In this document: one piece after another, positions 1-64,000 of the stretch
How the letters are laid out: the number at the start of each line of letters is the position of its first letter
Position numbering within the stretch: the first letter of the stretch is position 1
From: Thermoanaerobaculia bacterium
Lineage (GTDB): Bacteria > Acidobacteriota > Thermoanaerobaculia > Gp7-AA8
DNA: 64,000 nt
Direction of reading: 5' to 3'
Assembly: GCA_034665065.1 (NCBI GenBank)
Contig: JAXDGL010000008.1
Span: forward strand, 319,412-383,411
Notes under the pieces: model-generated
Database searches by the model: none
What the model was told of the DNA's origin: nothing
The model's input: only the letters and a program-made list of their open reading frames with translations
Translations under genes and position numbers: made by a program

Positions 1-79
1 GGTTTCGTCAGTGCACGATCATTCGTCGAGCCACCTGGCCAAACGGCGCCTGACCACTTCGTGCTCCATGTAGGTGCGC

Positions 80-760
80 CTACGGGCGTTGTTGCCCTCT
101 CCGCGCCACGATCGACATGAACTCCTGGCGCGTTCGTTCATCGCTGCGGAACTCGCCGCGCAGCACGTTGGTCTCCATGAACGACGATTCCTGCTCCACG
201 CCGCGCATGACCATACACATGTGAATGCCGCCCATCCAGACGGCGATGCCGCGTGGCTCCAGAATCCGCTCGATCGTATCGGCCACGTCGTGGGCGAGAT
301 GCTCCTGCGACTGCAAGCGCCGCATGTGCACTTCGACGATGCGCGGAATCTTCGACGCGCCGATGATCATCGTCTCCGGAATGTAGCCGACGATGAAATG
401 GCCGAAGAACGGCAGGATGTGATGCGCGCAGAGCGTCTTGTACGTTCCGCCGATCACGACGAGGTTCTGGCACTGCTCGTCTGCCGCCGAACATGCTTTG
501 CGAAAAAGCGTCGTCAGTTTCTTGATGTCGGTGTAGTCGTAGCCGCTCGTCATCGTCACGAGCGACTCCGCCCATCGCCGCGGCGTGTCGCGAATGTTCT
601 CGTCTTCCATGTCGACGTGCAGAAGTTTGAGCGCTTCGCGAAGGTGATGTTGTAGCCGCTCGCGATCGACGGAAGGCCGCGGCATCGCCAGCAAGCGATC
701 CTCGACGATCGCTTCAACCTCTGGCTCGATGATGAGATCTGTAGGGAGTTGGCTCTTCAT
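80..760 (-). CDS. folE: GTP cyclohydrolase I
   Basis: 226-aa ORF with the conserved FolE C-terminal core (…GGIHMCMVMRGV…, HHILPFFG). Complete, stop at 80. Confidence 0.85.
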   Translation of the reverse strand: MKSQLPTDLIIEPEVEAIVEDRLLAMPRPSVDRERLQHHLREALKLLHVDMEDENIRDTPRRWAESLVTMTSGYDYTDIKKLTTLFRKACSAADEQCQNLVVIGGTYKTLCAHHILPFFGHFIVGYIPETMIIGASKIPRIVEVHMRRLQSQEHLAHDVADTIERILEPRGIAVWMGGIHMCMVMRGVEQESSFMETNVLRGEFRSDERTRQEFMSIVARRGQQRP

Positions 761-819
761 ATCGTGAGAGAGTTTACGTGATATATCGTTTTACAAGCCT
801 AAGTTTGTTAAAGTAGTAA

Positions 820-850
820 TTGACAACTGAATGAGCGTTCATTCATACTC
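820..850 (+). promoter_or_regulatory. sigma70-like promoter with embedded palindromic operator
   Basis: AT-rich upstream region. TTGACA at ~820-825, a CATACT/TACTCT -10 candidate at ~843-850, and a perfect inverted repeat TGAATGAgcgTTCATTCA (~828-845) between them. Followed by an AAGGAG RBS and the ATG at 917. Confidence 0.4.
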
Positions 851-916
851 TCTTTCGCGCTGTCTTACCGCGGCGGAATGAATCGTGTAATCAGCCCCAG
901 CCGAAGGAGTTTTCAA

Positions 917-2821
917 ATGGCCGAAGTCAAATCACAGGGTGCCGTCGATGCGATGGATGTCGCCGAGGGTGCGCGCGAGACCGAGTGGGAAAAGCCGTCG
1001 TTTGTTGGGGATCTTTTTCTCGGCAAACTCAATCTCGATCTGATTCATCCGTTCCCCGAGCAGCCGGAAGCGGATCGCGCAGAGGCCGATGATTTTCTTG
1101 CGCGCATGGAGCGATTCCTCGCGGAGAACGTCGATGCAGAGAAGATCGATGAACAGGGCGAATACGACTACTCGCTCTTCGACGGACTGAATCAACTCGG
1201 CGCCTGGGGCATGAAGATCCCGAAAGAATATGGCGGCCTTGGATTCAGCGCCACGAACTACAACCGCGCCATCGGACTCGTCGCGACGTGGTGCGGATCG
1301 ACGGTGGCCTGGCTTTCCGCGCATCAGTCGATCGGCGTTCCGCAGCCGCTCAAACTCTTCGGTACACCCGAGCAGAAGAAAAAGTATCTGCCGCGTCTCG
1401 CCAACGGAGCGATCTCCGCGTTTGCCTTGACCGAGCCGGGCGTCGGATCGGATCCGGCTAAGATGGAGACGACAGCAACCAAGTCACCCGACGGCAAGGG
1501 CTGGATCATCAACGGCCACAAGCTCTGGTGCACAAACGCCACGAAGGCCGAGCTTCTCGTGGTCATGACGCGTACCGCTCCGAAGATCGTCAACGGCAAA
1601 GAGAAGAAACAGATCACAGCGTTCATCGTCGAGACGAACAGTCCAGGGTTTTCGATCGAGCATCGCTGCCAGTTCATGGGGCTGCGCGGCATCGGCAACG
1701 CCCTGATCAAGTTCGACAACGTCTACGTTCCGAATGAGAACCTCCTCTGGGGAGAAGGCCTCGGACTCAAGCTCGCGCTGATCACGCTGAACACAGGTCG
1801 CCTCACGATTCCTGCCGGTTGTGCTGCGGCGGGGCGAAAGATGGTCGACATCGCCAAGGACTGGTCGAATGAGCGCGTGCAGTGGGGCGCTCCAATCGGC
1901 AAGCATGAAGCCGTGGCAGCGAAGATCGCCTGGATGGCGTCGCACACGTTCGCGATGGAAGCGATCGTCTGGCTGACGTCCGGTCTCGCTGATCGCGGCA
2001 ACGTCGATCTGCGGCTCGAAGCGGCGATGGCGAAACTCTTCAACACCGAAGTAGCGTGGACGATCTCCGATCACCTCGTGCAGATCCGCGGCGGACGCGG
2101 ATATGAAACGTCGCAGTCGCTGCGCGCACGTGGCGAGAAAGCCTATCCGGTCGAGCGGATCATGCGCGACATGCGCATCAACCGCATCTTCGAGGGCACG
2201 AGCGAGATTCAGCACCTCTTCATCGCCCGCGAGGCAGTCGATCCGCACATGAAGCGCGGCTTCAAGATCCTCCAACCCGAAACCCCGACCGGCGAAAAGA
2301 TCAGCGCCGCGGCGAAAGCGGGCCTGCACTACGCCGGCTGGTATCCGTCGCGCTACCTCGGCTGGTCGCGTTTCCCGAAGTTCAGCGAGTTCGGCAAGCT
2401 GACGGGACACATGGGCTACATCGAGCGCACGTCGCGCCATCTCTCGCGCTCGATCTTCCACGCAATGATGCGCTTTCAGGCGAAGCTCGAGCGCAAGCAG
2501 ATGGTGCTCTTCCGCATCGTCGACATCGGCACGGACCTCTTCGCCATGGCTGCAGCAATCAGCTACGCCACGATGCTCGCCAAGAAAGGCGGCGCCGAAA
2601 AGAAGAACGCCGTCGACCTCGCCGACGTCTTCTGCCGCGAAGCGCGCATGCGCATCGACGCGAACTTCCACAATCTCTTCACCGATCACGATGACGCGGC
2701 CTACAAGCTCGTGATGAACCTACTCAAGGGCGAGTTCGACTGGTTCAAAGGCCAGGTCGTCGAAGAGCCTGTGATGCCGACTCCGGAACAGATCGAAGAG
2801 GCGATGGCGAAGCTGGCGTAA
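917..2821 (+). CDS. long acyl-CoA dehydrogenase (~634 aa, FadE-like)
   Basis: ACAD family motifs (GLRGIGNALIKFDNVYVPNENLLWGEGLGLKLALITLNTGRL; C-terminal FEGTSEIQ). The ORF track starts at 878; the ATG at 917 has a strong AAGGAG RBS 10 nt upstream. Confidence 0.85.
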   Translation: MAEVKSQGAVDAMDVAEGARETEWEKPSFVGDLFLGKLNLDLIHPFPEQPEADRAEADDFLARMERFLAENVDAEKIDEQGEYDYSLFDGLNQLGAWGMKIPKEYGGLGFSATNYNRAIGLVATWCGSTVAWLSAHQSIGVPQPLKLFGTPEQKKKYLPRLANGAISAFALTEPGVGSDPAKMETTATKSPDGKGWIINGHKLWCTNATKAELLVVMTRTAPKIVNGKEKKQITAFIVETNSPGFSIEHRCQFMGLRGIGNALIKFDNVYVPNENLLWGEGLGLKLALITLNTGRLTIPAGCAAAGRKMVDIAKDWSNERVQWGAPIGKHEAVAAKIAWMASHTFAMEAIVWLTSGLADRGNVDLRLEAAMAKLFNTEVAWTISDHLVQIRGGRGYETSQSLRARGEKAYPVERIMRDMRINRIFEGTSEIQHLFIAREAVDPHMKRGFKILQPETPTGEKISAAAKAGLHYAGWYPSRYLGWSRFPKFSEFGKLTGHMGYIERTSRHLSRSIFHAMMRFQAKLERKQMVLFRIVDIGTDLFAMAAAISYATMLAKKGGAEKKNAVDLADVFCREARMRIDANFHNLFTDHDDAAYKLVMNLLKGEFDWFKGQVVEEPVMPTPEQIEEAMAKLA

Positions 2822-2844
2822 CGTGGAACGCATATAATCGGCGC

Positions 2845-4065
2845 ATGCTCAGCTCGCCCACGCCGCTTCTGCGGCGCGTAGCCATCGAGAATTTCAAGAG
2901 CATCGCAAAGTGCCGCGTAGATCTCGCTCCGCTGACGATCCTCGTCGGGCGCAACGGTTCTGGTAAGAGTAACTTTCTCGACGCACTGAAATTTGTTGCC
3001 GACGCGCTTCAGACGTCACTCGATCACGCGATCCGAAGCCGAGGAGGTATCGACGATGTGCGCCGTCGAAGCACCGGCCATCCCCGAAACTTTGGGATAC
3101 GTCTGGAGCTTCTTCTTCCAAACCTTCATAGGGCGGACTTCACATTCGAGATTGCCTCTCGTCCCGGAGGATCGTTCGCCGTAAAGAACGAAGAGCTTAA
3201 TGTAGTTTCGCCGAGCGGCTCGAAAACGGCAAATTATCACCGCGAGGAAAGGAGGGTTTCTTCCGAGAGCCATACAACAATGCCTCCTGTGCTCGACGAC
3301 CGCCTCTTTCTCGTCAACGCCGCTGGCCTTCCGGAATTTAGGCCCGCATATGATGCCCTCGTTGCGATGGGTTTCTATAACCTTGATCCCGAAGCGATGC
3401 GGGAGCCGCAGGCACCCGACGCTGGAGAGTTGTTGCATCACGATGGAAGTAACATTGCCAGCGTAGTGGGACGTTTGTCGGCACATCCGTCGGACGTTTT
3501 AGCTCGGATCAGTGACTACCTCCGGCACATTGTTCCTGCCGTCGAAAGTCTAGAGCGAGCACCTCTTGGACCGCGCGAGACGTTGCAGTTTTTGCAGAAG
3601 GTAAAAGGCTCTAAGTACCCGTGGCGTTTCTATGCCTCCAGTATGTCGGACGGCACGCTTCGGGCTCTCGGCGCGCTTGTCGCGGTTACACAATTTGCGG
3701 AAGGCGCACAGACGGTGCGACTAGTTGGTATAGAGGAACCTGAAACCGCACTTCATCCTGCCGCCGCTGGAGCGCTTATGGATGCCTTAAGGGAGGCGAC
3801 GAAACACACTCAGGTGATTGTGACCACGCATAGTGCCGATCTGCTTGATCAAGTCGATATCGATCGTGACGGGCTGCTGGTTGTCGTGTCGACAGACGGC
3901 GTCACCAGAATCGCCCCGGCGGATGAAGCTAGTATCAACGTTGTTCGTGAGCATCTCTACTCAGTCGGTGAACTGCTGCGAGCGGATCAACTTGTCCCCG
4001 ATCCTACAAGTCTCGAAGAACAGGATCAGCTGGAGTTGTTCTCAACCGGCACCGCGGCCCAATGA
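2845..4065 (+). CDS. ABC/OLD-type AAA ATPase (AAA_21/AAA_15-like)
   Basis: Walker A VGRNGSGKSNFLDAL near the N-terminus. Walker B/D-loop region RLVGIEEPETALHP and TTHS near the C-terminus. Architecture matches ATPase subunits of OLD/PARIS/AbiL/Gabija-like systems. Confidence 0.8.
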   Translation: MLSSPTPLLRRVAIENFKSIAKCRVDLAPLTILVGRNGSGKSNFLDALKFVADALQTSLDHAIRSRGGIDDVRRRSTGHPRNFGIRLELLLPNLHRADFTFEIASRPGGSFAVKNEELNVVSPSGSKTANYHREERRVSSESHTTMPPVLDDRLFLVNAAGLPEFRPAYDALVAMGFYNLDPEAMREPQAPDAGELLHHDGSNIASVVGRLSAHPSDVLARISDYLRHIVPAVESLERAPLGPRETLQFLQKVKGSKYPWRFYASSMSDGTLRALGALVAVTQFAEGAQTVRLVGIEEPETALHPAAAGALMDALREATKHTQVIVTTHSADLLDQVDIDRDGLLVVVSTDGVTRIAPADEASINVVREHLYSVGELLRADQLVPDPTSLEEQDQLELFSTGTAAQ

Positions 4066-4649
4066 GCCGCTTGGCCGTCTTCCCGATCGTCGAAGGGCAC
4101 GGCGAAGTCGAGTCGATTCGCACTCTGGTTACGCGCATCTGGACGGAACTTCTCCATCAGGACTACGTAGTTGTCTCGCGTCCTTTGCGCATTCCTCGGT
4201 CGAAAATCACGAAGAGCGCCGAGATTCGCCGGGCTGTAGAGCTCGGCCGCCGGAAGTTGCAATCCGAGCTCACGGATCGCCGACTGGTCCTTGTACTTTT
4301 CGACGCAGACAATGATTTGCCGTGCAGGATTGCGCCCCAGGTTCGCTTGCTTCTGCCTGACCCTGGAATCGACGTCAGCATCGTGGTGGCCAATCTGGAA
4401 TACGAGACGTGGTTCGTCGGTGCCGCAGAGTCGCTGAGCGACTTCATCGATGTGCCAGCTCATGTTCCCGATTCACCTGAGACAGAGCGGTGCCGCAAAG
4501 GTTGGGTCGAGCAACGAACGAAGTCAGGGCGATACAGCGAAACGATCGACCAGCCGAGGTTCACTGCTCGGATGGATCTCATCGCCTGTCGCAGACGGTG
4601 CCCTTCGTTCGACAAATTATGCCGTGAGCTGTTCGCTTACACCGTTTAA
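4062..4649 (+). CDS. TOPRIM-like (DUF4276-type) partner protein
   Basis: 195 aa. Start overlaps the ATPase stop (ATGA, translational coupling). Conserved Glu in FPIVEGHGE and LVLFDADND (DxD) resemble a TOPRIM catalytic core. Family assignment is from memory of DUF4276-like proteins. Confidence 0.65.
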   Translation: MSRLAVFPIVEGHGEVESIRTLVTRIWTELLHQDYVVVSRPLRIPRSKITKSAEIRRAVELGRRKLQSELTDRRLVLVLFDADNDLPCRIAPQVRLLLPDPGIDVSIVVANLEYETWFVGAAESLSDFIDVPAHVPDSPETERCRKGWVEQRTKSGRYSETIDQPRFTARMDLIACRRRCPSFDKLCRELFAYTV

Positions 4650-4870
4650 TCCCGAATCTTTTCTTCGTCATCCGCCGTCTCGCTTCCCTTGTACGTCGCC
4701 AGACAGTCGCCGCACAACATGTCGCTGTTGTTGTCGCCGGGTGCGGGAACGAAGCCGTCACGCTGCACGACTTCGAGGAAACAGGCCGTGTACTCCTCAG
4801 GCATCTCACCGCGAACGCTCGCGGTTCGGCCGCAGTCGCGGCATCGAAGGAGCGTCTGCCCTTCCATCAC
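4646..4870 (-). CDS. small zinc-ribbon protein
   Basis: 74 aa with CRDCGR…CGDC (two CxxC pairs). Its start overlaps the stop of the upstream peptidase gene by 4 bp (ATGA). Confidence 0.45.
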   Translation of the reverse strand: MMEGQTLLRCRDCGRTASVRGEMPEEYTACFLEVVQRDGFVPAPGDNNSDMLCGDCLATYKGSETADDEEKIRD

Positions 4871-6582
4871 TTTTCTCCGGCCGCGGGAAAGACGGGTGTG
4901 ATGTCGACGGGGATGTCCTTCAGCGTCGCGTTGACTGCGGCCATCTCCGGCGTTTCCTTTCCGTAGCGATCGAGCAGCGCTTTCGCGCGCGGATAGTCAC
5001 CCGTCGCTTCGATCGTCAACAGTTCCGTGGCGAGATCGCGGACTGCGTCGCGCGATTTCGCGAAGTCGACGGTGAAGCGGCCGCCCGCGATCGGCGTGAC
5101 CGCGCCTTTCTCGCGCAGCCAGTTCCACTGAATCGCGGTACCGCGTCCGTGCGCTTCTCCGACTCCGAATCGTGTCGAGCGGAACATGAGGCCGGCGTAG
5201 GTCGCCAGCAGTTGGCGTTCATTGAAGGCAGTGACGAGTCCGTGCTGCTGTGCATAGAGAAGATTCCAGACGCCGAGAACGTCGGCCTTGCACTCTTCGA
5301 CGGTCGAGAAAAGCTCTTTGAGCGGGATGCGTACCTCGACGCGTTTGCCGTCCGCTTGCGTCAGGAATCCTGGCCCGAGGCCGTGGGAGAGCTCGTGGAA
5401 GAGAACGTGATTGAAGAACGCATCGAACGAGACGAGACTTTGCAGCGACGAATCGAGCACGCGCGCGGCGATCGGCTTGCCGCTCTGCCGGAACTTGGCA
5501 TCCATCACGTTCTTGAGCAGGACTTTCTTCGAACCTTTCTTCTCGCGCACCACTTCGTCGTTCGGCAGATTGAACGCCGCAGTCTGCACGCCGTTGCGCG
5601 CGTCGCCGGCGGTGTAGAGCTCCTGCACGACTTTGATCGGCGACTCGCTGCCGCGGTTGGGATTCTTGTACTGCTCCGGCTCCGGCAGATTCTTCTCCAT
5701 GTCCGGAAGCGCCTTCGCATACGCGGCGAGCTTCGCGCTTTCGGGTTTATCGACGACGGTCACGAACGACTCGTACGACGCTTTGTAGTTGAAGAGATTG
5801 TCTTCGTAGACTTCGTACGGACCGATGACGACTTCGATGTTGCCGGCGAGGTCCATCCAGGCCATGTCACTCTCTCGATAGTTGTCGGAGAGCAGCGCGT
5901 CGGCGCGGGCGGAGAGAAAGCGCTTCAGCGTTGCATCGGTCGTGATCGCCGCGGCCTCGCGAAGATTTTGCGCAGCCGGCTTCAGGTAGTCAGCGTAGTA
6001 GGCGGCGTACGGAATGCCGACGAGGTTCGTACCATCGCGCCGGACGACGGCGAAGAGTCCCTCCAGCTCCTCCTTCTGCGATGGATGCGCGGCAACGTAG
6101 CGCTCGAATTCATCCTTCGTGATGTCGGACGGATAAAACGCGGCGCCCGGCGGCTTCGCGCCTGCGGTTCCGAAAGGCGCGATGAACGGCTCGTCGCTCT
6201 TCAATCGGTCCCAGCGGCCTTTGTTGGCGATGAAGTAGTCGAGAGCCGCTTTCTGGAGTGGCCCTCCAGCGCTGGCATCGCCGAGCTTTTTCAGAAGCAG
6301 CGGATTCTCTTCGCTGACCTGTCGCCAGTAGATCTCCTCGATTTGCTTCGACGCCTCGATCAGCTTGGCCACGACCTGACGCTCATTGTCATTGAGCAGC
6401 GCGTGGTCGTAGTCGATGACCGTGCGCGGAAGCTGGGCCATGCGCTGCGCCGTATCGGGCGCGATCGGGGATGACGCAGCCGCCGTTGATGGTGTTGCCG
6501 CCGGAGCGGTTGACGTCGGAGTGGTTGCTGTCTGGCACGCCGTGGCGGCGGCAGCAATGAGGAGGATCAGTCGTTTCATCAC
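4867..6582 (-). CDS. secreted/lipoprotein HEXXH zinc metallopeptidase (DPP-III/M49-like)
   Basis: N-terminal signal with lipobox-like …AATACQ, a Thr/Ala/Pro-rich linker, and an FHELSHGLG HExxH motif. 571 aa. Confidence 0.7.
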   Translation of the reverse strand: MMKRLILLIAAAATACQTATTPTSTAPAATPSTAAASSPIAPDTAQRMAQLPRTVIDYDHALLNDNERQVVAKLIEASKQIEEIYWRQVSEENPLLLKKLGDASAGGPLQKAALDYFIANKGRWDRLKSDEPFIAPFGTAGAKPPGAAFYPSDITKDEFERYVAAHPSQKEELEGLFAVVRRDGTNLVGIPYAAYYADYLKPAAQNLREAAAITTDATLKRFLSARADALLSDNYRESDMAWMDLAGNIEVVIGPYEVYEDNLFNYKASYESFVTVVDKPESAKLAAYAKALPDMEKNLPEPEQYKNPNRGSESPIKVVQELYTAGDARNGVQTAAFNLPNDEVVREKKGSKKVLLKNVMDAKFRQSGKPIAARVLDSSLQSLVSFDAFFNHVLFHELSHGLGPGFLTQADGKRVEVRIPLKELFSTVEECKADVLGVWNLLYAQQHGLVTAFNERQLLATYAGLMFRSTRFGVGEAHGRGTAIQWNWLREKGAVTPIAGGRFTVDFAKSRDAVRDLATELLTIEATGDYPRAKALLDRYGKETPEMAAVNATLKDIPVDITPVFPAAGEK

Positions 6583-6603
6583 ACTCTCCTTCAGAACGCG
6601 GGA

Positions 6604-7254
6604 TTGTACGTGAGCCGAACGCTCTGCTATCGTCAGGCCACTTCCAGCCGAGGTTCTCTATTGATCATCGAGTGCACGAGCTGTCACGCGCGGTATCAGT
6701 ACGACGAGGACCGCTTCGACCGGAAGCCGGTGAAGAAGATCAAGTGCGCCAAATGCAGCACGGTGTTCGAGATCCAGAATCCTGCGTTCGCCGAGAAACC
6801 GGAGCCGTCCACCGGTGAGTCGACGTTCGCGCGGCGCGAGGAGACCCGCACGCGCGCGCCCGAACCGAAAGAGACGAAGGAGACGACCGAGGAGTCGCGC
6901 CTCCCGGATCGCGGCACCGGTCCGCGGCCAGCACAACCACAGTTGCCAACGGGCAGGCGCATTTCGATCGCCGTCATCGCCGGGACGGACGCCGGGATGG
7001 TGTATCGAGTAGAGAAGCCGCGCATCACGATCGGACGCGCCGGCGCCGACTTGACCATCAACGACGGCGAGGCGTCGCGCCAGCATGCCGCGATCGAAGT
7101 GCGCGACACGGTCATCACCGTCGAGGATCTGAAGTCGACGAATGGAACGCTGATCGACGGCGAGAGGATCATCCAGCCGGTCGAGCTTCAGGACAAGGCG
7201 GAGTTCCAGATCGGCGGCACGACGCTGATGCTGATCATGACGGACGATGGGTGA
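6604..7254 (+). CDS. FHA-domain protein with N-terminal MJ0042-type zinc ribbon
   Basis: CTSCHARYQYDE…KCAKCSTVFE zinc ribbon. C-terminal FHA domain (ITIGRAGADLTINDGEASRQHAAIE…STNGTLIDGERI). The likely true start is the TTG at 6661 (MIIECTSCH…). Confidence 0.8.
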   Translation: MYVSRTLCYRQATSSRGSLLIIECTSCHARYQYDEDRFDRKPVKKIKCAKCSTVFEIQNPAFAEKPEPSTGESTFARREETRTRAPEPKETKETTEESRLPDRGTGPRPAQPQLPTGRRISIAVIAGTDAGMVYRVEKPRITIGRAGADLTINDGEASRQHAAIEVRDTVITVEDLKSTNGTLIDGERIIQPVELQDKAEFQIGGTTLMLIMTDDG

Positions 7255-7537
7255 TTGATTGCGCTTCGCGCGTTGTCGGTTGTCGGTTGGTTGCGCTTCG
7301 CGCGTTGTCGGTTGTCGGCGCTTCGCGCCTTTTCTAGAACGATCCTGCCCCGTCTTGGGCGGCGAGTATTCCAAGCATGAAGAGTTCGATCAGCTCCCGA
7401 ATTCGACACTGGCGCAGACAACGCGCGAAGCGCAATCAACCGACAACCGACAACGCGCGCAGCGCAATAAGACAACGCGCGAAGCGCAATCAACCGACAA
7501 CCGACAACGCGCGAAGCGCAACAAGCGCAGCGCAATA
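7255..7537. repeat. composite direct+inverted repeat of a ~36-bp GC-rich unit
   Basis: Unit TTGATTGCGCTTCGCGCGTTGTCGGTTGTCGG occurs twice in direct orientation (7255-7328) and twice as reverse complement (7419-7537). Can fold into a long hairpin with a ~90-nt loop. Confidence 0.8.
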
Positions 7538-7553
7538 CCGATACACTCTCCGC

Positions 7554-8345
7554 GTGGACGCACTCCGCACGCTCTATCGCTATCGCCAGCTCATCGCGGC
7601 GCTCACCGCGCGCGATCTGAAGGCGCGGTACCGCGGCTCGATCCTTGGCTTTTTTTGGTCGCTGGCCAATCCGCTGCTCCTTCTGGCCGTCTATACGATC
7701 GTCTTCACCTTCTTTTTTCCGTCGAGTCTCATTCATCCCTATCCGTTGTTTCTCTTCTCCGGAATCCTGCCGTGGACCTTTTTCTCGGCGGCGGTACTCG
7801 AGTCGACGTCGGCGATCTCTTCGAACGCGGGGCTGATCAAAAAGGTGATGTTTCCCGCGGAGGCGCTGCCCTTGGTGACGGTGGCATCGCATCTGGTTCA
7901 CTTCGTTCTCGCCATGCCCGTCCTTTTGCTGGCCACGCTTGGCTTCGCGCTGCATGGCGACATTACGATCACCATGAACATCCTACTGGTGCCGCTGCTC
8001 ATGATTCTGCAGACGCTCTTCGTCGCCGGCATCGCCATGACCGTGTCGTCCGCGTCAGTGCTCTTTCGCGATCTGCGCGACATCCTCACGAACCTGATGC
8101 AGCTCGGATTCTTCGTGACGCCGATCCTCTTTCTGGTCGACCGCGTTCAGTCGCGCCCTCTCCGTGCGCTGCTGCGGCTCAACCCGATGACGCCCTTCGT
8201 CGTCTCGTATCAGGACGTGCTTTTCTTCGGACATCTGCCGGGCATCGCCGACATTCTGCTGATCCTCACGTACGCATTCGGATCGCTGGCGATCGGCGTG
8301 ATGGTGTTCGGCAGGCTGCGCGACACGCTGGCCGAGGCAATCTAG
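7554..8345 (+). CDS. ABC-2 type transporter permease (Wzm/KpsM-like polysaccharide exporter)
   Basis: LRTLYRYRQLIAALTARDLKARYRGSILGFFWSLANPLL is the typical ABC-2 N-terminus, followed by six predicted TM helices. The ORF track starts at 7377 inside the repeat region; the GTG at 7554 is the likely start. Confidence 0.8.
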   Translation: MDALRTLYRYRQLIAALTARDLKARYRGSILGFFWSLANPLLLLAVYTIVFTFFFPSSLIHPYPLFLFSGILPWTFFSAAVLESTSAISSNAGLIKKVMFPAEALPLVTVASHLVHFVLAMPVLLLATLGFALHGDITITMNILLVPLLMILQTLFVAGIAMTVSSASVLFRDLRDILTNLMQLGFFVTPILFLVDRVQSRPLRALLRLNPMTPFVVSYQDVLFFGHLPGIADILLILTYAFGSLAIGVMVFGRLRDTLAEAI

Positions 8346-8406
8346 CGGGCGCAACTGATCGCCGACGACTCACAGGAAGACCGCAACTCAAGCGGCTTCC
8401 GCGTCG

Positions 8407-8606
8407 AAAATGTTGAATGTTGAATGTTGAATGTTGAATGTTGAGTGTTGATCGTGCGCCGCCATCCTCCGTTCGTTCAACACTCAATACTCATCATTTA
8501 CAATTTAATGAATCCAACATTTAATATCCATCATTTAACATACAATATTAACATCCGCCATTTAACACTCAACATTTAACATTCAACATTCAACATTCAA
8601 ATGTTC
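8407..8606. repeat. AT-rich imperfect palindrome built from TTGAATG heptamer arrays
   Basis: 5x tandem TTGAATG (8409-8445) and its reverse complement CATTCAA x3 (8580-8606) flank a ~120-bp AT-rich core carrying repeated CATTTAACA-like motifs. Sharply lower GC than surrounding DNA. Confidence 0.8.
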
Positions 8607-8749
8607 GCTGAACCAGAATCATCGTTCTGCGCGAAGATTCTCAGCATCCAAGGTACAGCCGGCCTGGAAGACGCTTCGGCGCCGGCAACGGAACGACGAA
8701 CCCCCGCTCCCCACACCCATCCCGTATCATGTCGCGCCGCGGAGGTCGA

Positions 8750-10372
8750 ATGTCCAGACGTCTCCTCTGTTTCTCGTTCTTACTTCTTCTCGTTTCGCTT
8801 CCGGCTCTTGCCGACTCGCCGGGCGTGTACGCAATCACGGGTGGCACGATCCACCCGGCCAGCGGGCCGGAGATTGCGAACGGCGCGGTGATCATTCGCG
8901 ACGGTCTGATCGAATCGGTGGGCTACGCGGTGGCCATCCCGCTCGACGCCACGGTCATCGACGTGAAAGGGGGCCACATCTACCCCGGCCTCATCGATGC
9001 GATGACGTCGCTCGGTTTTCCAAGTGCGAGCGCGCCACGACGACGCGGTGGTGGGGGAGCAGCGGCGCGCGCGCCGGCAGCCGATCCGTTGCCCGAAACG
9101 GGGCCGTCGTTTCTCGCCTTTCGCGAGGCGAAGCTCTCCGACGATGACGTCGACGCCAAGCGCGCCACCGGCGTGCTGACGATCGTCACCGCACCTTCGT
9201 TCGGCATTTTTAACGGCCAGGCCGTCGCGCTGAACCTCGGCGGCGGGACGATGGAATCGCGCGTCGTTCGCAATCCCGCATGGCAGCAGATCTCGTTCAA
9301 TCCGCGGCCCGCGTGGACGTATCCCGATTCGCTGATGGGCGTGATCTCGTACATCAAACAGACGCTGCTCGACGCGCAGCAGCACGCGGTTGCGAAGTCG
9401 ATTTACGACAAGAATCCGGCCGGCTACAAACGTCCTGACGAGAGTCCATCGCTCGACGCCCTCGGCTCCGTGCTGCGCCGCGACGTGCCGCTCCTCTTCG
9501 TCGCCGACAGCGAGTTGATGATCCGTCGCGCCGAAGCAATCGCCAAAGAGTTCAACGTGCGGCTGATCATCGCCGGCGCGCGGCAGGGCTACAAGATCGC
9601 CGATGAGTTGAAATCGATCGGCGCGCCCGTGCTGGTCTCGACGAAATGGCCCGTCGCGCCGGCGGAGAAGGAGGATCGCGACGAGCAACCGCTGCGCGTC
9701 ATCCGCGACCGTCAGCTCGCGCCGACCACTCCCGCGGTGCTGGCAAAGAGCGACGTGCTCTTCGCGCTCGTCAGCGGTGCCGGGAAGACCGGCGACTTCA
9801 TTCCCGGGATACGCAAAGCGATCGAGAACGGGTTGTCTGCGGACGACGCGTTGCGCGCCACGACGATCAACGCAGCGAAGATCGCCGGCATCGACCGGCA
9901 GCTCGGATCGCTCGATCGCGGCAAGATCGCGAACATCGTCATCACCGACAAGCCGATCTTCGACAAGGAAGCGAAGGTGAAACGGATCTTCATCGACGGC
10001 CGCGAATCGAAAGTAGCTGTCGAGGATGAGAAAAAGAAACCGAGTGGCGGGACGGCGACGGCGGGAGCATCGGCGTCGAGCATCGACGGCAGTTGGAGCT
10101 TCATCGTCAAGACCACCGCCGGCGACGCGAACATCTCCGCGACTCTGCGCGTCGAGAATGGCCAGATCAGCGGCACGTTCTCCGGCGACCGCGGCTCCGG
10201 CAGCATCGGCAACGGAACGTTCGACGGCACGACGGTCGAGTTTTCGATCGCCGGCCGCGGCAAGGAAGAGGCGGGCGACTGGCTGTTCCACGGCACGCTG
10301 CACGGCGCGAACATGGAGGGAACTGTAGCGACGACGCTCGGCACGTTCCCGTTCACGGGGAGTAAGAAATGA
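8750..10372 (+). CDS. secreted amidohydrolase-family protein (paralog 1, metal-binding HxH replaced)
   Basis: Signal peptide [21 protein letters not shown]. Amidohydrolase fold motifs ([17 protein letters not shown]; C-terminal [13 protein letters not shown]). The canonical HxH after the GLID motif is absent. Confidence 0.8.
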
Positions 10373-10416
10373 AAATCATAAAAGACGTTGTCGGTTTTCG
10401 GTTGTCAGTTGTCTGC

Positions 10417-10566
10417 CATTCCGAGCCCGGCGGCGCCCCGGAGGGGCAAAGTACGGCGAGGAATCCCCTGCCGTTCGCCTCTACCGCCGCCCGCCCTTCG
10501 TTTCAAGAAGGGGATTCCTCGCCGCGCTCCACCCCTCCGGGGTTTCGCCGGCTCGGAATGACAGCG
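10417..10566. repeat. MITE-like palindromic element, family A copy 1
   Basis: Termini CATTCCGAGCCCGGCG … CGCCGGCTCGGAATGACAGCG. Inner inverted pair GAGGAATCCCCT/AGGGGATTCCTC. Related copies at 13401-13460 and 28873-29082. Confidence 0.8.
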
Positions 10567-11940
10567 ATGCCGCTGCTCCTCGCAGTTGCAGCGTTTGCGC
10601 AGACAACTCCTCCAACCAACGACATCCTCATCCGCGACGCGACGATCCTCACGATTACGCATGGCAAGATCGAGCATGGATCGATCCTCGTGCATGGCGG
10701 GAAGATCGCCGCGGTCGGCGGGAATGATCGCGTGACGGCGCCGGCGAATGCGACGGTCATCGACGCTGCCGGCAAGTTCGTGATGCCCGGCATCATCGAC
10801 ACGCACAGCCACTCCGCGGTCGAAGGAAGCGTCAACGAAGTCTCGCTGCCGAACACCGGGATGGTGCGCATCGGCGACGTTCTCACCAACGAAGACATCG
10901 ACGTCTATCGCCAGCTCGCCGGCGGGACGACGACGGCGCTCGTCCTGCACGGCTCGGCGAATCCGATCGGCGGCCAGTCGCAGATCGTGAAGTGGAAGTG
11001 GGGACATCCCATCTCCGAATGGCCGGTCTCCGATGCCCCTCGCACGATCAAGTTCGCCCTCGGCGAGAATCCGAAGTCGTCGAACTTCCGGCCGCCGCCG
11101 GGGATCCCTGCGCAATACCCGCAGACGCGCATGGGCGTTGAGGAAGTCATCCGCCAGTCGTTCACCGATGCGAAGGATTATCTGGCGCGATGGGACGACT
11201 TCGACGCGCGCAAGAAGCGTGGCGAGAATCCCATTCCGCCGCGGCGCGATCTCCTGATGGAGACCATGGCCGACATCCTACGCGGCAAGATTGACGTCCA
11301 CTCGCACTGCTACCGCGCCGACGAGATCATGATGCTGCTCAATGTCTCCGACGAGCAGGGCTTCAAGATTCGCGAGCTGCAGCATGTGCTGGAAGGCTAC
11401 AAAGTGGCGAAGGAGATCGCCGCGCACGGAGTCGGGGGCGGCACGTTCATCGACTGGTGGGGATTCAAGGCCGAGGCCTATGACGCGATTCCGTACAACG
11501 TGGCGCTGATGGATCGCGCCGGCGTGCTGACGTCCGTGAACTCAGACTCAGGCGAGCTGGCGCGGCATCTCAATCAGGACGCCGCGAAAGCGATGAAGTA
11601 CGGTGGACTGTCGGAAGAAGAAGCGCTGAAGCTCTGCACACTCAACGGCGCGAAACAGCTCCGGCTCGATCATCGAATCGGATCGGTCGACGTGGGCAAG
11701 GACGCCGATCTCGTGATCTGGAACGGCCATCCGCTGTCGGCGTACTCGCGCGTCGAGACGACGCTCGTCGATGGCGAGATCGTGTTTGACCGCCAGCGCG
11801 ATCTGGCCATGCGCGCGCAATTAGCCGCGGAAAAGAAGGATCGTTTGAAGAAAGAAGCGGACGACGAAGCAAAGAACAAGAAGCCATCGAAGCCCGGCAA
11901 GAGCGACGAAGAGACGAAGCCGGAGGCAACCAATGATTAA
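10558..11940 (+). CDS. secreted amidohydrolase (paralog 2, intact HxH)
   Basis: Signal peptide [29 protein letters not shown] metal-binding motif. C-terminal [15 protein letters not shown]. The ORF-track N-terminal extension (10369-10557) is translated MITE sequence. Confidence 0.85.
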
Positions 11941-13282
11941 CCTGGGACCGCGGGCGTCCCGCCCGCATTCGACGCCTCCAGTGCTGAGATTGATAGTCGC
12001 GCTTCTCCTCGCCACATCGGCTTACGCGCAATCGGTCATCCCGAACAGTCCCGGCAAGAAACCGACCTTCGCCATCCGCAACGCCACGATCGTTCCGGTG
12101 ACTTCGCCGCCGATCGCGAACGGCACGATCGTCTTCGCCAACGGCGTCATCACGGCCGTCGGCGCCAACGTCACCGTTCCCGCGAACGCGACCGTCATCG
12201 ACGGAACGGGCCTCTTCGTCTATCCCGGTCTCATCGACAGCGGCTCGCATGTCGGACTCGAAGAGATCAGCGCCGTTCCCGGCACCGTCGACACCGCGGA
12301 GTTGGGCGATATCAATCCGAATGCGCGCGCCGAGGTTGCGGTGAATCCGCATAGCAACGTGATACCGGTGACGCGCGTGAACGGAATCACAACTGTCGTC
12401 AGCGAGCCTGAGGGAGGCATCATCTCCGGCTCGTCGGCGATGATCCAACTCGCCGGATGGACGCCGCAGGAGATGACGCTCAAGGCGCCGCTGGCGATGC
12501 ACATCCACTTCCCGCGCTTGCGGACCAATGCGTTCGACGAAGTTCCGCAGGATGAAGAGGCCACGAAAGAAGCGGCGAAGAATTACACGAAACAGATCGA
12601 CAAGCTGCGCGACACGTTGCGCGACGCGCAGGCATACGGGCGGGCATCCGCGGCGCGCACGAATCATCCAGAGATCAAGCGCGTCGATCGCGATTTGATG
12701 CTCGAAGCGCTCGTTCCGGTCGTCGAAGGACGCGAACCGGTGGTGATGCACGCGAACCTGGAGCGCGATATCCGTGCGGCGATCAAGTTTGCCGATGAAT
12801 TCAAATTGAAAGTGATTCTCGCTGACGCCGAAGATGTGGCGAAGGTCATTCCCGAACTGAAGTCGCACAAGATCCCGGTGATTCTCGGGCCGATCCTCTC
12901 GATGCCGCCGCGCGAAGACGATCCGTACGATCTCGTCTACGGCAACGCCAGGACGCTGTTCGACGCGGGCATTCCGTTCGCGATTCAGTCGCTCGATGCG
13001 CACAACGCGCGCAATCTACCGTATCAGGCCGCTGCGTGCGCGGCGTTCGGGTTGCCGAAAGAGGAAGCGTTGCGCGCGGTGACGATCGCGCCCGCGCAGA
13101 TTTTCGGGATGGCCGATCGAATCGGATCGCTGGAGGCGGGGAAGCTGGCGAACATCATCGTCACGGACGGCGATCCGCTGGAGATCGTTACGCACGTGAA
13201 GCGGCTGTTCATCGGCGGGGAGGAGATCTCGCTGGAGACGAACCAAACGTTGCTCTACGAGAAATTCAAGGCGAGGCCGTGA
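11933..13282 (+). CDS. secreted amidohydrolase-family protein (paralog 3, HxH degenerate)
   Basis: Overlaps paralog 2 by 8 bp. [15 protein letters not shown] (SH instead of HxH). C-terminal [16 protein letters not shown]. Confidence 0.8.
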
Positions 13283-13298
13283 AGCCTCTCGGCGGTCA

Positions 13299-13386
13299 CC
13301 AGTGATCAGTGATCAGTGATCGGTGGTCAGAAAGTCAGGACGCTGGATAGCGATTCCTGATCTGGTCACTGATCACTGATCACTTG
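13299..13386. terminator. hairpin of inverted AGTGATC heptamer arrays
   Basis: AGTGATCAGTGATCAGTGATCGG … CTGGTCACTGATCACTGATCACT, immediately after the amidohydrolase 3 stop. Confidence 0.55.
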
Positions 13387-13400
13387 ATTGTCGCTTCGTG

Positions 13401-13460
13401 GGCGGAGATTCCTCGCCACCCGCCGCTCCGCCCGCTCGGAATGACAGCGAGAATGACAGC
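13401..13460. repeat. family A MITE half-copy
   Basis: GGAGATTCCTCGCC…CGCTCGGAATGACAGCGAGAATGACAGCG matches the right half of the family A element. Confidence 0.6.
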
Positions 13461-13497
13461 GCAAAATTCGGCGCGCTGCGTGTGAGAGATCGTGTCG

Positions 13498-13632
13498 TCA
13501 GCGATAGATCATCGCCGCTGTCGCCGAGATGATGAGCGACGCGGTCCAGAGGATCGTGAATACACGCCACGATTGCCGGCCGCTGCGTAGATCGAACGAT
13601 GTTTCGCTAACGAACTGCTTGATCTGGGTCAT
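13498..13632 (-). CDS. 44-aa hydrophobic peptide (hypothetical)
   Basis: Not in the ORF track (<60 aa). MTQIKQFVSETSFDLRSGRQSWRVFTILWTASLIISATAAMIYR. A GGAGAA RBS lies 6 nt upstream, directly downstream of the 13672-14007 gene on the same strand. Confidence 0.3.
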   Translation of the reverse strand: MTQIKQFVSETSFDLRSGRQSWRVFTILWTASLIISATAAMIYR

Positions 13633-13671
13633 CTGACGTTCTCCGGGCTCGCGGTTTTGCACATCTCATGC

Positions 13672-14007
13672 TCAGTTGTTGACGGTGTTGAGTGGATTGA
13701 CCGGAGCGGTCTGCTCTGGCTCCGAGGTTTGCGCCTGTTGGATGGGAACCGTGCGAGTGCCGAACGCGTCGATCGGCCACACATCGAGCGGCAGCGTGCG
13801 TCCGTTGGCGGCGAGGTAGACCGTCTCGCTCGTGAGCAATTCGATCGAGCCATTCGCAGGGATCGCGAAGCGCTCGCCGGCGTAGGTGAACATCGCGCCG
13901 GGCGTTCCCACGAACTTGTACGAGACGGTTCCTTTGTGGCAGACCGGGGCGGCGACTGGCGCGTGGTGGAGGAGGGCGGCGAGGGTGATTGCGTGCAGGA
14001 TGTTCAT
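13672..14007 (-). CDS. small secreted hypothetical protein
   Basis: Signal peptide MNILHAITLAALLHHAPVAAPV. ~111 aa after the internal Met. The longer ORF-track version starts at 14037. Confidence 0.5.
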   Translation of the reverse strand: MNILHAITLAALLHHAPVAAPVCHKGTVSYKFVGTPGAMFTYAGERFAIPANGSIELLTSETVYLAANGRTLPLDVWPIDAFGTRTVPIQQAQTSEPEQTAPVNPLNTVNN

Positions 14008-14169
14008 GCCCTGGACATACTCCAAGGGCGGTACCATGCAAGAATCTCAGTAGAATCAACGACTTAGTAAATCGTGCGCGATTTGAACGTCGCGAAATCA
14101 GACAGAGTGTCCTGATATCGTACGGTGAGAGATTCGCCTGATCGCGTGTATAGTCCGCCCAGTTCTTTC

Positions 14170-14335
14170 CCAATTTCTCTGAGTCAGTGAACGGGAAGCC
14201 GGTGTGATGCCGGCGCGGCCCCCGCCACTGTGACCGGCGACAACTCGCTCCACGATAGCCACTGCATCTACCGATGCGGGAAGGCGGCGCGACGAGGATG
14301 ACCCGGAAGCCAGGAGACCGGCTGGCTCGGAACCC
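14170..14335 (+). ncRNA. cobalamin (AdoCbl) riboswitch
   Basis: GGGAAGCCGGTGTGATGCCGGCGCGGCCCCCGCCACTGTGACCGG … GGGAAGGCGG … B12 box GAAGCCAGGAGACCGGC, directly upstream of the btuB-like receptor. Confidence 0.8.
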
Positions 14336-14371
14336 ACTTTTGATTCTCTTCTTCGGAGGGAAGGAGTCGTC

Positions 14372-16204
14372 ATGAAGCGTGTTCTCGCTGCGTCTCTGCT
14401 TTTTGCTGTTTCCTCGTTCGCTCAATCCACCCCACAACCCGTAACCATCAACGACCAGATCGTCGTCACTGCCTCGTCGTTACCGGAGACCTTGCAGGTC
14501 ACTCCTGCCGCTGTCAAGGTCATCACGCGTGCCGACATCGCCGCGCGCGCCGCGCGCGATGTCGCCGACGTTCTTCGCGAAGTTCCCGGCCTCGTGCTCG
14601 CGCGCAGCGGCTCGCCCGGCAAAGCGACCTCGCTCTTCACGCGCGGCGCGGCGTCGACGCAGACGCTCGTCCTCTGGAACGGGATCGCGTTGAACAATCC
14701 CTATTTTTCCGGCTACGACTGGGGACGTTTTTCGACCGCCGGCGTCGAACAGATCGAAGTCGTACGCGGACCCTACTCCGCGCTGTACGGTTCAGAAGCG
14801 ATGGCGGGAGTGATCAACGTATTGACCGCGCCGCGCACGAGCGCCGTTCATGGCGACTTCGAGAGCGGTAGCCATGGCTTGCGCAATGCCGCGCTCAACG
14901 CGACGTACGCCGCGGAAACGATCCAGGCCGCCGGCAGCTACGAGCATCGCGCCGATGATGGTTTCAACGCCAATGACGATTTCCGCCAGAACAGCGCCGG
15001 CGCGAACGCGAAATGGATTCCGTCCGACTCCTTTTCCATCGGCGCTTCCGGCCGCCACACTTCCTACGACCTCGGCATCCCCTTCAACACAAATGCCGCA
15101 GGCACCGCACTCGTGCCGAGCCTCGATCGCCGTCAGAGCGGGACGGAGACGCAGATCGCCATTCCGGTTAGTCTGACGCTCGGCCGCTTCATCAGCGATC
15201 TGACGCTCTCCGACAATCATCGCCGCGATGATTTCTCCGATCCTGCCGATCCGTTCACGACATCGACGTCGACCGATGCGAAGACGCGCCGCGCACGCTT
15301 GACGACGCGGTTTGTTACATCGGTAGGTACGATCGTCGCCGGCGGCGAGTACGAGCGCGACCTCGTCAGCGACGTCACCAACTACGGTCCGAATTTTCTC
15401 GCCAAGCGGCGCACCGATCACTCCCTCTTCATCGAAGACCGCTATTCGCATCCCATCAGCCAGACCACGCACTTCGAGCTCAGTGCCGGCGTCCGGCGCG
15501 ACCGCTTCGATACGTTCGGTGGACAGACGTCACCGCGCGTCGCCGCGGCCATCGTTCGAGGAACGACGAAATGGCGCGCCGCCTATGGCACCGGCTTCCG
15601 CGCTCCCTCCCTCGGCGAGTTGTACTACCCGTTCTTCGGTAACGCCGCGCTGAAAGCGGAGTCCAATCGAAGCTATGAGATCGGCTACGACGCGCCGATG
15701 GGACGCGACGGACTCTTCTCGCTGACATACTTCAACAGCCGTTACCGCAATCTCATCACCTTCGATCCCGTCACGTTCATCTCGCAGAACATCGGACGCG
15801 TGCGCGCCGACGGCGTCGAGGTCGGGATCACCAATCAGGTGAGCGCGAACGTCTACACCGCCTTCAGCTACACGTACCTGCATCGCGACGAAGATGAGAA
15901 GACCGGCCTGCGCCTGCTCCGCCGCCCGAAGCACTCCGGATCACTGGCGACCGGCTATCGCAACGGCGCGATCGACACGAACATCGCCATCCTCCGCACC
16001 GGCGAGCGCGACGACTCGCAAGCCGTTCTTCCATTCGGCCGCGTAACCAACAAGTCCTACACGACGATCGACGTCAACGTGCAATACCACATGGCGCACG
16101 TCTCCCCATTCGTAAAGATCGAGAACCTGCGCAACACGGCGTACCAGGAAGTCGTCGGCTACGCATCGCCGGGGCGAAGAGTGATCATCGGCGTGAAGTT
16201 CTAA
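14372..16204 (+). CDS. btuB: TonB-dependent outer-membrane cobalamin receptor
   Basis: Signal peptide, TonB-box/plug region (DQIVVTASS…VVRGPYSALYGSEAMAGVINVLT), C-terminal beta-barrel ending in F. Preceded by the B12 riboswitch. Confidence 0.85.
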   Translation: MKRVLAASLLFAVSSFAQSTPQPVTINDQIVVTASSLPETLQVTPAAVKVITRADIAARAARDVADVLREVPGLVLARSGSPGKATSLFTRGAASTQTLVLWNGIALNNPYFSGYDWGRFSTAGVEQIEVVRGPYSALYGSEAMAGVINVLTAPRTSAVHGDFESGSHGLRNAALNATYAAETIQAAGSYEHRADDGFNANDDFRQNSAGANAKWIPSDSFSIGASGRHTSYDLGIPFNTNAAGTALVPSLDRRQSGTETQIAIPVSLTLGRFISDLTLSDNHRRDDFSDPADPFTTSTSTDAKTRRARLTTRFVTSVGTIVAGGEYERDLVSDVTNYGPNFLAKRRTDHSLFIEDRYSHPISQTTHFELSAGVRRDRFDTFGGQTSPRVAAAIVRGTTKWRAAYGTGFRAPSLGELYYPFFGNAALKAESNRSYEIGYDAPMGRDGLFSLTYFNSRYRNLITFDPVTFISQNIGRVRADGVEVGITNQVSANVYTAFSYTYLHRDEDEKTGLRLLRRPKHSGSLATGYRNGAIDTNIAILRTGERDDSQAVLPFGRVTNKSYTTIDVNVQYHMAHVSPFVKIENLRNTAYQEVVGYASPGRRVIIGVKF

Positions 16205-16270
16205 TCTGCGTTTATCTGCGACATCTGCGGAACAGCTTTTATCCGCAGATGAACGCAGATTTACGCAGAT
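16204..16270. terminator. ATCTGCG-repeat hairpin
   Basis: ATCTGCGtttATCTGCGacATCTGCGG…CCGCAGATgaaCGCAGATttaCGCAGAT directly after the btuB stop. The same motif family recurs at 38241-38300 and 44090-44176. Confidence 0.6.
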
Positions 16271-16532
16271 GGAACCCTGGGAACGCGGGCGTCCCGCCCG
16301 CCGAGTGACATATACGGCCTGCATGAACGCATCGCCGCGGAACGCTGGCGTCTCGCCGGCTGGCCCGGCGCGCGTCCTCGCCGCCGAATGGTGAAGTTTG
16401 CGCCGGCGTTGTGTTACCAGCGAGAGATTCGGCAGCGAGACGCAGCCGATCCAGCCGGCGGGGACGCCAGCGTTCCGCCGCGTAAACTTGCGTTCGCGGT
16501 AGGTGTCACAGCGGGCGAGACGCCCGCGTTCC
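16268..16532. repeat. nested GC-rich palindrome (GGGAACGCGGGCGTCCCGCCCGC family)
   Basis: Outer arms CCCTGGGAACGCGGGCGTCCCGCCCGCC (16272-16300) and GCGGGCGAGACGCCCGCGTTCCCAGG (16505-16530). Inner arms at ~16340-16370 and 16448-16480. The same motif recurs at ~11945. Confidence 0.6.
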
Positions 16533-16678
16533 CAGGCTCACGCTGGCCATGCCATCGCCTCCGCGAGTCCTGGCAACGCGGCCGACAACTTCGTCGATGC
16601 AGGTGCCGGCGATCCCGTCCAGCTCGGGGGCCAGCACGCCGCTGACGCCGTCTCCGCGAGCTGCGCCAGAAGTACTGC

Positions 16679-16861
16679 GTGACACAGCGACAGCTCTCCT
16701 TCGCGACGGGACTCACCGAGGGATACATCAGCAACATGGAGAGAGGCCTGAAGGTACCCAGTCTCACCACGATCCTCCGCCTCGCTGTGGCCCTTGGCTG
16801 CAAGGTAAAGTTAGTGTCGATCTTCGACAAGACCGACCTGCCGGCGATCCTTCCGAGATGA
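16679..16861 (+). CDS. XRE-family HTH fragment (possibly truncated)
   Basis: 60 aa, LSFATGLTEGYISNMERGLKVPSLTTILRLAVALG. This is helices 2-5 of an HTH_3 fold; helix 1 is missing. Lower-GC neighbourhood. Confidence 0.4.
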   Translation: MTQRQLSFATGLTEGYISNMERGLKVPSLTTILRLAVALGCKVKLVSIFDKTDLPAILPR

Positions 16862-16961
16862 TCACTCTTGTTGCCGTTCACCGTCCCACCAATAATGATT
16901 AGCCGCTGCCGAACTCATAGCTGGCTCGCACGACGCGTCGCTTTCCGCGATAATCCATGTT

Positions 16962-17921
16962 GTGATGGACACCCTCGAAGATAAGGCGCGCATCCTGCTG
17001 GAGGCCGCCGAACAGGCCGGCTGGTCCGATGCACCAAGCATTGTTCAGAGAGTTAAAGGCCTTCAACGCGGGATTCCGGCGGAAGATGAATTGTCCGTCA
17101 TCCTACACTGGCTGGGACGCTGCAAACTAGTACACAAGTTAGATCAGACGCAATACCCTGCAACGTCTCGTGCGCAATGGCGAGTTCCCGACCTGCTCGC
17201 TTTTTTCGATTACGGCGGTCATACAGTTCCTGTGCTGATCGAAGTCAAGCGTACGAAGCGAGACAAGCTAAAGTGGAAGCGCCAATATCTTGAGAGCCTC
17301 CAGTCGTATTCCGAAGCCGTCGGAATCCCTCTCTTAATCGCGTGGAAGTTCGCGTCGCTGTGGTGCTTGTTCGAGCCGTGTCACTTCCGGCTCGCTCATA
17401 CCAATCTCCACGCCAGATTCTTAGATGTCATGCCTCACACGTTAATGAGTGTCCTGGCGGGCGACTTTTCCTTTGCCCTTCATCCCGGGGTCGCGTGGCA
17501 TCTGCACTGGCGCAAGTTAAAGAACACCGGTCCCCAAGGCTGGCATCTTCAGGTTGAACGATCGTACGTGACCAACGTGGCTGGTAACGAAGTTCAATCT
17601 GCACCAGGCATTTTGCCGCTCCTCGCGTGCTTTCCAAATTACTCCGAACATAGGCATACACGAACACATATCCATCAAACGTTCACGGTACCAAGTGGTG
17701 GGGCCGCCGAATTCGCCCACCGTTGCCTCAGTCAACTCGTCGCCGTGTTCGGCGGCCGCGATAGACCGAAGAGCTGGCGCGCGTATCTTCAAGGCACGCG
17801 GCTGCCCACGCTCGCCGAAAACTTCCACGACACCGTTCATAACCTCGGTTCCGGATTTGTACATCACCTTTTCCGCGTCAGACCCGTCGCCACTCCCGCG
17901 TTCTTGCCGAGGTCGGGCTAA
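16962..17921 (+). CDS. hypothetical protein, possible PD-(D/E)xK nuclease-like
   Basis: 319 aa. Markedly lower GC than flanks. PDLLAFFDYGG…VLIEVKRTK resembles a D…E-x-K nuclease core. Confidence 0.5.
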   Translation: MMDTLEDKARILLEAAEQAGWSDAPSIVQRVKGLQRGIPAEDELSVILHWLGRCKLVHKLDQTQYPATSRAQWRVPDLLAFFDYGGHTVPVLIEVKRTKRDKLKWKRQYLESLQSYSEAVGIPLLIAWKFASLWCLFEPCHFRLAHTNLHARFLDVMPHTLMSVLAGDFSFALHPGVAWHLHWRKLKNTGPQGWHLQVERSYVTNVAGNEVQSAPGILPLLACFPNYSEHRHTRTHIHQTFTVPSGGAAEFAHRCLSQLVAVFGGRDRPKSWRAYLQGTRLPTLAENFHDTVHNLGSGFVHHLFRVRPVATPAFLPRSG

Positions 17922-18092
17922 CTCCTCGGAGCATCCGGTCGCGTGCTTTCGTTGGCCCGGCGCCCGAGCCGCCTTGCGCAGCAGCCGGCGCGCTACTCTG
18001 CACTGCCGCATGAAGGAACGCGGCGGCTGAGCGAAAGAAACGTTCGCCATGCTAGCCGTTCGCGCACAAATCGTGCTTCGCCATCCCTCGCC

Positions 18093-19871
18093 ATGGCGAA
18101 AAACACCTCTGACTTCCTGATCGAACGTCTCAACGCCTGGGGCGTCAAGCGCGTTTATGGCTATCCCGGCGATGGCATCAACGGCATCCTCGGCGCGCTT
18201 GATCGCGCGGATGGCGCTATCGACTTCGTCCAGGTGCGGCATGAAGAGATGGCGGCGTTCATGGCTTGCGCGCACGCCAAGTTCACCGGGGAAGTGGGCG
18301 TCTGCATCGCCACGTCGGGGCCGGGCGCGATTCATCTGCTCAATGGTTTGTACGATGCCAAGCTCGATCATCAGCCGGTCGTGGCGATCGTCGGGCAATC
18401 GTCGCGGCTGGCGATGGGTGGGAGCTATCAGCAGGAAGTCGATCTGCAAACGCTCTTCAAAGATGTGGCGAGCGAGTATTGCCAGACTGCGATGGCGCCC
18501 GGCGCGGTGCGGCACCTCGTCGATCGCGCCATCCGCATCGCGCTGGCCGAGCGCTCCGTCACCTGCATCATCATTCCCAACGACGTGCAGGAAGAGCCGT
18601 GGGAGGATCCGCCGCACGAGCATTCCACGATTCACTCCGGCGTTGGTTACTCGAGTCCGCGCATCATTCCGGCTAACGAAGACCTGCACCGCGCCGCCGA
18701 TGTTTTGAACGCCGGCAGCAAGGTGGCGATGCTCATCGGCGCCGGGACCTTTCGCGCGATGGACGAAGTGATCGAAGTCGCCGATCTTCTCGGCTGCGGC
18801 GTCGCCAAAGCGCTCCTCGGCAAGGCCGCACTCCCCGATGATCTCCCATTCGTCACCGGATCCATCGGCCTCCTCGGCACGAAGCCGAGTTGGACGATGA
18901 TGTCGGGCTGCGACACGCTGCTGATGGTCGGGTCGAGTTTTCCGTATCCCGAATTCTTGCCCGAGGATGGGAAGGCGCGCGCGGTGCAGATCGACATCGA
19001 CGGACGGCAGCTCTCGATTCGCTATCCGATGGAGGTCAACCTCATCGGCGACAGCAAAGAAACGTTGCGCGCACTCATCCCGCTTCTGCAGCGAAAGAGC
19101 GATCGTAGTTGGCGACAAATGCTTGAAGATGCCATTCGCGAATGGTGGGAAGTGATGGACGCGCGCGCGATGGACGACGCCGTGAATGGCATCAACCCGC
19201 GGCGCGTGTTTCACGAGCTGTCGCGGCGGCTGCCTGACAACTGCATCCTCTCCGCCGACTCCGGCACCACCGCGAGCTGGTACGCGCAACATCTTCGCTT
19301 CCGCCGCGGCATGATGGGATCGCTCTCCGGCAATCTTGCCACGATGGGACCCGGCGTGCCGTACGCGATCGCCGCAAAGTTCGCGTTTCCGGAGCGCGTG
19401 GCCATCGCCTGCTGCGGCGACGGCGCGATGCAGATGAACGGGCTGGCCGAGTTGCTCACGGTGGCGAAGTATTGGAAGGAGTGGTCGAATCCGCGGCTCG
19501 TCGTCTGTGTCCTCAACAACCACGACCTCAACATGGTGACGTGGGAAGAACGCGTACTTGCCGGAGATAAGAAGTTCGAAGCGTCGCAGAACGTGCCGGA
19601 ATTCAACTACGCGAAGTTCGCCGAGTCGATCGGATTGCGCGGCGTTCGTGTCGAAGATCCGGAGCGTGTTGGCGCAGCGTGGGACGAGGCGCTGTCCGCG
19701 GACCGGCCTTGCATCCTCGATTTCCGCACCGATCCGGACATTCCTCCGCTGCCGCCGCACATCACGTTCGAGCAGGCGAAGAATTTTGCATCAGCAGTTC
19801 TTCATGACCCCAGCCGCAGCGCGATCATTCGCAATGCGATGAAGCAGTTGATGGATTCGTTCAGTAGTTAG
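18093..19871 (+). CDS. poxB: pyruvate oxidase / pyruvate dehydrogenase (quinone)-like TPP enzyme
   Basis: Strong collinear similarity to E. coli PoxB from memory (N-terminal GVKRVYGYPGDGINGI, GPGAIHLLNGLYDA; TPP-binding GDGAMQMNG; C-terminal EQAKNF). The ORF track's upstream extension (17943) is not supported. Confidence 0.85.
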   Translation: MAKNTSDFLIERLNAWGVKRVYGYPGDGINGILGALDRADGAIDFVQVRHEEMAAFMACAHAKFTGEVGVCIATSGPGAIHLLNGLYDAKLDHQPVVAIVGQSSRLAMGGSYQQEVDLQTLFKDVASEYCQTAMAPGAVRHLVDRAIRIALAERSVTCIIIPNDVQEEPWEDPPHEHSTIHSGVGYSSPRIIPANEDLHRAADVLNAGSKVAMLIGAGTFRAMDEVIEVADLLGCGVAKALLGKAALPDDLPFVTGSIGLLGTKPSWTMMSGCDTLLMVGSSFPYPEFLPEDGKARAVQIDIDGRQLSIRYPMEVNLIGDSKETLRALIPLLQRKSDRSWRQMLEDAIREWWEVMDARAMDDAVNGINPRRVFHELSRRLPDNCILSADSGTTASWYAQHLRFRRGMMGSLSGNLATMGPGVPYAIAAKFAFPERVAIACCGDGAMQMNGLAELLTVAKYWKEWSNPRLVVCVLNNHDLNMVTWEERVLAGDKKFEASQNVPEFNYAKFAESIGLRGVRVEDPERVGAAWDEALSADRPCILDFRTDPDIPPLPPHITFEQAKNFASAVLHDPSRSAIIRNAMKQLMDSFSS

Positions 19872-19925
19872 TTGTAGTCTTTCAGTAAATACGTCGATGA
19901 ACTGCGGGTACCGCGGAAGAATCCG

Positions 19926-21701
19926 ATGATGACAACTGATCTGGCCGTTGCGCTTCGAAAAGACGGGTACAAAGCTGCATGGTTCGCCATCGCCATCCTC
20001 GCCGCGCTTCCGTTGCGTGCACAGACTCCGCCGACGGATGTTCTCCTCGATCAGATCGCGGGACTGGTCGACCGCGGCAAGGTCAATGTGCAGGTCGATC
20101 TGCAGGCCGGGCGCGCCGCGATCACTCCTGAATGGACGCTTGAAGTCGCCGGAACGCCGCAGGCCAGCCTCGCCATCGAAGCGGATCAGGGGCGGGTACG
20201 GCGCGTCGACATCGCGGTGACCGGCGGCGAGTTGCTGATCGAGGGCAGAGGTCTGCGGCCTCAACTTTCAATCGAAGGCTTTCGCTTCGAAGAGGGAAAA
20301 GGAATCACGGAGGCACGTTTTCGCGGCCGAGGGATATGGAGGCCGGTCATTGGGCTTTTCCGGACACTGGCTGGACCGGCGCTGCGCCATCTGGAGATCC
20401 CTACCGACATCAAATCGATTCTTCGCGGCGATCTCTTCACGTCGAAGAAAAGCTCGAGCGGAAGCACCGACTCATTTCTCGGGCTTGTCCGCGAGGTGCA
20501 CATCAACAACACAGAGTTCGTGGCATTCGCCGGCTATCCGCTCGGCATCGGAGAGACGATCGATTTGCGAACGGCTGCGCATCCCAGCTCGGGAACGGCG
20601 CTCCGTGCGGCGATCGACAAGGCGACGTTCCGCCCCGCGCGCGATGGACAACCGGCCCAATTCGAAGCCGATGGCCGCATCGACGGCGAGATCGAGAATG
20701 GCTCGGTAGCCTTCGTCGGCAGCCGCTGCACGTTCTCGCACGGTGAGCTGAAGGAAGGCGCATTCCATGCGTCATCGAGCAAGGACGGCAAGCCGGAAAC
20801 ATCCTTTTCCGCCACCGCTCTCACTCTCGATCTCACCTCGGGAGAATTCCGGTGGCCGGGCGGACCGAAGATCGGCGTGGACGCGCCGTCGCACTTCGCC
20901 GTTCGATCGCTTCACGTGCGTCCCGATGGACGCTACTCCGGTATCGTCGACGCCGCGTTGTTCGGAAAGGTCGGAGCCATCGAGCGCGCGGGAACGATCG
21001 TGTCCGCAAGGGACATCGAGTTGCGCACGCACGGAGCGACGATCGCCGACGGGAAAGCGACCGGCGACGTGACGGTTGCCTTCCAGTACCGCCTCGACCA
21101 CAAGCTCGTCGTCCGTTACCCGGTCCAGGAATTAGGCGAACGGCAGGTACCGCTGGAGCTTCAAGGATCCTTCGCCGCTGATTTCCATTTCAAGGATGCA
21201 GGAGGCGATGAAGGGGAAGTCACCGGTGCCTATCAGTTCACGATGCCGTGGGCGCCGGTCGAGAAGGCTGCGTTCGAAGTGCTGCGCGCGCGATGGCGGA
21301 AAGACATCGCGCCGGCTATTCGCGAAGTCGACTTCGTGATCGAGCCGAAGCGTTTCGGTCCCTGCGGGCGCGATTGCTTCCTTCTCGATGTCGTGCTGAC
21401 CGCCGAAAAGCCAAAGAAGAAAGGGTTTCTTTTTCAGCAGATCTGCAACGCGGAAGGGAAAGCAGCGCTGGTGGTCGACACGCCAAGCCGCAGTCTGCGC
21501 CTGAGCAATCTTCAGGTCGAGCCGCGATGCGAGGGCGTCTTCGGCATGTTGGTCGATTTTGCCGCGCCGTTTCTGATGAAGAGCTACAGCGACGTAACGC
21601 TCCTGCAGATGCCCGCCGATCTCCCCTTCACCATCGAGTCCGTCGGCACGGGCACAGACTCGATCTCCATCGGCGGAAAAATCGCGTTTGCGATGAAGTA
21701 G
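19926..21701 (+). CDS. secreted hypothetical protein
   Basis: 591 aa. Signal peptide AWFAIAILAALPLRAQ. No recognisable catalytic motifs. Confidence 0.55.
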   Translation: MMTTDLAVALRKDGYKAAWFAIAILAALPLRAQTPPTDVLLDQIAGLVDRGKVNVQVDLQAGRAAITPEWTLEVAGTPQASLAIEADQGRVRRVDIAVTGGELLIEGRGLRPQLSIEGFRFEEGKGITEARFRGRGIWRPVIGLFRTLAGPALRHLEIPTDIKSILRGDLFTSKKSSSGSTDSFLGLVREVHINNTEFVAFAGYPLGIGETIDLRTAAHPSSGTALRAAIDKATFRPARDGQPAQFEADGRIDGEIENGSVAFVGSRCTFSHGELKEGAFHASSSKDGKPETSFSATALTLDLTSGEFRWPGGPKIGVDAPSHFAVRSLHVRPDGRYSGIVDAALFGKVGAIERAGTIVSARDIELRTHGATIADGKATGDVTVAFQYRLDHKLVVRYPVQELGERQVPLELQGSFAADFHFKDAGGDEGEVTGAYQFTMPWAPVEKAAFEVLRARWRKDIAPAIREVDFVIEPKRFGPCGRDCFLLDVVLTAEKPKKKGFLFQQICNAEGKAALVVDTPSRSLRLSNLQVEPRCEGVFGMLVDFAAPFLMKSYSDVTLLQMPADLPFTIESVGTGTDSISIGGKIAFAMK

Positions 21702-21850
21702 GTCCTCGTTGGCGGATACTGCGTGTGGGACGTACCGAATCGCGGATCGCCCGACACGATCGATGCGCTTGACCGCTGCACGTTCGTCTGCCGCTGGGAG
21801 TTAAGCGGAGTGCCGCTCCATCTCGGACGCCATCCGAGTTTTCTTCGCGT

Positions 21851-21880
21851 CCTCCGCGTCTCCGCGTGAAACGGTTTTGA
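21851..21880. repeat. family C repeat (CCTCCGCGTCTCCGCGTGAAACGGTTTTG)
   Basis: Same ~30-mer recurs at 27131-27183 (as a full palindrome) and 36238-36270. Confidence 0.7.
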
Positions 21881-21893
21881 CTCTCTCGAAACG

Positions 21894-24797
21894 TCACGGC
21901 GGCCCGAACAGATCCTCCGGGATCTCAACGCGCGGCAGCTCTACGGAAACGCGCAGCGGGAGCGCGATGGGTGGCTCGACCTTCAGGCCGAGCGCCGAGA
22001 CAGACGGCGTCTGAATCTCTCGCTTGACTGCGATTCGCGGCTCGGTGCCGATCCGGATGGCGCTGCTCATCTGCAAGGGCACGAGGGTGGCGCGCGACAG
22101 CGCATGGAACGCGTCGTCGAGCGCGCGTCGTTGCGAGGACGGCATCGCGCCGAACGCAGCGACCGGCATCGGATGCGGCGACGTCGTGTGTACGATGCGT
22201 AAGTCTTTCGCATGATCGGCGAGCAATGGGTTTGATTCAGAAACGAGCGCGGCGTCCGTCCGGCCGTAGAGCGCGTTCGCGAGCGCGGTGAGATCGTCGG
22301 CGACGCGATTCGTTACGGTGACGCCGTCATCGCCGAGGGAGTCGACGGCGCTGATCATCTTGCCGCGAAGGTCGGGAAGAGATTTGGCAATGCTGCGGAC
22401 AGGAACGACGACGACGCGGCGGTAGGTCGTCCGGCCATCGCGGCTGAGGGTGTAGCGCGGCGTGAATCCACCATAGAGAAACTCCGGATTGGCGATCACG
22501 ACACCGACACTCTCGCTGTTCGCTTTGATGAACGCCCGCGCATCGTCGGCGCGGCGGAAGAGCTCCGTCTTCAGCGGGAGGGACGAGGCCGCGGCCAAGC
22601 TGTTGACGATCGCTGTGGCCCCCTCGGCGAGCTTCTTCTCGTTCTCCGCCGGTGAGTCGGGAAGGAACACGACGACTGTGAGCCGCTGCTGCGGCGCGCT
22701 CGCGTCAATCGGCAGGGATGACTCCTCGACTGGCTGCGCCGCCTCCAGATTCTTTTTCGCCATCGCTGCGAGTGGAGCGGGAAGATCGCCTGCGATTGCG
22801 CGCGTCAGCGCATCGCGCGCGGGAGCCTCCGAACCTGCGACGAGATCGGCGGTGCCGCGCAGAAACAGTGCGATCGATCGCTGTCGATCGCCCGTGGCGT
22901 TGATGCGATCGGCGATTTGCCGCGCGCGTCGCGCGGCCGCTTCGTCCTGCCGTGCGACTGCTTGATCGAGATCGGCCGCCGCCTGCGACAGAAGCGCGAT
23001 CGTCAGCGATTGACGGGCGCGGGCGCAGACGTCGGCCGCCGGGCCCAGAACGAGCTCGAGTGACGGACCGCGAGAGTTTCCCCACCCCGATGGCCTATCG
23101 CAACGGATCGCCGACAGCAAATCCGCTGTATCGTCATATCGCTTGTCCGCCATTGCCACTTCGCCTGCTGCGAGCGCAACTTCGTTCCAGTCAGCAAATG
23201 CCTTGTGCGCGGCCGCAAGGTGCGGTGACGCTTCAGGATTTCGTCCCACTTGCCACAGCAGGATGCCTGCATCGCCACGCGCAACCGGCGACGCACTCTG
23301 CGCGAGCGTTCGCGCCGCAGTCTCACGTTTCCCATCCAGCGCCTCGAGAACGGCGGTAACGTCCGGACTCGTGGCGTGCAGCGCGCGAAGCGTCGATGCA
23401 TTCGGATTCTGACGAGCATTGATGATCGCCAGCTCGTTGCGCAGCACTTCGCGTCTCGGTTCGCGCGCCAGAAGCGATTCGATCGCGGCGCGCTCTCCGG
23501 CGAGATCGTTGGCGTCGCGTGCAACCAGCGCGCGCTCGAGGGTCACGACCTTATTTGAAGGCGCCGCCGCTTGCGCGCGATCGAGGAGCGATTTCGCGTC
23601 GTCGAGGCGTTTGTCATGTCGCGCCATCCGGCCGAGGAGGAGCAGCGATTCGGCGTCGTTGGCGTCGAGTTTCAGAGCGTCTTCGAGTGACGCACGAGCT
23701 CCCGATTGATCGCCGCGCGCGAGCTGCGCACGTCCGAGGATCCGCAGCGCGGCGCGCTTCGAATCGGCGTCGAAATGCGGCATCCCGTCGTGCAACCACT
23801 TGATCGCCTCGTCGTGTCTCGCAGCGCGAAACGAAATCGTCCCGAGGTGCAGATAGGCCAGCGGCAGCGTCGCGTCGCTGGCGAGCGCTTTCTTGTACTC
23901 CTCCTGCGCGCGATCGTTCTTCCCTGTGGTGAAGAAAAGAAAACCGAGGTTGTAGTGCGCGGCGGTGGTGTTCTCGAGGCCGGCGGATTTCTGATAGGCG
24001 TCGATGGCCTCGTTCCACTTGCTCTGTTTGAGATAAATCGCGCCGAGGTTCGCGTAGGCGCGGGCGTGGATGGCCTCGACCGGTTGATGCTTCGCGAAGG
24101 CCTGATCGATCGGAGCCAGCGCCATGTGATAGGCGTCGAGCGCTTCGTCGTAGCGGCCGGCCTCGAACAGAACGGCGCCGAGGTTGTAGTAAGCGCGCAG
24201 CATCTTCTTGTCGAGATCGAGGGCTTTTCGGAACGCGGCGATGGCCTCGTCGTTTCGGGAGAGCGCGACGAGCAGATTGCCGCGGCTGAACTGGTATCTG
24301 GCGTCGTCGGGTGCGAGTTGCGTCGCCTGGTTGATCGCGGCGAGCGCATCGTCGTTGCGATTCAACGAGCGGAGAATCGTGGAGCGCAGGGCATGCGACG
24401 CGGCGTCGCGCGGGCTCTTCTCGATCGCCGAGTCCACGTACTTCAGCGCGTCTGCATGTTTGCCGAGCTGCTGTGCGGCCGCGGCTGCGTTCGAAAAAAG
24501 CGCGCGGTCGGACGCACCGTTGGCGATTCCGTGAAGGAACACTTCGTACGCCTCGGTCGTCTTTCCACGCTCGAAATAGATCGCGCCGAGGTTCATGTAG
24601 GCCGACGACAAGGACGGCGCGACCTCGATGACGCGCCAGTAGGCCGCGATGGCGTCATCGAAGCGCTTGGCGTCGCGCGCGCGATCGGCGTCTTCCATCA
24701 GACTGCGCGCGACTTCGGGCATTTCCTGCGCGCGCGCTGCCGGTGCGAGCATCGCAATCGCGATCAAAGCCGTGGCGAGGATGCGGTTCAGCATCAC
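21894..24797 (-). CDS. large TPR-repeat protein (secreted)
   Basis: 967 aa. Signal peptide. More than 10 TPR-like units (AYxNLGxxYxxxGxxxEAxxxYxxAL). Confidence 0.85.
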
Positions 24798-25489
24798 ACT
24801 CCGGCCATCGACGCGGCGATCGACTGAAAAATGCCAAGCCCGTCGCTGTTGCCGAGCAGCGCCTCGGCGCAGCGTTCCGGATGCGGCATCATCCCCAGCA
24901 CGTTGCGGCCCTCGTTGCAGATGCCTGCGATGTTCCGCGACGATCCGTTCGGATTCGCTTCACGCGTGAGGCGTCCCTCGGCGTCGCAATAGCGAAAGAT
25001 CACCTGACGATTGCGTTCGAGCGCATCGAGCGTGGCGTTATCCGCGAAGTAGTTCCCTTCGCCGTGCGCGATCGGCATGCGCAGGATTGCGCCGCGCTCG
25101 AGCTCGCAGGTGAACGGAGTGTCGGTCTCTTCGACGCGCAAAAAAACTTCGCGTCCGAGAAAGCGGAGATGCTCGTTGCGCATCAACGCTCCCGGCAGCA
25201 GTCCCGCCTCGGTGAGCACCTGAAATCCGTTGCAGATGCCGAACACGAGACCGCCACGATCGGCGTGCGCGCGAATCGGCTCCATCACCGGCGCGAACTT
25301 CGCCAGCGCGCCGGCGCGAAGGTAATCGCCGTACGCGAAGCCACCGGGAACGATCACGCAGTCGGCGCCGCGAAGGCCGGTCTCCTTGTGCCAGAGCACG
25401 TCGACGTCCGCGCCGAGGAGGTCGCGCGTGACATGAACCGCATCGTGATCGCAGTTCGAGCCGGGCAGGAGGACGACGCCGAATTTCAT
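24794..25489 (-). CDS. purQ: phosphoribosylformylglycinamidine synthase subunit PurQ (glutaminase)
   Basis: [16 protein letters not shown]…GICNGFQVL…MPHPER class-I glutamine amidotransferase triad context. Confidence 0.9.
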
Positions 25490-25556
25490 GCAGCGTTGAT
25501 TCTATGCGGAGGGTGATGACGTGTCATGCGCGGCGGGGAGGACGGGTGCGCAGTTC

Positions 25557-25748
25557 CCTGTCATCCTGAGCCGCCGATGTCCCGGCAGGGGCTGAGGACG
25601 GTCGAAGGACCCCTTCTTCGTGCCATGATTCTTTCCGCCGCCGCCCCTTCAACCAATTAGGGGGTCCTTCGACCGTCCTTCGCCGCCGGGCACGTACGGC
25701 GCGAGAGCAAAGAGTTGAGCGGGCGGCTTCGGCGGCTCAGGATGACAG
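25557..25748. repeat. MITE-like palindromic element, family B copy 1
   Basis: Termini CTGTCATCCTGAGC … GCTCAGGATGACAG. Inner arms GGTCGAAGGACCCC / GGGGGTCCTTCGACC. Second copy at 33621-33804. Confidence 0.8.
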
Positions 25749-25783
25749 CATCGGTGGGCGGCGCGGCGGAAAGTCCTGAGTAC

Positions 25784-26860
25784 TTACTTCGCTACTGCCG
25801 CGCGCGGCGCTTTATAAATCGTCAGGAATCCGGCGCGGTCGGTGACGATCACCGTGTTGCTCTTGCGGTCGTAGGCCATGGCGTAAGCAGCAACGCCGTA
25901 GAGCGAGGCGGGAGTCACGCGGCGGTTGCCGCCGGCAAAACCGCCATTCGCGGCGCAACGGCGCTCGGCGAAGAGGAGCAGGTCGGATGACGCGAGTGCG
26001 GCGATCTGCGCGCCGCTGCCTTCGGGGAGGCAGATCGAGTCGCTGCTGGTGAGATCGCCGAAGTCGATGGCCATGCGCATCTGACCGTTGGTTCCCGCGG
26101 CCATCTGCTTCACCGGCTTCCCGACGCTGATCGCTTTCTCGAACAGCGATCCGCGGCTGAGCGCGACCAGCGCCTGGTCATTCGCGGCGAAGAGCGCTTC
26201 CTCGATCGTCTTATCGGTTTGCAGCGGCTCGCGCGCAAGCTCGGCGAACGTTGTCGTGTCGTAAAGCGCGACCGAGGTTGCCTTCGTGTTGCCGAAGTCC
26301 TCGGTCGCGACGACGGCGAGCAACGAACCGTTCGCGCTCGCGGCGATCGCCATCGGATCGTCGAGGTTGATCGTGTGCAGCTCTTTTTCACCCTCGGCGT
26401 CGTAGACATGAACGTGGCGGCCGAGCGTGTAGAGATACCGTCCCTTCGGATCGGGAAGCGCGTCGCGGATTGGTTCTCCCTCGGTCGTGATCTCGCGGCG
26501 CACGGCGAGATCGGGAAGCGAGAGGATCGTCGTGCTCTCGTCGCTGCCGTTGGCGATGTAGAGGCGCGTGCCGGCGGCGTTGATGCGCATCGTTACCAGC
26601 TCTTTGGTCGAGGCGATGTCAACGGAGTCGAGCACGAGTCGCTGTTTGACGGCGCCCGTTTTCGGATCGATGGCCACGACTGCCTGCGGTTTGGCCACGC
26701 CGGCGTAGATCGTGCCGTCGTTGCCCACCGCGACGCCGTGCGGATCGCCGGGAAGCTCCCAGCGCTTGACGATTTTCTGGTCGCGCGTGACGACGGACGT
26801 GAGCGGTTGCGCGGCGAGAGGAATCGCCAGCGCGAGAAGCAGCGCGACGCTACTCGTCAA
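25784..26860 (-). CDS. YVTN/NHL-type beta-propeller protein (secreted)
   Basis: Repeated …GVAVGNDGTIYAG… / …RLYIANGSDES… beta-propeller blades. Signal peptide VALLLALAIPLAAQ. The start (TTG/GTG) abuts purS, so the exact start is uncertain. Confidence 0.65.
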   Translation of the reverse strand: MTSSVALLLALAIPLAAQPLTSVVTRDQKIVKRWELPGDPHGVAVGNDGTIYAGVAKPQAVVAIDPKTGAVKQRLVLDSVDIASTKELVTMRINAAGTRLYIANGSDESTTILSLPDLAVRREITTEGEPIRDALPDPKGRYLYTLGRHVHVYDAEGEKELHTINLDDPMAIAASANGSLLAVVATEDFGNTKATSVALYDTTTFAELAREPLQTDKTIEEALFAANDQALVALSRGSLFEKAISVGKPVKQMAAGTNGQMRMAIDFGDLTSSDSICLPEGSGAQIAALASSDLLLFAERRCAANGGFAGGNRRVTPASLYGVAAYAMAYDRKSNTVIVTDRAGFLTIYKAPRAAVAK

Positions 26861-27098
26861 TCGTGTACGAAAAATTCTCGATGACGGTGTTGGCGAGCAG
26901 CCGCTCGCACATCTGGCGAAGCTGGCGTTCGATTTCTTCGCGAGGCTGACCACTGTCTGCAAGCGTGACCCGAAACAGCTTGCCGGCGCGCACATCTTCC
27001 ACCCCTGCGAATCCAAGCGTGCTCAGCGAATGCTGGATCGCCTTTCCCTGCGGGTCGAGGACGGATGGCTTGAGCTCGACGATGACGGTGGCTTTCAT
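26850..27098 (-). CDS. purS: phosphoribosylformylglycinamidine synthase subunit PurS
   Basis: 82 aa. MKATVIVELKPSVLDPQGKAIQHSL…RVGKLF PurS signature. Confidence 0.85.
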   Translation of the reverse strand: MKATVIVELKPSVLDPQGKAIQHSLSTLGFAGVEDVRAGKLFRVTLADSGQPREEIERQLRQMCERLLANTVIENFSYTIDE

Positions 27099-27130
27099 GT
27101 GGTGATGATATCTCTCACAAAAGAGGAACG

Positions 27131-27183
27131 GTCACGCGGAGACGCGGAGACGCGGAGGGAAGTGCTCCGCGTCTCCGCGTGAA
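27131..27183. terminator. family C perfect palindrome
   Basis: TCACGCGGAGACGCGGAGACGCGGAGggaagtgCTCCGCGTCTCCGCGTGA between convergent/divergent genes. Confidence 0.6.
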
Positions 27184-27256
27184 AGCCTTTGCGGTTGTGT
27201 TAACCAACGAACACCCACACCGTATTAGCTCCCGAGTTTTCAATTCGGAGGGTTCC

Positions 27257-27763
27257 ATGAACGAAGTATTCATTCTGATTCCAATCGTCATCTCCATCGG
27301 CTTCTTTGCGATGGTGGCATTCATCGTTTGGGCCGCGACGAGCGCGAAGAACCGGCGCGCGGCGCTCCAGGCAGATGTCCAGACGCGTCTCATCGATAGG
27401 TTCAGCAACGCGCCGGAGTTCGTCGATTTTCTCAACTCGGATACAGGCAAGCAGTTCCTGACCGGCGTCGACAAGATGCCGCAACTGATGGCGCGCGACC
27501 GCATCATCGGCGGCGTTTCCCGCGGCGTGATCATCATGCTCCTCGGCGCGGCCTTCATCGCCATCTGGATCGCCGACAGCAACATCGACTTCATGTACCC
27601 CGGCTTCATCCTCATGGGACTCGGCATCGGGTTCTTCATCTCGACGCTGGTCTCGCTCAAAATGTCGCAGAGATTCGGACTGATCGGCGACGATACGCCG
27701 ACGCCGCGCGAGATCGTGAACCAAAGGCTCGACCGCCGTGATGCGACGGAAACGCAGGCGTGA
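27257..27763 (+). CDS. membrane protein (hypothetical)
   Basis: GGAG RBS. Predicted TM segments (IPIVISIGFFAMVAFIVWAA; IIMLLGAAFIAIWIA; FILMGLGIGFFISTLVSL). First gene of a sigma/anti-sigma operon. Confidence 0.6.
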   Translation: MNEVFILIPIVISIGFFAMVAFIVWAATSAKNRRAALQADVQTRLIDRFSNAPEFVDFLNSDTGKQFLTGVDKMPQLMARDRIIGGVSRGVIIMLLGAAFIAIWIADSNIDFMYPGFILMGLGIGFFISTLVSLKMSQRFGLIGDDTPTPREIVNQRLDRRDATETQA

Positions 27764-27848
27764 GGCGGACGTGTTCGTGGAAAATGCCCTGACCTCGCCG
27801 TTCGGAGCCTCCGTGCAAACGGCGGCTCCGCAACGGCCTCAACGACCG

Positions 27849-28346
27849 ATGGACGAACCAGCATTCGAGGCCTTCTATCGCAAGACGGCCGGAGGTATCT
27901 GGTCGTACATCTATCGGATGACGGGCGACGCGGCGATGGCGGACGATCTGCTGCAGAAAACGTTCTTCAAGTTCATCCGCAGCAATCCGGGGATCACGGA
28001 TGAGGATCACCTTCGCCGCTACGTCTACAGGACTGCGACGAATCTCGTCTTCGATCATTTCCGCGAGACGAAGCGGGAACGGACGCGCGCGCTCGATTGG
28101 ATTCCTGCCGAGGCGCGGCCGGATCGGAGCGATTTGCGGAATGACATGGCGCGCGTCTTCGCCGATCTGAAGCCGCAGGAGCGCGCGCTGTTGTGGCTGG
28201 CGCATGTGGAAGGAAATTCGCACGAGGAGATCGCCGAAGCGATCGGCGTAAAATCGAAGAGTATTAAGGTGATGCTTTTTCGTGCACGAAAACGGCTCGG
28301 CGAGATGTTGACGAAGAAAGGTCTGGCACCGGAGGTGACGCGATGA
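27849..28346 (+). CDS. ECF (sigma-70 family) RNA polymerase sigma factor
   Basis: Region 2 (DLLQKTFFKFIR…YVYRTATNLVFD) and region 4 (LKPQERALLWLAHVEGNSHEEIAEAIGVKSKSIKVMLFRARKRL). Confidence 0.85.
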   Translation: MDEPAFEAFYRKTAGGIWSYIYRMTGDAAMADDLLQKTFFKFIRSNPGITDEDHLRRYVYRTATNLVFDHFRETKRERTRALDWIPAEARPDRSDLRNDMARVFADLKPQERALLWLAHVEGNSHEEIAEAIGVKSKSIKVMLFRARKRLGEMLTKKGLAPEVTR

Positions 28347-28828
28347 CGGCGGAATGCGCATTCGAAGCGAACGTCCTCGACGCGGTCGCAAACGGTTCGT
28401 GGACGGAATCACTGCGCGCGCACGTCGCGTCGTGCGATGACTGCGCGGCGGCGGCCACGGTGGGTCCATGGTTGACGCAATTCGCGGGAATCGACGAGCG
28501 CGAGCACATTCTTCCCGATCCCGCAGTGTTGTGGCTGAAAGCGAAGTTGCTTCGTACCAGCTCGGCGGTCGAGCGGGCGTCGCTGCCGATCACGCGGCTT
28601 CAGATCGCGGCGTATCTGATCATCGCCGCCGGCTGGGCCGCGATCCTGACGTGGAAATCGAGCGCGCTTCAGGCCTGGATCGACCACCTCTCCCCCGGCC
28701 ACATGATCCTCGGCGCGACCGGTGCGCAAGCGAGCGCGTCGATCTCGATCAGCGTGCTCATCGCCGTCATCGCCCTGGCGTCAGCGACCGTCGGTGTGGC
28801 CATGCACACGATTCTGGCGGAGGAGTGA
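28343..28828 (+). CDS. anti-sigma factor (zinc-finger, membrane-anchored)
   Basis: 4-bp overlap with the sigma gene. HVASCDDC (HxxxCxxC zinc anti-sigma motif). A TM segment follows (IAAYLIIAAGWAAILTW). Confidence 0.7.
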   Translation: MTAECAFEANVLDAVANGSWTESLRAHVASCDDCAAAATVGPWLTQFAGIDEREHILPDPAVLWLKAKLLRTSSAVERASLPITRLQIAAYLIIAAGWAAILTWKSSALQAWIDHLSPGHMILGATGAQASASISISVLIAVIALASATVGVAMHTILAEE

Positions 28829-28872
28829 ACGTGAATCGTGAGACGCGAGCAACGCTGACTCCTCGCGCGTTT

Positions 28873-29082
28873 GTCATTCCGAAACGGCGAAACCGCGGGG
28901 GCGGACAGGGCGGTGGGAGCGGTGGAGCACGGAGAGGAATCCCCTGACGCTGGCCATGGCTTCGCTTCGTAGGCGGGGGATTTCTCATCGTGCTCCGCCG
29001 CTCACACCCGCCCTCCCACCCCCGCGGTTCCGCCGATTCGAAATGACAGCCGTGTTTGATCGGCCCTTTCGAAATGACAGGC
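28873..29082. repeat. MITE-like palindromic element, family A copy 3
   Basis: GTCATTCCGAAACGGCGAAACCGCGGGGG … CCCCCGCGGTTCCGCCGATTCGAAATGACAGC (+ second TTTCGAAATGACAGG tail). Inner GAGGAATCCCCT / GGGGGATTTCTC. Confidence 0.8.
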
Positions 29083-29115
29083 GGTGGCTGATCCACATAG
29101 AGGCGACGCTGCCCG

Positions 29116-29862
29116 TCAGAACGTCGCCCACAGCAGTACGCGCTTGAACGTGTAGAAATACGGCCGGTGCTCACCGAGCTGTTTGACCAGTCGCTCGGTG
29201 TACTGAGCGAGAAACTCTTCGTAGCGTTCGTCTGCGAGCGCTTCGCGATACGGCGTCAATGTCGAGCCCTTCGTCCATTCGACGACATCACGCGTTGACG
29301 GCAGCACGTGGCCGTAGACCTGAAGCCGCACGTGTTGCCGCGCGAAACCGATGTGATGCAGCAGCGAGGCATAGCGCTCGGGTAGCAGCACGTTGACTGT
29401 GCGCGGCTCGATGCCGAACGACGCCGCGAGCTCGGCGGCGATGCGATGCGAAGGATGATCGTGATTCGCAGGCATCTGCACGGCGATCTGTCCATGCGGC
29501 GCGAGAAGAGCGGCGAGCCTTGTGAAGAGACGCACGTGATCGCCGATCCAGTGCAGCGCAGCGTTAGAGAAGACGAGATCGAATGGACGATCAGCGACGA
29601 AGCCCTCGATCTTGCCACGCTGGAAGTGCAGCACTTCGGAGTCGAACGAATTCGATTTCAATAGCATCGTCTCCGAGCTGTCGATCCCGATCGTCTCCTC
29701 GGCGGCGAGATTTTCGTGCAGCGCGCGCGTCAGCTCGCCCGTGCCGCAACCGAGGTCGACGACGCGCATGCGTGGCCGCCGCTCGATCAGCGCGACAAGA
29801 TCGTGAAACGGCAGCGCGCGCTCGTCTTTGAATCGTTCGTATTGCGTTGGATCCCAGCTCAC
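29116..29862 (-). CDS. tam: trans-aconitate 2-methyltransferase
   Basis: VSWDPTQYERFKDERALPFHDL…VVDLGCGTGELT (SAM-binding) …FDLVFSNAALHW. GTG start overlaps the upstream gene stop (GTGA). The remainder of ORF 29116..31026 is an Arg-rich artefact. Confidence 0.8.
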   Translation of the reverse strand: MSWDPTQYERFKDERALPFHDLVALIERRPRMRVVDLGCGTGELTRALHENLAAEETIGIDSSETMLLKSNSFDSEVLHFQRGKIEGFVADRPFDLVFSNAALHWIGDHVRLFTRLAALLAPHGQIAVQMPANHDHPSHRIAAELAASFGIEPRTVNVLLPERYASLLHHIGFARQHVRLQVYGHVLPSTRDVVEWTKGSTLTPYREALADERYEEFLAQYTERLVKQLGEHRPYFYTFKRVLLWATF

Positions 29863-32747
29863 CTCAAGTGATCCCAATTCATGATCGCGTTCGTGACCAG
29901 CGCGTAGCTGCCTTGCGTGTTCTGACGCCACATCGGATTGTTGGCGAAGAGGAGGATGTGGCCTTTGCCGCGCGGACAATCGATGACGAGCGGTTTGCCG
30001 GCGATCTCGTCCCCGCCTTCGAGCATGCCGGACATCAAGAGTTGGTCCGCTTGCTTCGCGAACGACACGATGACGCGCGGCCGATCCTCGGCGCGGATCT
30101 GTGCGTAGTCGGAGTTCCATGGCGCGTCTTCGGGCGTTTGAAATCCTTCCTCGCCTGGCGCCGGCTTCGGACGTTCCGGCATCGGCGTGAAGGTGCGGCC
30201 TTGCGCGATGTCGGGATCGTTCTTGCCGCCGCGCCCACTCGGACGTGACTCCGGTGGTGGCGCATTCTGACCGACCTGGAAAATTGGCGATCCGGCGTAG
30301 TAGACCGGCATCGTGTCGTCGTAGCCGGCGGCGATCGGACTCTTTTTGTCGGTGATCGATGCGAGAAGGATCGTGCCCGGCGCGCGCAGTTTCTGCGGCT
30401 CGATCACGCGGACCCATCGCGCCAGTCCGTACTGCACGGCCCAGACCGACGTGTCGCGCGCGGTGATCAGCAGGCCGCCCTCTTCGACGAAGCGCGTCAG
30501 GTGATCGACGCCGGAGAGGCCGAGGCCGGGACGCATGTCGTCGGTTTCGTCGATGCCGCCGAGGTTTGGCGTGATCTCGGTCTTGTGCCACGGAAGAGGA
30601 GGGCCGGGTGGAAGGCCGTTCACGATCTCTGCGGATGAGTTGGAACCGCCTGTCGGCGCGAAGAGGATGACGTCGAACTTCTCGCGGAGATTCGCCGCCT
30701 TCGCCACTTCCTGCGTCGAGATGTAGGTGAAGGGGATGCCCAGCGATTCGAGTCCGAGGCGGAACCATCCTTCGTCCTGCGTGCGAAGCCAGGTGTGAAG
30801 GATGGCGATGCGGGGAAGGTGGAGCTCGTGCGTCTTCGTTGCGGCGGCGGCCGCTGCGGTCGCGACGACCGAGCCCGCGGCGTACTTCCTTGTTCCCGAT
30901 GTGAATGCCTCGTCCGCGATGAGCCAGCGAGCCTTGGGTGCAGCCCAAACAGCGCGCGCAACGCTGGTGTCCGCGGCGTTTTCGAGAATCAGCGGCGATG
31001 AGCTCTCGGGCGTTGATCCGCTCCACGCATGCATCGGAACTTTGAGCACGTCGGGATTCGCGACGCGTTTGAAGTCGACGTTCTTGAGATAGCCGAGCGT
31101 CCAGCCGGTATCGTCGTACACCTTCTCGTCGCTGCGGACGTATTGAATATCGAGCATCGCGTCGGCGAGGCGCGAGTAGGGCTGATCCATGCGGACGATG
31201 AAGCTGCCCTTTGCGAAGGTGATTGGGGCGTTTGGATCGGGCTTGGGTGCACGTAGGTCGGACTCTCCAGTCCGACTCTTTTCCGGCGTCGCTTCAGAAG
31301 TCTGTCGGACTGGAGAGTCCGACCTACGTTCCGCGGAGGCTTCAGGTTTGGGCGCTGGCGGCGGCCAATTCGCAGCCACACTGAATGGCGCATCAGACTG
31401 CTGTACTTCGACTCCGTGCGTGCGTAGAAGATTCATCAGATCGGTGAGCTGACCTTGTCGTTTCTGCGCGCCGTCGAAGACCCATGCTGCGGGACCTTCG
31501 TTCGCCGCTTTGGCCATCGAGCGCTTGCCGAGCAGGTAGAACTGATCGAGGAAATGCTGACGTCGATCGGCGAAGTCGGAGAGCGCGAGCAGCAGTCCGC
31601 TCTGCTGATAGTTGATGTTGTTGCGCAGCGACCACTTCACGGTGCTGAGGGGCGGATTGGGTCGGAACCAGGCGCGGTCGCTCTGTCCGCGCACGACGCG
31701 GTCGGCCGTGATCGGAAAGCGATTGCCGAACGTCTCGTAGAAACGGCCGATGGCGTTGTGTCCCTGGCCGGCCCACATCATGTAGTTCGGGGCCCAGCCG
31801 TCATAGAAGCCGTACGTCCAGACGCCAGGCAGTCCGCGTTTGGTCAGCTCCTGCACTTCATGCCACGCCATGCGCTGCCACTCATCGATGACGAGCGGAT
31901 CGAGCGATGGGTTGTACGGACCGGTGCCCGTCGAGATGTAGAGAAACGGCACCGACTCGTGAAGATCGTGGATGACCTGCGGGTGGAACTCGAAGAACGT
32001 ATGCAGCACGTTGCGGCTGAGCGCGAGGGCGAGGCCGAGGTTGTCGCGATTGTTGTCGTGGGCAACGTAGTGGCCCCAGTAGACGAGTGGAGGAACGGGA
32101 CGATTCGGATTGGCGTCGCGCCAGCGGGCGAGATCGACCTGACGGTCGCGGCCATCGACTTCGACGACGGGCGTGATGAGGACGATGACGTTGTCGCGGA
32201 TCTTGCGAATCAGCGGCGAGTCTTCGACGGCGAGACGATACGCGAGCTCCATCAGCATCTCGGGGCTGCCAGTTTCCGGCGAGTGAATCGAGCCGGTCAT
32301 GTAGTAGATCGGCTTGCCGGTGGCGATGAGCTTCGATGCGTCGTCATCCGTCAGCGTGCGCGGATCGGCGAGTCGTTTGGTGACGTCACGATAGCGATCG
32401 AGATGCGCGATCGTCTCGTCGGAGGCGACAGCGACGGCGATCATCTCGCGTCCTTCTTCACTCTTGCCGATCGAGAACACTTTCACGCGCGGTGACGCCG
32501 ACTCGAGCGCGCGCATATAGCGGTTCACATCCTGCGAGTAGGTGAGGTGGCCGTCCGCTCCCGCGATGTAGCCGAAGAATTTCAACGGTGTCGGCACGCG
32601 CGACGAAGCCGGCAGGTGATCGACCATCTCGGTCGTGAACTGCGGTCCGGTCGTGAACTGCTTGATCTGCCGCGTGTAGTCGGCGTCGTTCTGTTGCTGC
32701 GCAACGGCCGTTGTGGCGAAGAGAATCGCGAGTGCGAAGCGTTTCAA
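29859..32747 (-). CDS. M14-family zinc carboxypeptidase-like large secreted protein
   Basis: 962 aa. Signal peptide. M14 core context (…YYMTGSIHSPETGSPEM…VYWGHYVAHDNNRDNLGL…HDLHESVPFLYISTG). Confidence 0.8.
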   Translation of the reverse strand: MKRFALAILFATTAVAQQQNDADYTRQIKQFTTGPQFTTEMVDHLPASSRVPTPLKFFGYIAGADGHLTYSQDVNRYMRALESASPRVKVFSIGKSEEGREMIAVAVASDETIAHLDRYRDVTKRLADPRTLTDDDASKLIATGKPIYYMTGSIHSPETGSPEMLMELAYRLAVEDSPLIRKIRDNVIVLITPVVEVDGRDRQVDLARWRDANPNRPVPPLVYWGHYVAHDNNRDNLGLALALSRNVLHTFFEFHPQVIHDLHESVPFLYISTGTGPYNPSLDPLVIDEWQRMAWHEVQELTKRGLPGVWTYGFYDGWAPNYMMWAGQGHNAIGRFYETFGNRFPITADRVVRGQSDRAWFRPNPPLSTVKWSLRNNINYQQSGLLLALSDFADRRQHFLDQFYLLGKRSMAKAANEGPAAWVFDGAQKRQGQLTDLMNLLRTHGVEVQQSDAPFSVAANWPPPAPKPEASAERRSDSPVRQTSEATPEKSRTGESDLRAPKPDPNAPITFAKGSFIVRMDQPYSRLADAMLDIQYVRSDEKVYDDTGWTLGYLKNVDFKRVANPDVLKVPMHAWSGSTPESSSPLILENAADTSVARAVWAAPKARWLIADEAFTSGTRKYAAGSVVATAAAAAATKTHELHLPRIAILHTWLRTQDEGWFRLGLESLGIPFTYISTQEVAKAANLREKFDVILFAPTGGSNSSAEIVNGLPPGPPLPWHKTEITPNLGGIDETDDMRPGLGLSGVDHLTRFVEEGGLLITARDTSVWAVQYGLARWVRVIEPQKLRAPGTILLASITDKKSPIAAGYDDTMPVYYAGSPIFQVGQNAPPPESRPSGRGGKNDPDIAQGRTFTPMPERPKPAPGEEGFQTPEDAPWNSDYAQIRAEDRPRVIVSFAKQADQLLMSGMLEGGDEIAGKPLVIDCPRGKGHILLFANNPMWRQNTQGSYALVTNAIMNWDHLR
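31251..31329. repeat. perfect intragenic palindrome inside the M14 peptidase CDS
   Basis: ACGTAGGTCGGACTCTCCAGTCCGAC …31-nt loop… GTCGGACTGGAGAGTCCGACCTACGT. Translated in-frame as …RRSDSPVRQTSEATPEKSRTGESDLRAP…. Confidence 0.75.
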
Positions 32748-32901
32748 GGAGACTCCTTTTTGCGGCTGCGGGAGTAGCGAAGGGACTGCGGCCGCGGCTT
32801 CGGTGCTGGGGTGCGGTCCGCGACGCGAGACAGAGCTTATCGAGTTACAGCCCGCATCGAAAGGAATCGTTGCCGTCGTCCGAACGCCCGCAGATCATGA
32901 C

Positions 32902-33522
32902 TTACATCAATATGCCATTCCTCACGAAATCTGAGAGATCCTTGATGATCTGCGCAGCGGGCTTTCCGAAGGGCTCGGGGACGTTGAAGAGAATCTCGAT
33001 CGTGAAGTAGTTGAAGAAGACGCGCGAGGTGATCAGGAGAGCGGCAATCGGCGTGACCGACGGGCGAAGGCGTTGCTTGATGGTGCCGAGTGCTTCTTCG
33101 CCGACGAAGGCACCGAAGCGCTGGCCGAGGCCGCCGTAGAACCTGCGGATGTGTGTTCCTTCGAATTCGATGACGTCGACGAAGATCAGTGCGAAGTAGG
33201 GCTTGAACTCGCGGATGGAGTCGCGCGCGGCTAGTCCGAGCTGCTCGATATTGTCGGGAAACTGTCCGATCGATAACGCGCGCGTGTAGGGATAACGCTT
33301 CGTTTCCGTGATGCTCCAGAACTCGTCGAGCAGCGAGCGGAAGATCGACTCTTTGTCGGGGAAGTGATGGTAGACATTCCCGGTAGAGATTCTCGCTTTC
33401 TCGGCGATCTCGCGCACGGTTGTGGCGCGAAATCCCTGATGGGAGAACAACTGCAGCGCGGCGTCGAGCACCTGCCGCCGGCTGCGCTCCGACTTCTCCT
33501 CTCGTTGCATGGGCACCTGCAA
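32902..33522 (-). CDS. TetR-family transcriptional regulator
   Basis: N-terminal HTH RRQVLDAALQLFSHQGFRATTVREIAEKARISTGNVYHHF. Confidence 0.85.
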   Translation of the reverse strand: MQVPMQREEKSERSRRQVLDAALQLFSHQGFRATTVREIAEKARISTGNVYHHFPDKESIFRSLLDEFWSITETKRYPYTRALSIGQFPDNIEQLGLAARDSIREFKPYFALIFVDVIEFEGTHIRRFYGGLGQRFGAFVGEEALGTIKQRLRPSVTPIAALLITSRVFFNYFTIEILFNVPEPFGKPAAQIIKDLSDFVRNGILM

Positions 33523-33620
33523 TGATGACTGTCCGCGCGAAGGATAGGTTCAAAACGATGGCGCGCGTTAGTCCATCGCATTAATAGACGGACGCGTTGT
33601 TGGGTTTTCACACATCCAAA

Positions 33621-33804
33621 CTGTCATCCTGAGTCGCCGAAGGACACGAAGTGCCGGAGGACGATCGAAGGACCCCCTGCTTCGCCGCGACGGTCTTGTT
33701 GCGTCGCGTTTAGAGCAATTGGGGGGTCCTTCGACCGACCTTCGCCGCGATGCCTGCCGGTGCATGAGCAGAGTGGAGGCGCGGCTCGGCTGCTCAGGAT
33801 GACA
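33621..33804. repeat. MITE-like palindromic element, family B copy 2
   Basis: CTGTCATCCTGAGTCGCCG…GATCGAAGGACCCCC…GGGGGGTCCTTCGACC…GCTCAGGATGACAG. Collinear with the copy at 25557-25748. Confidence 0.8.
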
Positions 33805-33869
33805 GTGTCGAATGGCCGCGCTCTTGGTGGAACACCTCGCCTCTCCCTCCCTGTTCTAAACTCCGACTC

Positions 33870-36002
33870 ATGTCCATTCACGCGCGTGTCGACGCGCTCC
33901 TCGGGCGGCTCGCTTCCACGCCGCAGTTTCCCACGCAGGGTCAGACGATTTTCGTCGACCTCGAGCGTCAGGAAGTGCGGCGCGCCTACATCCCCCTCCG
34001 CGTCGTCGAATCGCTCCTCGGCGGTCGCGGCGTGAACATGTACCTCCTCCACAACCTGCTCGATGAGACGCTCGATCCGATTCATCCTCACATTCCGCTG
34101 ATCTTCGGCACCGGCATCCTGACCTCGATGGTGCCGTCGGCGTCGCGCGGCAATGTGACGTCGTGGTCTCCTGAGTCGCGCGTCCTGATGGATTCGAACG
34201 CCGGCGATTACTTCCCGTCGTTCATGAAGCTCAATGCGATCGATCACCTCGTGCTCTACGGCAAAGCTGCGAAGTGGACGCTGCTTCATTTCGAGGGGAA
34301 CGAGCCGAAGTTCATCGACGCCGCGCCGTGGGTCGGTCTCGACAACATCGATCTTCGCGAACGGATCGCCGCAGATTTTCACGGGGTCGAAGGGAAGGAC
34401 TACGGACTCGCTGCGATCACGACCGCGGGCGAGAATCTCGTCCTCTGCTCCGGCATCATGGCCGGTCCGAAAGCCATCTACGCGCGCGGCGGTCCGGGCG
34501 CAAAGATGGGCGGACTGAATCTAAAAGCAGTTTTGATTCAGGGGCGTGCCGCCGATCTCACCACCGCGCGTCCGCACAAACTGCGCAATCGCGACGTCGC
34601 GCTCAAGCTCCTCTCGACATCCGTCGTCAAGAACGCGCTGAAGAAACGCGGTACGCCATTCCTCTACAAACCCTCGCGCATGCTCGGCGCGATGGGAACG
34701 AAGAACAACCAGGAGACGACGTGGACCGATAAGCTCGACGCCGAGAACATCGACCCGTACCGTCCCGGGATGGAGGGTTGCTTCGCCTGTCCGGTGAATT
34801 GCCGTCCGCTGAATGACATGAGTGGGGGTGGGGAGTGGGGAGTGGGGAGTGGGGAGTCTTCTGTGCGGGAGTCGGGAGTCGGGAGTCGGGAGTCGGAGAG
34901 AGAAACCTTCGTCCACTCAGTGCGTGAACAGAAAGCAGAACTAGAGAGCGGAGAGCGTGAGAATGTTGACGCGCTGCATTCCGCTCCGACCCTCGACTCC
35001 CGAAAACCGACTCCCGCGCCAGACAAATACATCAAAGGCGACGGCCCCGAGTACGTCACGCTCGGCAAGTTCGGACCGAACATCGGCATCAGCGAAGTCA
35101 CGCAGGTTCTTCGTCTCAACAACATCTGTAACGACCTCGGGCTCGATACCGCGTCCGCTGGATCTGCGATCGCATGGGCGATGGAGCTGTATCAGCGTGG
35201 CATCATCACAATCGAGCAGACGAAGCTCGATTTGACGTGGGGCAACTACGACGTGATCGAGCAGTTGTTGTTCATGATCGCGAAACGCGAGGGGATCGGT
35301 GACGCCATCGCTGATTCGTCGCAGGCCGTGGCCAACGGCAAGTATCCCGCTGAAGCGCTCGACTATCTGATGGCGGTGAAAGGACTGACACAGAGCGATC
35401 CTCACGACGCGCGCATTCTCAAGGCGTTCGCGCTCGGACTCGCCGTTGCCACGCGCGGGATGGATCATCTTCGCAACCGCGTCACGCTGGAGATCAACGC
35501 CAAAATCAACGACTCGCCGGATTTCAAAGCGGAGTTGTATGGCGGCGCCGTGTCCGCGGAGCCGAACAGCTACGAAGGCAAAGAGATCGCTGTCCGCCGC
35601 TGCGAGAACATCTACGCGGTCGGCGATTCGGTGGGCATGTGCCGATTCACGACGAAGCTCTTCAACTCGCCGTCGTTGCCGGGCTATCCGGAGTTCGTCG
35701 ATCAGGTGGCGAACGTCACCGGCATCGAGCTGACGAACGAACAGATCGACCACATCGGATTAAACGTCATGGGCGTCGAGCGTCTCATCAATCAGAAGAT
35801 CGGCGTGACGCGCGCGGATGACACGCTGCCGAAACGCTGGTTCGAAGAAGCAATCGGGGTCGGTCCGTACAAGGGCGAGAAAATCGATCGCGGCGAGTTC
35901 GACAAGATGCTCTCGCGCTTTTACGAGATCTCGAACCTGACCGCGGAAGGCCTGCCGAAGCCGGAATGGCGCGAAGAGCTCGAAGAGGTTCTGGCGTCAT
36001 GA
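33870..36002 (+). CDS. aor: aldehyde:ferredoxin oxidoreductase (tungsten/molybdopterin AOR family) with ~70-aa in-frame repeat-derived insertion
   Basis: AOR N-terminal domain. 4Fe-4S Cys motif GCFACPVNC. AOR-like C-terminal domain. 710 aa, versus ~600-aa AORs recalled from memory. Confidence 0.85.
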   Translation: MSIHARVDALLGRLASTPQFPTQGQTIFVDLERQEVRRAYIPLRVVESLLGGRGVNMYLLHNLLDETLDPIHPHIPLIFGTGILTSMVPSASRGNVTSWSPESRVLMDSNAGDYFPSFMKLNAIDHLVLYGKAAKWTLLHFEGNEPKFIDAAPWVGLDNIDLRERIAADFHGVEGKDYGLAAITTAGENLVLCSGIMAGPKAIYARGGPGAKMGGLNLKAVLIQGRAADLTTARPHKLRNRDVALKLLSTSVVKNALKKRGTPFLYKPSRMLGAMGTKNNQETTWTDKLDAENIDPYRPGMEGCFACPVNCRPLNDMSGGGEWGVGSGESSVRESGVGSRESERETFVHSVREQKAELESGERENVDALHSAPTLDSRKPTPAPDKYIKGDGPEYVTLGKFGPNIGISEVTQVLRLNNICNDLGLDTASAGSAIAWAMELYQRGIITIEQTKLDLTWGNYDVIEQLLFMIAKREGIGDAIADSSQAVANGKYPAEALDYLMAVKGLTQSDPHDARILKAFALGLAVATRGMDHLRNRVTLEINAKINDSPDFKAELYGGAVSAEPNSYEGKEIAVRRCENIYAVGDSVGMCRFTTKLFNSPSLPGYPEFVDQVANVTGIELTNEQIDHIGLNVMGVERLINQKIGVTRADDTLPKRWFEEAIGVGPYKGEKIDRGEFDKMLSRFYEISNLTAEGLPKPEWREELEEVLAS
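34822..35028. repeat. intragenic heptamer-array palindromic element (GGGGAGT / CGGGAGT arrays)
   Basis: GGGGAGT x4, CGGGAGT x3, then inverted CTCCGACCCTCGACTCCCGAAAACCGACTCCCGCG. Translated as MSGGGEWGVGSGESSVRESGVGSRESERETFVHSVREQKAELESGERENVDALHSAPTLDSRKPTPAP inside the AOR. Confidence 0.75.
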
Positions 36003-36226
36003 TCACTGTCCGACTGCCGGAGCCGCTTCGCGAAGGCCGCAGCGAAGTGATGACGATGAATGCCGCATCCATCGACGAGATCATCGCCCGGCTCGATCTT
36101 GCCGGCGACCGCGATGAGCTCTTCAACTTTGCCGTGAATGGCGAGCTGATTCTGCACGGCGAGAAAAACGTCGTGCTGAAGAACGGTGACGAAGTGGAGA
36201 TCGTCGTTGCCTTCGCAGGCGGGTAA
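35999..36226 (+). CDS. moaD: MoaD/ThiS-family sulfur-carrier protein
   Basis: 75 aa ending …VVAFAGG (C-terminal Gly-Gly). Start overlaps the AOR stop (ATGA). Confidence 0.75.
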   Translation: MITVRLPEPLREGRSEVMTMNAASIDEIIARLDLAGDRDELFNFAVNGELILHGEKNVVLKNGDEVEIVVAFAGG

Positions 36227-36237
36227 CCTCGCTCCGC

Positions 36238-36270
36238 GCCCTCCGCGTCTCCGCGTGAAACGGTTTTGGC
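36238..36270. repeat. family C repeat copy
   Basis: CCCTCCGCGTCTCCGCGTGAAACGGTTTTGG. Confidence 0.7.
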
Positions 36271-36304
36271 CTGAACCGCCTCGCCCCAGATAAACTTCAC
36301 AGCG

Positions 36305-37561
36305 ATGACCACCTTCCAGACTCCACGCGACGGCGAGCGGATGATCGCGGTCGAAGAGGCGCAGGAGCGCGTGCTCGCGGAAGTGGAGACGCTGAGCGTT
36401 GATGACGTGGCGTTCATCGACGCTCATGGCCGCGTGCTCCGCGAAGATGTTCACGCCACGTACGACATTCCGCAGAAGGACAACACGGCAATGGATGGCT
36501 ACGCGGTGCGCGCGGACGACATCGCGGCGGCGACGGCCGACGCGCCGGTGTCGCTCAAAGTCATCGAAGATCTCCCCGCAGGAACTGTGGCCACGCAAAT
36601 CGTCAAACCGGGCACCGCCATTCGCATCATGACCGGCGCGCTGATGCCTGACGGCGCCGACACGGTCGCGCACGTCGAGATCACCGATGCAGGCAGCGAT
36701 GTCGTCCGAGTCTTTCGTCCGATGCGGCGTGGCGTGAACATCCGCAAGCGCGGCGAGGACATGCACACCGGCGATGTCGTGCTGTGCGACGGCACGCCGA
36801 TCCACGCAGCGGAAGTCGGCGTCCTGGCGAGCGTGCAGAGGGCGAGTGTGCGCGTGGGGCGTCGTCCGACCGTAGCGATTCTTTCGACGGGCGACGAGAT
36901 CATCGACATCGGCGACGCCGTCACTCCGGGCAAAGTCGTGAATTCGAACTCGTACTCGCTCGCGGCGCTGGCGCGGGAGGCGGGCGCGATTCCCCGAATG
37001 ATCGGCATCGTGCGCGACACGCGCGAGGCCACCATCGCCGCCATCGAGTCGGCGCTCGAATCGGATTTCATCATCTCGTCGGGCGGCGTTTCCGTCGGTG
37101 CCTACGACTTCGTGAAAGACGCGCTCGACGCACTCGGCGCCGAGACGAAGTTCTGGCAGGTGGCGATGAAGCCCGGCAAGCCGGTCGTGCTCTCGCGGCT
37201 TCGCGGCCGGCTCTACTTCGGCCTGCCCGGAAATCCGGTCTCCTGCATGGTCTCCTTTCTTTTGTTCATCGCGCCGGCGATTCGGAAGGCGATGGGGCAG
37301 AAGGAGAATCTGCTTCCGCCGATTGTGCGGACGCGCGTGCTGGCATCGCTGAAATCGCGCGGCGACCGGCGCAACTACATGCGCGTACGCGTCGCCGCGC
37401 GTGACGGCGAGCTCGTCGCGCAGCCGATGACGTCACAAGGCTCCGGCGTCTCGACATCGATGGTGCAGGCAAACGGCCTCGTGATCGTGGAGACCGGGGT
37501 CACCGCAATCGAGGCCGGAACGCTCGTGCCGACGGTGCTGGTCGGACCGGTACAGTCGTAG
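36305..37561 (+). CDS. moeA: molybdopterin molybdotransferase MoeA
   Basis: MoeA N-terminal, MPT-binding (GD…ILSTGDEI…SGGVSVGAYD) and C-terminal domains. Start may be the internal Met at 36341. Confidence 0.85.
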   Translation: MTTFQTPRDGERMIAVEEAQERVLAEVETLSVDDVAFIDAHGRVLREDVHATYDIPQKDNTAMDGYAVRADDIAAATADAPVSLKVIEDLPAGTVATQIVKPGTAIRIMTGALMPDGADTVAHVEITDAGSDVVRVFRPMRRGVNIRKRGEDMHTGDVVLCDGTPIHAAEVGVLASVQRASVRVGRRPTVAILSTGDEIIDIGDAVTPGKVVNSNSYSLAALAREAGAIPRMIGIVRDTREATIAAIESALESDFIISSGGVSVGAYDFVKDALDALGAETKFWQVAMKPGKPVVLSRLRGRLYFGLPGNPVSCMVSFLLFIAPAIRKAMGQKENLLPPIVRTRVLASLKSRGDRRNYMRVRVAARDGELVAQPMTSQGSGVSTSMVQANGLVIVETGVTAIEAGTLVPTVLVGPVQS

Positions 37562-37714
37562 GATCCCGCGATAACGGGCAACTTCGACGATCACGTTTGG
37601 GAGCTCTCGATCACGACAGCACTCGCATAGACAGCACTCCCTGTATGGCTGCGAACTGAAGGCTACGCTGATCGGGTGTGGCGTTTTTTTTGAGAAAACA
37701 GCGTGGAGCGATTA

Positions 37715-38128
37715 TCAATCGCGGCGATTAGCGAAAAGCGCGGGTGCGACCACCCACGCGATCAGCAGCACGCAACGCAATCCTCCGTGATCGGGCGAGC
37801 CGAGGAGCGCGAACCATTGATGCCCGGAGCTCATTCTCATGATGATCTCTGTGGCGATCCCGAACAGGAGCCATGCTGTCCCCGTAAGAAGGGCGTGATC
37901 GAGTGTGGCCTCGTGTGTGGCAAATCGAATGTACGTTGCTGCGGCTGCAACGATCGCAAGTACCTCGAGGACGACGCATGCCACCGGCATGGTCGCGCTC
38001 GTCGACTGGTGGATGCTGGCGACCAGCACTGCTGCGATGATCCAGAATACGAATACGAGCACCGCCCTCAGTGCCGCATTCAGTTTTCGCGGTGTAACGC
38101 GCGCCTCCGAGCGAGTCAAGGTCGTCAT
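37715..38128 (-). CDS. membrane protein (hypothetical)
   Basis: Internal Met start MTTLTRSE… gives ~137 aa with 3-4 TM helices. The ORF-track N-terminal extension runs through the island inverted repeat and is unlikely. Confidence 0.5.
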   Translation of the reverse strand: MTTLTRSEARVTPRKLNAALRAVLVFVFWIIAAVLVASIHQSTSATMPVACVVLEVLAIVAAAATYIRFATHEATLDHALLTGTAWLLFGIATEIIMRMSSGHQWFALLGSPDHGGLRCVLLIAWVVAPALFANRRD

Positions 38129-38240
38129 ACCGGCCTCCTGACGTACGCAACAGAAGGCGTACCGGGGCCTCGTAAGGAAGTGCGAAGCAGGGTACGGATA
38201 ACTCGTTAAGAGTGGGTTAAGAGTTTCGAAAGGGGCGCGC

Positions 38241-38334
38241 GTCCGCAGATTACGCAGATGTTCGCAGATGAAGATTGATTCCAATCTGCGTCAATCTGGG
38301 TAGTGGTCTAGTTTGACCGAAGGTTTGTAACATG
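38241..38334. repeat. left terminal inverted repeat of the 5.9-kb lower-GC island
   Basis: CCGCAGATTACGCAGATGTTCGCAGATGA…CTGGGTAGTGGTCTAGTTTGAccgaaggtTTGTAACATG. The reverse-complement partner lies at 44038-44176. Confidence 0.7.
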
Positions 38335-38622
38335 TTTGCGGGTACGCCATCACTACCTCAATTCACGGGAAAGCTCTTCGTTCGCGAGTCTGACGAACGT
38401 CTCGACTACGACACTCCGCAGTTGATCCGCGACGCGCTGCACGATCTGGCCTTCGATGTCGTGGTAGAGCCCCTGCTGTTCTTCGTCATCGCCCCGGCCA
38501 GTTCATGATTCCGGTTTCAGAGCAGGCGTCAGTCATCGCTCCAACATTTGCCGAAAGACGAAACCATTCGTCCGCGAATCTCTCGCCGTGCTCGCGCGTG
38601 ATCACATCGACGATATCCAAGC

Positions 38623-38883
38623 TCATTCCGTCTCCCTGCTCTCCAGAACGGCGACATAGACCGCTTCGTCAGCTCGCGACAGCTCAAACAGTTCCACGAT
38701 GTAGACGGGACGAGAGAGCATTTCGGAAGCGGTTTCCGCAAGGGCGATCATGAGGCGGCGTGTTGGCTCACACTCACCCCCGCGCAACCGCCGAAACTGC
38801 GAAGGGCTGATCCCGGCGCGCTTCGCGAACACAGAACCCCTGACACCACACGCCCGCATGAAACGCATCGAACCGCGTCGCAC
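38623..38883 (-). CDS. XRE-like HTH regulator (divergent from 39004 gene)
   Basis: VFAKRAGISPSQFRRLRGGECEPTRRLMIALAE resembles an HTH_3 helix-turn-helix. Confidence 0.45.
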   Translation of the reverse strand: MRRGSMRFMRACGVRGSVFAKRAGISPSQFRRLRGGECEPTRRLMIALAETASEMLSRPVYIVELFELSRADEAVYVAVLESRETE

Positions 38884-39003
38884 GGCGTTCCTTTATGCGG
38901 CGCTCCCGGCGCTCTGGCATCGGCCACGTTTTCCTTTGCACACCGATAGCATGTCACACTCATAGCATGACTAGCAACAGGAACATGGACGCACACTCAA
39001 AGC

Positions 39004-39231
39004 ATGGCTGTTCGTCCGGTCGAGAAGTTCGCCGCGCACCTTCGCGAGTTGCGCGAGAAGCGTGGACTCTCGCAGACGAAGCTCGCGGAGCTGGCCGGGC
39101 TCAATCGGAACTACGTCGGCGACGTGGAACGCGGTCGCCGGAATCCATGCTTCGATAACATCATCAAGCTGGCCGAGGGGTTGAACGTCTCGCCATCGGA
39201 ACTCTTCCGGCCATTTGACAAACGGCGGTAG
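39004..39231 (+). CDS. XRE-family HTH transcriptional regulator
   Basis: LRELREKRGLSQTKLAELAGLNRNYVGDVERGRRNPCFDNIIKLAEGLNVSPSELF is the canonical HTH_3. Confidence 0.8.
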   Translation: MAVRPVEKFAAHLRELREKRGLSQTKLAELAGLNRNYVGDVERGRRNPCFDNIIKLAEGLNVSPSELFRPFDKRR

Positions 39232-39249
39232 CGAACCGATACTCCCTTT

Positions 39250-39516
39250 ATGCCAAAGGGGTCAAGCAAGCGCCCGAAGAAGCGCGAGGACGAAGCGCAG
39301 GCCGCCGTCCGCGTCATGAACACGATCGCCGCGAGGTCTGAGGCGGACGCGCTCGATGATGCACCGGTTGAGATCACTGACGCCATGCGCGCCGCTGCCG
39401 CCGCGTTCGGGCGCATGGGCGGAAAGATTGGCGGACCGGCGCGAGCGGCGAGCATGAGCGCGAAGCGGCGCTCCGAGATCGCCAAGAAAGCTGCGCGTGC
39501 GCGTTGGCAAAGGTAG
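39250..39516 (+). CDS. hypothetical small basic protein
   Basis: 88 aa. Lys/Arg-rich ends. 18 nt downstream of the XRE gene. Confidence 0.4.
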   Translation: MPKGSSKRPKKREDEAQAAVRVMNTIAARSEADALDDAPVEITDAMRAAAAAFGRMGGKIGGPARAASMSAKRRSEIAKKAARARWQR

Positions 39517-39656
39517 CCCGCTCGGATCAAGGCAAGCGAGGTTACCGGAGTCGTTAGGGTGAGTGCTAAAGTGTAGGCGAGCAAAGACACGAAAACCGGC
39601 TGGCAGGTCGGTCGTGCGAAGTTACGTGAGGGGCAATCGAGCGTGGAGATCTTGCC

Positions 39657-40247
39657 ATGCCGATGTTTGCTTGTCAAAGCAGTCCAGGATCATCAAGTCA
39701 ACCGATTGCAGCGTACGGGTTCCCAATGCCGCTCGCCGAAAGTGATATCAAAGAGCTGTTGAGCTTTACCTACATGCGGGCCATCGCCGCAAGGGCTGGG
39801 TTCCGCGTCAATCATCCGTACCCTGACCGCCAACATGATGACTTGCAAATCGACTCGTGCGGTCGATTAGAGCCGGACGGCTGGAGTGCAGCGCGCATCG
39901 ATTTTCAGGTCCGAGCAACAACCACGATCCCCCTTGCTGATGGCGGCGAATTCGGATTCCAGGTCGAAAGGTCTCTGTATGATGACCTTCGGGATGATAG
40001 GCGCTGCGCACCTTTGTTGCTGGCTGTCTTCATAATGCCGCCGAACCCCGAGCAATGGCTGAGCGCTACTGCCGCCGAACTGATCACACGCCACTGCGCC
40101 TATTGGGGCAACATTAAGGGCGCGCCGCCTATCGAGGCAGAGTCTCGCGTCCTACACGTCAAACGCGCCAACACACTCACGGCGGCTTCGCTAACCGATT
40201 TGATGAGGATCGCCGGACGGCGGCAGGAGATTGGCGATGCTTTATAA
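39657..40247 (+). CDS. DUF4365-like hypothetical protein
   Basis: 196 aa. Lower-GC codon usage. Loose resemblance to the DUF4365 family (recalled). Confidence 0.5.
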   Translation: MPMFACQSSPGSSSQPIAAYGFPMPLAESDIKELLSFTYMRAIAARAGFRVNHPYPDRQHDDLQIDSCGRLEPDGWSAARIDFQVRATTTIPLADGGEFGFQVERSLYDDLRDDRRCAPLLLAVFIMPPNPEQWLSATAAELITRHCAYWGNIKGAPPIEAESRVLHVKRANTLTAASLTDLMRIAGRRQEIGDAL

Positions 40248-41367
40248 AGGTCTGCCGGTCGACTCCCTGAAGCATGTCAATTACATTGCCGTGCGCAATT
40301 ACATCAAGAGCCGTGGCTGGACCAGGATCGGTAACGGCACAGGCACGGCATTGTTTCGCTCTCCGAGCGATCCAGATGCTGAAGTACTCTTGCCTCTGTC
40401 GAAGATGTTCTCTGACTATTCGATGCGCATAGGAGATCTGATCCTAGCGGTGTCGGAAATCGAACAGATTCCCCCGGTACGGTTGATGGCTGATCTACTG
40501 TTGCCGCCCAGCGATATATTGCGTTTCAGTGTTCAAGCGACGGACACGTCTAGCGGTACCGTGCAATTCGACAGCGGCATGGATTTGTACGCCGGTATTC
40601 GCACAGCAATGCTAAGTTCTGCGAGAGCCGCCGAACATCCCGAGAAATATTTCGAGCGCCTAAAGGATTCGGACGACTTTGTGTCGCAGTGCCGACTTGG
40701 ACAGACGGAGTTCGGCAGTTTTACCGCCACGTTTGTGTGTCCTGTTGAGGCGCTGCCTGAAATCGACGTGCAGCCTGATCTCTTCGCTGATTTAGCACAC
40801 GCGCCGACTGCTAGAGAACCATTCGCGCGCAAAGTCACGCGGACACTCATGCAGGCTGTCGCTATCGTCGCTAACGCCATTGCAAATGATACCGTGGCTG
40901 ATTTGATTGCCTCGACAGGGCCGGTTAGCGCGAATCTATGTGAAGCGTTGTTAAGGATGGAGCCGGTACAGGACGGTCAATTGACAGTCGCCTCAAGCTG
41001 GGCGCGTGTATTGATTCCACCGGCCGATACCGCTGCTTATGTTGTAATACCAAAAGAATACTTCGGTCCCATTGCGGAGATCGCGACTGCGCTTCGTCCT
41101 TCAAAGGAACCAAAGGATGCACCTTTCGTAGGCAAGGTCATTACGTTGGCCGGACAGGAGCACGATGGCGAGCTGTCCGGTCCAGTGACACTTTACATCT
41201 TGACGGATGACGAGCCGGTCCGCGCTCGGGTGAGTCTGAGCCACGATGACTATATGAAAGCTTACGACGCGCACGGTAGAATGACGGCGGTTTCTATTAC
41301 CGGGAAATTGAAGCGCGCCTCACGATCGGCTGAGATCATCGATTACACCGATTTCAAACTTGTTTAG
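40231..41367 (+). CDS. hypothetical protein (partner of 39657 gene)
   Basis: 378 aa. Overlaps the upstream gene by 17 nt. No recognisable motifs. Confidence 0.55.
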   Translation: MAMLYKGLPVDSLKHVNYIAVRNYIKSRGWTRIGNGTGTALFRSPSDPDAEVLLPLSKMFSDYSMRIGDLILAVSEIEQIPPVRLMADLLLPPSDILRFSVQATDTSSGTVQFDSGMDLYAGIRTAMLSSARAAEHPEKYFERLKDSDDFVSQCRLGQTEFGSFTATFVCPVEALPEIDVQPDLFADLAHAPTAREPFARKVTRTLMQAVAIVANAIANDTVADLIASTGPVSANLCEALLRMEPVQDGQLTVASSWARVLIPPADTAAYVVIPKEYFGPIAEIATALRPSKEPKDAPFVGKVITLAGQEHDGELSGPVTLYILTDDEPVRARVSLSHDDYMKAYDAHGRMTAVSITGKLKRASRSAEIIDYTDFKLV

Positions 41368-41586
41368 TAGCTCGCTATCCACGTCCTGTCCCTCCCATAT
41401 CGATTCCGCTTTCGGTGTGCGTTGGTCCCTGTTGGTCCAAGGCCGGTCCAGCCACCTGCGAGAGCGTGGCGTGACGCACCGACAGCAGCCGCCGTGTGTT
41501 ACGATCCTGTCGGGCGGTAGTGGCGACTGATCATCGTTCCGACGCCGGACAGCTCGCGCCCGGTCCGCCCGAAGTGCGTTCCTAGC

Positions 41587-42435
41587 GTGGGCAGGAGCGC
41601 GAGCGTGAGCGTGAAACGACGGCGGAAGAGTGCGCGCGCAGACGAGTCTCTCGCCGATTTACAAAGCACCGATCCCTTCGCAGATATCGACTTTATCTCC
41701 TCGCAGCTATGCAATGAGCGATCAGGATGGAGCGACCCGCCCGCCGAAGACATCGTTACTCTGCAAGTGTCAAGGACGGTCCAAGCCTCCTTCAGCACTC
41801 GCGCGTTAGTTGCCGGCTTAATGGTCGGATTTGACGACATTCTTAGCACTTCGCCACGCGGTTCCGAGTTCGAAGCATCACTCCGCGAGTTAATGAGTCG
41901 CCGCCCCGACCTCTCGGAGAGCGAAGCGCGCACAGCCCGCCTAAAGCTGCACGCAGCCGCTGTCCAAATTTTCACCTCCGAGGCGGCCAGAGCATTTGAG
42001 CAGTTGATTCCACAGTTGCTGAGCCTCGCTGTCACCGTTGCCGTCGCCGCAGCAGAGCCGATTGCGGCTGAAGCCGCGCAGGGGTATCAGCCTCGGGACA
42101 TTAAGACCGGCGAGAGAATACGTTTCACGTTTCCCAAAGAGAGAAAGATCGAGTGGCGCGAGGGAATCTTGCGAGACACAGAGAGTGAAATCCGGAAGAT
42201 CCTCGGGAAGCTTAAAAGCTCTCCAGGGGCAAAAGGTACCGCAACGCGCGACCTTCACGCCTTTCAGCGGCGCGAGGAAGTATTTGCTCGTGAGAAAGCG
42301 AGCGGCAAGAGCGACCGACTCGCGTGGACGGCGGCGAAGGCTACCGTGCAGAACGAATTCCCCAAGCTACGCAAAGAAGCTACCTATGAAACTGCTATGA
42401 GGCGCGGTAGGCGGATCGCTCCCCCGAAGAAATAG
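41587..42435 (+). CDS. hypothetical protein
   Basis: 282 aa. Competes with the antisense ORF 41499..42035. The plus-strand ORF is favoured by length and codon bias. Confidence 0.4.
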   Translation: MGRSASVSVKRRRKSARADESLADLQSTDPFADIDFISSQLCNERSGWSDPPAEDIVTLQVSRTVQASFSTRALVAGLMVGFDDILSTSPRGSEFEASLRELMSRRPDLSESEARTARLKLHAAAVQIFTSEAARAFEQLIPQLLSLAVTVAVAAAEPIAAEAAQGYQPRDIKTGERIRFTFPKERKIEWREGILRDTESEIRKILGKLKSSPGAKGTATRDLHAFQRREEVFAREKASGKSDRLAWTAAKATVQNEFPKLRKEATYETAMRRGRRIAPPKK

Positions 42436-42718
42436 AGGAGAGTAATTCATCGCCCCATCTAATCCCGCCCGCACAATTCTTGCCCCCATCGAAAGCAAAG
42501 AATCTTCTATCCGATATTGCTCGCGCAGAAATGGCGTGCTTCACTCAGCTCCACAAGCCGAAGCCTGTTTGCGGCGGGGGGAAAGGAGTTGATGTGCATG
42601 AGAAGACTGCAAGCCGTCCGCGTTCTGGTCACCGACGCGGAGAGCGGCCAGAAACACGAACGCCGTCTCGGGTAGTTGCTTGACCGGCAACCGAGACGGC
42701 GGGTGGTGATCCTGCGAT

Positions 42719-42795
42719 GCTCCCGTAGCTCAATCTGGACAGAGCGGCGGTCTACTAAACCGACGGTGTGGGTCCGAGTCCCACCGGGAGCGCCA
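42719..42795 (+). tRNA. tRNA-like gene with atypical anticodon (parses as ACU)
   Basis: Cloverleaf: acceptor GCTCCCG/CGGGAGC, D-arm GCTC-AATCTGGACA-GAGC, anticodon arm GCGGT-CTACTAA-ACCGA (G27·A43 mismatch), T-arm GTGGG-TCCGAGT-CCCAC, discriminator G, CCA. The short variable loop is inconsistent with Ser. Confidence 0.55.
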
Positions 42796-42906
42796 ATTCT
42801 ATTCGCACGCGGGCTGCCGGTCCAGCGGTAGCTCGATATTGTTACATCTTCAATCTTCACCCCTCAAGCATTGACGTTCTGACCCCTCAAGCATATATTT
42901 TCTTAC

Positions 42907-43791
42907 ATGAACAAACTCTCCAGTGACGCCCGCGCCCGCATCATCATGGCTCTGATCGAAGGCAACTCGATCGCGTCTACGTGCCGGATGACGGGCGCGG
43001 CAAAGATGACGGTGCTGAGTCTCATCCGCGAAGTCGGCACCGCATGCGCCGCGTTCCATGACGCGGTTGTGCGCGACCTCGCAACGGAGCGCGTGCAGGC
43101 CGACGAAGTATGGTCGTTCTGCGGCATGAAGCAGAAGAACGTCCCTGCCGACTTGCAAGAGACGGTCGGCATCGGCTCGATCTGGACGTGGACGGCGCTT
43201 GATGCGGACACGAAGCTGATGATTTCTTGGCTGGCGAGTAACCGTAGTGCGGAAGCTGCGAACGCGCTCCTCGCTGACCTCAAGTCCCGCACGTCGGCAT
43301 CGAACGAAATCCAAATCTTCTCGGATGGACTGGCGTAGTACATCGATGCGGTCCGGCAGAGCTTCGCACCCGGTGAAGCGAACCTTGGTCAAGTCGTGAA
43401 AACCTACGAAACCAGTAGTCCGCAGCCGGGCATGAATCCGAACAGTGCGGCGAGTAGGTATTCACCGGGACGCCTGCTCTCGATCGAGAAAACTGCACCT
43501 CTCGGCACGCCGGACATGAAGCACGTTTCGACCTCGTTCATGGAGCGGTTCAACCTCACGCTCCGCATGCAGAACCGGCGCTTCACGCGCCTGACGAATG
43601 GCTTCTCAAAGAAGTTCGAGAACCATTGCCACATGCTTGCAATGACGATGGTTTACTACAACTTCTGCCGGAAGCATCAGTCACTGAAGGGCCGGACGCC
43701 CGCGATGGCGGCGGGACTTACCGAGTATCGTTGGACGGCGGCGGATCTGCTGTCGCTGGAGATGTGGAGCGCGGCGGAAGCGGCAGCCTAG
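42907..43791 (+). mobile_element. IS1-family DDE transposase interrupted by a single in-frame TAG
   Basis: Recalled similarity to E. coli IS1 InsA HTH (ARIIMALIEGNSIASTCRMTG) and InsB (DEVWSFCGMKQKN; …IFSDGLA*YIDAV…; ERFNLTLRMQNRRFTRLTNGFSKKFENHCHMLAMTMVYYNF). ORFs 42907-43338 and 43396-43791 share a frame; the TAG at 43336-43338 is the only interruption. Confidence 0.75.
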
Positions 43792-44037
43792 CGCAGCCGC
43801 TTGCGCAGCTCACGCCGTATCTGATCCGCTATTTCGTCATCAGACTTCCCATGGTCTACGACGAACTCCACCAACGGATCACGGAGGATATGCACGTGCC
43901 ATTCGTTATTCGTTTGGCTGCCAACGATGCTCCATAGCGCGGTTACGCCGAATTCACCCTCGACAATAGGTTTCGCGATGGCCGTCAATTTGGATTGCAT
44001 GATTGTGGAGGGGTCGCTGGCCCCCGTTCCCTACCCC

Positions 44038-44176
44038 ATGTTACAACTTCCACTTCAAACTAGACCACTACCCAGATGTGTGCAAATGGACGGTTTCATC
44101 TGCGCCGATGTTGGTCCGCGACACAGGTGTATGCAGAGGAAGGGCTTATCTGCGAACATCTGCGTCATCTGCGGAT
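44038..44176. repeat. right terminal inverted repeat of the island
   Basis: CATGTTACAActtccactTCAAACTAGACCACTACCCAG…ATCTGCGAACATCTGCGTCATCTGCGG is the reverse complement of 38241-38334, with a ~50-nt indel. Confidence 0.7.
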
Positions 44177-44865
44177 CAAACTGGTTCGGCGATGAACCGG
44201 TAGCCAACCCATGGCTCGGTCACGATGTATTGCGGCTCGGAGGGATTGGGCTCGATTTTCTTACGCAGTGAGCTCATGTGAACGCGCACGGTGTCGGCGC
44301 TCGTGCTTGGAGCGGAGCGCCAGACGCGGGCGATGATCTGCTCGATGAACATCGGCTTCCCCGCGTTTGTGGCGAGCAGCTCCAGCAGTGAGAATTCGGT
44401 CGGGGTGAGGCGCACTTCGCGGTCGTCCTGCACAACTCGGCGGCGTTCGAGGTCGATGGTCAGGTCCGGAAACGCGAGAGTGGTCGCGGTGGGCGTCGTG
44501 GTCCGGCGGAGATGGGCGCGGACGCGGGCCAGGAGCTCGGCCATGGAGAAGGGCTTGGTCACGAAGTCGTCGGCGCCGAGGTCGAGGGCTCGGACTTTGT
44601 CGGCATCGGCGCCGCGGACGGAGAGCACGATGATGGGTATTCGCGATGTTGCGCGAATGCCGGCGATCAAATCGAATCCGTCCGAGCGCGGCATGGCAAG
44701 ATCGGTCAGTACGAGATCGGGCGCCTGCGATTGAAACGCGCCTATCGCTTCGCTTCCGTCGGCCGCGGTCGATGTCGTGTAGCCGGCTGCGCGGAGTTCT
44801 TTCGACAGCGATTCGCGAATGGCGGGATCGTCGTCGGCGATGAGAATCACGTTCGAGATGGTCAT
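44176..44865 (-). CDS. OmpR/KdpE-family response regulator
   Basis: Receiver domain (ILIADDDPAIRESL…DLVLTDLAMP) and winged-helix output (RLTPTEFSLLELLATNAGKPMFIEQII…VWG). Confidence 0.9.
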   Translation of the reverse strand: MTISNVILIADDDPAIRESLSKELRAAGYTTSTAADGSEAIGAFQSQAPDLVLTDLAMPRSDGFDLIAGIRATSRIPIIVLSVRGADADKVRALDLGADDFVTKPFSMAELLARVRAHLRRTTTPTATTLAFPDLTIDLERRRVVQDDREVRLTPTEFSLLELLATNAGKPMFIEQIIARVWRSAPSTSADTVRVHMSSLRKKIEPNPSEPQYIVTEPWVGYRFIAEPV

Positions 44866-46352
44866 GAAGATTCCTCGCCTGTGAGTAATGCTGCGGGAAG
44901 ATCGATGCGCGCGATGGTACCGCCGCCCGGCCGCGGTGCCAGTCCAATGCTGCCGCCGTTTGCCGCGGCAAGGCTGCGCGCGATCTCCAGCCCCAGTCCG
45001 CGCTGGGCAACGTCGGCGGTCTCCGTTGCCACGTTGCCATCAGCGTCGACGACGCCTGGCGGGAGCCCAGGTCCGCGATCGAGAATCTCGATGCGCACTT
45101 TCTCGTGATCGAGTGGATGATTGCGCGCCACGAGCTCGATCGGTGCCGCGGCAGGAGAAACGCGGTGGGCGTTTTCGAGGAGGTTGACCAGAATCTCCAG
45201 CGCCAGTGAGGGATCGACGTTGGCGTCGGCGCAGTCAGGCTCGACGTGCAGCGTGATCGGGCGTGCGCTGAAGACGATCGGCAGGTTTTCGCGCACGGCG
45301 CGAAAGAGATCGGCGGGAGGTGTCGGCTCGCGCCGCGGTTTTGCTTTTCCAGCTTCGAGCCTCGCCATCGCCAGCAGGTTGTCGATGCGCCGCCGCAGGC
45401 GCGCGGTCTCTTCCGCAATTGCCGCGGCATCTTCGAGGAGCTCCGGATCGGCACCGGCACGGCGGCGAATCGACTCGGTGCGGATCGTCACGGCAGTGAT
45501 CGGCGTGGTGAGATCATGCGAAATGGCTCGAAGAAGTGATGTCTTGAGCGCTTCGCTTTCGCGCAAGGCCTGGACGTGCGCGTTCTCTTCGATGAACCGT
45601 TCACGCTCGACTGCCAGGGCCACAAGGCGCGATGCGGATTCCAGTGCCTGCTTCGATGCTTCGGTTCCGCGGGCGACCAGCGCTCCGGTGGTCTTGCCGC
45701 CGACGATGAGCGGGAGATAGACATCGCGGCCCAGAGGCGACGGAAACTCCAAAGGCTCCTTGTGCCGGCCCACGCCGGCGATCAGGTCTTCGATCTCCTC
45801 CGGCTTGTCGCCGATCCAGGAGATGACGTTCTGCCGGAAGGGGCTGCCATCGAAGAGGACGAGTCCTCCGCCGCGCGCGCCGAGGAGTTGCAGGGCACGG
45901 CCGGCGGCTTCGCCGAGCGCGCCGACGCGGTTGGAAGCAGTGAAAAGGTCGATGCTCAATCCGTAGAGCGTCTCCAGCTCCATGCGCCGCTGCTCCGCCT
46001 TCTCCGCCTGGACACGCGCCGCGACGACAAGGCGGTTCACGGTGACGGATGCGATGAGAAATGACGCAAGCGCGAACCAGTTGGCCGGGTTCTCGATCGT
46101 GAATGTGTAAAGCGGCGGAAAAAAGAAAAAGTTGTAGCAGAGGGTGGCGATGACCGAAGAAACCGTTCCGGCCAGCAGTCCGCCCCACACGGAGATCAAC
46201 AGGACGACGATGAGGTAGGCGAAGCCGATCGTGCTTGGGTTCAGCCCGAGGGCGCTGCCAGCGGCGGTGACGAGAGCGAGCGATCCCAGCGCTCCGGTCC
46301 AGATGCTCACCTGTCTGGTTTGGCGGATCATGCGGGAAACAGTGAAACACAA
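44862..46352 (-). CDS. sensor histidine kinase, KdpD C-terminal-like (DUF4118-GAF-HisKA-HATPase)
   Basis: 4 TM helices, GAF-like segment, H-box LRAISHDLTTPITAV, HATPase G-boxes (ILDRGPGLPPG; GLGLEIARSLAAANGGSI). Lacks the KdpD N-terminal sensor domain. Confidence 0.85.
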   Translation of the reverse strand: MCFTVSRMIRQTRQVSIWTGALGSLALVTAAGSALGLNPSTIGFAYLIVVLLISVWGGLLAGTVSSVIATLCYNFFFFPPLYTFTIENPANWFALASFLIASVTVNRLVVAARVQAEKAEQRRMELETLYGLSIDLFTASNRVGALGEAAGRALQLLGARGGGLVLFDGSPFRQNVISWIGDKPEEIEDLIAGVGRHKEPLEFPSPLGRDVYLPLIVGGKTTGALVARGTEASKQALESASRLVALAVERERFIEENAHVQALRESEALKTSLLRAISHDLTTPITAVTIRTESIRRRAGADPELLEDAAAIAEETARLRRRIDNLLAMARLEAGKAKPRREPTPPADLFRAVRENLPIVFSARPITLHVEPDCADANVDPSLALEILVNLLENAHRVSPAAAPIELVARNHPLDHEKVRIEILDRGPGLPPGVVDADGNVATETADVAQRGLGLEIARSLAAANGGSIGLAPRPGGGTIARIDLPAALLTGEESS

Positions 46353-46360
46353 GGACTAGC

Positions 46361-46445
46361 GATGGGCGATGAACGATGAACGACGAGGGTGAAGGATGAA
46401 CGACGAGGCTACATGATCGTTAGTATGCGTTCATCCTCACCCCGC
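46361..46445. repeat. palindrome of GATGAACGA units
   Basis: GATGGGCGATGAACGATGAACGACGAGGGTGAAGGATGAACGACG…CGTTCATCCTCACCC in the divergent intergenic region. Confidence 0.55.
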
Positions 46446-46500
46446 CTCGGTTCCTGGAGTCCTGGACTAATGTCGATACCTTTGTCTATACTATTTGTTC

Positions 46501-46740
46501 ATGAAGGAGAGGGCAAAGATTTTCCAAAACGGAGGAAGCCAGGCAATCAGGCTTCCGAAGTCCTGCCGCTTTGATGACGGCCAGCATGAGGTGCTCGCCA
46601 AGCGTGTTGGCCGCCGTGTCATCCTGGAAGTGGCCGATGAGTGGACCGACGACTTTATCGCGGCGCTCGGCGCATGGAAAGAGTCGATCGAGAGGCCCCG
46701 TTCTCGGAGCATTTCAAAACTGAGAGATCCATTTGAATGA
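46501..46740 (+). CDS. vapB: VapB antitoxin (AbrB/SpoVT fold)
   Basis: MKERAKIFQNGGSQAIRLPKSCRF… is the AbrB-type swapped-hairpin N-terminus. 4-bp overlap with vapC. Confidence 0.8.
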   Translation: MKERAKIFQNGGSQAIRLPKSCRFDDGQHEVLAKRVGRRVILEVADEWTDDFIAALGAWKESIERPRSRSISKLRDPFE

Positions 46741-47135
46741 GCCTGGCGTTCATGCTCGACACCGATACCGTGAGTTTCGCCTTGCGCGGACAAGGGCGGG
46801 TCGGCACCGCTATCCTCAAGCACCGTCCTTCTGATCTCTGCGTGAGTGTTATCACTGTGGCCGAGTTGCGTTACGGCGCGACGCGGCGCAAGTCGGCAAA
46901 GCTGCATGAGCTGATCGGCACATTTACGCGCAACGTGGAAGTCGTGCCATTTGATGACCCCAGTGCTCTGGAATTCGGACGCATCGCCAGCCATCTTGCA
47001 GATGCCGGTTCACCAATCGGCGAGCTCGATACCCTGATTGCTGCACATGCGATGAGCCTTGATCTGACACTCGTTACGAACAATGGGAAGCATTTCGGGC
47101 GCGTGCCGGGACTGAGGCTTGACAACTGGTTGTAG
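46737..47135 (+). CDS. vapC: VapC PIN-domain toxin
   Basis: MLDTDTVSF…ITVAELRYG…LDTLIAAHAMSLDLTLVTNN conserved PIN acidic residues. Confidence 0.85.
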   Translation: MSLAFMLDTDTVSFALRGQGRVGTAILKHRPSDLCVSVITVAELRYGATRRKSAKLHELIGTFTRNVEVVPFDDPSALEFGRIASHLADAGSPIGELDTLIAAHAMSLDLTLVTNNGKHFGRVPGLRLDNWL

Positions 47136-47320
47136 CCGGCGCCTACCATCGCTGCCGACCGAGGCGCGAGACCAATCGTTGCCGTTTCATCACGCCGGTT
47201 CCGTGCAGCTGCGAATCGAGCCCGGACATTTTTTCGATGAATCTGGCACCATTGCATCCAATCGTTCATCGTCGATCGTAAGTCTGCCGGTACGCAAAAC
47301 AACTTGAAGAGGAGATTTCT

Positions 47321-47683
47321 ATGAATAGCCGTGATCTTGCCCGTTATCTCGTACTCGGTGGTGTCGTCGCCGGCCTGACCGCCGGAACCAATCTGCGTGC
47401 CGGCCAGACGAAGTCGTCCGCGCTTTCGCTCAACCAGTCGTCGCAGGCCGTGAAGATGGCCGACACTGCGAAGGCTGCTGACAAGCACGCCTGTAAAGGC
47501 CTCAACGGCTGTAAGGGCCAGGGCGCCGACGGCAAGAATGAATGCAAAGGCCAGGGTTCCTGCGCGTCGAAGGAGTACAAGCACGACTGCGCCGGCCAGA
47601 ACGCCTGCAAGGGCCAGGGCGCTGGCGGCAAGAACGAGTGCAAAGGCAAGGGCGGCTGCGCCGTTCCGCCGAAGGCGTCGTAG
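47321..47683 (+). CDS. Cys/Gly/Lys-rich secreted RiPP-precursor-like protein (bufferin-like, 8 Cys)
   Basis: Signal peptide, then two half-repeats CKGLNGCKGQGADGKNECKGQGSCA / CAGQNACKGQGAGGKNECKGKGGCA (8 Cys). Immediately upstream of a DUF692/MNIO gene. A rho-independent hairpin follows (CCGGGGACGGGCgaatGCCCGTCC). Confidence 0.65.
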   Translation: MNSRDLARYLVLGGVVAGLTAGTNLRAGQTKSSALSLNQSSQAVKMADTAKAADKHACKGLNGCKGQGADGKNECKGQGSCASKEYKHDCAGQNACKGQGAGGKNECKGKGGCAVPPKAS

Positions 47684-47721
47684 TAGTTCCGCTCCCGGGG
47701 ACGGGCGAATGCCCGTCCTTT

Positions 47722-47862
47722 GGGGTGGGGAGTGGGGGTGAAGTTAGAAGGGTGAAGAGTGAAGAGTGAAGAGTGAAGGGTGAAGAGTGAAAGTAAGACA
47801 ACTAATCCCTCTTCACACTTCACACTTCACTCTTCACACTTCACCCCTACTCCTCACCCCCA
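47722..47862. repeat. heptamer-array palindrome (GGGGAGT / GTGAAGA arrays)
   Basis: GGGGTGGGGAGTGGGGGTGAAG…GTGAAGA x5 … inverted TCTTCAC x4 …CCCCTACTCCTCACCCCCAC. Lies between the precursor gene and the MNIO gene. Confidence 0.75.
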
Positions 47863-47869
47863 CAAAACC

Positions 47870-48859
47870 ATGAATCGATTCCAACTTCCTGACCTTGGTA
47901 TCGGCATCGGCCTGAGGACCGTGCATTACGCGCACATCCTCGACAACGATCCGGCCATCGACTGGTTCGAAGCGCTCTCTGAGAACTATCTCGATACTGG
48001 TGGCCGTCCGCGTTACGTGCTCGAGAAAATCGCGGAGCGCTATCCGATCGTTCTGCACGGCGTGTCGATGTCGATCGGCGGAACCGATCCGCTCGACTTC
48101 GACTACCTTCGCAAACTGAAAGCGCTGGCACGTTCCGTCAATGCGCGCTGGATCTCCGATCATCTCTGCTGGACTGGAGTCAGCGGCCGCAACGTACACG
48201 ATCTGCTACCGATGCCTTACAACGAAGAGTCGCTTCGTCACACCGCGGAGCGCGTGCGGACCGTTTCCGAATTTCTGGAGACGCCGCTCGTCGTCGAGAA
48301 TCCATCGTCGTACGTCGAGTTCAAAGCATCGACGATGACGGAGTGGGATTTTCTCGCCGCGCTGGGCGAGCAGAGTGATTGCGGCTTGCTCCTCGACGTG
48401 AACAACATCTACGTCAGCTCGTTCAATCACAGTTTCGATCCGAATACCTACGTCGACGCGATCCCCGCCGACCGCGTCGTACAGGTTCATCTCGCCGGCC
48501 ACGCCAATCACGGTACGCACATCATCGACACGCACGACAACTTCGTGATCGACGAGGTGTGGCAGCTCTACGCACGCGCTAGCGCACGCATCGGCAATGT
48601 CTCGACGCTGATGGAGTGGGATGCGGATATCCCCGATTTCGAGACGGTGCATGCCGAGGCGCGGAAGGCGGAGGCGTTTCGTGAATCGGGGAGTGGGGGG
48701 TGGGGAGTGGGGAGTGGGAGAAAAGGCGATACGCTCCAAGCTGCGATCGCCGAGTCGCAAGTAGAAGACTCAGCGCCCGCCGAAACTCCGGTCCTCTTAT
48801 CCCCGAAACCCGACCACCGACATGCGACTCCCGCAACAGAGGCTCCCCTTGCCATCTGA
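47870..48859 (+). CDS. DUF692 / MNIO family enzyme (MbnB/BufB-like) with repeat-derived C-terminal extension
   Basis: MNRFQLPDLGIGIGLRTVHYAHIL…DWFE…ENY xylose-isomerase-like TIM-barrel signature of DUF692. The C-terminal ~55 aa (…ESGSGGWGVGSG…SPKPDHRHATPATEAP) is encoded by a GGGGAGT-family repeat (48686-48850). Confidence 0.85.
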   Translation: MNRFQLPDLGIGIGLRTVHYAHILDNDPAIDWFEALSENYLDTGGRPRYVLEKIAERYPIVLHGVSMSIGGTDPLDFDYLRKLKALARSVNARWISDHLCWTGVSGRNVHDLLPMPYNEESLRHTAERVRTVSEFLETPLVVENPSSYVEFKASTMTEWDFLAALGEQSDCGLLLDVNNIYVSSFNHSFDPNTYVDAIPADRVVQVHLAGHANHGTHIIDTHDNFVIDEVWQLYARASARIGNVSTLMEWDADIPDFETVHAEARKAEAFRESGSGGWGVGSGRKGDTLQAAIAESQVEDSAPAETPVLLSPKPDHRHATPATEAPLAI

Positions 48860-49661
48860 TCTCGCGCTGGCGCCGTTGCAGGAATGGATGCAGGCCGTCG
48901 TGACGCATCCCGGTGACGTGCACGACGCTGCCAAAGCGGCGGCGATCGATATCGACTCGATTGTGCTGCCGTCGAAAACGTTGCAGCCGCTGCAGCGCGT
49001 TGGCATCTATCACAGCATGTATTTGCTGCGGATGATCGAAGCGCTTGAGATCGATTACGCCGCGCTCGCGCATTTCATCGGCGGGCACGCGTTCGGGCAT
49101 CTCGTGTCCGACTACGTACAGCGCTTTCCATCCCGAAGCTGGACGTTGAACCGGCTCGGCGATCATCTCCCCGAGTTCATCGCCGGCTCGACGATGAAGC
49201 GGCGTGTGTTTCTCTCCGAGATGGCGCGGCTGGAGCTGGCGATGACGCATGTGTTCGAGGCGGAGGAAGCCGAAGCACTGCCGGCGGACGCGATCGGTGC
49301 GGTGCCGCCGGACAAGATCGAGACGCTTCGCTTCACGCCGATTCCCGGACTCCGGCTTCTGGAATTCGGGTACCAGATCAACGACGCGTTTCAGTCGTGG
49401 CGCGAAGAACGCGTCGTCACACCGGTGCGCGGGAAATCGTGGCTTGCCGTTCATCGACGCAACTACGCCGTCTTTCGCATGCCGCTCTCGAAGGAGGCGT
49501 TCGCATTTCTCGACGCACTCATTTCTGGCGAGACGATCGGTGGTGCGATCATGATGTTTCGCCGCCGGTTTCGGCGGATGCCAGAACAGCAGGAGCTTTT
49601 CGGCTGGTTCCGCGACTGGAGCGAGGCGGGACTCTTTGCAGCAATCGACGCCACCGGATAG
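48822..49661 (+). CDS. DUF2063-family protein (MbnC/BufC-like)
   Basis: 279 aa. Overlaps the MNIO 3' end. LQEWMQAVVTHPG… N-terminal region typical of DUF2063 partners of DUF692. Confidence 0.7.
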   Translation: MRLPQQRLPLPSDLALAPLQEWMQAVVTHPGDVHDAAKAAAIDIDSIVLPSKTLQPLQRVGIYHSMYLLRMIEALEIDYAALAHFIGGHAFGHLVSDYVQRFPSRSWTLNRLGDHLPEFIAGSTMKRRVFLSEMARLELAMTHVFEAEEAEALPADAIGAVPPDKIETLRFTPIPGLRLLEFGYQINDAFQSWREERVVTPVRGKSWLAVHRRNYAVFRMPLSKEAFAFLDALISGETIGGAIMMFRRRFRRMPEQQELFGWFRDWSEAGLFAAIDATG

Positions 49662-49670
49662 GAGAACGCG

Positions 49671-50147
49671 ATGATCGGCAAGCTGGTGCAGTGGTACGAC
49701 GTGGTCATGTCGCGCGGATTCGACAAGCTCCGCAGTCCTCTGCTGCTCGCGCTTCGTTTGATCTTCGGTTGGGGACTCTTCCAGACCGGTAAGGGCAAGC
49801 TGGAGAACATCGACCGTTTCACCGACTTCCTCACACATCTTCACATTCCAATGCCGGGTTTCAACGCGCACTTCGTGGCGACACTCGAATGCGCCGGCGG
49901 TTTGCTTCTGCTCATCGGCCTGGCTTCGCGACTGATCGCGATTCCTCTGACGATCAACTTCATCGTTGCGTACCTCACCGCCGATCACGAGGCGCTTGTG
50001 GGGTTTTTCAAAGATCAGGAAGCGTTCACGAGCGCGGCGCCATTTCTTTACCTGCTCGTTTCGCTGATCGTGCTCGCGTTTGGTCCCGGACTCTTCTCGC
50101 TCGACGCGCTCATCCGGCGCGTTTTTCTGCGCCGCCGGACGGCCTGA
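49671..50147 (+). CDS. DoxX-family membrane protein
   Basis: 4 TM helices (LLALRLIFGWGLFQTGKGKL…). Last gene of the operon. Confidence 0.8.
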   Translation: MIGKLVQWYDVVMSRGFDKLRSPLLLALRLIFGWGLFQTGKGKLENIDRFTDFLTHLHIPMPGFNAHFVATLECAGGLLLLIGLASRLIAIPLTINFIVAYLTADHEALVGFFKDQEAFTSAAPFLYLLVSLIVLAFGPGLFSLDALIRRVFLRRRTA

Positions 50148-50205
50148 GCGGCGACTCACCTATTGGCCGTCAAGCCGTTCGAGAACGTCCGGGCGCATTT
50201 CGGGC

Positions 50206-50691
50206 TCACTCGGCGTCGATGCAGAGGTTCGTGTTGGTGGTGACGGCAGCCGGTGCTTCCTCGATCAGCCGGCGTGCGCCGGCGAAGCGCCGCGCCCAAT
50301 GCGTGGCATTCAGCGAGGCGATGGCGACGCCGTGCCGCGCGGCGTGAACGAAATGCCCGCCGCCGATGTAAATGCCGACATGCGAAATTCCTCGAAGGCG
50401 GCCTCCGTGAAAGAAGACGAGATCGCCCGCTATCAGCTCCTCGCGTGCGACGGCGCATCCCTGCTTGAATTGGCGCGCCGCCGTTCTCGGCAACGCGACA
50501 CCGACGACGCGAAATGCGCGCTGCACGAGCGCTGAACAATCGAGTCCCTTCGGCGAATCGCCGCCGAGCCGGTACGGGAAGCCGGCAAACGTTCTGGCCA
50601 TCTCGACGACCATCGTCGTGGCCGGCGCGGCTCCGGTCGATTGCGCTGATGCAGTCGTCGTCACACCGCACGCCAGAAATAAAACCAGCAT
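50206..50691 (-). CDS. NlpC/P60 (C40) peptidase lipoprotein
   Basis: Internal start MLVLFLACG (lipobox). YRLGGDSPKGLDCSALVQRAF…GDLVFF…ISHVGIYIGGGHFVHA carries the Cys/His catalytic motif. Confidence 0.7.
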   Translation of the reverse strand: MLVLFLACGVTTTASAQSTGAAPATTMVVEMARTFAGFPYRLGGDSPKGLDCSALVQRAFRVVGVALPRTAARQFKQGCAVAREELIAGDLVFFHGGRLRGISHVGIYIGGGHFVHAARHGVAIASLNATHWARRFAGARRLIEEAPAAVTTNTNLCIDAE

Positions 50692-50694
50692 CAG

Positions 50695-51099
50695 CACGAG
50701 CGATGAAGATTGCCTGCTTCTCTCACGCGGGCGGCTGACACAACGATGGCGGCACTCGCCGCAGTTGAATAGATGCGCGGTCACGAGACTCCCCGCTCCG
50801 GTGAACACGAGAACGGTCTCCGCCGGCCCGTGCAGAAGCAACCTGCTTCCGATGATCGCGGCCAGCCCGGCGCCGATGCCGATCCGCGGAAGCAATGCGC
50901 CATTGCGGCGGAACGACGCGCGTATGGCGGAGAGGCCGATGAGCAGGGAAATGCCGGCGATCCATGTCTCGGCGGTTTCGCTGTGCTTCGCGGCCGCCGG
51001 AAGCGAAACGAGAATCAACGGCGTGGCCAGACAGTGAATGGCGCAGAGGATGGATACTGCAGCTCCGGCGCGGTCGATCCTCGTCTGCGATGTTTGCAC
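50695..51099 (-). CDS. MerC-like membrane domain (in-frame with the NlpC/P60 gene, no intervening stop)
   Basis: ILCAIHCLATPLIL…FNCGECRHRC. Paired Cys motifs at both ends of a 4-TM segment, as recalled for MerC mercury transporters. Confidence 0.4.
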
Positions 51100-51415
51100 T
51101 CAGTCCACCTCCGGATTCGAGTGGCAGACGGTATTGGACCAGCGCTCGTCTTCGCCAGCGATTCTCTGCCTGTGCGCAAAAAGCATCGATGAGAGGTCGT
51201 TCCGGTTCAATCAGCGGTACGAGCAAGCTCCCGGCTCCGTCCGCTTAGCCGCTGGTCTCGCAAGACGGACGTGATACTGCATGCAGCACGATGCTACAGC
51301 GAAGTACCGCGGCCCGAGTGGCAGTCGTTCCGGTGTGATTGCCGTTCACCGGGTGAATGGTTCCATTCATTGAAAAACGCTCTTACCACGCGGACGGCGC
51401 GGGCATCGTGCGCGG

Positions 51416-53605
51416 ATGTACCAATCGACGCGACGTTTCCTCCCTCTCACTCTTCTCACCTTTCTTCTCGCCGGATCACTTTTTGCGCAGACCTCCGGGA
51501 CTCTGACCGGCAAAGTTACGACGGGCGCCGGCGCACCGGTCGCCAGTGTGGACGTTCAGCTCGTCGATCTGCGACGCAGCACGACGGCTGACACATCCGG
51601 CGCGTATCGATTCGACGCCGTTCCGCCCGGCCGGCACCTCGTGCAGGTGGTCAGCGCACGCGCCGGCACTTCGGTGCGCCAGATCGATACCTCTGGCGCG
51701 AACACAACGCTTGACGTCGTCCTCGACCTCGCCGTTCACCGCGAGGAAATCGTCGTCAGTGCCACCGGCGGTCCACAGATGGCCTCGGAAGCTGCGCAAC
51801 CGGTGGACGTCATCTCCGGCACCGACCTTCAGGCGCGACAGCAGCCGACCCTCGGCGAAACGCTGGCCAATGAGCCTGGCGTTTCCTCAACCGGATTCGT
51901 CCCAGGCTCCAGCCGTCCGCTCATCCGTGGCCTCGGCGGCGACCGCATCCGCATTCTGGAGGATGGCATCGGCACCGGCGACGCGTCGAACGTCAGCCAG
52001 GATCACAACGTCACGATCGATCCGGTCAACGCCCGCAGCATCGAGATCGTGCGCGGACCGGCCACGCTTCTCTACGGGAGCAATGCCATCGGCGGCATCG
52101 TCAACGTTCTCGATGATCGCGTTCCCACCAGCGCGGCGAAAGGGATCAACGGCTCGGTAGACCTGCGCGGCACCTCGAATGCGCATGAGCGCAACGGCGA
52201 GATCTCGTTGGACGGCGGCAGCGGCATGTTCGCCTGGCACGGCAATTACGGACAGCGGAAGACCGGAGACTACGACACGCCGATCGGCAAGCTGTTCAAC
52301 AGCGATATCGACGCGAAGAACGGTGCCCTCGGCGCGTCGCTCGTCGGCGCCAAAGGCTTTCTTGGGCTCGCCTACAGCGGTTACGACACGAACTACGGCG
52401 TCTCGAATGCCGGACCGGGCGTTGAGCCCGAGGAAGTCGTGCGCATCGACATGCGAAACCGGAAGTGGGACCTGCGCTCCGAGCTCGAAGGCGGCGGTGG
52501 TCCGTTCAGCCGCTACCGCTTCCGCTTCGGACGGTCGGATTACACGCACTCCGAGGTCGCCGACGGCAATACGAACATCACGTTTCACAACAAGTTCAAT
52601 GAAGGCCGCCTCGAGGCGACGCAGCAGGCGTTTGGCGCGCTCACAGGCTCGATGGGTGTGCAATTCTCGAAACGCGATTTCTTTACCACCGGCGAAGAGC
52701 TTCTTCCGCCGACCCTGACGAAGAACATGGCAGCCTTCATCTTCGAGGAGGCGGGGAAGGGCACGTGGCGTTTGCAGTTCGGCGGGCGCTTCGAGAATCA
52801 GAAGGTGAATGTTGCGTCGGACGAACTGCCGGACCGCAGGTTCAACGGTCTGTCAGGCTCGGGCGCGCTTGTATACGTGCCGAACGCCGGCTACTCGGCG
52901 TCGTTGGCGCTGTCGCACTCGGTTCGCGCCCCGGTAGCGGAGGAGCTGTATTTCCGCGGCGCGCATGAGGCGACGTTCCAGTTTGAGATCGGCGATCCGA
53001 ACCTTCGCAAAGAAACGTCGAACGGCCTCGATCTTTCCTTTCACAAGCGTACCGGCATGGTGACGGGGACGGTCAGCGTCTACGCGAATCGCTACAACGG
53101 CTACATCTTCCAGGATCCCACCGGCGACGAAGAGGAAGGCTTTCCGGTATTTGTCTTCGCGCAGCGCGATGCGAAGTTCAACGGTGCGGAAGGTCACGCC
53201 GACATCTCGCTCTATCACACGGATCCGAATCATCTGGCGCTGGAGATCACCGGCGACTACGTTCACGCCGGCCTGTCGAATGGCGGAGGTCCGATCCCGT
53301 TCATTCCGCCTGCTCACCTCGGCGTCGGCCTGCGATTTCAGGGAGAAGCGCTCTATTTGCTGGCCGAGGCGCGGCATGCGGCGAAACAGGATCGCGTAGC
53401 GGACTTCGAGACGACCACCCCCGGGTACACGCTCCTGAACGCGGCGATCGGCTACCGGTTCTTCGCCGGCAATACCGTCAGCGATGTCATGTTGCGCGGA
53501 AGCAATCTGACCGACAAGCTGGCCCGCAACCACGTCAATCCGCTCAAGGACGCAGTGCCGCTGCCGGGCCGCGACATCACGTTGTCATATCGACTCACGT
53601 TCTGA
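51416..53605 (+). CDS. TonB-dependent receptor with N-terminal carboxypeptidase-regulatory-like domain
   Basis: Signal peptide. CarbopepD_reg (GTLTGKVTTGAGAPVASVDVQLVD…), plug (IEIVRGPATLLYGSNAIGGIVNV), barrel ending LSYRLTF. Confidence 0.85.
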   Translation: MYQSTRRFLPLTLLTFLLAGSLFAQTSGTLTGKVTTGAGAPVASVDVQLVDLRRSTTADTSGAYRFDAVPPGRHLVQVVSARAGTSVRQIDTSGANTTLDVVLDLAVHREEIVVSATGGPQMASEAAQPVDVISGTDLQARQQPTLGETLANEPGVSSTGFVPGSSRPLIRGLGGDRIRILEDGIGTGDASNVSQDHNVTIDPVNARSIEIVRGPATLLYGSNAIGGIVNVLDDRVPTSAAKGINGSVDLRGTSNAHERNGEISLDGGSGMFAWHGNYGQRKTGDYDTPIGKLFNSDIDAKNGALGASLVGAKGFLGLAYSGYDTNYGVSNAGPGVEPEEVVRIDMRNRKWDLRSELEGGGGPFSRYRFRFGRSDYTHSEVADGNTNITFHNKFNEGRLEATQQAFGALTGSMGVQFSKRDFFTTGEELLPPTLTKNMAAFIFEEAGKGTWRLQFGGRFENQKVNVASDELPDRRFNGLSGSGALVYVPNAGYSASLALSHSVRAPVAEELYFRGAHEATFQFEIGDPNLRKETSNGLDLSFHKRTGMVTGTVSVYANRYNGYIFQDPTGDEEEGFPVFVFAQRDAKFNGAEGHADISLYHTDPNHLALEITGDYVHAGLSNGGGPIPFIPPAHLGVGLRFQGEALYLLAEARHAAKQDRVADFETTTPGYTLLNAAIGYRFFAGNTVSDVMLRGSNLTDKLARNHVNPLKDAVPLPGRDITLSYRLTF

Positions 53606-53608
53606 GCG

Positions 53609-53923
53609 ATGGCCGAGGTCCAGGGCGTCTTCGAGCAAGCCGTGTTGATCGCGGTGGCGACCCTGGACCGCGAGTCGTCGGGTGCAACGATCGTTGCCGC
53701 GGTGCGCGAGCGGCTGCAACGCAACGTGCACTCCGGCTCGGTACACAGCACGTTGCAACGGCTGGAACAGAAGCAGTTGATCACGTCGCGGAAGGGCGCG
53801 ATGCCCGACCGCGGCGGCCGGCCAAGACGTTATTTCGCGGTCAACGAAGAGGGCATTCGCGCGTTGCGCCGCGCGAAGGTGGAGATCCAGCGAGCGTGGG
53901 GCGATTTCGTCGCGGAGCGATAA
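53609..53923 (+). CDS. PadR-family transcriptional regulator
   Basis: IAVATLDRESSGATIVAAVRERL…GSVHSTLQRLEQKQLITS…RRYFAVNEEGIRAL matches the PadR winged-helix pattern. Confidence 0.6.
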   Translation: MAEVQGVFEQAVLIAVATLDRESSGATIVAAVRERLQRNVHSGSVHSTLQRLEQKQLITSRKGAMPDRGGRPRRYFAVNEEGIRALRRAKVEIQRAWGDFVAER

Positions 53924-54171
53924 GGGATCGCGCGCGGACTCAACTTCCGGTGGGTCTCAGGATCGGAGCGGGGTAGCTCGGAACAATCGTCGCAGTAACA
54001 ATCGTGAGCCGTGATTCAACGCCTGGCGAATCAGCATCCGATCGAAGCGATGGAAATCTCGGCGGTCTCGTTCTCGACTTCTTCGAGCGGCTTTTATCAC
54101 GCCGGCATTCTGACAAATCAAACCCGGCGCGATGGGGACTTTGTGCTCAAACTACCGGCTTTCGTCGGGCA

Positions 54172-54951
54172 TCACAGCCGCAGCAGCCGCTCGCGCAGCA
54201 GCCGCGAATGAAAGCGGCTCGTTTGCAGCTCCTGTCCGTTGGATAGCAGCAGCACGAAGGTTCCGCCGGGCATCGGCGTGGCTTTGGTGATCGTGTTGAT
54301 GTTCGCCAGCGTGCCGCGGCTCAGGCGGATGAACTCTTCGCGATCGAGCCGCGCTTCGAGATCCTTCAAACGATAGGAGATCGTGTGCTTCACGCCGCGA
54401 ATGGTCGTCAGATGCAGCAGCTCGCCGTCGGCGATCACGGAGGCGACCTCATTGACCGGCACGAGCACGATCTCGTTCTTGCGGCGGACCGGAATGCGCC
54501 GTAACGGACCCGCGCTCGTGGCCTCGAACGCGCTTGCGGCTGTGCGGACATTCTTCACGGCCGCTGCGCGGGCATCATCGCGATCGAGGCGGTCGATGGC
54601 GCGGCTCACCGTTTCGCGCAGGCGCGCGGCATCGACGGGCTTGAGGAGATAATCGACAGCATTCAGCTCGAAGGCGCGCACGGCGTATTCGTCGTAGGCT
54701 GTTACGAACGCGATCATCGGCATCAAGCCGCGCTTGATGAGGCGCACCACGCCGATGCCGTCGACTTCCGGCATCTGCAGATCGAGTAGCGCCAGATCGG
54801 GTTTCTCGCGCTCGATCAACTCGACCGCAGCCGCTCCGTCCGTGGCCTCTCCGACGATCTCGACGTCGTGGAAGCGCCGCAGCATCGACAGCAACAGAGA
54901 TCGCGCCGGCCTCTCATCATCGGCGACGATCACGCGCAACCGGTCTCTCAT
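54172..54951 (-). CDS. LytTR-family response regulator
   Basis: Receiver domain (VIVADDERPARSLL…DLALLDLQMPEVDG) plus LytTR DNA-binding domain (…LHLTTIRGVKHTISYRLKDLEARL…FIRLSRGTLANI). Confidence 0.9.
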   Translation of the reverse strand: MRDRLRVIVADDERPARSLLLSMLRRFHDVEIVGEATDGAAAVELIEREKPDLALLDLQMPEVDGIGVVRLIKRGLMPMIAFVTAYDEYAVRAFELNAVDYLLKPVDAARLRETVSRAIDRLDRDDARAAAVKNVRTAASAFEATSAGPLRRIPVRRKNEIVLVPVNEVASVIADGELLHLTTIRGVKHTISYRLKDLEARLDREEFIRLSRGTLANINTITKATPMPGGTFVLLLSNGQELQTSRFHSRLLRERLLRL

Positions 54952-56750
54952 GCGCGCCTCGCGATCGGGAGGAGGATCTCGGCGCGCGTTTCGTCAGCCG
55001 TAGCGACGAGCGTCAGACTGGCGGCATCGCCGTACTGATGGCGCAGGCGCGCATCGAGGTTCGAGAGCCCTACGCCCTGCTGCCGGCCGCGGATGATGTC
55101 CGACTCGGTCGCCCGAGCGCCGCTGTTGCGGACAGTAATCGCCAGGATGTCGCCGTCGGAGCGGCTCTCGATGCTGACGCGCCCGCCGCTTCTGCAGTTG
55201 GCGATGCCGTGCTTGATGGCGTTCTCGACGAGCGGCTGGATCATGAGCGCCGGCACGCGGATTCCCCGCAGCTCGCCGGGGACGTCGATGTCGATGCGCA
55301 GTCTTTCTTCGAAGCGTGCGCGCTCGATCTCGAGATAGGCGCTGACCAGGTCGATCTCGTCGCCGAGCGTGGTGGCGGCATCCGCGGAACGGAGGACACC
55401 GCGCAGCAACGCCGTCAGCTTCATCAGCGTTCCGTGGGCGCGCGTTGGCGAAGTCTGGATGAGGTAGCCGATCGTGTTCATGGCGTTGAAGAGGAAGTGC
55501 GGATTCACCTGCGCGCGAAGCGCTCGCAACTCGGCTTCCGTGGCCAGCCTGCTTTGTTGATAGCGCTCGCGCTCGAGCCGGATGGTGTCGATGCGGCGCG
55601 CCGCCAGCAGTGCCATATTCTCGAGCATGGCCAGATCGTCGGAGAGCAAACGACGGCCCCCGGCAAGCGGACCAATCACGAGCGCATAACGCGGCGGCTC
55701 CGTCGTCCGAATGGACATCACGTCGTCACCGGCATCGAGACCCTCTTCGATCCATCGCATCTCATCGGCTGCCAGCGGCGACCGCAATGCATCGGCGAGA
55801 GCATTCATCACCGCAGGCGGCTCTTCCAGCGCACCCAGGGATTGATCGAAATCCTCGCGAAGGCGTTTGTAGTCGACGCGATGCAAGACGACGCGATCGA
55901 CGATCCACGCGGCTCCTCGGCACAACGGTGGATAGAGGAGGGCCAGCCCGGCCCAGAGAATTACGGAGACGCCGACCGCGACCGGATCGCTGCGGAAGTC
56001 ATGCTGCGCGAGGAGTGGCACTTCCACGCCGACGTACAGCCCCGAGGCGATGGCGACGAGCGCGAAGAGGGCGATGGCGCGCTTCAGAAAAAGATCCGCC
56101 AGCGCGAATCGGAAGTCCTGGTAGAGGATCGCGAAAATCAATGGGATCGATGCGTGATGTCCCGCCAGCTCGATGAACCACGATTCCGTTGCACCTTCGC
56201 GGTGACTGAGATGCAAGGCAGAGACAGCGAAGACCGCCAGCGCGACGATCGACCAGCCGCGCGCCGAACCGGTTCGGCGGCGTGTCAGCAGAAAGAGCGG
56301 AATCGTCAGCGCGAGGTAGAACCAGGTGAGTGTCTGCAGAGCGACAACCGAAGGCACTGGCGCGCCGCTGGAAGCCGCTCGGAACATGAGCGTTTCGGCA
56401 ACGGTGCTGATCGCATACGAACCCCAGACGATCGCGGCCGCGGTTCGGCGATGACGCGCCTCCGACTGCGATCGGAGGACGGTGTGGACGACGACAGCAG
56501 GCAGAAACCCGAGGGCGCTGTACGCCGTCGCGATCAGAAAAGGGGATGCGTCGCCGCCCGCGAAGTCGCGAATTCCGAATGCGGCGAGGCCGCTGACGTT
56601 CCAGATGAGTCCGAGGATTGCTGTGACGAGCGGAAGGCGATCGTCGCCCACGCGCCGCCGCACGACCAGCGCGAAGAGCATCGCGTAGAGCGCTGCGCCG
56701 GTCAGGAAGCCAATCAGGTGCACCAGTGCGGCGACGTTGTGGGGCGGCAT
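54948..56750 (-). CDS. LytS-type sensor histidine kinase
   Basis: Multi-TM N-terminus. H-box NPHFLFNAMNTI (His_kinase/LytS type). HATPase (ENAIKHG…GVGLSNL). 4-bp overlap with the RR gene. Confidence 0.85.
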   Translation of the reverse strand: MPPHNVAALVHLIGFLTGAALYAMLFALVVRRRVGDDRLPLVTAILGLIWNVSGLAAFGIRDFAGGDASPFLIATAYSALGFLPAVVVHTVLRSQSEARHRRTAAAIVWGSYAISTVAETLMFRAASSGAPVPSVVALQTLTWFYLALTIPLFLLTRRRTGSARGWSIVALAVFAVSALHLSHREGATESWFIELAGHHASIPLIFAILYQDFRFALADLFLKRAIALFALVAIASGLYVGVEVPLLAQHDFRSDPVAVGVSVILWAGLALLYPPLCRGAAWIVDRVVLHRVDYKRLREDFDQSLGALEEPPAVMNALADALRSPLAADEMRWIEEGLDAGDDVMSIRTTEPPRYALVIGPLAGGRRLLSDDLAMLENMALLAARRIDTIRLERERYQQSRLATEAELRALRAQVNPHFLFNAMNTIGYLIQTSPTRAHGTLMKLTALLRGVLRSADAATTLGDEIDLVSAYLEIERARFEERLRIDIDVPGELRGIRVPALMIQPLVENAIKHGIANCRSGGRVSIESRSDGDILAITVRNSGARATESDIIRGRQQGVGLSNLDARLRHQYGDAASLTLVATADETRAEILLPIARRA

Positions 56751-56835
56751 TCGAGTTGATTATGACGAGAAGGTTCCGACCTGCAAGGCGAGGCCGGTGA
56801 ATGGTTGGTTTCGGGTGATGAATGGTTGGATCTTG

Positions 56836-56998
56836 CGGTTGCGCGGTTGCGCGGTTGCGCGGTTGCGCGGTTGTGAGGTTACGGAGTTGCGAGGTTTCTG
56901 AGTAGATCCTTCGCAGCAACCCAGCAACCCAGCAACCCGGCACCTCAGCACCTCAGCAACCAACAACTCAGCAACCGCGCGAGACCGCAACCCACTGC
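56836..56998. repeat. imperfect palindrome of GGTTGCGC octamer arrays
   Basis: GGTTGCGC x4 + GGTTGTGAGG… then inverted CAGCAACC x3, CAGCACCT x2…. Confidence 0.7.
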
Positions 56999-57027
56999 AT
57001 TCTGTTATCGTCGCGCTCTCTCCTCGA

Positions 57028-57125
57028 GGAGGCGAATGGGGTCTGGTGGCTCCCGCGGTCTTCAAAACCGTTGTTTCGGCGCGGAAGCGTCGAAGGGTCG
57101 GTTCGATTCCGACGCGCCTCCGCCA
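57028..57125 (+). tRNA. selC: tRNA-Sec (selenocysteine, anticodon UCA)
   Basis: 98 nt. Acceptor GGAGGCG(A)/GCGCCTCC, 6-bp D-stem with 4-nt loop (GGGGTC-TGGT-GGCTCC), anticodon loop CTTCAAA (UCA), long variable arm, T-arm GTCGG-TTCGATT-CCGAC, discriminator G, CCA. Confidence 0.8.
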
Positions 57126-57527
57126 TCTAAAACCCTCGCTCCCAAGTCGTCAGAACCCTAGTCTCCCTCGACGTCACCTGAGGCTCGGCGCTGCCTTCGC
57201 TGCGAGCGCTTAATCGCAAAATAACCTTCCGTTCGCCAAAACTTAATCCCCATGGTCCGCAAACGGCCTCACTATGACCGATGTGTGGTTGTGTGTCCAT
57301 TTTTATATAGTATTTTTGGAAACTAGTCCTTAAGTTCATTCTGATACTGCTGCCGTAATAACGCACGTATCTATATGAAAATAAAGGACTTGCACTTTTT
57401 AAACGAACTGCTACAGTGCCCTCCCCAAAGTCGACACGATCGGCTTAGGTCCAATCCAAATAACTCACGAAACCCCTGTAAAAGGTCATCGCGCCTGCAT
57501 CTGGCGCTACCCACAAAAGGAACCCGA

Positions 57528-60500
57528 ATGAAACGAGCTCTTCCCTTTCTTCTTTTGTCGCTTCTTCTCGTCGGATCGCTCGATGCCGCGCCAGGTCGCC
57601 GCCACAAGAAAGTGGCGCAGTCCGAGGTTACGGTGGAGGCGGAGGTGGAGGCAGGCAAGGCGCTTCGTGCCGCCGTTGGCGAGAGGGAGAGGAAGTCGAA
57701 TGAGGATACGGGTACCATCGTAGCCAAGCCGGTGCCGATTCCGTTTGGACCCCCGATTGAGCTGCAACTGAAGCGCGCTGACAGCCGCAAGTTCGATCTG
57801 CGCTCCCTCCCAAGGACGCAGCCGGTACAACAGGAGCGCGCGGAGCTTCCGGAGCCGGCGTTCCACCCTGTCACCGTCCAGGCGACTGGTGTTCCGCCGA
57901 CGGCCAATCTGCCCGCTGTGCCTCTTCCATCGGCTCCGGCGCCACCGCCGATCGCAGTCTACGAGGGGCTCGATCGTTTCAATTGGGGAGCCGGCAGTCC
58001 TCCCGATACGAATGGTGACGTCGGTCCGAACAACTACATTCAGACCGTCAACTCCTCGATTGGCGTGTACCGGAAGTCCGACGGCTTCCAGCAGGCGGCA
58101 TTCACGTTCAACACGTTCATGAGCCAGGGCAACTTCGGCAATCTGTGTGACACCAACAATTTCGGCGATCCGGTCGTCCTCTACGACACATTCGAAGACC
58201 GCTGGATCATCACGGACTTCGCGTTTGTGCTCGACGGCGGCGGCAATGTGGTCGCTCCTGCCTACCAATGTTTCGCTGCCTCGATGACTGGCGATCCGGT
58301 CGCCGGCGGGTGGAACTTCTACTCCATCCAGATCTCGGATGCTCTCAACGATTATCCGAAGTTGGGCATCTGGCCGGACGGTCTTTACATGTCCGCGAAC
58401 ATGTTCACCTTCGGCGCCGGCTCCGCGTTCACGAGCGCCCGCGCCTGGGCCTTCAACAAGGCGCAGATGTATGCCGGAAGCCCGACCGTGAAGGTGGTCT
58501 CCTTCAACATTCCCGGCGGCGATTTCACGGTCATCCCCAGCAACGCACGCTTGCAGACAGGCACGCCGCCACCCGGGCGTCCCAATCTGTTCACCTCCAG
58601 CTGGCTCTTTACGAACGCTCTGACCGTCTATCAGTTCCACGTTGACTGGAACAGCATTTCGCAGTCGACGTTCACGGGCCCGGATACACCCATTGCCGCT
58701 ACGAGCTGGCCGAACGCTGCCGTCGCGAACGCCGCGCAGCCGGGTACGGCTACGCTCCTCGATGTCCTTCAGATCCGCGCCATGGTGCAGAACCAGTACA
58801 CGAACTTCGGCGGCACCGAGTCGTTGTGGATCCCTCATACGGTTCGCCGAGGAAATACGAGTGGATTCGCTGCGCCGCGCTGGTACCAGGTGAACGTCAC
58901 CGGCGGCGCGGTCAACCCTGCTATCCCACAAGCGGCGACGTGGGATCCGGACAATGCCAACGTCGTCAATCGCTTCATGCCCAGTCTGGCGCTTGACCGG
59001 GCCGGGAACATGGCCATGGGCTACAGCACCTCGAGTGGGACGGTCTTTCCCTCGATCATGTATGCGGGCCGGCTGGCAGCCGATGCGGTCAATACCTTCA
59101 GCCAGACCGAGCAGACGTTCTTTACCGGCACCGCTTCACAAACAGGTACGACTCGATGGGGTGACTACAGCGCTATGACGCTCGACCCGGACGGTTGTAC
59201 GTTCTGGTACACGACCGAGTATGCAAATCCGGCGGACCAGACCTTTAATCATCGCTGGCTGACCAAGTTCGGCTCGATCGGAGCATTCCCCGGATGCACC
59301 CCGGTTGGAGCGGGTGGTACGGTTTCCGGTACGGTGACCGCCGCGGCCGGCGGCGCGCCAATCAGCGGCGTCACGGTGCAGTTGGGCGCGGGGCGTTCGA
59401 CGACCACTGACGGCTCGGGCAATTACTCGTTCACCAGCATTCCCGCGGGCACCTACCCGACGATAACCGCGAGCAAACCAGGATTCGTCTCAGGATCCGC
59501 GTCGTCGATCGTCGTCACTGACGCCGGCACCACGACGCAGAACTTTTCGCTGGCCGCTGCTGCGTCGAGCTCCTGCCTCACCGACACCACACAGTCCGAT
59601 TTCTTGACTGGCGTTACTTCCGCAACCGTCGACATCAACACATCTCCCGGCGACGTCACATTGTCCAATGCACCGACCTCTGACCAGGCGAACACCGCCG
59701 GCACGACAACCGGAACCGGCTTTGGCACCCCTGCCTGGACCGGTCAGACCTTCATCGCGGGAGTCAGCGGTCTACTCGTGAAAGCCGATGGCCAGCTCTT
59801 CTGCAACGGTTGCGGCGCGACACCTCCGGACCTCACGCTTTCCCTCCGCGCGACTTCGGCTGGTTTGCCGACAGGCGCTGATCTCGCCACCGCGACGGTC
59901 CTCGGTGCGCAGTTTGCCAGCGGTGCGTCCGTCCTCTTCACGGCGACCTTCGGCTCGCCGGTCTCGATCACTTCCGGAACGCAATACGCTCTGGTCCTGC
60001 GGCCGGTCTCCGCTCCGGCGGGCTCCGGCTATTTCTGGATTCGCTCTTCGCCGAGCACGTACACCAACGGTTCGCGTGTTCTGTCGGCCGACAGCGGCGG
60101 CACATGGTCCGCCGATACCACGCGCGATTACAACTTCAGAACGTACGTTCAGGTCGGCTATGCAGCAGCAGGCAACTTCGTGTCGTCTCCCAAGGATTCC
60201 AATCCGGGAGGCGGACTGACGCCGATCTGGTCGACGTTCTCATGGAACGGTTCCACTCCCGCGAATACATCGTTGCAGTTCCAGCTCGCCGGATCGAATA
60301 ACGTCAACGGACCGTTCAACTTCGTCGGACCGGACGGCACCGCGGGAACATTCTTCACGACCTCACCGGCGCAGCTCTCGCCCCAGTTCTACAACTTCCG
60401 GTTCCTCGAGTACAAGGCATTCCTTGCCACCACCGATCCCAACGTCACGCCCACGCTCAGCGACGCCACCACCTGCTTCAACGACGTCGATTGCAGCAGT

Positions 60501-62930
60501 ACGGCGGCTACGATCACGCCAACACCGGCAGCGGTCTGCACAAACTCGACCGGCAATACCGCCGCTGGTCCGGCTGGCATGATCTCTTACGCATGGGGCA
60601 TTGCCAACGGCACGATCACCTCCGCGACGAACATGCAGAGCATCACCTATACGGCCGGTGCGTCTGGTAGCGTCACGTTGAATCTCACCGTCACGGCAGC
60701 AAACGGATGCATCATCTCCGGCTCGACGCCGGTTACGATCAACCCTATACCGGCCACACCAACGATCACCGCGGGCGGGCCGACGGCATTCTGCAGCCCC
60801 GGCAGCGTCACGCTCACATCGAGCAGCGCTTCGGGTAACCAGTGGTACCTCAACGGAAACCCGATCGGCGGCGCCACGAACAACACCTATGTCGCCACCG
60901 CATCGGGTAACTACACGACCGTTGTCACAGCGCTCGGCTGCAGTAGCGCGGCCTCGAATTCCATCGCTGTGACCGTCAACCCGATCCCGGCCACGCCCAC
61001 GATCACTCCCGGAGGAGCGACGACGTTCTGCGCCGGCGGAAGCGTGACGCTGACGTCGAGCAGCGCAAGCGGCAATCAGTGGCTGCTCAACGGCAATCCG
61101 ATCGGCGGTGCCACGAACACGACGTACAACGCGACGGCCAGCGGCAACTACACGGTCACCGTGACGACGAGCGGCTGCACCAGCGCGCCATCATCGGCAA
61201 CGACCGTGACCGTGAACCCGATCCCGGCCACGCCCACGATCACTCCCGGAGGAGCGACGACGTTCTGCGCCGGCGGAAGCGTGACGCTGACGTCGAGCAG
61301 CGCAAGCGGCAATCAGTGGCGGCTCAACGGCAATCCGATCGGCGGTGCCACGAACACGACGTACAACGCGACGGCCAGCGGCAACTACACGGTCACCGTG
61401 ACGACGAGCGGCTGCACCAGCGCTCCGTCTTCGGTCACGACCGTGACGGTCAACCCGCTTCCGGCCACACCGACGATTACACCCGGAGGCCCGACGACGT
61501 TCTGCGCCGGTGGCAGCGTGACGCTGACCTCTAGTAGCGCGTCCGGCAATCAGTGGTATCTGAACGGCAACCCGATCGGCGGTGCCACGAATACAACGTA
61601 CTCCGCCACCGCCTCAGGCAGCTACAAGGTCGTCGTGACGGCAAGCGGATGCAGCAGCGCTCCATCGGCGGCCACGAATGTAACTGTCAATCCCAACCCC
61701 AACGCCACGATCACGGCGCCGGCCAGCGCGGCAACAGGGTCGACCGGCAACATCGCCTCCGTCGCCAACGCCGGAGTCGGCGCCACCTATAACTGGAGCA
61801 TCACCAACGGCACGATCACGGCGGGCACGGGCACCAACAGCATCACCTTCACTGCCGGCGCGGTGGGAACGTTGACGCTCAACGTCACCGTGACTACGAG
61901 CGCCGGTTGCAGCGACGCCAAATCGGCCAACGTCAACGTCGTCGTTCCACCCGTGACCGTAACCTCGGTGTCGCCGACCGGCGGCACGATCGCAGGCGGC
62001 TCGGCAGTGACGATCAACGGGACAGGCTTCGCCAGCGGTGCGAGTGTCACCTTCGGAGGAGCGACGGCGACGAATGTCGCTGTTGTCAGCGCCATCAAGA
62101 TCACGGCCAGGACTCCAGCCCACGCGCTTGGCGCCGTCAACGTGACGGTGACGAACGTCGATACGACGAGCGGCACGCTCGTCGCCGGCTATCTCTACAA
62201 GGCCCAGCAATTTGATCCGAACAACGACGGCACGATCACCTCGTCGGACATTTTCTATCTTGTGAACTACCTCTTCCTTGGCGGTCCCGCGCCGAGCGCT
62301 GCGGCGGGTGTGTTGTCAGGTGATGCGAACGGCGATGGAGTTGTCAACGCGTCCGATATTTTCTACCTCGTGAACTATCTCTTCCTCGGCGGCCCGCGGC
62401 CTAACGCGGTTCCGACTCTGACGCCTTCCGCTCTTTCGGCGGGCACGACGGAGACGGGCGCGATCGAGGGCTCGATCACGCTTGGCAAACCGTTGCAGCG
62501 CAACGGCCGCTACGTCGTCCCGGTCGTGATGTCGATCGTCCCGGGCTCGATCACCCCGCAGTCGATGGCGTTGCGCGTTCACTTCGACGGGGAAGGAAAC
62601 GTCGGTACTGTGTCCGTTCGTAAAGCAGGTGCGGCGAATGATCTTGCAGTGCCGTTTGAGATCGCGCGCAACGTGGACAACGATCTGTCTTACCTTGTTT
62701 CCTATGGCGGGCTGAATCTTGGACAAAGCCGTTCGGCGGTCGTCGCCGAAATCGAGATCGATTCGGTGGACGGAGCCGTAGGTCTCAGCATCGATCCGCA
62801 GTTGACAATGATCGGCGATCAAGCCGGCCAGGAATCGGCGACGGTTGCGAATGGAAAGCTTCAGGTCAAGGGCGCATCGATTGGCAAGACCCTCATGAAA
62901 CCGAATGCGCATGGAAACGAAGTGAATTAA
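57528..62930 (+). CDS. giant secreted multi-domain protein with Ig-like tandem repeats, a dockerin module and a C-terminal cohesin-like domain
   Basis: Signal peptide MKRALPFLLLSLLLVGSLDA. 5 near-identical ~80-aa repeats (PIPATPTITPGGATTFCAGGSVTLTSSSASGNQW.LNGNPIGGATNTTY.ATASGNYTVTVTTSGC). Dockerin duplicated segment DPNNDGTITSSDIFYLVNYLFLGG / DANGDGVVNASDIFYLVNYLFLGG. Confidence 0.8.
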   Translation: MKRALPFLLLSLLLVGSLDAAPGRRHKKVAQSEVTVEAEVEAGKALRAAVGERERKSNEDTGTIVAKPVPIPFGPPIELQLKRADSRKFDLRSLPRTQPVQQERAELPEPAFHPVTVQATGVPPTANLPAVPLPSAPAPPPIAVYEGLDRFNWGAGSPPDTNGDVGPNNYIQTVNSSIGVYRKSDGFQQAAFTFNTFMSQGNFGNLCDTNNFGDPVVLYDTFEDRWIITDFAFVLDGGGNVVAPAYQCFAASMTGDPVAGGWNFYSIQISDALNDYPKLGIWPDGLYMSANMFTFGAGSAFTSARAWAFNKAQMYAGSPTVKVVSFNIPGGDFTVIPSNARLQTGTPPPGRPNLFTSSWLFTNALTVYQFHVDWNSISQSTFTGPDTPIAATSWPNAAVANAAQPGTATLLDVLQIRAMVQNQYTNFGGTESLWIPHTVRRGNTSGFAAPRWYQVNVTGGAVNPAIPQAATWDPDNANVVNRFMPSLALDRAGNMAMGYSTSSGTVFPSIMYAGRLAADAVNTFSQTEQTFFTGTASQTGTTRWGDYSAMTLDPDGCTFWYTTEYANPADQTFNHRWLTKFGSIGAFPGCTPVGAGGTVSGTVTAAAGGAPISGVTVQLGAGRSTTTDGSGNYSFTSIPAGTYPTITASKPGFVSGSASSIVVTDAGTTTQNFSLAAAASSSCLTDTTQSDFLTGVTSATVDINTSPGDVTLSNAPTSDQANTAGTTTGTGFGTPAWTGQTFIAGVSGLLVKADGQLFCNGCGATPPDLTLSLRATSAGLPTGADLATATVLGAQFASGASVLFTATFGSPVSITSGTQYALVLRPVSAPAGSGYFWIRSSPSTYTNGSRVLSADSGGTWSADTTRDYNFRTYVQVGYAAAGNFVSSPKDSNPGGGLTPIWSTFSWNGSTPANTSLQFQLAGSNNVNGPFNFVGPDGTAGTFFTTSPAQLSPQFYNFRFLEYKAFLATTDPNVTPTLSDATTCFNDVDCSSTAATITPTPAAVCTNSTGNTAAGPAGMISYAWGIANGTITSATNMQSITYTAGASGSVTLNLTVTAANGCIISGSTPVTINPIPATPTITAGGPTAFCSPGSVTLTSSSASGNQWYLNGNPIGGATNNTYVATASGNYTTVVTALGCSSAASNSIAVTVNPIPATPTITPGGATTFCAGGSVTLTSSSASGNQWLLNGNPIGGATNTTYNATASGNYTVTVTTSGCTSAPSSATTVTVNPIPATPTITPGGATTFCAGGSVTLTSSSASGNQWRLNGNPIGGATNTTYNATASGNYTVTVTTSGCTSAPSSVTTVTVNPLPATPTITPGGPTTFCAGGSVTLTSSSASGNQWYLNGNPIGGATNTTYSATASGSYKVVVTASGCSSAPSAATNVTVNPNPNATITAPASAATGSTGNIASVANAGVGATYNWSITNGTITAGTGTNSITFTAGAVGTLTLNVTVTTSAGCSDAKSANVNVVVPPVTVTSVSPTGGTIAGGSAVTINGTGFASGASVTFGGATATNVAVVSAIKITARTPAHALGAVNVTVTNVDTTSGTLVAGYLYKAQQFDPNNDGTITSSDIFYLVNYLFLGGPAPSAAAGVLSGDANGDGVVNASDIFYLVNYLFLGGPRPNAVPTLTPSALSAGTTETGAIEGSITLGKPLQRNGRYVVPVVMSIVPGSITPQSMALRVHFDGEGNVGTVSVRKAGAANDLAVPFEIARNVDNDLSYLVSYGGLNLGQSRSAVVAEIEIDSVDGAVGLSIDPQLTMIGDQAGQESATVANGKLQVKGASIGKTLMKPNAHGNEVN

Positions 62931-62948
62931 GACGGCAAGAGGAAAGAA

Positions 62949-63629
62949 ATGAACGATCACGTCATTGCAATGAAGATTCGTCGTGCAGCCATCCTTGTCG
63001 CCGTGGCCGCTCTGCTATGCGCTCCTGCCGCATGGCCGGCGGTGCTCACACCCGATTCGGTCACGGTGGCAACCGTCAACGGCCCGCAGTACTCGCAGGT
63101 CGACGTGCCTGTGTACATTCGCGATCTCTCAGGAACTCCTCTGGGTCTGGACCAACCACCGGGGTCGCGCATCCAGGCATACAGCCTTACCGTGAACTAT
63201 TCGCCGGCGTCGGCGGTGCAATCGATCAGCTTTTCGAGAGCGGGCATTACGACGCCGCTGACACCAGCATTTGAAAGCAGTCCTTCCAGCGCTGGATCGA
63301 TCTCGCTGCTCGATTCTTTTCAGGAGTCGACCAATCCCATTCCGTTCACACTCAATGCAGCCGCACCGGGAAACCAGGTGGCTCATCTGCTGGTCACGCT
63401 CGCTCCTTCCGCTACGCCAGGCACGGTCATCACGCTGACGCTCGACCCCACGCTCACCCAGCTCTCTAACGACAGCGGCACGACGTCGGAGTCGACAACG
63501 GCGGCCACGCTCACTCTCGTCAATGGCGCGATCACGGTCGTCCCTTCGGTTCCGGCGATGTCGCACACCCTCCTTCTGTTGCTGGCTGTTTCTCTGGCAT
63601 TCATCGGATCGCGTATCATCCGCTTCTAG
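62949..63629 (+). CDS. cohesin-like protein with C-terminal hydrophobic anchor (PEP-CTERM-like tail)
   Basis: Signal peptide. VDVPVYIRDLSGTPLGLDQPPGSRIQAYSLTVNYSPASAV resembles the cohesin beta-sandwich start. C-terminal VPSVPAMSHTLLLLLAVSLAFIGSRIIRF. Confidence 0.6.
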   Translation: MNDHVIAMKIRRAAILVAVAALLCAPAAWPAVLTPDSVTVATVNGPQYSQVDVPVYIRDLSGTPLGLDQPPGSRIQAYSLTVNYSPASAVQSISFSRAGITTPLTPAFESSPSSAGSISLLDSFQESTNPIPFTLNAAAPGNQVAHLLVTLAPSATPGTVITLTLDPTLTQLSNDSGTTSESTTAATLTLVNGAITVVPSVPAMSHTLLLLLAVSLAFIGSRIIRF

Positions 63630-63708
63630 TCATCCCACTTTGCGTGTGCGGCCCGGATTCTCGTCCGTGCCGCACATCGTCGTATGTCACCAATTCCCAG
63701 GACACCTC

Positions 63709-64000
63709 ATGACCTCGAAGCAATCCCCCGCGGTGCTGTTGCTGTTGATTTTTCTGGTACTGATCACGGCGTTCGCTGCCTTGCCGGCATCAGCGCAGGA
63801 CGCGGTGACGATCGGCACGGTCACCGCGAGCGGCAACACGGTCGATGTTCCGGTCTACATCCGCGACGCTTCAGGCACGCCGTTGGGCCTCGATCAGCCG
63901 GCGGGGTCGCGTATCCAGTCGTTCAGCATCACGGTGAACTATTCTCCGTCGTCGGCGGTACAGGCGGTCAGTTTCTCGCGAGCGGGAATCACATCGTCGT
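63709..64000 (+). CDS. cohesin-like paralog (partial, runs off window)
   Basis: VDVPVYIRDASGTPLGLDQPAGSRIQSFSITVNYSPSSAVQAVSFSRAGIT is near-identical in motif to the 62949 gene. Confidence 0.6.
   Translation, partial: MTSKQSPAVLLLLIFLVLITAFAALPASAQDAVTIGTVTASGNTVDVPVYIRDASGTPLGLDQPAGSRIQSFSITVNYSPSSAVQAVSFSRAGITSS

Follow-up and report, generated by a model that had tools for sequence, protein, structure and literature searches.

Known relatives and comparable systems

Enzymes of the amidohydrolase superfamily are generally treated as homo-oligomers. The nearest solved relative of the three proteins described here, designated A, B, and C, is PDB 3OOQ, a structural-genomics entry named "amidohydrolase from Thermotoga maritima MSB8", which I take to belong to the CDD subgroup Met_dep_hydrolase_C. 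Its PDB entry contains 10 chains. Proteins of the 3OOQ type occur in Thermotogota and Dictyoglomaceae, are about 385 aa in length, have no signal peptide, and are solitary and cytoplasmic. The next-best relatives among the PDB entries and NCBIfam models belong to the same superfamily: the Xaa-Pro dipeptidases (3FEQ/3N2C), the Arg/Lys carboxypeptidase Cc2672 (3MTW), and the imidazolonepropionase HutI (COG1228-type). These enzymes form homo-oligomers.

Pairs of active and inactive paralogs are known from the heterodimeric M16B peptidases and from the alpha and beta subunits of the mitochondrial processing peptidase. Their adjacent paralogous genes encode one subunit with the metal motif and one without it, and the substrate chamber needs both subunits. 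The trio may work in a comparable manner, although the fold and family of these peptidases are unrelated and they have two parts instead of three. Within the amidohydrolase fold, the aspartate transcarbamoylase (ATCase) of Pseudomonas aeruginosa is reported to have an inactive paralog, the pseudo-dihydroorotase, as an obligatory structural subunit (PMC7053772). There, the dead subunit supports an unrelated enzyme, the ATCase, in the cytoplasm, whereas the trio would combine two dead paralogs with a live one from their own family, all predicted to be exported. No transcarbamoylase gene was found among the genes neighboring the trio. Literature searches for 3OOQ, its CDD subgroup, amidohydrolase pseudoenzymes or non-catalytic subunits, and a periplasmic heterotrimer of Acidobacteria returned no report of an A-B-C system.

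Three tandem genes of one superfamily

The window analyzed in this study is a stretch of 64,000 nucleotides from a Thermoanaerobaculia bacterium. Three ORFs were confirmed at the positions given in an earlier note made from the letters of the window, all on the plus strand. Gene A (8750..10372) encodes a protein of 540 aa, which is identical to a 540-aa database entry (P0001) and is a predicted exported pseudoenzyme of the amidohydrolase fold. Gene B (10558..11940) encodes the predicted catalytic subunit, with 460 aa from the ATG at 10558 or 523 aa if the ATG at 10369 is used. Gene C (11933..13282) encodes a second predicted exported pseudoenzyme of 449 aa. Automatic annotation names A, B, and C alike as "amidohydrolase family protein".

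All three proteins pass the gathering cut-offs of two Pfam families. The scores of A, B, and C are 52.7, 65.1, and 49.2 bits for PF01979 (Amidohydro_1; cut-off 25) and 30.7, 76.7, and 43.5 bits for PF07969 (Amidohydro_3; cut-off 29.7). They can be aligned with one another at 25-31% identity (E values from 6e-18 to 1e-42). Judged by these scores and alignments, A, B, and C are paralogs within the amidohydrolase superfamily, which bears out the claim of three tandem amidohydrolase paralogs. On the other hand, they fall below the cut-off of every NCBIfam equivalog model, including those of Xaa-Pro dipeptidase, HutI, NagA, PhnM, dihydroorotase, and hydantoinase. The top scores are 81 bits for B (cut-off 391), 52 bits for C (cut-off 500), and 52 bits for A (cut-off 226), and the trio also lies far under the cut-offs of the COG1228-type models (the Xaa-Pro dipeptidase model, for instance, gives 65 bits where 500 are required).

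Among solved structures, 3OOQ comes out as the closest relative of B (E 3e-60, with an alignment spanning the full length), of C (E 6e-42), and of A (E 8e-23). In an AF2 model of A (pLDDT 84.5), the protein is a (beta/alpha)8 barrel with a flanking beta-sandwich, and the top Foldseek match is again 3OOQ (target-normalised TM 0.85, E 3e-28). B and C would have the same fold, given their full-length alignment to 3OOQ. A begins with a signal peptide, which is followed by a degenerate amidohydrolase domain (approximately residues 25-425), a linker that is disordered, and a small beta-barrel at the C-terminus. This last domain, called D (approximately residues 447-539; 10088..10366, plus strand), is modeled as a nine-strand up-and-down beta-barrel with a pLDDT of 89. 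Sequence searches of Pfam and the PDB found no match for it, and the Foldseek hits, all of them weak (E values of at least 1.8e-3), were small meander or lipocalin/FABP-like barrels. The position of the D domain varies among relatives, and it is missing from many A proteins.

Metal-ligand positions

The ligand set of the binuclear amidohydrolase center was scored as the HxH of strand 1, the Lys of strand 4, the His of strand 5, the His of strand 6, and the Asp of strand 8, with strands assigned to B from its alignment to 3OOQ and from general knowledge of the superfamily. The comparison took in orthologues from about 70 loci and, for B, 81 distant domains from fused relatives that are 50%-identity cluster representatives. 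The sole intact HxH among the three proteins is H83-S-H85 of B (10804..10812, plus strand). Together with K165, H248/H250, H276, and D330, it gives B, by alignment, the full ligand set, and these positions are kept in 70-71 of 71 orthologues and in 80-81 of the 81 distant B domains. B thus has the same HxH, K, HxH, H, and D motifs as 3OOQ.

The strand-1 HxH position of A lies in residues 79-90 (8984..9019, plus strand) and reads M-T-S; the remaining ligand positions read Q, V-A-D, G, and G. Among 70 sequences (69 orthologues and the window), the first residue of the former HxH is Q, M, H, or L, the middle one is T in 69, and the third is S, F, or E. Over 146 A domains, the ligand positions are variable except for a Gly at the strand-6 position (134/146). 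The corresponding region of C (residues 98-109; 12224..12259, plus strand) reads G-S-H, followed by H, H-A-N, D, and D at the other positions, none of which is conserved family-wide. At the HxH position of 66 C sequences, the first residue is Gly in 62, while the third is N (21), H (16), S (13), Q (5), or T (5). In Thermoanaerobaculia, polar residues persist near the old site of C, namely a strand-4 His (54/66), a strand-5 His (59/66), and D-A-H on strand 8. C of the Bryobacterales type has no canonical ligand residue, and 37 of 43 C domains of the wider family have a Gly at the strand-6 His position.

The comparison indicates that A and C have lost the canonical metal site. The motifs that the earlier note quoted for the three paralogs were all found in their sequences. 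It was claimed earlier that only the middle paralog retains the HxH motif, and this holds across the family: in A and C, the residues there vary and are not ligands, and none of the canonical ligands is kept consistently. The earlier note had also named compensating ligands in A or C as an observation that would speak against its proposal. At the seven former ligand positions, no conserved replacement residue was found in A or C across the wider family, apart from the one Gly. A half-active C using its remaining His was also considered and rejected, since beyond the close clade neither this His nor the other polar residues are conserved.

Overlapping stop and start codons

In most loci, stop and start codons overlap at both the A/B and the B/C junctions, usually by 4-8 bp. 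In the window, the stop codon of A overlaps the ancestral start codon of B in an ATGA (10369..10372, plus strand), and the stop codon of B (TAA, 11938-11940) overlaps the region of the C start (ATG at 11933) by 8 bp (11933..11940, plus strand). The B/C overlap is preserved as 4, 8, or 11 bp in most orthologous loci. Such overlapping codons are compatible with translational coupling.

In most other genomes, the ATG overlapping the A stop leads straight into the signal peptide of B. Here, the reading frame is open from the ATG at 10369 onward, while the B signal peptide begins only at the ATG at 10558. The intervening spacer of 186 nt carries a palindromic repeat element (I4; 10400..10566, plus strand) with the terminal inverted repeats CTGCCATTCCGAGCC ... 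GGCTCGGAATGACAG. Its arms are 43 nt long and 81% complementary, and its right end provides the ATG at 10558. A homologous element lies at the equivalent site in four other loci (L004, L009, L012, and L014), and the right half of the element recurs in the window at 13404-13450. The A/B overlap is ancestral but is probably vestigial in this genome, because the repeat separates the ATGA from the B signal peptide, and the ATG at 10369 may no longer serve as a start. The ATGA and the 8-bp overlap that had been read as signs of co-translation are both real. The spacer breaks the coupling of A with B, which counts against a single complex in this particular genome.

Predicted export signals

The N-termini of A, B, and C, examined by eye, each have a hydrophobic segment ending in A-x-A (ALA/DS, AFA/QT, and AYA/QS, respectively), and similar signal-peptide-like segments are preserved in the orthologues of all three. 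B of the Bryobacterales type has a Tat-like RRKFLRG. Fused forms of the proteins have a single signal peptide at the N-terminus and no internal one. All three proteins are therefore predicted to be exported, either to the periplasm or out of the cell.

Selection and phylogeny

The dN/dS values, computed against eight relatives, lie at 0.12-0.16 in A, 0.09-0.15 in B, and 0.08-0.14 in C. Purifying selection acts on A and C in the range seen for B, and neither is decaying. Two motifs of A, PGLIDAxTSLGF and WTYPDSLMG, do not vary among 12 Thermoanaerobaculia-type homologues with 66-100% identity. A neighbor-joining tree recovers A (100 of 100 bootstraps), B (98), and C (98) as separate monophyletic groups, with A and C as sister clades (98) and B grouped with the 3OOQ type of Thermotoga. 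The family is large; an A profile reaches 2,960 clusters at the 50%-identity level with E values of 1e-30 or lower.

Synteny and natural fusions

Is the triplet conserved in related genomes, as the earlier note had proposed to check? The order A-B-C on the same strand was found in all 68 informative genome loci, including those of Thermoanaerobaculia and Bryobacterales, and loci of the Bryobacterales type keep it despite different flanking genes. In metagenomes, 58 of 80 loci have the full trio, which amounts to 58 of about 61 informative ones, since nearly all of the others are cut by contig ends. The exceptions are three metagenome loci with two parts side by side: A|B in L108, B|C in L148, and A-D-B in L166. 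Thus, the trio is not absolutely obligatory. It had been said that separate occurrence of the paralogs elsewhere would refute the proposal. Such cases are limited to the solitary catalytic enzyme of the ancestral type in Thermotogota and Dictyoglomaceae and to these three odd loci.

Fused A-B-C polypeptides, 1300-1500 aa in length, were found in Planctomycetota, Armatimonadota, and Vicinamibacterales. Among the 150 representatives that score best against the A profile, A..B..C polypeptides number 45 and A..B polypeptides 41. Comparatively short examples are the A-B fusions P0384 (883 aa) and P0378 (923 aa) and the A-B-C fusion P0361 (1284 aa). The full-length fusions are independent copies from different assemblies and phyla. 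At the DNA level, there are also A-B fusions with C as a separate gene after them and B-C fusions with A after them.

A putative three-part enzyme and its alternatives

I consider it probable that A, B, and C together make up a single exported amidohydrolase, with B as the catalytic part and A and C as obligatory non-catalytic partners. The suggestion of one catalytic and two non-catalytic subunits had been made from the window itself; it gains strength from the ligand loss, the A-B-C synteny, and the natural A-B-C, A-B, and B-C fusions, the last of these being decisive, and it is well supported because the parts become fused while the solitary 3OOQ type does without partners. B would be a metal-dependent hydrolase with a carboxylated Lys, and A and C would be kept as a scaffold, a stabilizer, or a substrate-access module, probably at 1:1:1 with B. 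The unit may have arisen by triplication of a solitary enzyme of the 3OOQ type; an ancestor of A and C would have left the B lineage before A and C diverged, all before the split of Thermoanaerobaculia and Bryobacterales. Since each part has its own signal peptide in this genome, assembly would take place after export, while in other lineages the parts are made as one polypeptide. Binding of the three proteins to one another, their stoichiometry, the metal content, export, and cleavage of a peptide-like or N-acyl amide are all presumed, and the guess at an amide substrate is drawn solely from the characterized distant relatives.

Catalysis of the B type is not intrinsically dependent on partners, since the 3OOQ-type enzyme exists alone. 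Synteny and fusion also link enzymes of successive steps in a pathway and thus show co-function, not subunit contact. A, B, and C might be independent enzymes of one pathway, clustered for metabolic channeling, with A and C being metal-independent or having different ligands. Selection on A and C as strong as that on B would fit such enzymes, which are equally prone to fusion and operon linkage; a few members of the superfamily do function without a metal, and the polar residues near the old site persist in C of Thermoanaerobaculia. However, these residues are missing from C of the Bryobacterales type, and a real enzyme should show a conserved alternative catalytic constellation, while the seven former ligand positions of A and C hold nothing conserved but a Gly. 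This pathway explanation seems unlikely. I assign a still smaller chance to A and/or C being stand-alone binding or regulatory proteins that act transiently, such as a periplasmic ligand binder, an inhibitor, or a chaperone of B. The separate signal peptides, the rare loci with two of the three parts, and the extra small beta-barrel of A with its weak resemblance to ligand-binding barrels could be explained in this way, but covalent fusion in many lineages locks the parts together permanently at 1:1:1, which suits a transient regulator poorly; moreover, the relic pockets show no conservation, and the barrel is absent from many A proteins. That A and C are recent, functionless duplicates of B on the way to becoming pseudogenes has practically no probability. 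Such decay would account for the lost catalytic ligands, but it is excluded by dN/dS values of approximately 0.1, by full-length orthologues of A and C across classes and phyla, and by the two unchanged motifs of A in the 12 homologues.

Within the preferred reading of one three-part enzyme, a more specific arrangement can be put forward only tentatively, and I regard it as rather doubtful: an obligate pseudo-symmetric heterotrimer derived from a homo-oligomeric ancestor of the 3OOQ type, in which the dead subunits form the substrate chamber or gate of the single active site. If the heterotrimer is real, the Acidobacteriota, Planctomycetota, and Armatimonadota of soil and aquatic habitats would share a widespread type of amidohydrolase machine, periplasmic or secreted, that is new to the literature; its substrate would be a polymeric or bulky amide beyond the reach of the solitary cytoplasmic ancestor.

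A dead paralog as a partner is a principle already known, and no long-standing open question is solved here. Rather, A-B-C is a large module of broad phylogenetic range, and two of its three "amidohydrolases" cannot be canonical hydrolases, a finding that corrects the functional inventories of abundant soil phyla. It offers a clean natural case of the evolution of an enzyme into pseudoenzyme subunits, with split, two-part, and three-part gene architectures, and points to a tractable target, a putative secreted complex in poorly understood bacteria.

Genomic surroundings

No conserved neighbor gene that could give a clue to the substrate was found around the trio in Thermoanaerobaculia or in the 80 loci of other lineages, and a scan for promoters and terminators gave sites no more frequent than in shuffled sequence. 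An M49-like peptidase gene in the window (4867-6582) was considered as a partner and rejected; it is absent among the recurrent neighbor families, which were clustered without Pfam labels, and the neighbors of Bryobacterales-type loci differ. The genomic context was set aside as uninformative about the substrate. In Thermoanaerobaculia, a TonB-dependent receptor gene recurs downstream of the trio, but here it has its own cobalamin riboswitch ahead of it. In other lineages, the recurrent neighbors are only purM/purN, in 10-11 of the 80 loci, and assorted genes.

Three amidohydrolase genes and their relatives

In a Thermoanaerobaculia (Acidobacteriota) metagenome-assembled genome, three amidohydrolase-superfamily ORFs, here called A, B, and C, are arranged head to tail on the + strand of the window. 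Gene A (8750-10372) encodes 540 aa; a start at the ATG further upstream (8729) would lengthen it by seven residues, and the database protein P0001, identical to A, begins at 8750, not 8729. Gene B ends at 11940 and starts at ATG 10558 or ATG 10369, and gene C (11933-13282) encodes 449 aa. All three proteins exceed the Pfam gathering scores of Amidohydro_1 and Amidohydro_3, and all of them fall short of every NCBIfam cut-off; thus, they lie outside every curated functional family. Judged from their sequences, they are true paralogs, with identities of 31% for A/C (E 1e-42), 29% for B/C (E 7e-37), and 25% for A/B (E 6e-18). Each N-terminus has a hydrophobic segment with an A-x-A end, and such segments are kept in the orthologues. 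Judged by eye, they are read as putative signal peptides.

The best PDB chain for B, C, and A alike was 3OOQ, an uncharacterised amidohydrolase of Thermotoga maritima, aligned over its full length (E 3e-60, 6e-42, and 8e-23, respectively). When A was modelled with AlphaFold (pLDDT 84.5), its fold agreed with 3OOQ at a TM score of 0.85, normalised to the target. The characterised relatives (prolidases, Arg/Lys carboxypeptidase, imidazolonepropionase, NagA, and dihydroorotase) are far more distant from the trio than 3OOQ. A neighbour-joining tree recovers each of the three classes as a clade, with support of 100 (A), 98 (B), and 98 (C) out of 100 bootstraps; it places A and C as sisters (98) and B with the Thermotoga-type enzymes. 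Unlike the trio members, the Thermotoga-type enzyme is about 385 aa long, lacks a signal peptide, and is encoded by the sole amidohydrolase gene in its neighbourhood, as seen in Kosmotoga and one Dictyoglomaceae genome. Thus, the tree and the solitary gene together indicate that the trio is an elaboration of a solitary enzyme.

The A protein of the window carries an additional C-terminal domain, D (residues ~447-539), predicted to be a nine-strand up-and-down barrel (pLDDT 89). It had no match in Pfam or in PDB sequences, and structural comparison gave only weak hits, all of them small meander or lipocalin-like barrels. The domain is missing from Bryobacterales-type A; in relatives it lies after A, after B, or is duplicated.

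Metal-ligand positions and selection

The earlier note had proposed that an HxH-bearing B is accompanied by two non-catalytic partners. The motifs that it quoted from the three proteins were found as written, and both the loss of metal ligands in A and C and their retention in B were borne out by two sets of alignments. The first set drew on 80 related genome loci, with 65-70 orthologues aligned per gene. Of 71 B sequences, 70-71 have the H-x-H, the Lys, the x-H-C-Y-R-x-D-E motif, the QHVLEGYK His, and the NSD Asp. At the aligned positions, A has Q/M-T-S, Q, V-A-D, G, and G, and C has G-S/T-(N/H/S/Q/T), mostly H, H-A-N, G/D, and D. Of the 66 C sequences, only 16 share the His that the window's C has in G-S-H, and the further polar residues found in Thermoanaerobaculia C are gone from Bryobacterales-type C (S-A-S-N, Q, F). 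The wider sample was built from 50%-identity cluster representatives and covered 81 B, 146 A, and 43 C domains. Every ligand is kept in 80-81 of the 81 B domains (in the strand-5 HxH, it is the second His that is conserved), and all ligand positions of A and C are variable except the strand-6 Gly. No conserved substitute constellation is seen in A or C. Since the ligand positions vary, both flanking paralogs are judged to be catalytically dead by the canonical criterion.

Are A and C decaying genes? Against eight relatives, A has a dN/dS of 0.12-0.16, B of 0.09-0.15, and C of 0.08-0.14, and A orthologues retain long invariant motifs. The range of 0.08-0.16 and the motif conservation in A rule out decay.

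Gene order, junctions, and fusions

The synteny of the triplet, named in the earlier note as a check, proved to be conserved: A, B, and C lie in this order on one strand in all 68 genome loci that extend far enough, and the 12 loci without C all stop at a contig edge. Among the loci with this order are L075, L077, and L080 (Bryobacterales), whose A shares just 37% identity with that of the window. The trio predates the split of the acidobacterial classes. In Bryobacterales-type loci the neighbours differ, and both junctions have 4-bp overlaps. In most loci, an ATG overlaps the stop codon of A (ATGA) and is directly followed by the signal peptide of B, and B and C overlap by 4, 8, or 11 bp.

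As for the A/B overlap claimed for the window, the ATGA (10369-10372) is real and the overlap is ancestral, but it is possibly vestigial here, since the signal peptide of B starts at ATG 10558 after a 186-nt spacer. The frame is open from ATG 10369, and a start there would give B a 63-residue N-terminal extension; ATG 10558 is the more likely start in this genome.

A profile of A was searched against 1.84 billion cluster representatives; 36,547 proteins matched at E <= 1e-3, of which 2,960 passed E <= 1e-30. Among the best 150 matches, 45 are A-B-C fusions of 1266-1589 aa, 41 are A-B fusions, and 64 have A alone, 28 of these with one or two copies of the additional beta-barrel. The fused proteins carry one signal peptide, at the N-terminus, and no other was seen further inside the chain; their linkers are of low complexity. 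Independent full-length fusions recur in different assemblies (labelled Planctomycetota, Armatimonadota, and Vicinamibacterales). At the DNA level, the trio is complete in 58 of 80 metagenome loci, nearly all others being truncated by contig ends. An A-B fusion precedes a separate C in 15 of the 80 (one C is cut by a contig end), while three loci (L138, L143, and L144) have the permuted order B-C-A, in which a single B-C ORF is followed by a separate A. That fusion comes in three combinations, and always between these three paralog classes, argues strongly that A, B, and C act together, and the fusions suggest that they are equimolar.

Only two parts were found in L108 (A/B adjacent), L148 (B/C adjacent), and L166 (an A-D-B fusion) despite kilobases of flank; the absent part might sit elsewhere in those genomes. 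In the A-B fusions of L157, L160, L162, and L163, ~240-440 residues between the A and B domains are unmatched by the A, B, C, and D profiles and may be a further domain.

Possible function and export

The best-supported reading is that the trio is a hetero-oligomeric exported hydrolase, in which B would perform the chemistry and A and C would be non-catalytic partners. Because the relic pockets are not conserved, I infer that A and C are more likely to serve as scaffold, stabiliser, or chamber than to bind a ligand in the old active site. By analogy with the distant relatives, the substrate of B is guessed to be an amide or peptide-like compound; no conserved neighbour gene pointing to a substrate was found among related loci. 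No description of this trio arrangement was found in the searchable literature. Among proteins of this fold, the nearest documented parallel is the Pseudomonas ATCase complex (PMC7053772), where an inactive dihydroorotase-like chain is a dead subunit serving an unrelated enzyme.

A Bryobacterales-type B (L080, 9310-9380) has a twin-arginine-like N-terminus (MDRRKFLRGFLLAPLAAFAAG), unlike the window's B, whose short signal is of the Sec type and lacks basic residues. The export route of B may differ between lineages.

Repeat elements and neighbouring genes

The 186-nt A/B spacer contains an imperfect palindrome with 43-nt arms. This element (10400-10566, ~165 nt), inserted precisely between the ancestral ATGA start and the signal peptide of B, has terminal inverted repeats CTGCCATTCCGAGCC ... 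GGCTCGGAATGACAG and resembles a MITE or REP. Homologous elements occupy the same site in L004, L009, L012, and L014, and the right half is repeated 3′ of gene C at 13404-13450. The reading frame of B is open through the element in all 15 close relatives, and its right end supplies an in-frame ATG (10558 in the window).

The operon is flanked by long imperfect intergenic hairpins with tandem-heptamer arms: those 5′ of A (8409-8600) consist of (AATGTTG)n/(CAACATT)n and those 3′ of C (13295-13384) of (AGTGATC)n/(GATCACT)n. A third heptamer array near 7259-7500 was seen in ORF translations (..TDNRQ..), and heptamer-derived sequence of a similar kind fills the A-B spacer in some relatives (e.g., L006 and L013).

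No link to the trio was found for a Peptidase_M49 (DPP III-like) homologue (4867-6582, - strand), which contains the motifs HELSH and EECKAD and apparently carries a signal peptide, or for the adjoining zinc-ribbon and FHA-domain protein (6604-7254, + strand). On the other side, a TonB-dependent receptor gene (Plug and beta-barrel; 14372-16204, + strand) is immediately preceded by a cobalamin riboswitch (14168-14340, + strand; Rfam RF00174, 113 bits). These two form a separate B12-regulated unit, which follows the trio in 47 related loci.

Follow-up and report, generated by a model that had tools for sequence, protein, structure and literature searches.

Introduction

To our knowledge, the repetitive extragenic palindromes (REPs) tagged with CGTC or TGTC form a large REP class without a known mobilising enzyme. 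In E. coli, REPs stabilise upstream mRNA.

The CGTC-tagged REPs were described by Di Nocera, De Gregorio and Rocco (2013, BMC Genomics 14:522), whose paper (PMC3733652) divides them into families CGTC-1 to CGTC-4 and includes among them dRS3 of Neisseria and RPE-4 and RPE-6 of Rickettsia. According to this paper, the unit carries the tag CGTC, or TGTC in many repeats, followed by a stem of 8-9 bp that opens with A-T and T-A, a loop of 4-5 nt (with exceptions in three species) and a short 3' tail with the consensus CCA (PMC3733652). The units occur mainly as head-to-head (HH) dimers, with the tags outside and spacers of 20-100 bp, TT and HT dimers being rare and heterodimers common, and no associated transposase is reported (PMC3733652).

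Here we analyse repeats in a 64-kb stretch of DNA from a Thermoanaerobaculia (Acidobacteriota) MAG (the window, meaning the whole stretch). A preliminary description had treated them as two MITE-like families, A and B, moved by a common transposase. We consider it fairly probable, at roughly 0.7, that they are REP-class repeats of the CGTC/TGTC-tagged superfamily, arranged as HH dimers in the REPIN manner.

Repeats in the window

Five repeats were found in the window where the preliminary description had placed them, four complete (A1, B1, A3 and B2) and one a half element (A2). All are intergenic and non-coding. Their coordinates, delimited from the sequence, are refined as follows.

10413-10564: A1, HH dimer; units 10413-10468 (+) and 10510-10564 (-), spacer 10469-10509
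13404-13447: A2, single unit on the minus strand, tag at the high coordinate; covariance-model match 24.9 bits
13448-13459: duplicated end fragment of A2, GAGAATGACAG, in tandem and abutting the A2 unit
25558-25748: B1, HH dimer; units 25558-25613 (+) and 25661-25748 (-, with a longer loop), spacer 25614-25660
28871-29049: A3, HH dimer; units 28871-28944 (+) and 28975-29049 (-), spacer 28945-28974
29067-29080: extra copy of the A3 outer end on the plus strand, TTTCGAAATGACAG, 17 nt past the dimer; matches RAATGACAG
33621-33805: B2, HH dimer; units 33621-33677 (+) and 33721-33805 (-, with a longer loop), spacer 33678-33720

The copies lie in different gene contexts. A1 is located between two amidohydrolase genes of one operon. 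A JGI gene call (10369-11940) runs through it and for this reason is too long; the true start of the downstream gene is likely the ATG at 10567. A2 lies between convergent genes and adjoins a (CAGTGAT)n hairpin at 13300-13385. Arrays of this heptamer were considered as a companion of the units, and the association was unsupported: 1.1% of units, and 0.6% of random sites, have such an array no more than about 150 nt away. B1 lies between the gene of a 358-aa beta-propeller protein and purQ, both of them minus-strand genes, with purS upstream of the propeller gene; a short-read contig of the same strain ends inside B1. A3 is again between convergent genes, and its 73-nt arms are 81% complementary. 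B2 separates divergent genes of a TetR-family protein and an aldehyde:ferredoxin oxidoreductase.

For the terminal motif GTCATYCYGAR the window has 8 matches where 0.33 are expected, a count reached by 0 of 100 shuffles, and for RAATGACAG it has 5 where 0.71 are expected. A covariance model built from relatives picked out these copies, with no further match anywhere in the 64 kb.

Beyond the window, we read the contig for 7 kb upstream and 9.6 kb downstream, giving 81 kb of its 453 kb. A sixth copy, A4, is of the A type and occupies the stretch 34-206 nt upstream of position 1. The six copies fall within 34 kb and none occurs in the adjacent 40-50 kb or so, including the 9.6 kb past the window. 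Extrapolated from the density, as in the preliminary description, hundreds of copies genome-wide would be plausible.

Unit and dimer architecture

Each element is built from units of the form TGTC-AT-YCY-GA-GC-[variable hairpin]-GC-GA-RGR-AT-CC(C). Such a unit measures 25 to about 85 nt and folds as a stem-loop with an unpaired 5' tag, (C)TGTC. Its stem pairs ATYCYGAGC with GCGARGRAT, and positions 6-7 form a conserved tandem G.A/A.G mismatch. The apex in the source genome is a variable nested hairpin of 30-60 nt, and the 3' tail is C-rich (CC or CCCC), with a third base that is not consistently A. The TGTC tag opens eight of the nine window units, the exception being the left unit of A1, which has TGCC. 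B-type units often end in GGAC, and then the first stem pair is lost. The dimer consists of two inverted units with tags outward, separated by a spacer of 30-47 nt (30, 41, 43 and 47 nt in the window), and the whole is a palindrome of 150-190 nt. The element ends are CTGTCATYCYGAG, and these 13-nt ends stand in inverted orientation.

The inner stems noted in the preliminary description are present, GGTCGAAGGACCCC / GGGGGTCCTTCGACC in family B and GAGGAATCCCCT / AGGGGATTCCTC in family A, and B1 and B2 are collinear as it had held, with only about 75% identity. A1 and A3 share about 60%. Its observation that the termini of A and B are related can be extended, since A and B units have the whole architecture in common, down to the first loop bases GAGNNGSCGR. 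A and B are compensatory flavours of one unit, TCC/GGA and CCT/AGG. At loci elsewhere A-type and B-type units are paired within single dimers. Because of the shared architecture, the shared first loop bases and these mixed dimers, A and B are very probably handled by one machinery. The proposal of a common agent is therefore kept in this form, while the part that assigned mobilisation to a matching IS is given up.

Folding and covariation

Every complete copy is predicted to fold into one long hairpin, with z from -7.0 to -12.5 against shuffled sequence. For A1, z is -9.25 and the covariance-model matches of its units score 60.3 and 78.8 bits; for B1 the values are z = -7.0 with 69.6 and 20.7 bits, and for A3 z = -12.5 with 37.5 and 36.1 bits. 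B2 has z = -8.6, and the model matched its plus-strand unit at 60.6 bits, the minus-strand unit being recognised by the pattern only.

At the level of the single unit, hairpins of the window copies are thermodynamically unexceptional with DNA parameters (z from -1.6 to +1.9), and so the support for the unit hairpin comes from covariation across relatives. The YCY/RGR triplets exist in four flavours and are Watson-Crick at 93-99% of positions. RNAalifold predicted 13 pairs from an alignment of 42 long-loop units, and compensatory changes are seen at 10 of these pairs. The paired cells amount to 96.7% compared with 80.7% in shuffles, and the covariation score is 0.536 compared with 0.238; 0 of 500 shuffles reached 0.536, and slid controls scored at most 0.124.

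Departures from pairing in the stem triplets are about equally often T.G and C.A, and hence there is no wobble bias toward either strand. A strand-specific RNA, suggested by G.U pairs at columns 6/52 and 12/46, was considered and rejected. These pairs are register artefacts caused by one extra T in B-type units, and properly registered triplets have no wobble bias. Resemblances of the GA core to the hammerhead and the K-turn were also discarded, as the CUGANGA spacing of the former and the 3-nt bulge of the latter are both absent.

Distribution outside the window

The unit pattern was found at no fewer than 120 loci in each of three collections (viral, genome and metagenome), and the long-loop variant at at least 120 loci in soil metagenomes, on many unrelated contigs. 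Among the matches listed, the hosts of the unit belong to more than 10 phyla, namely Acidobacteriota, Chloroflexota, Verrucomicrobiota, Bacteroidota, Firmicutes, CPR, Nitrospirota, Proteobacteria and others. The unit is abundant in soil Acidobacteriota, and it is also present on cyanobacterial, Granulicella and Phocaeicola plasmids. Loci with multiple units or dimers occur in Acidobacteriota, Chloroflexota, Verrucomicrobiota, Firmicutes, CPR, Proteobacteria and others, and at loci elsewhere units often stand alone or in arrays. The dimers among the matches listed comprise 136 HH, 11 TT and 10 HT; the median length of their spacers is 42.5 nt. Immediately ahead of GTCAT, 70% of the units in the unbiased viral set have a T and 19% a C. 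The gap between the two halves of the pattern in relatives is most commonly 5 nt (35 of 160) and ranges over 3-33 nt and beyond.

As TGTC/CGTC-tagged REP-type repeats sit between genes in many bacterial phyla, the repeats of the window are a fairly ordinary feature.

Gain and loss of copies

The search for empty sites proposed in the preliminary description was carried out with a syntenic relative, L250, which lacks both B1 (an intergenic region of 93 nt vs 294 nt in the source) and A3 (6 nt vs 287 nt). The relative has an orthologous A1 at the same site with a 42-nt deletion between GAAAC repeats; at the A2 site the opposite half of the dimer is kept and has decayed differently; at B2 its homology halts about 10 nt from the end of the element. 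From the absence of B1 and A3 and the decay of A1 and A2, we conclude that gains and losses of copies take place over time. The empty sites are not clean, since L250 also deviates over 35-42 nt to either side of A3 and in the surroundings of B1, and for this reason the exact insertion junctions cannot be defined. The same comparison bears on purS, which had been regarded as displaced from purQ by a B copy. The order purS-propeller-purQ is the same in the relative without B1, and so B1 did not displace purS.

Identity between A3 and A4, spacer included, is 81%; the two are 29 kb apart and in opposite orientations. This likeness shows that whole dimers are copied with their spacer. With identities of 60-81%, the copies are diverged and therefore give no sign of very recent activity.

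Alternative explanations

The classical MITE reading takes the elements as deletion derivatives of a DDE-type IS, whose transposase would bind the 13-nt ends, seen as terminal inverted repeats, and whose insertion would be accompanied by target-site duplication. Several features fit it and stand: the elements are real, dispersed, non-coding, palindromic, intergenic and multi-copy, 150-190 nt long, bounded by inverted ends and variably present between relatives. Target-site duplications, which it had recommended looking for, are nevertheless absent at A1, B1, A3 and B2, and among 134 HH dimers elsewhere direct repeats of at least 4 nt appeared only 0-2 times at any boundary offset. What would be the terminal repeat is a stem-loop unit in its own right and is met free-standing too, often solitary or arrayed, and, unlike IS ends, the same ends are found in more than 10 phyla. 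No transposase adjoins the inverted units or lies between them in 2.95 Mb of flanking DNA, and neither the 81 kb of contig read nor the other loci contained a full-length IS bounded by these terminal inverted repeats. We regard this reading as very improbable. Still weaker is the idea that a local segmental duplication restricted to the region made the copies, which we give almost no credence. It has in its favour that the six copies of the contig crowd into 34 kb, yet their flanks are unrelated, their identities are low, and the long-loop variant is spread over many unrelated soil contigs. The preliminary description had named confinement to this region as the outcome that would speak for local duplication; the loci in all three collections and the presence/absence differences with the relative point to dispersal.

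A more serious competitor, though an unlikely one, holds that these are structured, functional elements of RNA or DNA which selection maintains site by site, for example as mRNA stabilisers, insulators between genes or protein-binding cruciforms, with transposition playing no role in the present distribution. Lying within operons, A1 and B1 must be transcribed, complete copies are predicted to form extremely stable RNA hairpins (-100 to -140 kcal/mol), A1 is retained at its site in the relative, the hairpin covaries, and the effect of E. coli REPs on mRNA offers a precedent. Against this, B1 and A3 are dispensable in that close relative, in which A1 and A2 are decaying by deletion, and copies occur in convergent, divergent and co-directional contexts alike. 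No T-run follows the hairpins in the sequences of A1, A3, B1 and B2. Rfam gave no match at gathering thresholds, and permissive E-values brought up only far sub-threshold miRNA-precursor models, i.e. generic long hairpins. Being palindromic, the elements carry no strand-specific signal, in line with the triplet departures. REP-class dimers of the CGTC/TGTC superfamily remain our preferred reading.

Proposed mobilisation

Several searches were made for an enzyme that would move these REP-type dimers. No ORF of an HUH/Y1 transposase was detected in the 2.95 Mb of unit flanks by motif regex or by phmmer with E. coli RayT. No neighbour gene recurs, as ORFs within 1.2 kb of units cluster only as common housekeeping and phage families, and no recurrent gene was seen among the ORFs between inverted units 350-2500 nt apart. 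The RayT homologs examined, on replicons or plasmids of Chloroflexota and of the cyanobacteria Gloeocapsa and Kovacikia, have GTAG REPs on their flanks instead of the TGTC unit. The mobilising enzyme is apparently not a flanking RAYT.

By analogy, the TGTC-tagged dimers may spread via a single-stranded DNA intermediate whose tag and hairpin a nuclease or transposase, acting in trans from a gene at another site, would recognise; the action of RAYT on GTAG REPs is a precedent. The operon copies A1 and B1 would be co-transcribed, and their very stable RNA hairpins might serve as barriers to mRNA decay or modulators of translation, as can be compared with the E. coli REPs.

It can also be asked whether the TGTC-AT-YCY-GAGC...GCGA-RGR-AT-CC hairpin is one coherent, nearly pan-bacterial family, with tag and G.A core constant in more than 10 phyla and no flanking transposase. 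We entertain this tentatively and lean against it. If it holds, spread and upkeep would depend on a widely distributed enzyme that acts on single-stranded DNA and is no classical RAYT, or else on some conserved factor of the host that recognises the tag and the G.A stem, and the Thermoanaerobaculia form would be a derived one with a greatly expanded, covarying apical hairpin. Since the unit is conserved across many phyla and abundant in soil Acidobacteriota, a phylogenetic-profiling search for the missing enzyme is feasible. The practical use of these repeats lies, for the window, in annotation. They account for the overlong JGI call, for breaks of short-read contigs in the region and for intergenic differences between close relatives.

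Comparison with known systems

Intergenic imperfect palindromes of 100-200 nt that are co-transcribed and form long RNA hairpins are also known as Correia/NEMIS in Neisseria, ERIC in enterobacteria and RPE-1 in Rickettsia, and the window elements resemble them in these respects. Correia elements, on the other hand, have true terminal inverted repeats with a TA duplication and belong to one genus, whereas the window elements show no duplication, end in autonomous stem-loops and extend to many phyla. The REPIN-RAYT system (Bertels and Rainey 2011), described for GTAG REPs of Pseudomonas and Enterobacteria, is a further parallel. In both cases an inverted pair of units folds together with its spacer into one long hairpin, copying involves the whole doublet, singlets resemble decayed doublets, and there are no target-site duplications. 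The differences are the tag, which is TGTC instead of GTAG, and the lack of a RAYT next to units in the flanks searched.

A literature search with the DNA ends and encoded peptides returned only unrelated primers, and the RepRanger paper of 2025, which includes Acidobacteriota genomes, contains no motif comparable to the TGTC unit.

The closest agreement is with the CGTC REPs of the 2013 survey. Both have an unpaired C/TGTC 5' tag and a 9-position stem opening with A-T/T-A, and the tails appear alike in being short and C-rich; in both, HH dimers predominate, spacers are 20-100 nt, dimers can fold into long hairpins, heterodimers occur and no transposase flanks the units. Both are intergenic and at times absorbed into the N-terminus of a gene call. 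The first 9 bases of the window unit, GTCATTCCG, are those implied for CGTC-4 by the peptide VIPWLDHGI given in that survey. Judged from the peptides published there, CGTC-1, -3 and -4 differ in the stem, which in the window unit has the tandem G.A (GAGC/GCGA). The loops of CGTC-1 to -4 are given as 4-5 nt, whereas those of our unit range from 3 to more than 60 nt, with the nested hairpin of 30-60 nt in the source genome, and the tail is CC(C) rather than CCA. The hosts reach beyond the five phyla named in the survey, with Acidobacteriota, Chloroflexota, Verrucomicrobiota, Firmicutes, CPR, Nitrospirota and others. The unit is a modest step on the question of the mobiliser and will be no surprise to specialists. 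Relative to what the survey gives for CGTC-1, -3 and -4, the tandem G.A stem and the much enlarged loop appear to be new features of a superfamily that is itself already known.

Repeats in the window and on the contig

The preliminary description had placed five MITE-like copies of two families, A and B, in the window. All five were found by sequence inspection, and they are real: the window has 8 occurrences of the end motif GTCATYCYGAR where 0.33 are expected, a count that no shuffle reached, and 5 of RAATGACAG where 0.71 are expected. With a sixth copy just upstream, they are as follows.

10413-10564: A1, complete, between co-directional genes
13404-13447: A2, single arm, between convergent genes
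25558-25748: B1, complete, between co-directional genes
28871-29049: A3, complete, between convergent genes
33621-33805: B2, complete, between divergent genes
6951-7123 of the upstream contig part L373 (34-206 nt before window base 1): A4, past an intrinsic-terminator-like hairpin, between convergent genes

The JGI gene calls (metagenome 3300044807, contig Ga0467037_0000007) place every copy between genes; in NCBI the proteins of this region are filed under a MAG of a Thermoanaerobaculia bacterium (Acidobacteriota). One call, 10369-11940 (523 aa), runs in frame across A1; the gene most likely starts at 10567, since an in-frame ATG there is followed by a signal-peptide-like segment and the paralogues have 433-449 aa. 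B1 and B2 align with one another over their full length and each also matches its own reverse complement, about 30 additional bases lying in the same arm of both; A1 and A3 behave in the same way. Pairwise identity is moderate (75% for B1/B2, 60% for A1/A3). Folded as a single strand, each of the four complete window copies gives one long hairpin of -100 to -140 kcal/mol (z of -7.0, -8.6, -9.3 and -12.5 against dinucleotide shuffles). None of the four has a T-run 3' of its hairpin, so they are not intrinsic terminators.

The census used a covariance model built from 42 long-loop units and covered the window, 7 kb upstream and 9.6 kb downstream on the 453-kb contig. It recovered the known arms and no others in the window, one further dimer (A4) upstream and no further copies downstream. 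There are thus six sites within 34 kb and none in the next 50 kb, and hundreds of copies genome-wide would be a reasonable extrapolation. A4, spacer and all, matches the reverse complement of A3 at 81% identity, and therefore whole dimers are the copied entity. The spacers in the window dimers are 30, 41, 43 and 47 nt.

Structure of the unit

Within each arm, the outer end and its "inner stem" make up the two halves of a single stem-loop unit with the layout (C)TGTC - AT - YCY - GA - GC - [variable] - GC - GA - RGR - AT - CC(C). This pattern, with 3-33 free central bases and its three Y and three R positions unconstrained relative to one another, fits three window arms against 0.01 expected. 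The YCY and RGR triplets are nevertheless Watson-Crick partners at 93% of positions in the viral set, 97.5% in the genome set and 99% in the metagenome set, in four flavours: CCT/AGG, TCT/AGA, TCC/GGA and CCC/GGG. Family A is the TCC/GGA flavour and family B is CCT/AGG.

From 42 distinct long-loop units, those of the window among them, RNAalifold derived 13 pairs, 10 of which show two-sided changes. On this structure 96.7% of cells are paired, compared with 80.7% in shuffles, and the covariation score reaches 0.536, whereas the shuffles score 0.238 and none of 500 attains the observed value; when the partners were slid by 1-3 columns, the score was at most 0.124. The unit is a hairpin maintained through compensatory change, and because the covarying pairs lie within one arm, this does not depend on the complementarity between the two arms of a dimer. 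G.U pairs at columns 6/52 and 12/46 were rejected as an artefact of alignment register. Folded singly with DNA parameters, the window units are unexceptional (z from -1.6 to +1.9); the energy model penalises their many G.A internal loops. Taken by themselves, the window copies stand out thermodynamically only as long dimer hairpins.

Dimers, flavours and target sites

Among 620 units in the fetched loci, the pairs no more than 150 nt apart comprise 136 with tags outside, 11 with tags inside and 10 in tandem; the median dimer spacer is 42.5 nt. Dimers of mixed flavour are common (16/18 in the viral set, 14/31 in the genome set, 10/83 in the metagenome set), and so A and B are not separate elements. 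In this genome the first loop bases of both are GAGNNGSCGR, a resemblance that points to common descent, and the proposed relatedness of the two families is borne out. Target-site duplication, by contrast with what a transposed MITE was expected to show, was not seen: flank inspection found none at the four window dimers, and in a set of 134 dimers from elsewhere, whichever boundary was assumed, direct repeats of at least 4 nt were seen beside the dimers 0-2 times.

Comparison with a syntenic relative

A purQ protein that clusters at 90% identity with the one in the window led to the locus L250 (ENA contig GX_forest_Scaff3322276), which shows synteny with window positions 10-33 kb. L250 has no B1: the beta-propeller gene lies 93 nt from purQ compared with 294 nt in the window, and the small hairpin repeat of the GGGAACGCGGGCGTCCCGCCCGC / CCAGCGGAACGCTGGCGTCCCGCCGGCTGG type (9908-9945; in the window, 16276-16536) stands in its place, so that the same intergenic slot holds different repeat families. 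B1 had been thought to separate purQ from a displaced purS; since L250 has the identical purS-propeller-purQ order without it, B1 is not what parts the two genes. At the A3 site, the convergent stop codons are 6 nt apart in L250 and 287 nt apart in the window. A1 is present in the same position less 42 nt, a deletion bounded by GAAAC direct repeats, and the L250 gene call (507 aa) likewise runs through this decayed copy. At the A2 site opposite dimer halves are retained, one in each genome. B2 lies at a synteny breakpoint, as homology stops about 10 nt from it (window 33805-33830, L250 2200-2245) and the genes upstream of the TetR-family gene differ, being an aldehyde:ferredoxin oxidoreductase-ThiS-MoeA cluster in the window and two response-regulator genes in L250.

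Copies were gained or lost, and decayed, over the time separating the two genomes. B1 and A3 are absent from L250, but the junctions are unclean: 35-42 nt beside A3 and the surroundings of B1 differ too, and exact insertion sites are not readable.

Also absent from L250 is a stretch of about 5.7 kb (16204-21894); in L250 the TonB-dependent receptor and the TPR gene are 206 nt apart. The stretch encodes an HTH_3 protein, an Hjc-like one (Holliday-junction-resolvase fold), a TPP-dependent enzyme and a 591-aa hypothetical protein. At its borders are a 37-nt inverted repeat (16276-16312 / 16500-16536) and a repeat at 21843. The latter belongs to another dispersed repeat, CTCCGCGTCTCCGCGTGAAA(CGGTTTTG), at 21843-21879, 27156-27192 and 36232-36268, the first and last copies being 95% identical.

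Other features of the region

Long hairpins, each pairing tandem heptamers with their complementary repeats, lie between genes at 7258-7522, 8406-8600, 13300-13385, 34824-35017, 47722-47861 and 48689-48848; the heptamers are (GTTGTCG), (AATGTTG), (CAGTGAT), (GGGGAGT/GGGAGTC) and (GTGAAGA). Period 7 is prominent relative to periods 5, 6, 8 and 9 in all fetched loci. Heptamer arrays are not enriched beside TGTC units (1.1% versus 0.6% of random sites). They are reminiscent of the cyanobacterial STRR heptamer repeats.

A cobalamin riboswitch (113 bits, 14168-14340) lies immediately upstream of the TonB-dependent receptor gene (14372-16204), and a tRNA and a tRNA-Sec (71 bits) are at 42719-42792 and 57028-57121. 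The ORF at 57375-62930 contains four tandem 237-nt repeats (60732-61679, 70-97% identical); its protein of 1800-1851 aa, with CarboxypepD_reg, TIG/PKD-like and dockerin matches, is a repetitive Ig-like surface protein. About 7.5-9.6 kb past the window end, at 18528-20681 of the downstream contig part L372, is a very large ABC-toxin / Tc-toxin-like gene (3059 aa; ABC_toxin_N, TcA_TcB_BD and VRP1 matches).

Distribution of the unit and search for a mobilising gene

At least 120 loci carry the unit pattern in IMG/VR, at least 120 carry a slightly stricter pattern in GTDB contigs (one genome per species), and at least 120 carry a pattern specific for this genome's long-loop form in JGI metagenomes. 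The genome matches listed include, by record title, many Acidobacteriota (Acidobacteriaceae, Terriglobia, Thermoanaerobaculia), together with Chloroflexota, Verrucomicrobiota, Ignavibacteria, Bacteroidota (e.g. Flavobacterium saliperosum), Lachnospiraceae and other Firmicutes, CPR groups, Delta-, Beta-, Gamma- and Epsilonproteobacteria, Nitrospirae, Omnitrophota, Armatimonadota and Abditibacteriales. These are not chance matches, because many loci carry several units or dimers. The unit also occurs, unannotated, on plasmids of Planktothrix, Gloeothece, Nostoc, Granulicella and Phocaeicola.

In Acidobacteriaceae-like viral contigs, TGTC units are followed by CTCTGCGTTAA/CTCTGTGTTAAA strings similar to the dispersed repeat that has copies at 21843 and 36232 of the window. 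Two such IMG/VR loci, L067 and L115, carry single units in one shared orientation along the contig, with a conserved additional 5' flank (TTGCTTTTCGYT before GTCAT). On the other strand the unit's ATGAC gives ATG followed by ACNACGAAAAGC, a place where ORFs, whether spurious or real, could be called as starting.

A common transposase had been proposed for both families. A motif scan of the flanks gave no ORF with HUH and Y motifs, and phmmer with E. coli RayT gave no match among 20,141 ORFs in 2.95 Mb of flanks. No gene family recurs near units beyond common housekeeping and phage genes, and none recurs in the intervals that separate inverted units by 350-2500 nt. Around the RayT homologs of Chloroflexota, Gloeocapsa and Kovacikia replicons, the palindromes bear the GTAG tag, and the TGTC unit does not flank these genes. 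Were a RAYT to lie between two units in genomes holding a few hundred of them, a few cases would be expected among the 620 units, and none was seen in the flanks; this is moderate evidence against such an arrangement.

Mechanism and comparison with known systems

The MITE reading thus stands in part: the copies form a dispersed and non-autonomous family of related members, but one of REP type rather than MITE type. A conserved unpaired tag adjoins the covarying hairpin, and dimers copied as wholes leave the target unduplicated and turn over between relatives. By analogy with GTAG REPs and IS200/IS605 (PMC3116915, PMC6006769), an enzyme whose gene lies elsewhere may recognise tag and hairpin in single-stranded DNA. 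Copies A1 and B1, which lie inside operons, are probably transcribed; as hairpins they could then hinder 3'-5' decay or cover the ribosome-binding region, the end of A1 being 3 nt from the likely start codon at 10567.

The elements have no counterpart in Rfam. REPIN-RAYT systems work structurally in the same way as the window dimers but differ in their GTAG tag and flanking RAYT. Di Nocera, De Gregorio and Rocco (2013, PMC3733652) recognised two REP superfamilies, one with GTAG tags and the other with CGTC tags. In their description, CGTC REPs carry a CGTC tag, often TGTC, before an 8-9 bp stem that opens with AT; they have 4-5 nt loops, short tails and 20-100 bp spacers, occur chiefly as tags-outside dimers that can form large hairpins, lack an associated transposase, and are named from Proteobacteria, Chlorobi, Bacteroidetes, Spirochaetes and Thermotogae. 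The peptides it gives for intragenic copies (CGTC-1, VIPAKAGI and DSRFRGND; CGTC-3, VIAGLDPAIH; CGTC-4, VIPWLDHGI) back-translate to GTCATTCC- or GTCATTGC-type starts. Compared with these three, the window unit is equal to none. Relative to the class as described there, it differs in the tandem G.A of its stem and in a variable, often very long and structured loop, whereas CGTC-tagged REPs resemble it in tag, in the start of the stem, in the type of dimer and the length of its spacer, in location and in having no transposase in the flanks; its tail is short and C-rich (CC or CCCC), with a third base that is not consistently the A of the class consensus CCA.

Follow-up and report, generated by a model that had tools for sequence, protein, structure and literature searches.

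The perfect palindrome inside the M14 carboxypeptidase gene of this Thermoanaerobaculia bacterium is most probably a piece of mobile DNA, an intragenic GTAG-type REP dimer in head-to-head arrangement (REPIN), and we put the probability of this reading at about 85%. The window, by which we mean the whole 64-kb stretch of DNA that was analyzed, carries the palindrome and its host gene in the following parts.

29859 to 32747, minus strand: gene for a secreted M14 zinc carboxypeptidase-family protein of 962 aa (Pfam Peptidase_M14, PF00246, E = 7.9e-15)
31251 to 31276, plus strand: REP unit 1, the left arm (ACGTAGGTCGGACTCTCCAGTCCGAC), made of an ACGTAG head (GTAG-tagged), an 8-bp stem GTCGGACT, the tetraloop CTCC, and the stem AGTCCGAC; its product on the coding (minus) strand is SRTGESDLR
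31277 to 31303, no strand assigned: doublet spacer of 27 nt, with a minus-strand product of about QTSEATPEK
31304 to 31329, minus strand: REP unit 2, the sequence of REP unit 1 inverted (GTCGGACTGGAGAGTCCGACCTACGT), which comes first on the coding strand and encodes RRSDSPVR

The geometry given in the earlier note is exact: the two 26-nt arms are 100% complementary and are separated by 27 nt, both lie inside the minus-strand open reading frame, and the translation ...AERRSDSPVRQTSEATPEKSRTGESDLRA... (residues about E473 to R499) is the correct one. A hairpin of this kind is far from anything that chance would produce, as the single-stranded DNA folds at -35.2 kcal/mol (z = -7.35; 0 of 200 shuffles) and the coding-strand RNA at -61.6 kcal/mol (z = -8.46). 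Overlooked at that stage was a smaller structure, in that every arm is its own small hairpin, GTCGGACT-CTCC-AGTCCGAC, with ACGTAG in front. At the M14 site, the doublet is about 79 to 81 nt long, and T31330 lengthens the match of REP unit 2 to the 27-nt consensus (A/T)ACGTAG.... No further copy of the unit was found in the 64-kb window with up to 4 mismatches allowed, so that it contains a single doublet.

Outside the window, the arm belongs to a dispersed family whose 26- to 27-nt unit reads (A/T)ACGTAG followed by the 8-bp stem and tetraloop. A search with the 20-nt core of this unit gave at least 108 stretches from 12 MAGs, all of them Thermoanaerobaculia, and the 5.9-Mb genome OY970380.1 supplies at least 18 separate 8-kb blocks containing it. 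Among the matches listed, the consensus of 151 copies is identical to both REP units of the window, with the GTAG head adjoining the stem, and the 26 consensus positions are each conserved at 90% or more, while the flanks are unconserved. Doublets make up 95 of 138 elements among these matches. In a count of pairs, spacers were 9 to 108 nt, and GTAG faced outward in 33 compared to a single pair in the opposite orientation; partner arms differ by no more than 1 mismatch in 112 of 149 cases, a homogeneity that is inflated because family loci were found by exact match to the core. Five of the six reading frames of the unit are free of stops, and the sole stop is the TAG within GTAG. The family presents a short GTAG-ended palindrome, dispersed copies, and an inverted pair with a variable spacer, as GTAG-type REPs and REPINs do. 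The M14 copy departs from them in lying within a coding frame, but an extragenic location is usual for such elements and not required, intragenic GTAG REPs being on record (PMC3733652).

The unit is also linked to a RAYT gene. At positions 648 to 1142 of locus L020, a RAYT matches NCBIfam model NF047646 (REP_Tyr_transpos) with 101.9 bits against a cutoff of 80, along with Pfam Y1_Tnp, and is bordered on both sides by REP doublets, the downstream side having three in tandem. This gene belongs to MAG BP_51, which also holds a doublet-bearing M14 gene (L080). A second RAYT locus, L116, is 77% identical and has the unit on its flanks at 1718, 1846, 2463, and 2603, so that a cognate RAYT flanked by the unit is found in two related assemblies. 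Sources of the RAYT homologs already name them RayT. The seed of our phmmer search was an E. coli RayT-like sequence that served as a lead only, and its single match was confirmed by both Pfam and NCBIfam. Because the same search found no RAYT in the 64-kb window, where a second copy of the unit is also absent, the link to RAYT rests on related MAGs. A MITE was considered as well and set aside, since no direct repeat surrounds the doublet in six orthologs and the unit flanks a Y1/HUH RAYT rather than a DDE transposase.

The intact doublet is present in eight independent assemblies, counting that of the window, at 85 to 95% nucleotide identity, and the recurrence of one structure at one position rules out an assembly artefact. 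When six orthologs were compared, variable sites amounted to 1 of 52 in the arms and 13 of 27 in the spacer, the latter close to the neutral rate, compared with 24.6% in the remainder of the gene and, for third codon positions, 57% (binomial P = 7.7e-6). The earlier note had named synonymous divergence that breaks the palindrome as evidence that would count against it, and the near-constant arms are the reverse of this. The protein around the arms is anything but constant: the ortholog alignment places the doublet in a length-hypervariable loop running from NWPP (residues 460 to 463) to FAKGSFI, and in the AF2 model, residues 467 to 502 form a coil with pLDDT below 50, so the doublet-encoded peptide sits in a low-confidence coil.

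Arms that are nearly invariant within the most variable segment of the protein, together with an RNA hairpin of such stability, could mean that the M14 gene has co-opted a gene-specific RNA or DNA structure, such as an interdomain translational pause, an RNase III or mRNA stability site, or an attenuator, with local selection keeping the arms. An RNA duplex of 26 perfectly matched base pairs could in principle serve as a substrate for RNase III. We regard this explanation as improbable. Selection on structure alone permits compensatory changes, and the arms instead match a consensus seen, and equally conserved, in many unrelated contexts, while several close orthologs (L006, L117, L118, and L007) retain an intact gene after the loss of one arm or both. 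The pause, attenuation, or recombination site proposed in the earlier note likewise found no support, there being neither a terminator-like tail nor an Rfam family above threshold. Scanning both strands from 30800 to 31800 for promoters and terminators returned 0 terminator-like sites and no promoter, and neither arm is followed by a T run; an intrinsic (Rho-independent) terminator or attenuator was rejected, as the required U/T run is absent. Over the same interval, Rfam yielded only generic microRNA-precursor hairpin models, which scored no more than 44 bits compared to gathering thresholds of 80 or more, and a known structured RNA was dismissed on the grounds that these matches are all below threshold.

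Deeper or interleaved orthologs hold half-decayed or decayed remnants at the M14 site, and these bear on both the age of the insertion and the nature of the constraint. In L021, one arm matches the unit at 26 of 26 positions and the other differs at 9 of 29, and the coexistence of one perfect and one decayed unit indicates that constraint acts on the 26-nt REP and not on the long hairpin, a further point against a locally selected structure. The proposal that a mobile hairpin had recently been inserted stands with respect to mobility, given a multicopy GTAG REP unit with a RAYT in related genomes, but not with respect to recency. The intact doublet is common to M14 genes differing by up to about 14% in nucleotides, and decayed remnants occur in orthologs about 17% diverged, from which we conclude that the insertion is old. 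Neither a target site duplication nor a flanking direct repeat was seen when the flanks of the M14 site were read directly in six orthologs; the absence of a target site duplication is expected for enzymes of the IS200/IS605 type. This absence and the many insertion sites of the unit are indirect signs that would fit mobilization by a RAYT via single-stranded DNA, with GTAG as the cleavage site.

The same remnants could be read in the opposite direction. In L006, L117, L118, and L007, the palindrome-free linkers share homology with arm 1 and the spacer taken together and could resemble an ancestral linker, from which the palindrome might have arisen de novo, for example, through template switching that produced an inverted duplication with no involvement of mobile DNA. 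For L006, this homology was drawn from a multiple alignment that also contains L117, L118, L007, and L021, and direct similarity between its linker and the REPIN was not significant. We find a de novo origin scarcely credible and reject it because a multicopy family exists: 12 genomes contain a unit identical to the arm at 108 or more further places, its boundaries conserved and its GTAG head present, and the unit flanks RAYT genes. Moreover, change runs from the REP consensus toward a decayed linker, with partial REP stems retained in L021 and L118.

Another possibility accepts a REP insertion and differs in how the units are maintained. Under concerted evolution, repeated gene conversion from the many genomic copies, or re-templating by the RAYT, would return individual units to the master sequence, and the arms would stay identical without selection. 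Units do appear to be all or nothing, with 0 to 1 mismatch or heavy decay and few intermediates among the matches listed, although ascertainment by exact match overstates this homogeneity, and the disparity between the two arms of L021 fits the same pattern. Intact and decayed alleles are also interleaved on the gene-body tree, and palindrome-free L006 is 95.2% identical to palindrome-bearing L085. This interleaving, which rests on the pairwise identities, would need recombination or old polymorphism. However, 26 nt is short for homologous gene conversion, and no conversion tract is visible reaching into the spacer or flanks. We therefore hold concerted evolution to be a possible, if somewhat doubtful, variant of the REPIN explanation.

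These data support a model in which a HUH/Y1-type RAYT (IS200/IS605-like) would recognize the REP stem-loop and its GTAG in single-stranded form, and the RAYT of an ancestor may have placed a copy of the doublet in the M14 gene. Three circumstances could have allowed the insertion to survive: a disordered, length-tolerant surface loop as the landing site, an insert length of about 27 codons that keeps the reading frame, and a unit free of stops in five of six frames. After insertion, the spacer and flanks would have changed at close to the neutral rate, with both REP units staying at the family consensus. The arms are likely held by a family-wide constraint rather than by a peptidase-specific function, and this constraint could be either recognizability by the RAYT or homogenization toward the REP copies elsewhere in the genome. 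Wherever it ceased to act, as it may have in arm 1 of L021 and in L007, L118, and L006/L117, units would decay or be deleted, leaving an ordinary linker rich in Pro, Ala, Ser, Glu, and Lys.

The M14 gene is not alone in hosting the element. In-frame copies of the family occur in at least 12 other real genes, with hosts that include DnaE, an IMS polymerase domain, an ArsA linker, a GT4 glycosyltransferase, a TMEM260-like domain, and an SNF2 helicase, among others. We bracket the intragenic share of the sampled family at 12 to 30% among the matches listed, with loci defined by exact core match. A strict GC3 coding test passes 16 of 138 elements among those matches and serves only as a lower bound, since the confirmed copy of the window fails it. 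Pfam searches of stop-free host frames left 7 of the 20 tested without a match, and those frames may therefore be spurious. Elements at L019, L081, and L088 are N-terminal to all domains and could lie in a 5' untranslated region if the true start is downstream.

Most features of the family have counterparts in described systems. According to the survey of GTAG REPs by Di Nocera et al. (2013, BMC Genomics 14:522, PMC3733652), stems span 5 to 13 bp and loops 2 to 20 nt, dimers predominantly have GTAG outside with spacers of 20 to 100 bp, and a subset lies inside open reading frames, mostly as dimers encoding 20 to 30 aa, with hosts that include DNA replication and repair genes, DnaE among them. 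The family described here agrees in its terminal GTAG, in its 8-bp stem and 4-nt loop, both within range, in its head-to-head dimers, in its flanked RAYT, and in its intragenic dimers; it differs in unit sequence and in phylum, as that survey lists GTAG repeats in Proteobacteria, Cyanobacteria, Chloroflexi, and the PVC group, and Acidobacteriota are not listed. Intragenic GTAG REP dimers were thus already known, and the notable point is that of frozen arms amid drifting surroundings. An orthologous series across species, in which one intragenic copy shows conserved arms, a drifting spacer, and decay in steps, was not analyzed in that survey.

REPIN-RAYT systems (Bertels and Rainey, 2011, PMC3116915; bioRxiv 10.1101/2021.07.10.451892) offer a similar likeness, with two inverted REPs, short palindromes within a long hairpin, a REP-flanked RAYT, and long vertical persistence; as in the M14 doublet, the REPIN spacer is variable and the REP flanks are conserved (bioRxiv 10.1101/2021.07.10.451892). 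Unlike typical REPINs, which are found "almost exclusively in extragenic space" (bioRxiv 10.1101/2021.07.10.451892), the M14 copy and an estimated 12 to 30% of the sampled family are in coding frames, and the M14 doublet is shorter than the typical REPIN of about 100 bp. According to the Di Nocera survey (PMC3733652), Rickettsia RPEs carry a CGTC tag and have no associated transposase gene. They resemble the M14 element, as far as described there, in being small palindromes in frame in functional genes that add a short peptide, typically in permissive loops. An RPE-type origin was nonetheless rejected, as the family described here is tagged by GTAG rather than CGTC, is RAYT associated, and has another unit in another lineage.

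An odd perfect palindrome in a gene is thus accounted for as ordinary mobile DNA, and a special regulatory account is unneeded. GTAG-REP/RAYT systems are extended to the Thermoanaerobaculia (Acidobacteriota), for which our literature search found no description of such a system; databases already annotate RayT in these MAGs. For annotation, when peptides like RRSDSPVR, SRTGESDLR, NVGRTLQSD, and VGLESPTYV recur among this clade's unrelated proteins, they are to be seen as marks of REP insertions and not as protein motifs. Within the M14 gene, the constraint on the repeat at the nucleotide level overrides codon drift, and the intact, half-decayed, and decayed or deleted orthologs illustrate cleanly the conversion of a selfish hairpin into an ordinary protein linker. 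More speculatively, and with less than even odds by some way, this REP family may be unusually gene resident, with an estimated 12 to 30% of sampled copies translated, including those in DnaE and a Y-family polymerase domain, and its units within coding DNA may be actively held at the master sequence across species-level divergence as intact and long-decayed alleles coexist or recombine among close relatives. If that is true, element-level selection or homogenization, and not protein function, sets about 18 host codons, and if maintenance is RAYT dependent, the locus series amounts to a natural experiment on the preservation and loss of REPINs.

The perfect palindrome that the earlier note placed inside an M14 carboxypeptidase gene is exact, and its translation gave the same peptide as that note reported (...AERRSDSPVRQTSEATPEKSRTGESDLRA...). 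The features concerned are as follows.

31251-31276, plus strand: left arm (unit 1), ACGTAGGTCGGACTCTCCAGTCCGAC, read from the sequence
31304-31329: right arm (unit 2), exact reverse complement of the left arm, read from the sequence
29859..32747, minus strand: M14 ORF of 962 aa with a Pfam Peptidase_M14 domain, enclosing both arms

A 27-nt spacer separates the arms, and homologs of the ORF number in the thousands. Folding energies were -35.2 kcal/mol for the DNA (z = -7.35 versus shuffles) and -61.6 kcal/mol for the coding-strand RNA (z = -8.46 versus shuffles). Within each arm lies a separate 8-bp stem with a tetraloop, GTCGGACT-CTCC-AGTCCGAC, preceded by ACGTAG.

This arm is a member of a repeat family. 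When one genome per species was scanned for its 20-nt core, at least 108 stretches were found, and those listed all came from 12 Thermoanaerobaculia metagenome-assembled genomes (MAGs). Alignment of 151 copies gave a conserved unit identical to the arm in the window, consisting of (A/T)ACGTAG and then a stem-loop, with conservation ending at both unit boundaries. Most copies were paired in a single relative orientation, GTAG facing outward in 33 pairs and inward in 1, and spacers ranged from 9 to 108 nt. A search allowing up to 4 mismatches gave 95 doublets and 43 singles. Partner arms carried 0 or 1 mismatch in 112 of 149 cases, a homogeneity somewhat inflated by the ascertainment of copies through exact matches, with a thin tail of decayed partners beyond. 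A search seeded with a RayT-like sequence, used as a lead only, located a REP-associated tyrosine transposase (RAYT).

L020:648-1142 (MAG BP_51, JAXDGW010000076.1): RAYT ORF, NCBIfam NF047646 "REP-associated tyrosine transposase" at 101.9 bits (cutoff 80), with a Pfam Y1_Tnp match

Database relatives carry the source name RayT. REP doublets lie upstream of it and three tandem doublets downstream, in blocks of about 120 nt each, so that L020:440-1510 looks like a local REPIN array adjoining the transposase; the same MAG also holds an M14 gene with the doublet (L080). A second RAYT, at L116 in an unrelated metagenome, is 77% identical to the first and is flanked on both sides by the REP unit in a CTCT loop variant.

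Published GTAG REPs (Di Nocera et al. 2013, PMC3733652) have a GTAG-tagged stem-loop, form head-head dimers whose spacers vary, and flank a RAYT, and the same anatomy has been described for REPINs (Bertels & Rainey). Because unit, dimer layout, and transposase all correspond, the M14 palindrome is an intragenic REPIN, and we infer that the unit has been mobilized. The suggestion of a mobile hairpin was thus correct in kind, as the unit is multicopy and RAYT flanked in related genomes. The other proposal, of a pause, attenuation, or recombination role particular to this gene, is without support: no terminator-like tail lies beside the palindrome on either strand, and an Rfam search returned no family up to threshold.

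The window contains several other repeats.

34820-35017: in-frame hairpin of a different class, in the adjacent aldehyde:ferredoxin oxidoreductase (AOR) gene (33870..36002, plus strand)
7255-7525, 8409-8600, 13295-13384, 27132-27182, 47722-47861, and 56835-56992: long intergenic hairpins
25590-25684 and 33655-33744: two copies of the inverted-repeat family GGACG(G/A)TCGAAGGACCCC...GGGGTCCTTCGACCG
10427-10551 and 28872-29048: two copies of a longer imperfect palindrome family, with GAGGAATCCCCT common to both
60739-61666: 237-nt tandem repeat, 3.9 copies at 83% identity, in an 1851-aa ORF (57375..62930, plus strand), presumably encoding repeated domains of this large protein

One arm of the AOR hairpin consists of about 10 tandem heptamers (GAGTGGG/GGGAGTC) and the other of their complements, together encoding ...GGGEWGVGSGESSVRESGVGSRESERETF...APTLDSRKPTPAP. 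It is present with differing loop lengths in the L001, L002, and L006 orthologs and absent from L003 and L004; its arms appear to covary, both being of the GTGGGGA type in L001 and of the GTCGGGA type in L006 and the window. Small TIR_2-domain genes, one or two per locus, separate AOR from ThiS in L002, L003, and L004 and are missing in L001 and L006, a variable defense-like insert in otherwise conserved synteny. The intergenic hairpins have arms of tandem 7- to 8-nt units (32 nt in one), with complementary units mirrored in the opposite arm. These units are locus specific (AATGTTG, CAGTGAT, ACGCGGAG, GAAGAGT, and GCGGTTGC), giving a common architecture and no common sequence. They lack the GTAG tag and are not members of the REP family, and we know of no described class that fits them. 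In other genomes, G-rich heptamer-like repeats directly ahead of REP copies at L008 (near 5380; gggggtggggagtggggtggggg) and L017 (3945-4541; ggaagacgggtgaagacg) hint at a physical association of the REP family with tandem-unit hairpins.

Among 40 aligned M14 orthologs, all from Acidobacteriota and mostly labeled Thermoanaerobaculia, the palindrome-encoded peptide was confined to the closest relatives. The arms are identical in nucleotides in the window, L001-L005, and L085, except for one change each in L003 and L085, over a span where spacer and flanks diverge freely. Variable sites were counted in six M14 genes with pairwise identities of 85-94%.

Arms: 1 of 52 sites
Spacer: 13 of 27 sites
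Rest of the gene: 24.6% of sites
Third codon positions, whole gene: 57%
Third codon positions within the arms: 1 of 18

Arm conservation of this degree has a binomial probability of 7.7e-6, and only 5 of 2495 windows of the same shape in the gene were as conserved. With arms so much less variable than their surroundings, constraint acts on their nucleotide sequence, not on the peptide.

The insertion had been taken as recent, a view that decayed remnants at the same site contradict. An ortholog about 83% identical in nucleotides (L021) keeps a perfect unit 2 (GRTGESDLR) and a unit 1 that departs from consensus at 9 of 29 positions with clear homology (0 of 2000 shuffles scored as well). L007 retains significant similarity (1 of 2000 shuffles), and L118 retains GGTCGGACTC of the stem. 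The insertion is therefore older than a clade whose members differ by about 17% in nucleotides. More distant orthologs carry WPPSAKKDKTDF only, plausibly the preinsertion state. In the gene-body tree, intact and decayed alleles are interleaved. L006, without the palindrome, is 95.2% identical to the intact L085 and only 91.3% identical to L117, despite a linker allele common to L006 and L117 that has lost arm 2 and carries a heavily altered arm 1. At that distance, about 43% divergence in the arm region is more than point mutation can explain, which implies recombination, old polymorphism, or resetting of intact arms to a master sequence.

Several properties would allow the protein to tolerate the insert. 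It adds about 27 codons, and the unit is free of stops in five of six frames as read from the sequence, the single stop being the TAG of GTAG. The segment that received it is hypervariable, its length between NWPP and FAKGSFI running from 0 to about 90 residues among the aligned orthologs. An AlphaFold2 model of moderate quality, with a mean pLDDT of 65, places the insert (residues 473-499) in a coil (467-502, pLDDT about 30) flanked by strands 455-457 and 509-511.

The M14 gene is not the only host. Among fetched loci, 42 of 138 elements lay in frames of 200 aa or more that contain no stop and extend 40 aa or more to either side of the element, and these frames grouped into 29 clusters; 16 of 138 passed a strict GC3 test, which is conservative in that it rejects the confirmed window case. 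Pfam supported 13 of the 20 host frames tested, representing 12 distinct genes, including the following.

L054:2-1615 and L082:3013-6873: DNA polymerase III alpha (DnaE), in-frame element between the HHH_6 and OB domains
L028:1-1758: IMS (Y-family polymerase) domain, in-frame element inside the domain
ArsA: element in the linker joining its two halves
GT4 glycosyltransferase, TMEM260-like domain, and DUF4147/MOFRL protein: element spanned or flanked by domain matches, as in the hosts above
SNF2 helicase, ABC ATPase, radical-SAM protein, and TPR/CycH protein: hosts with Pfam support

The polymerase elements are single units or doublets. In some of the last four hosts the element is N-terminal to all domains and could really lie upstream of the true start codon. 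Recurring across hosts were the peptides xRRSDSPVR or NVGRTLQSD from one unit and SRTGESDLR, VGLESPTYV, or SDWRVRPT from the other. Di Nocera et al. (PMC3733652) had described REPs inside genes, most of them dimers coding for 20-30 aa, and prominent among the hosts were genes for replication and repair, a bias echoed here by the DnaE and IMS copies. A literature search for REPs in Thermoanaerobaculia found no paper; this family is apparently the first described in the phylum Acidobacteriota, though of a kind already known.
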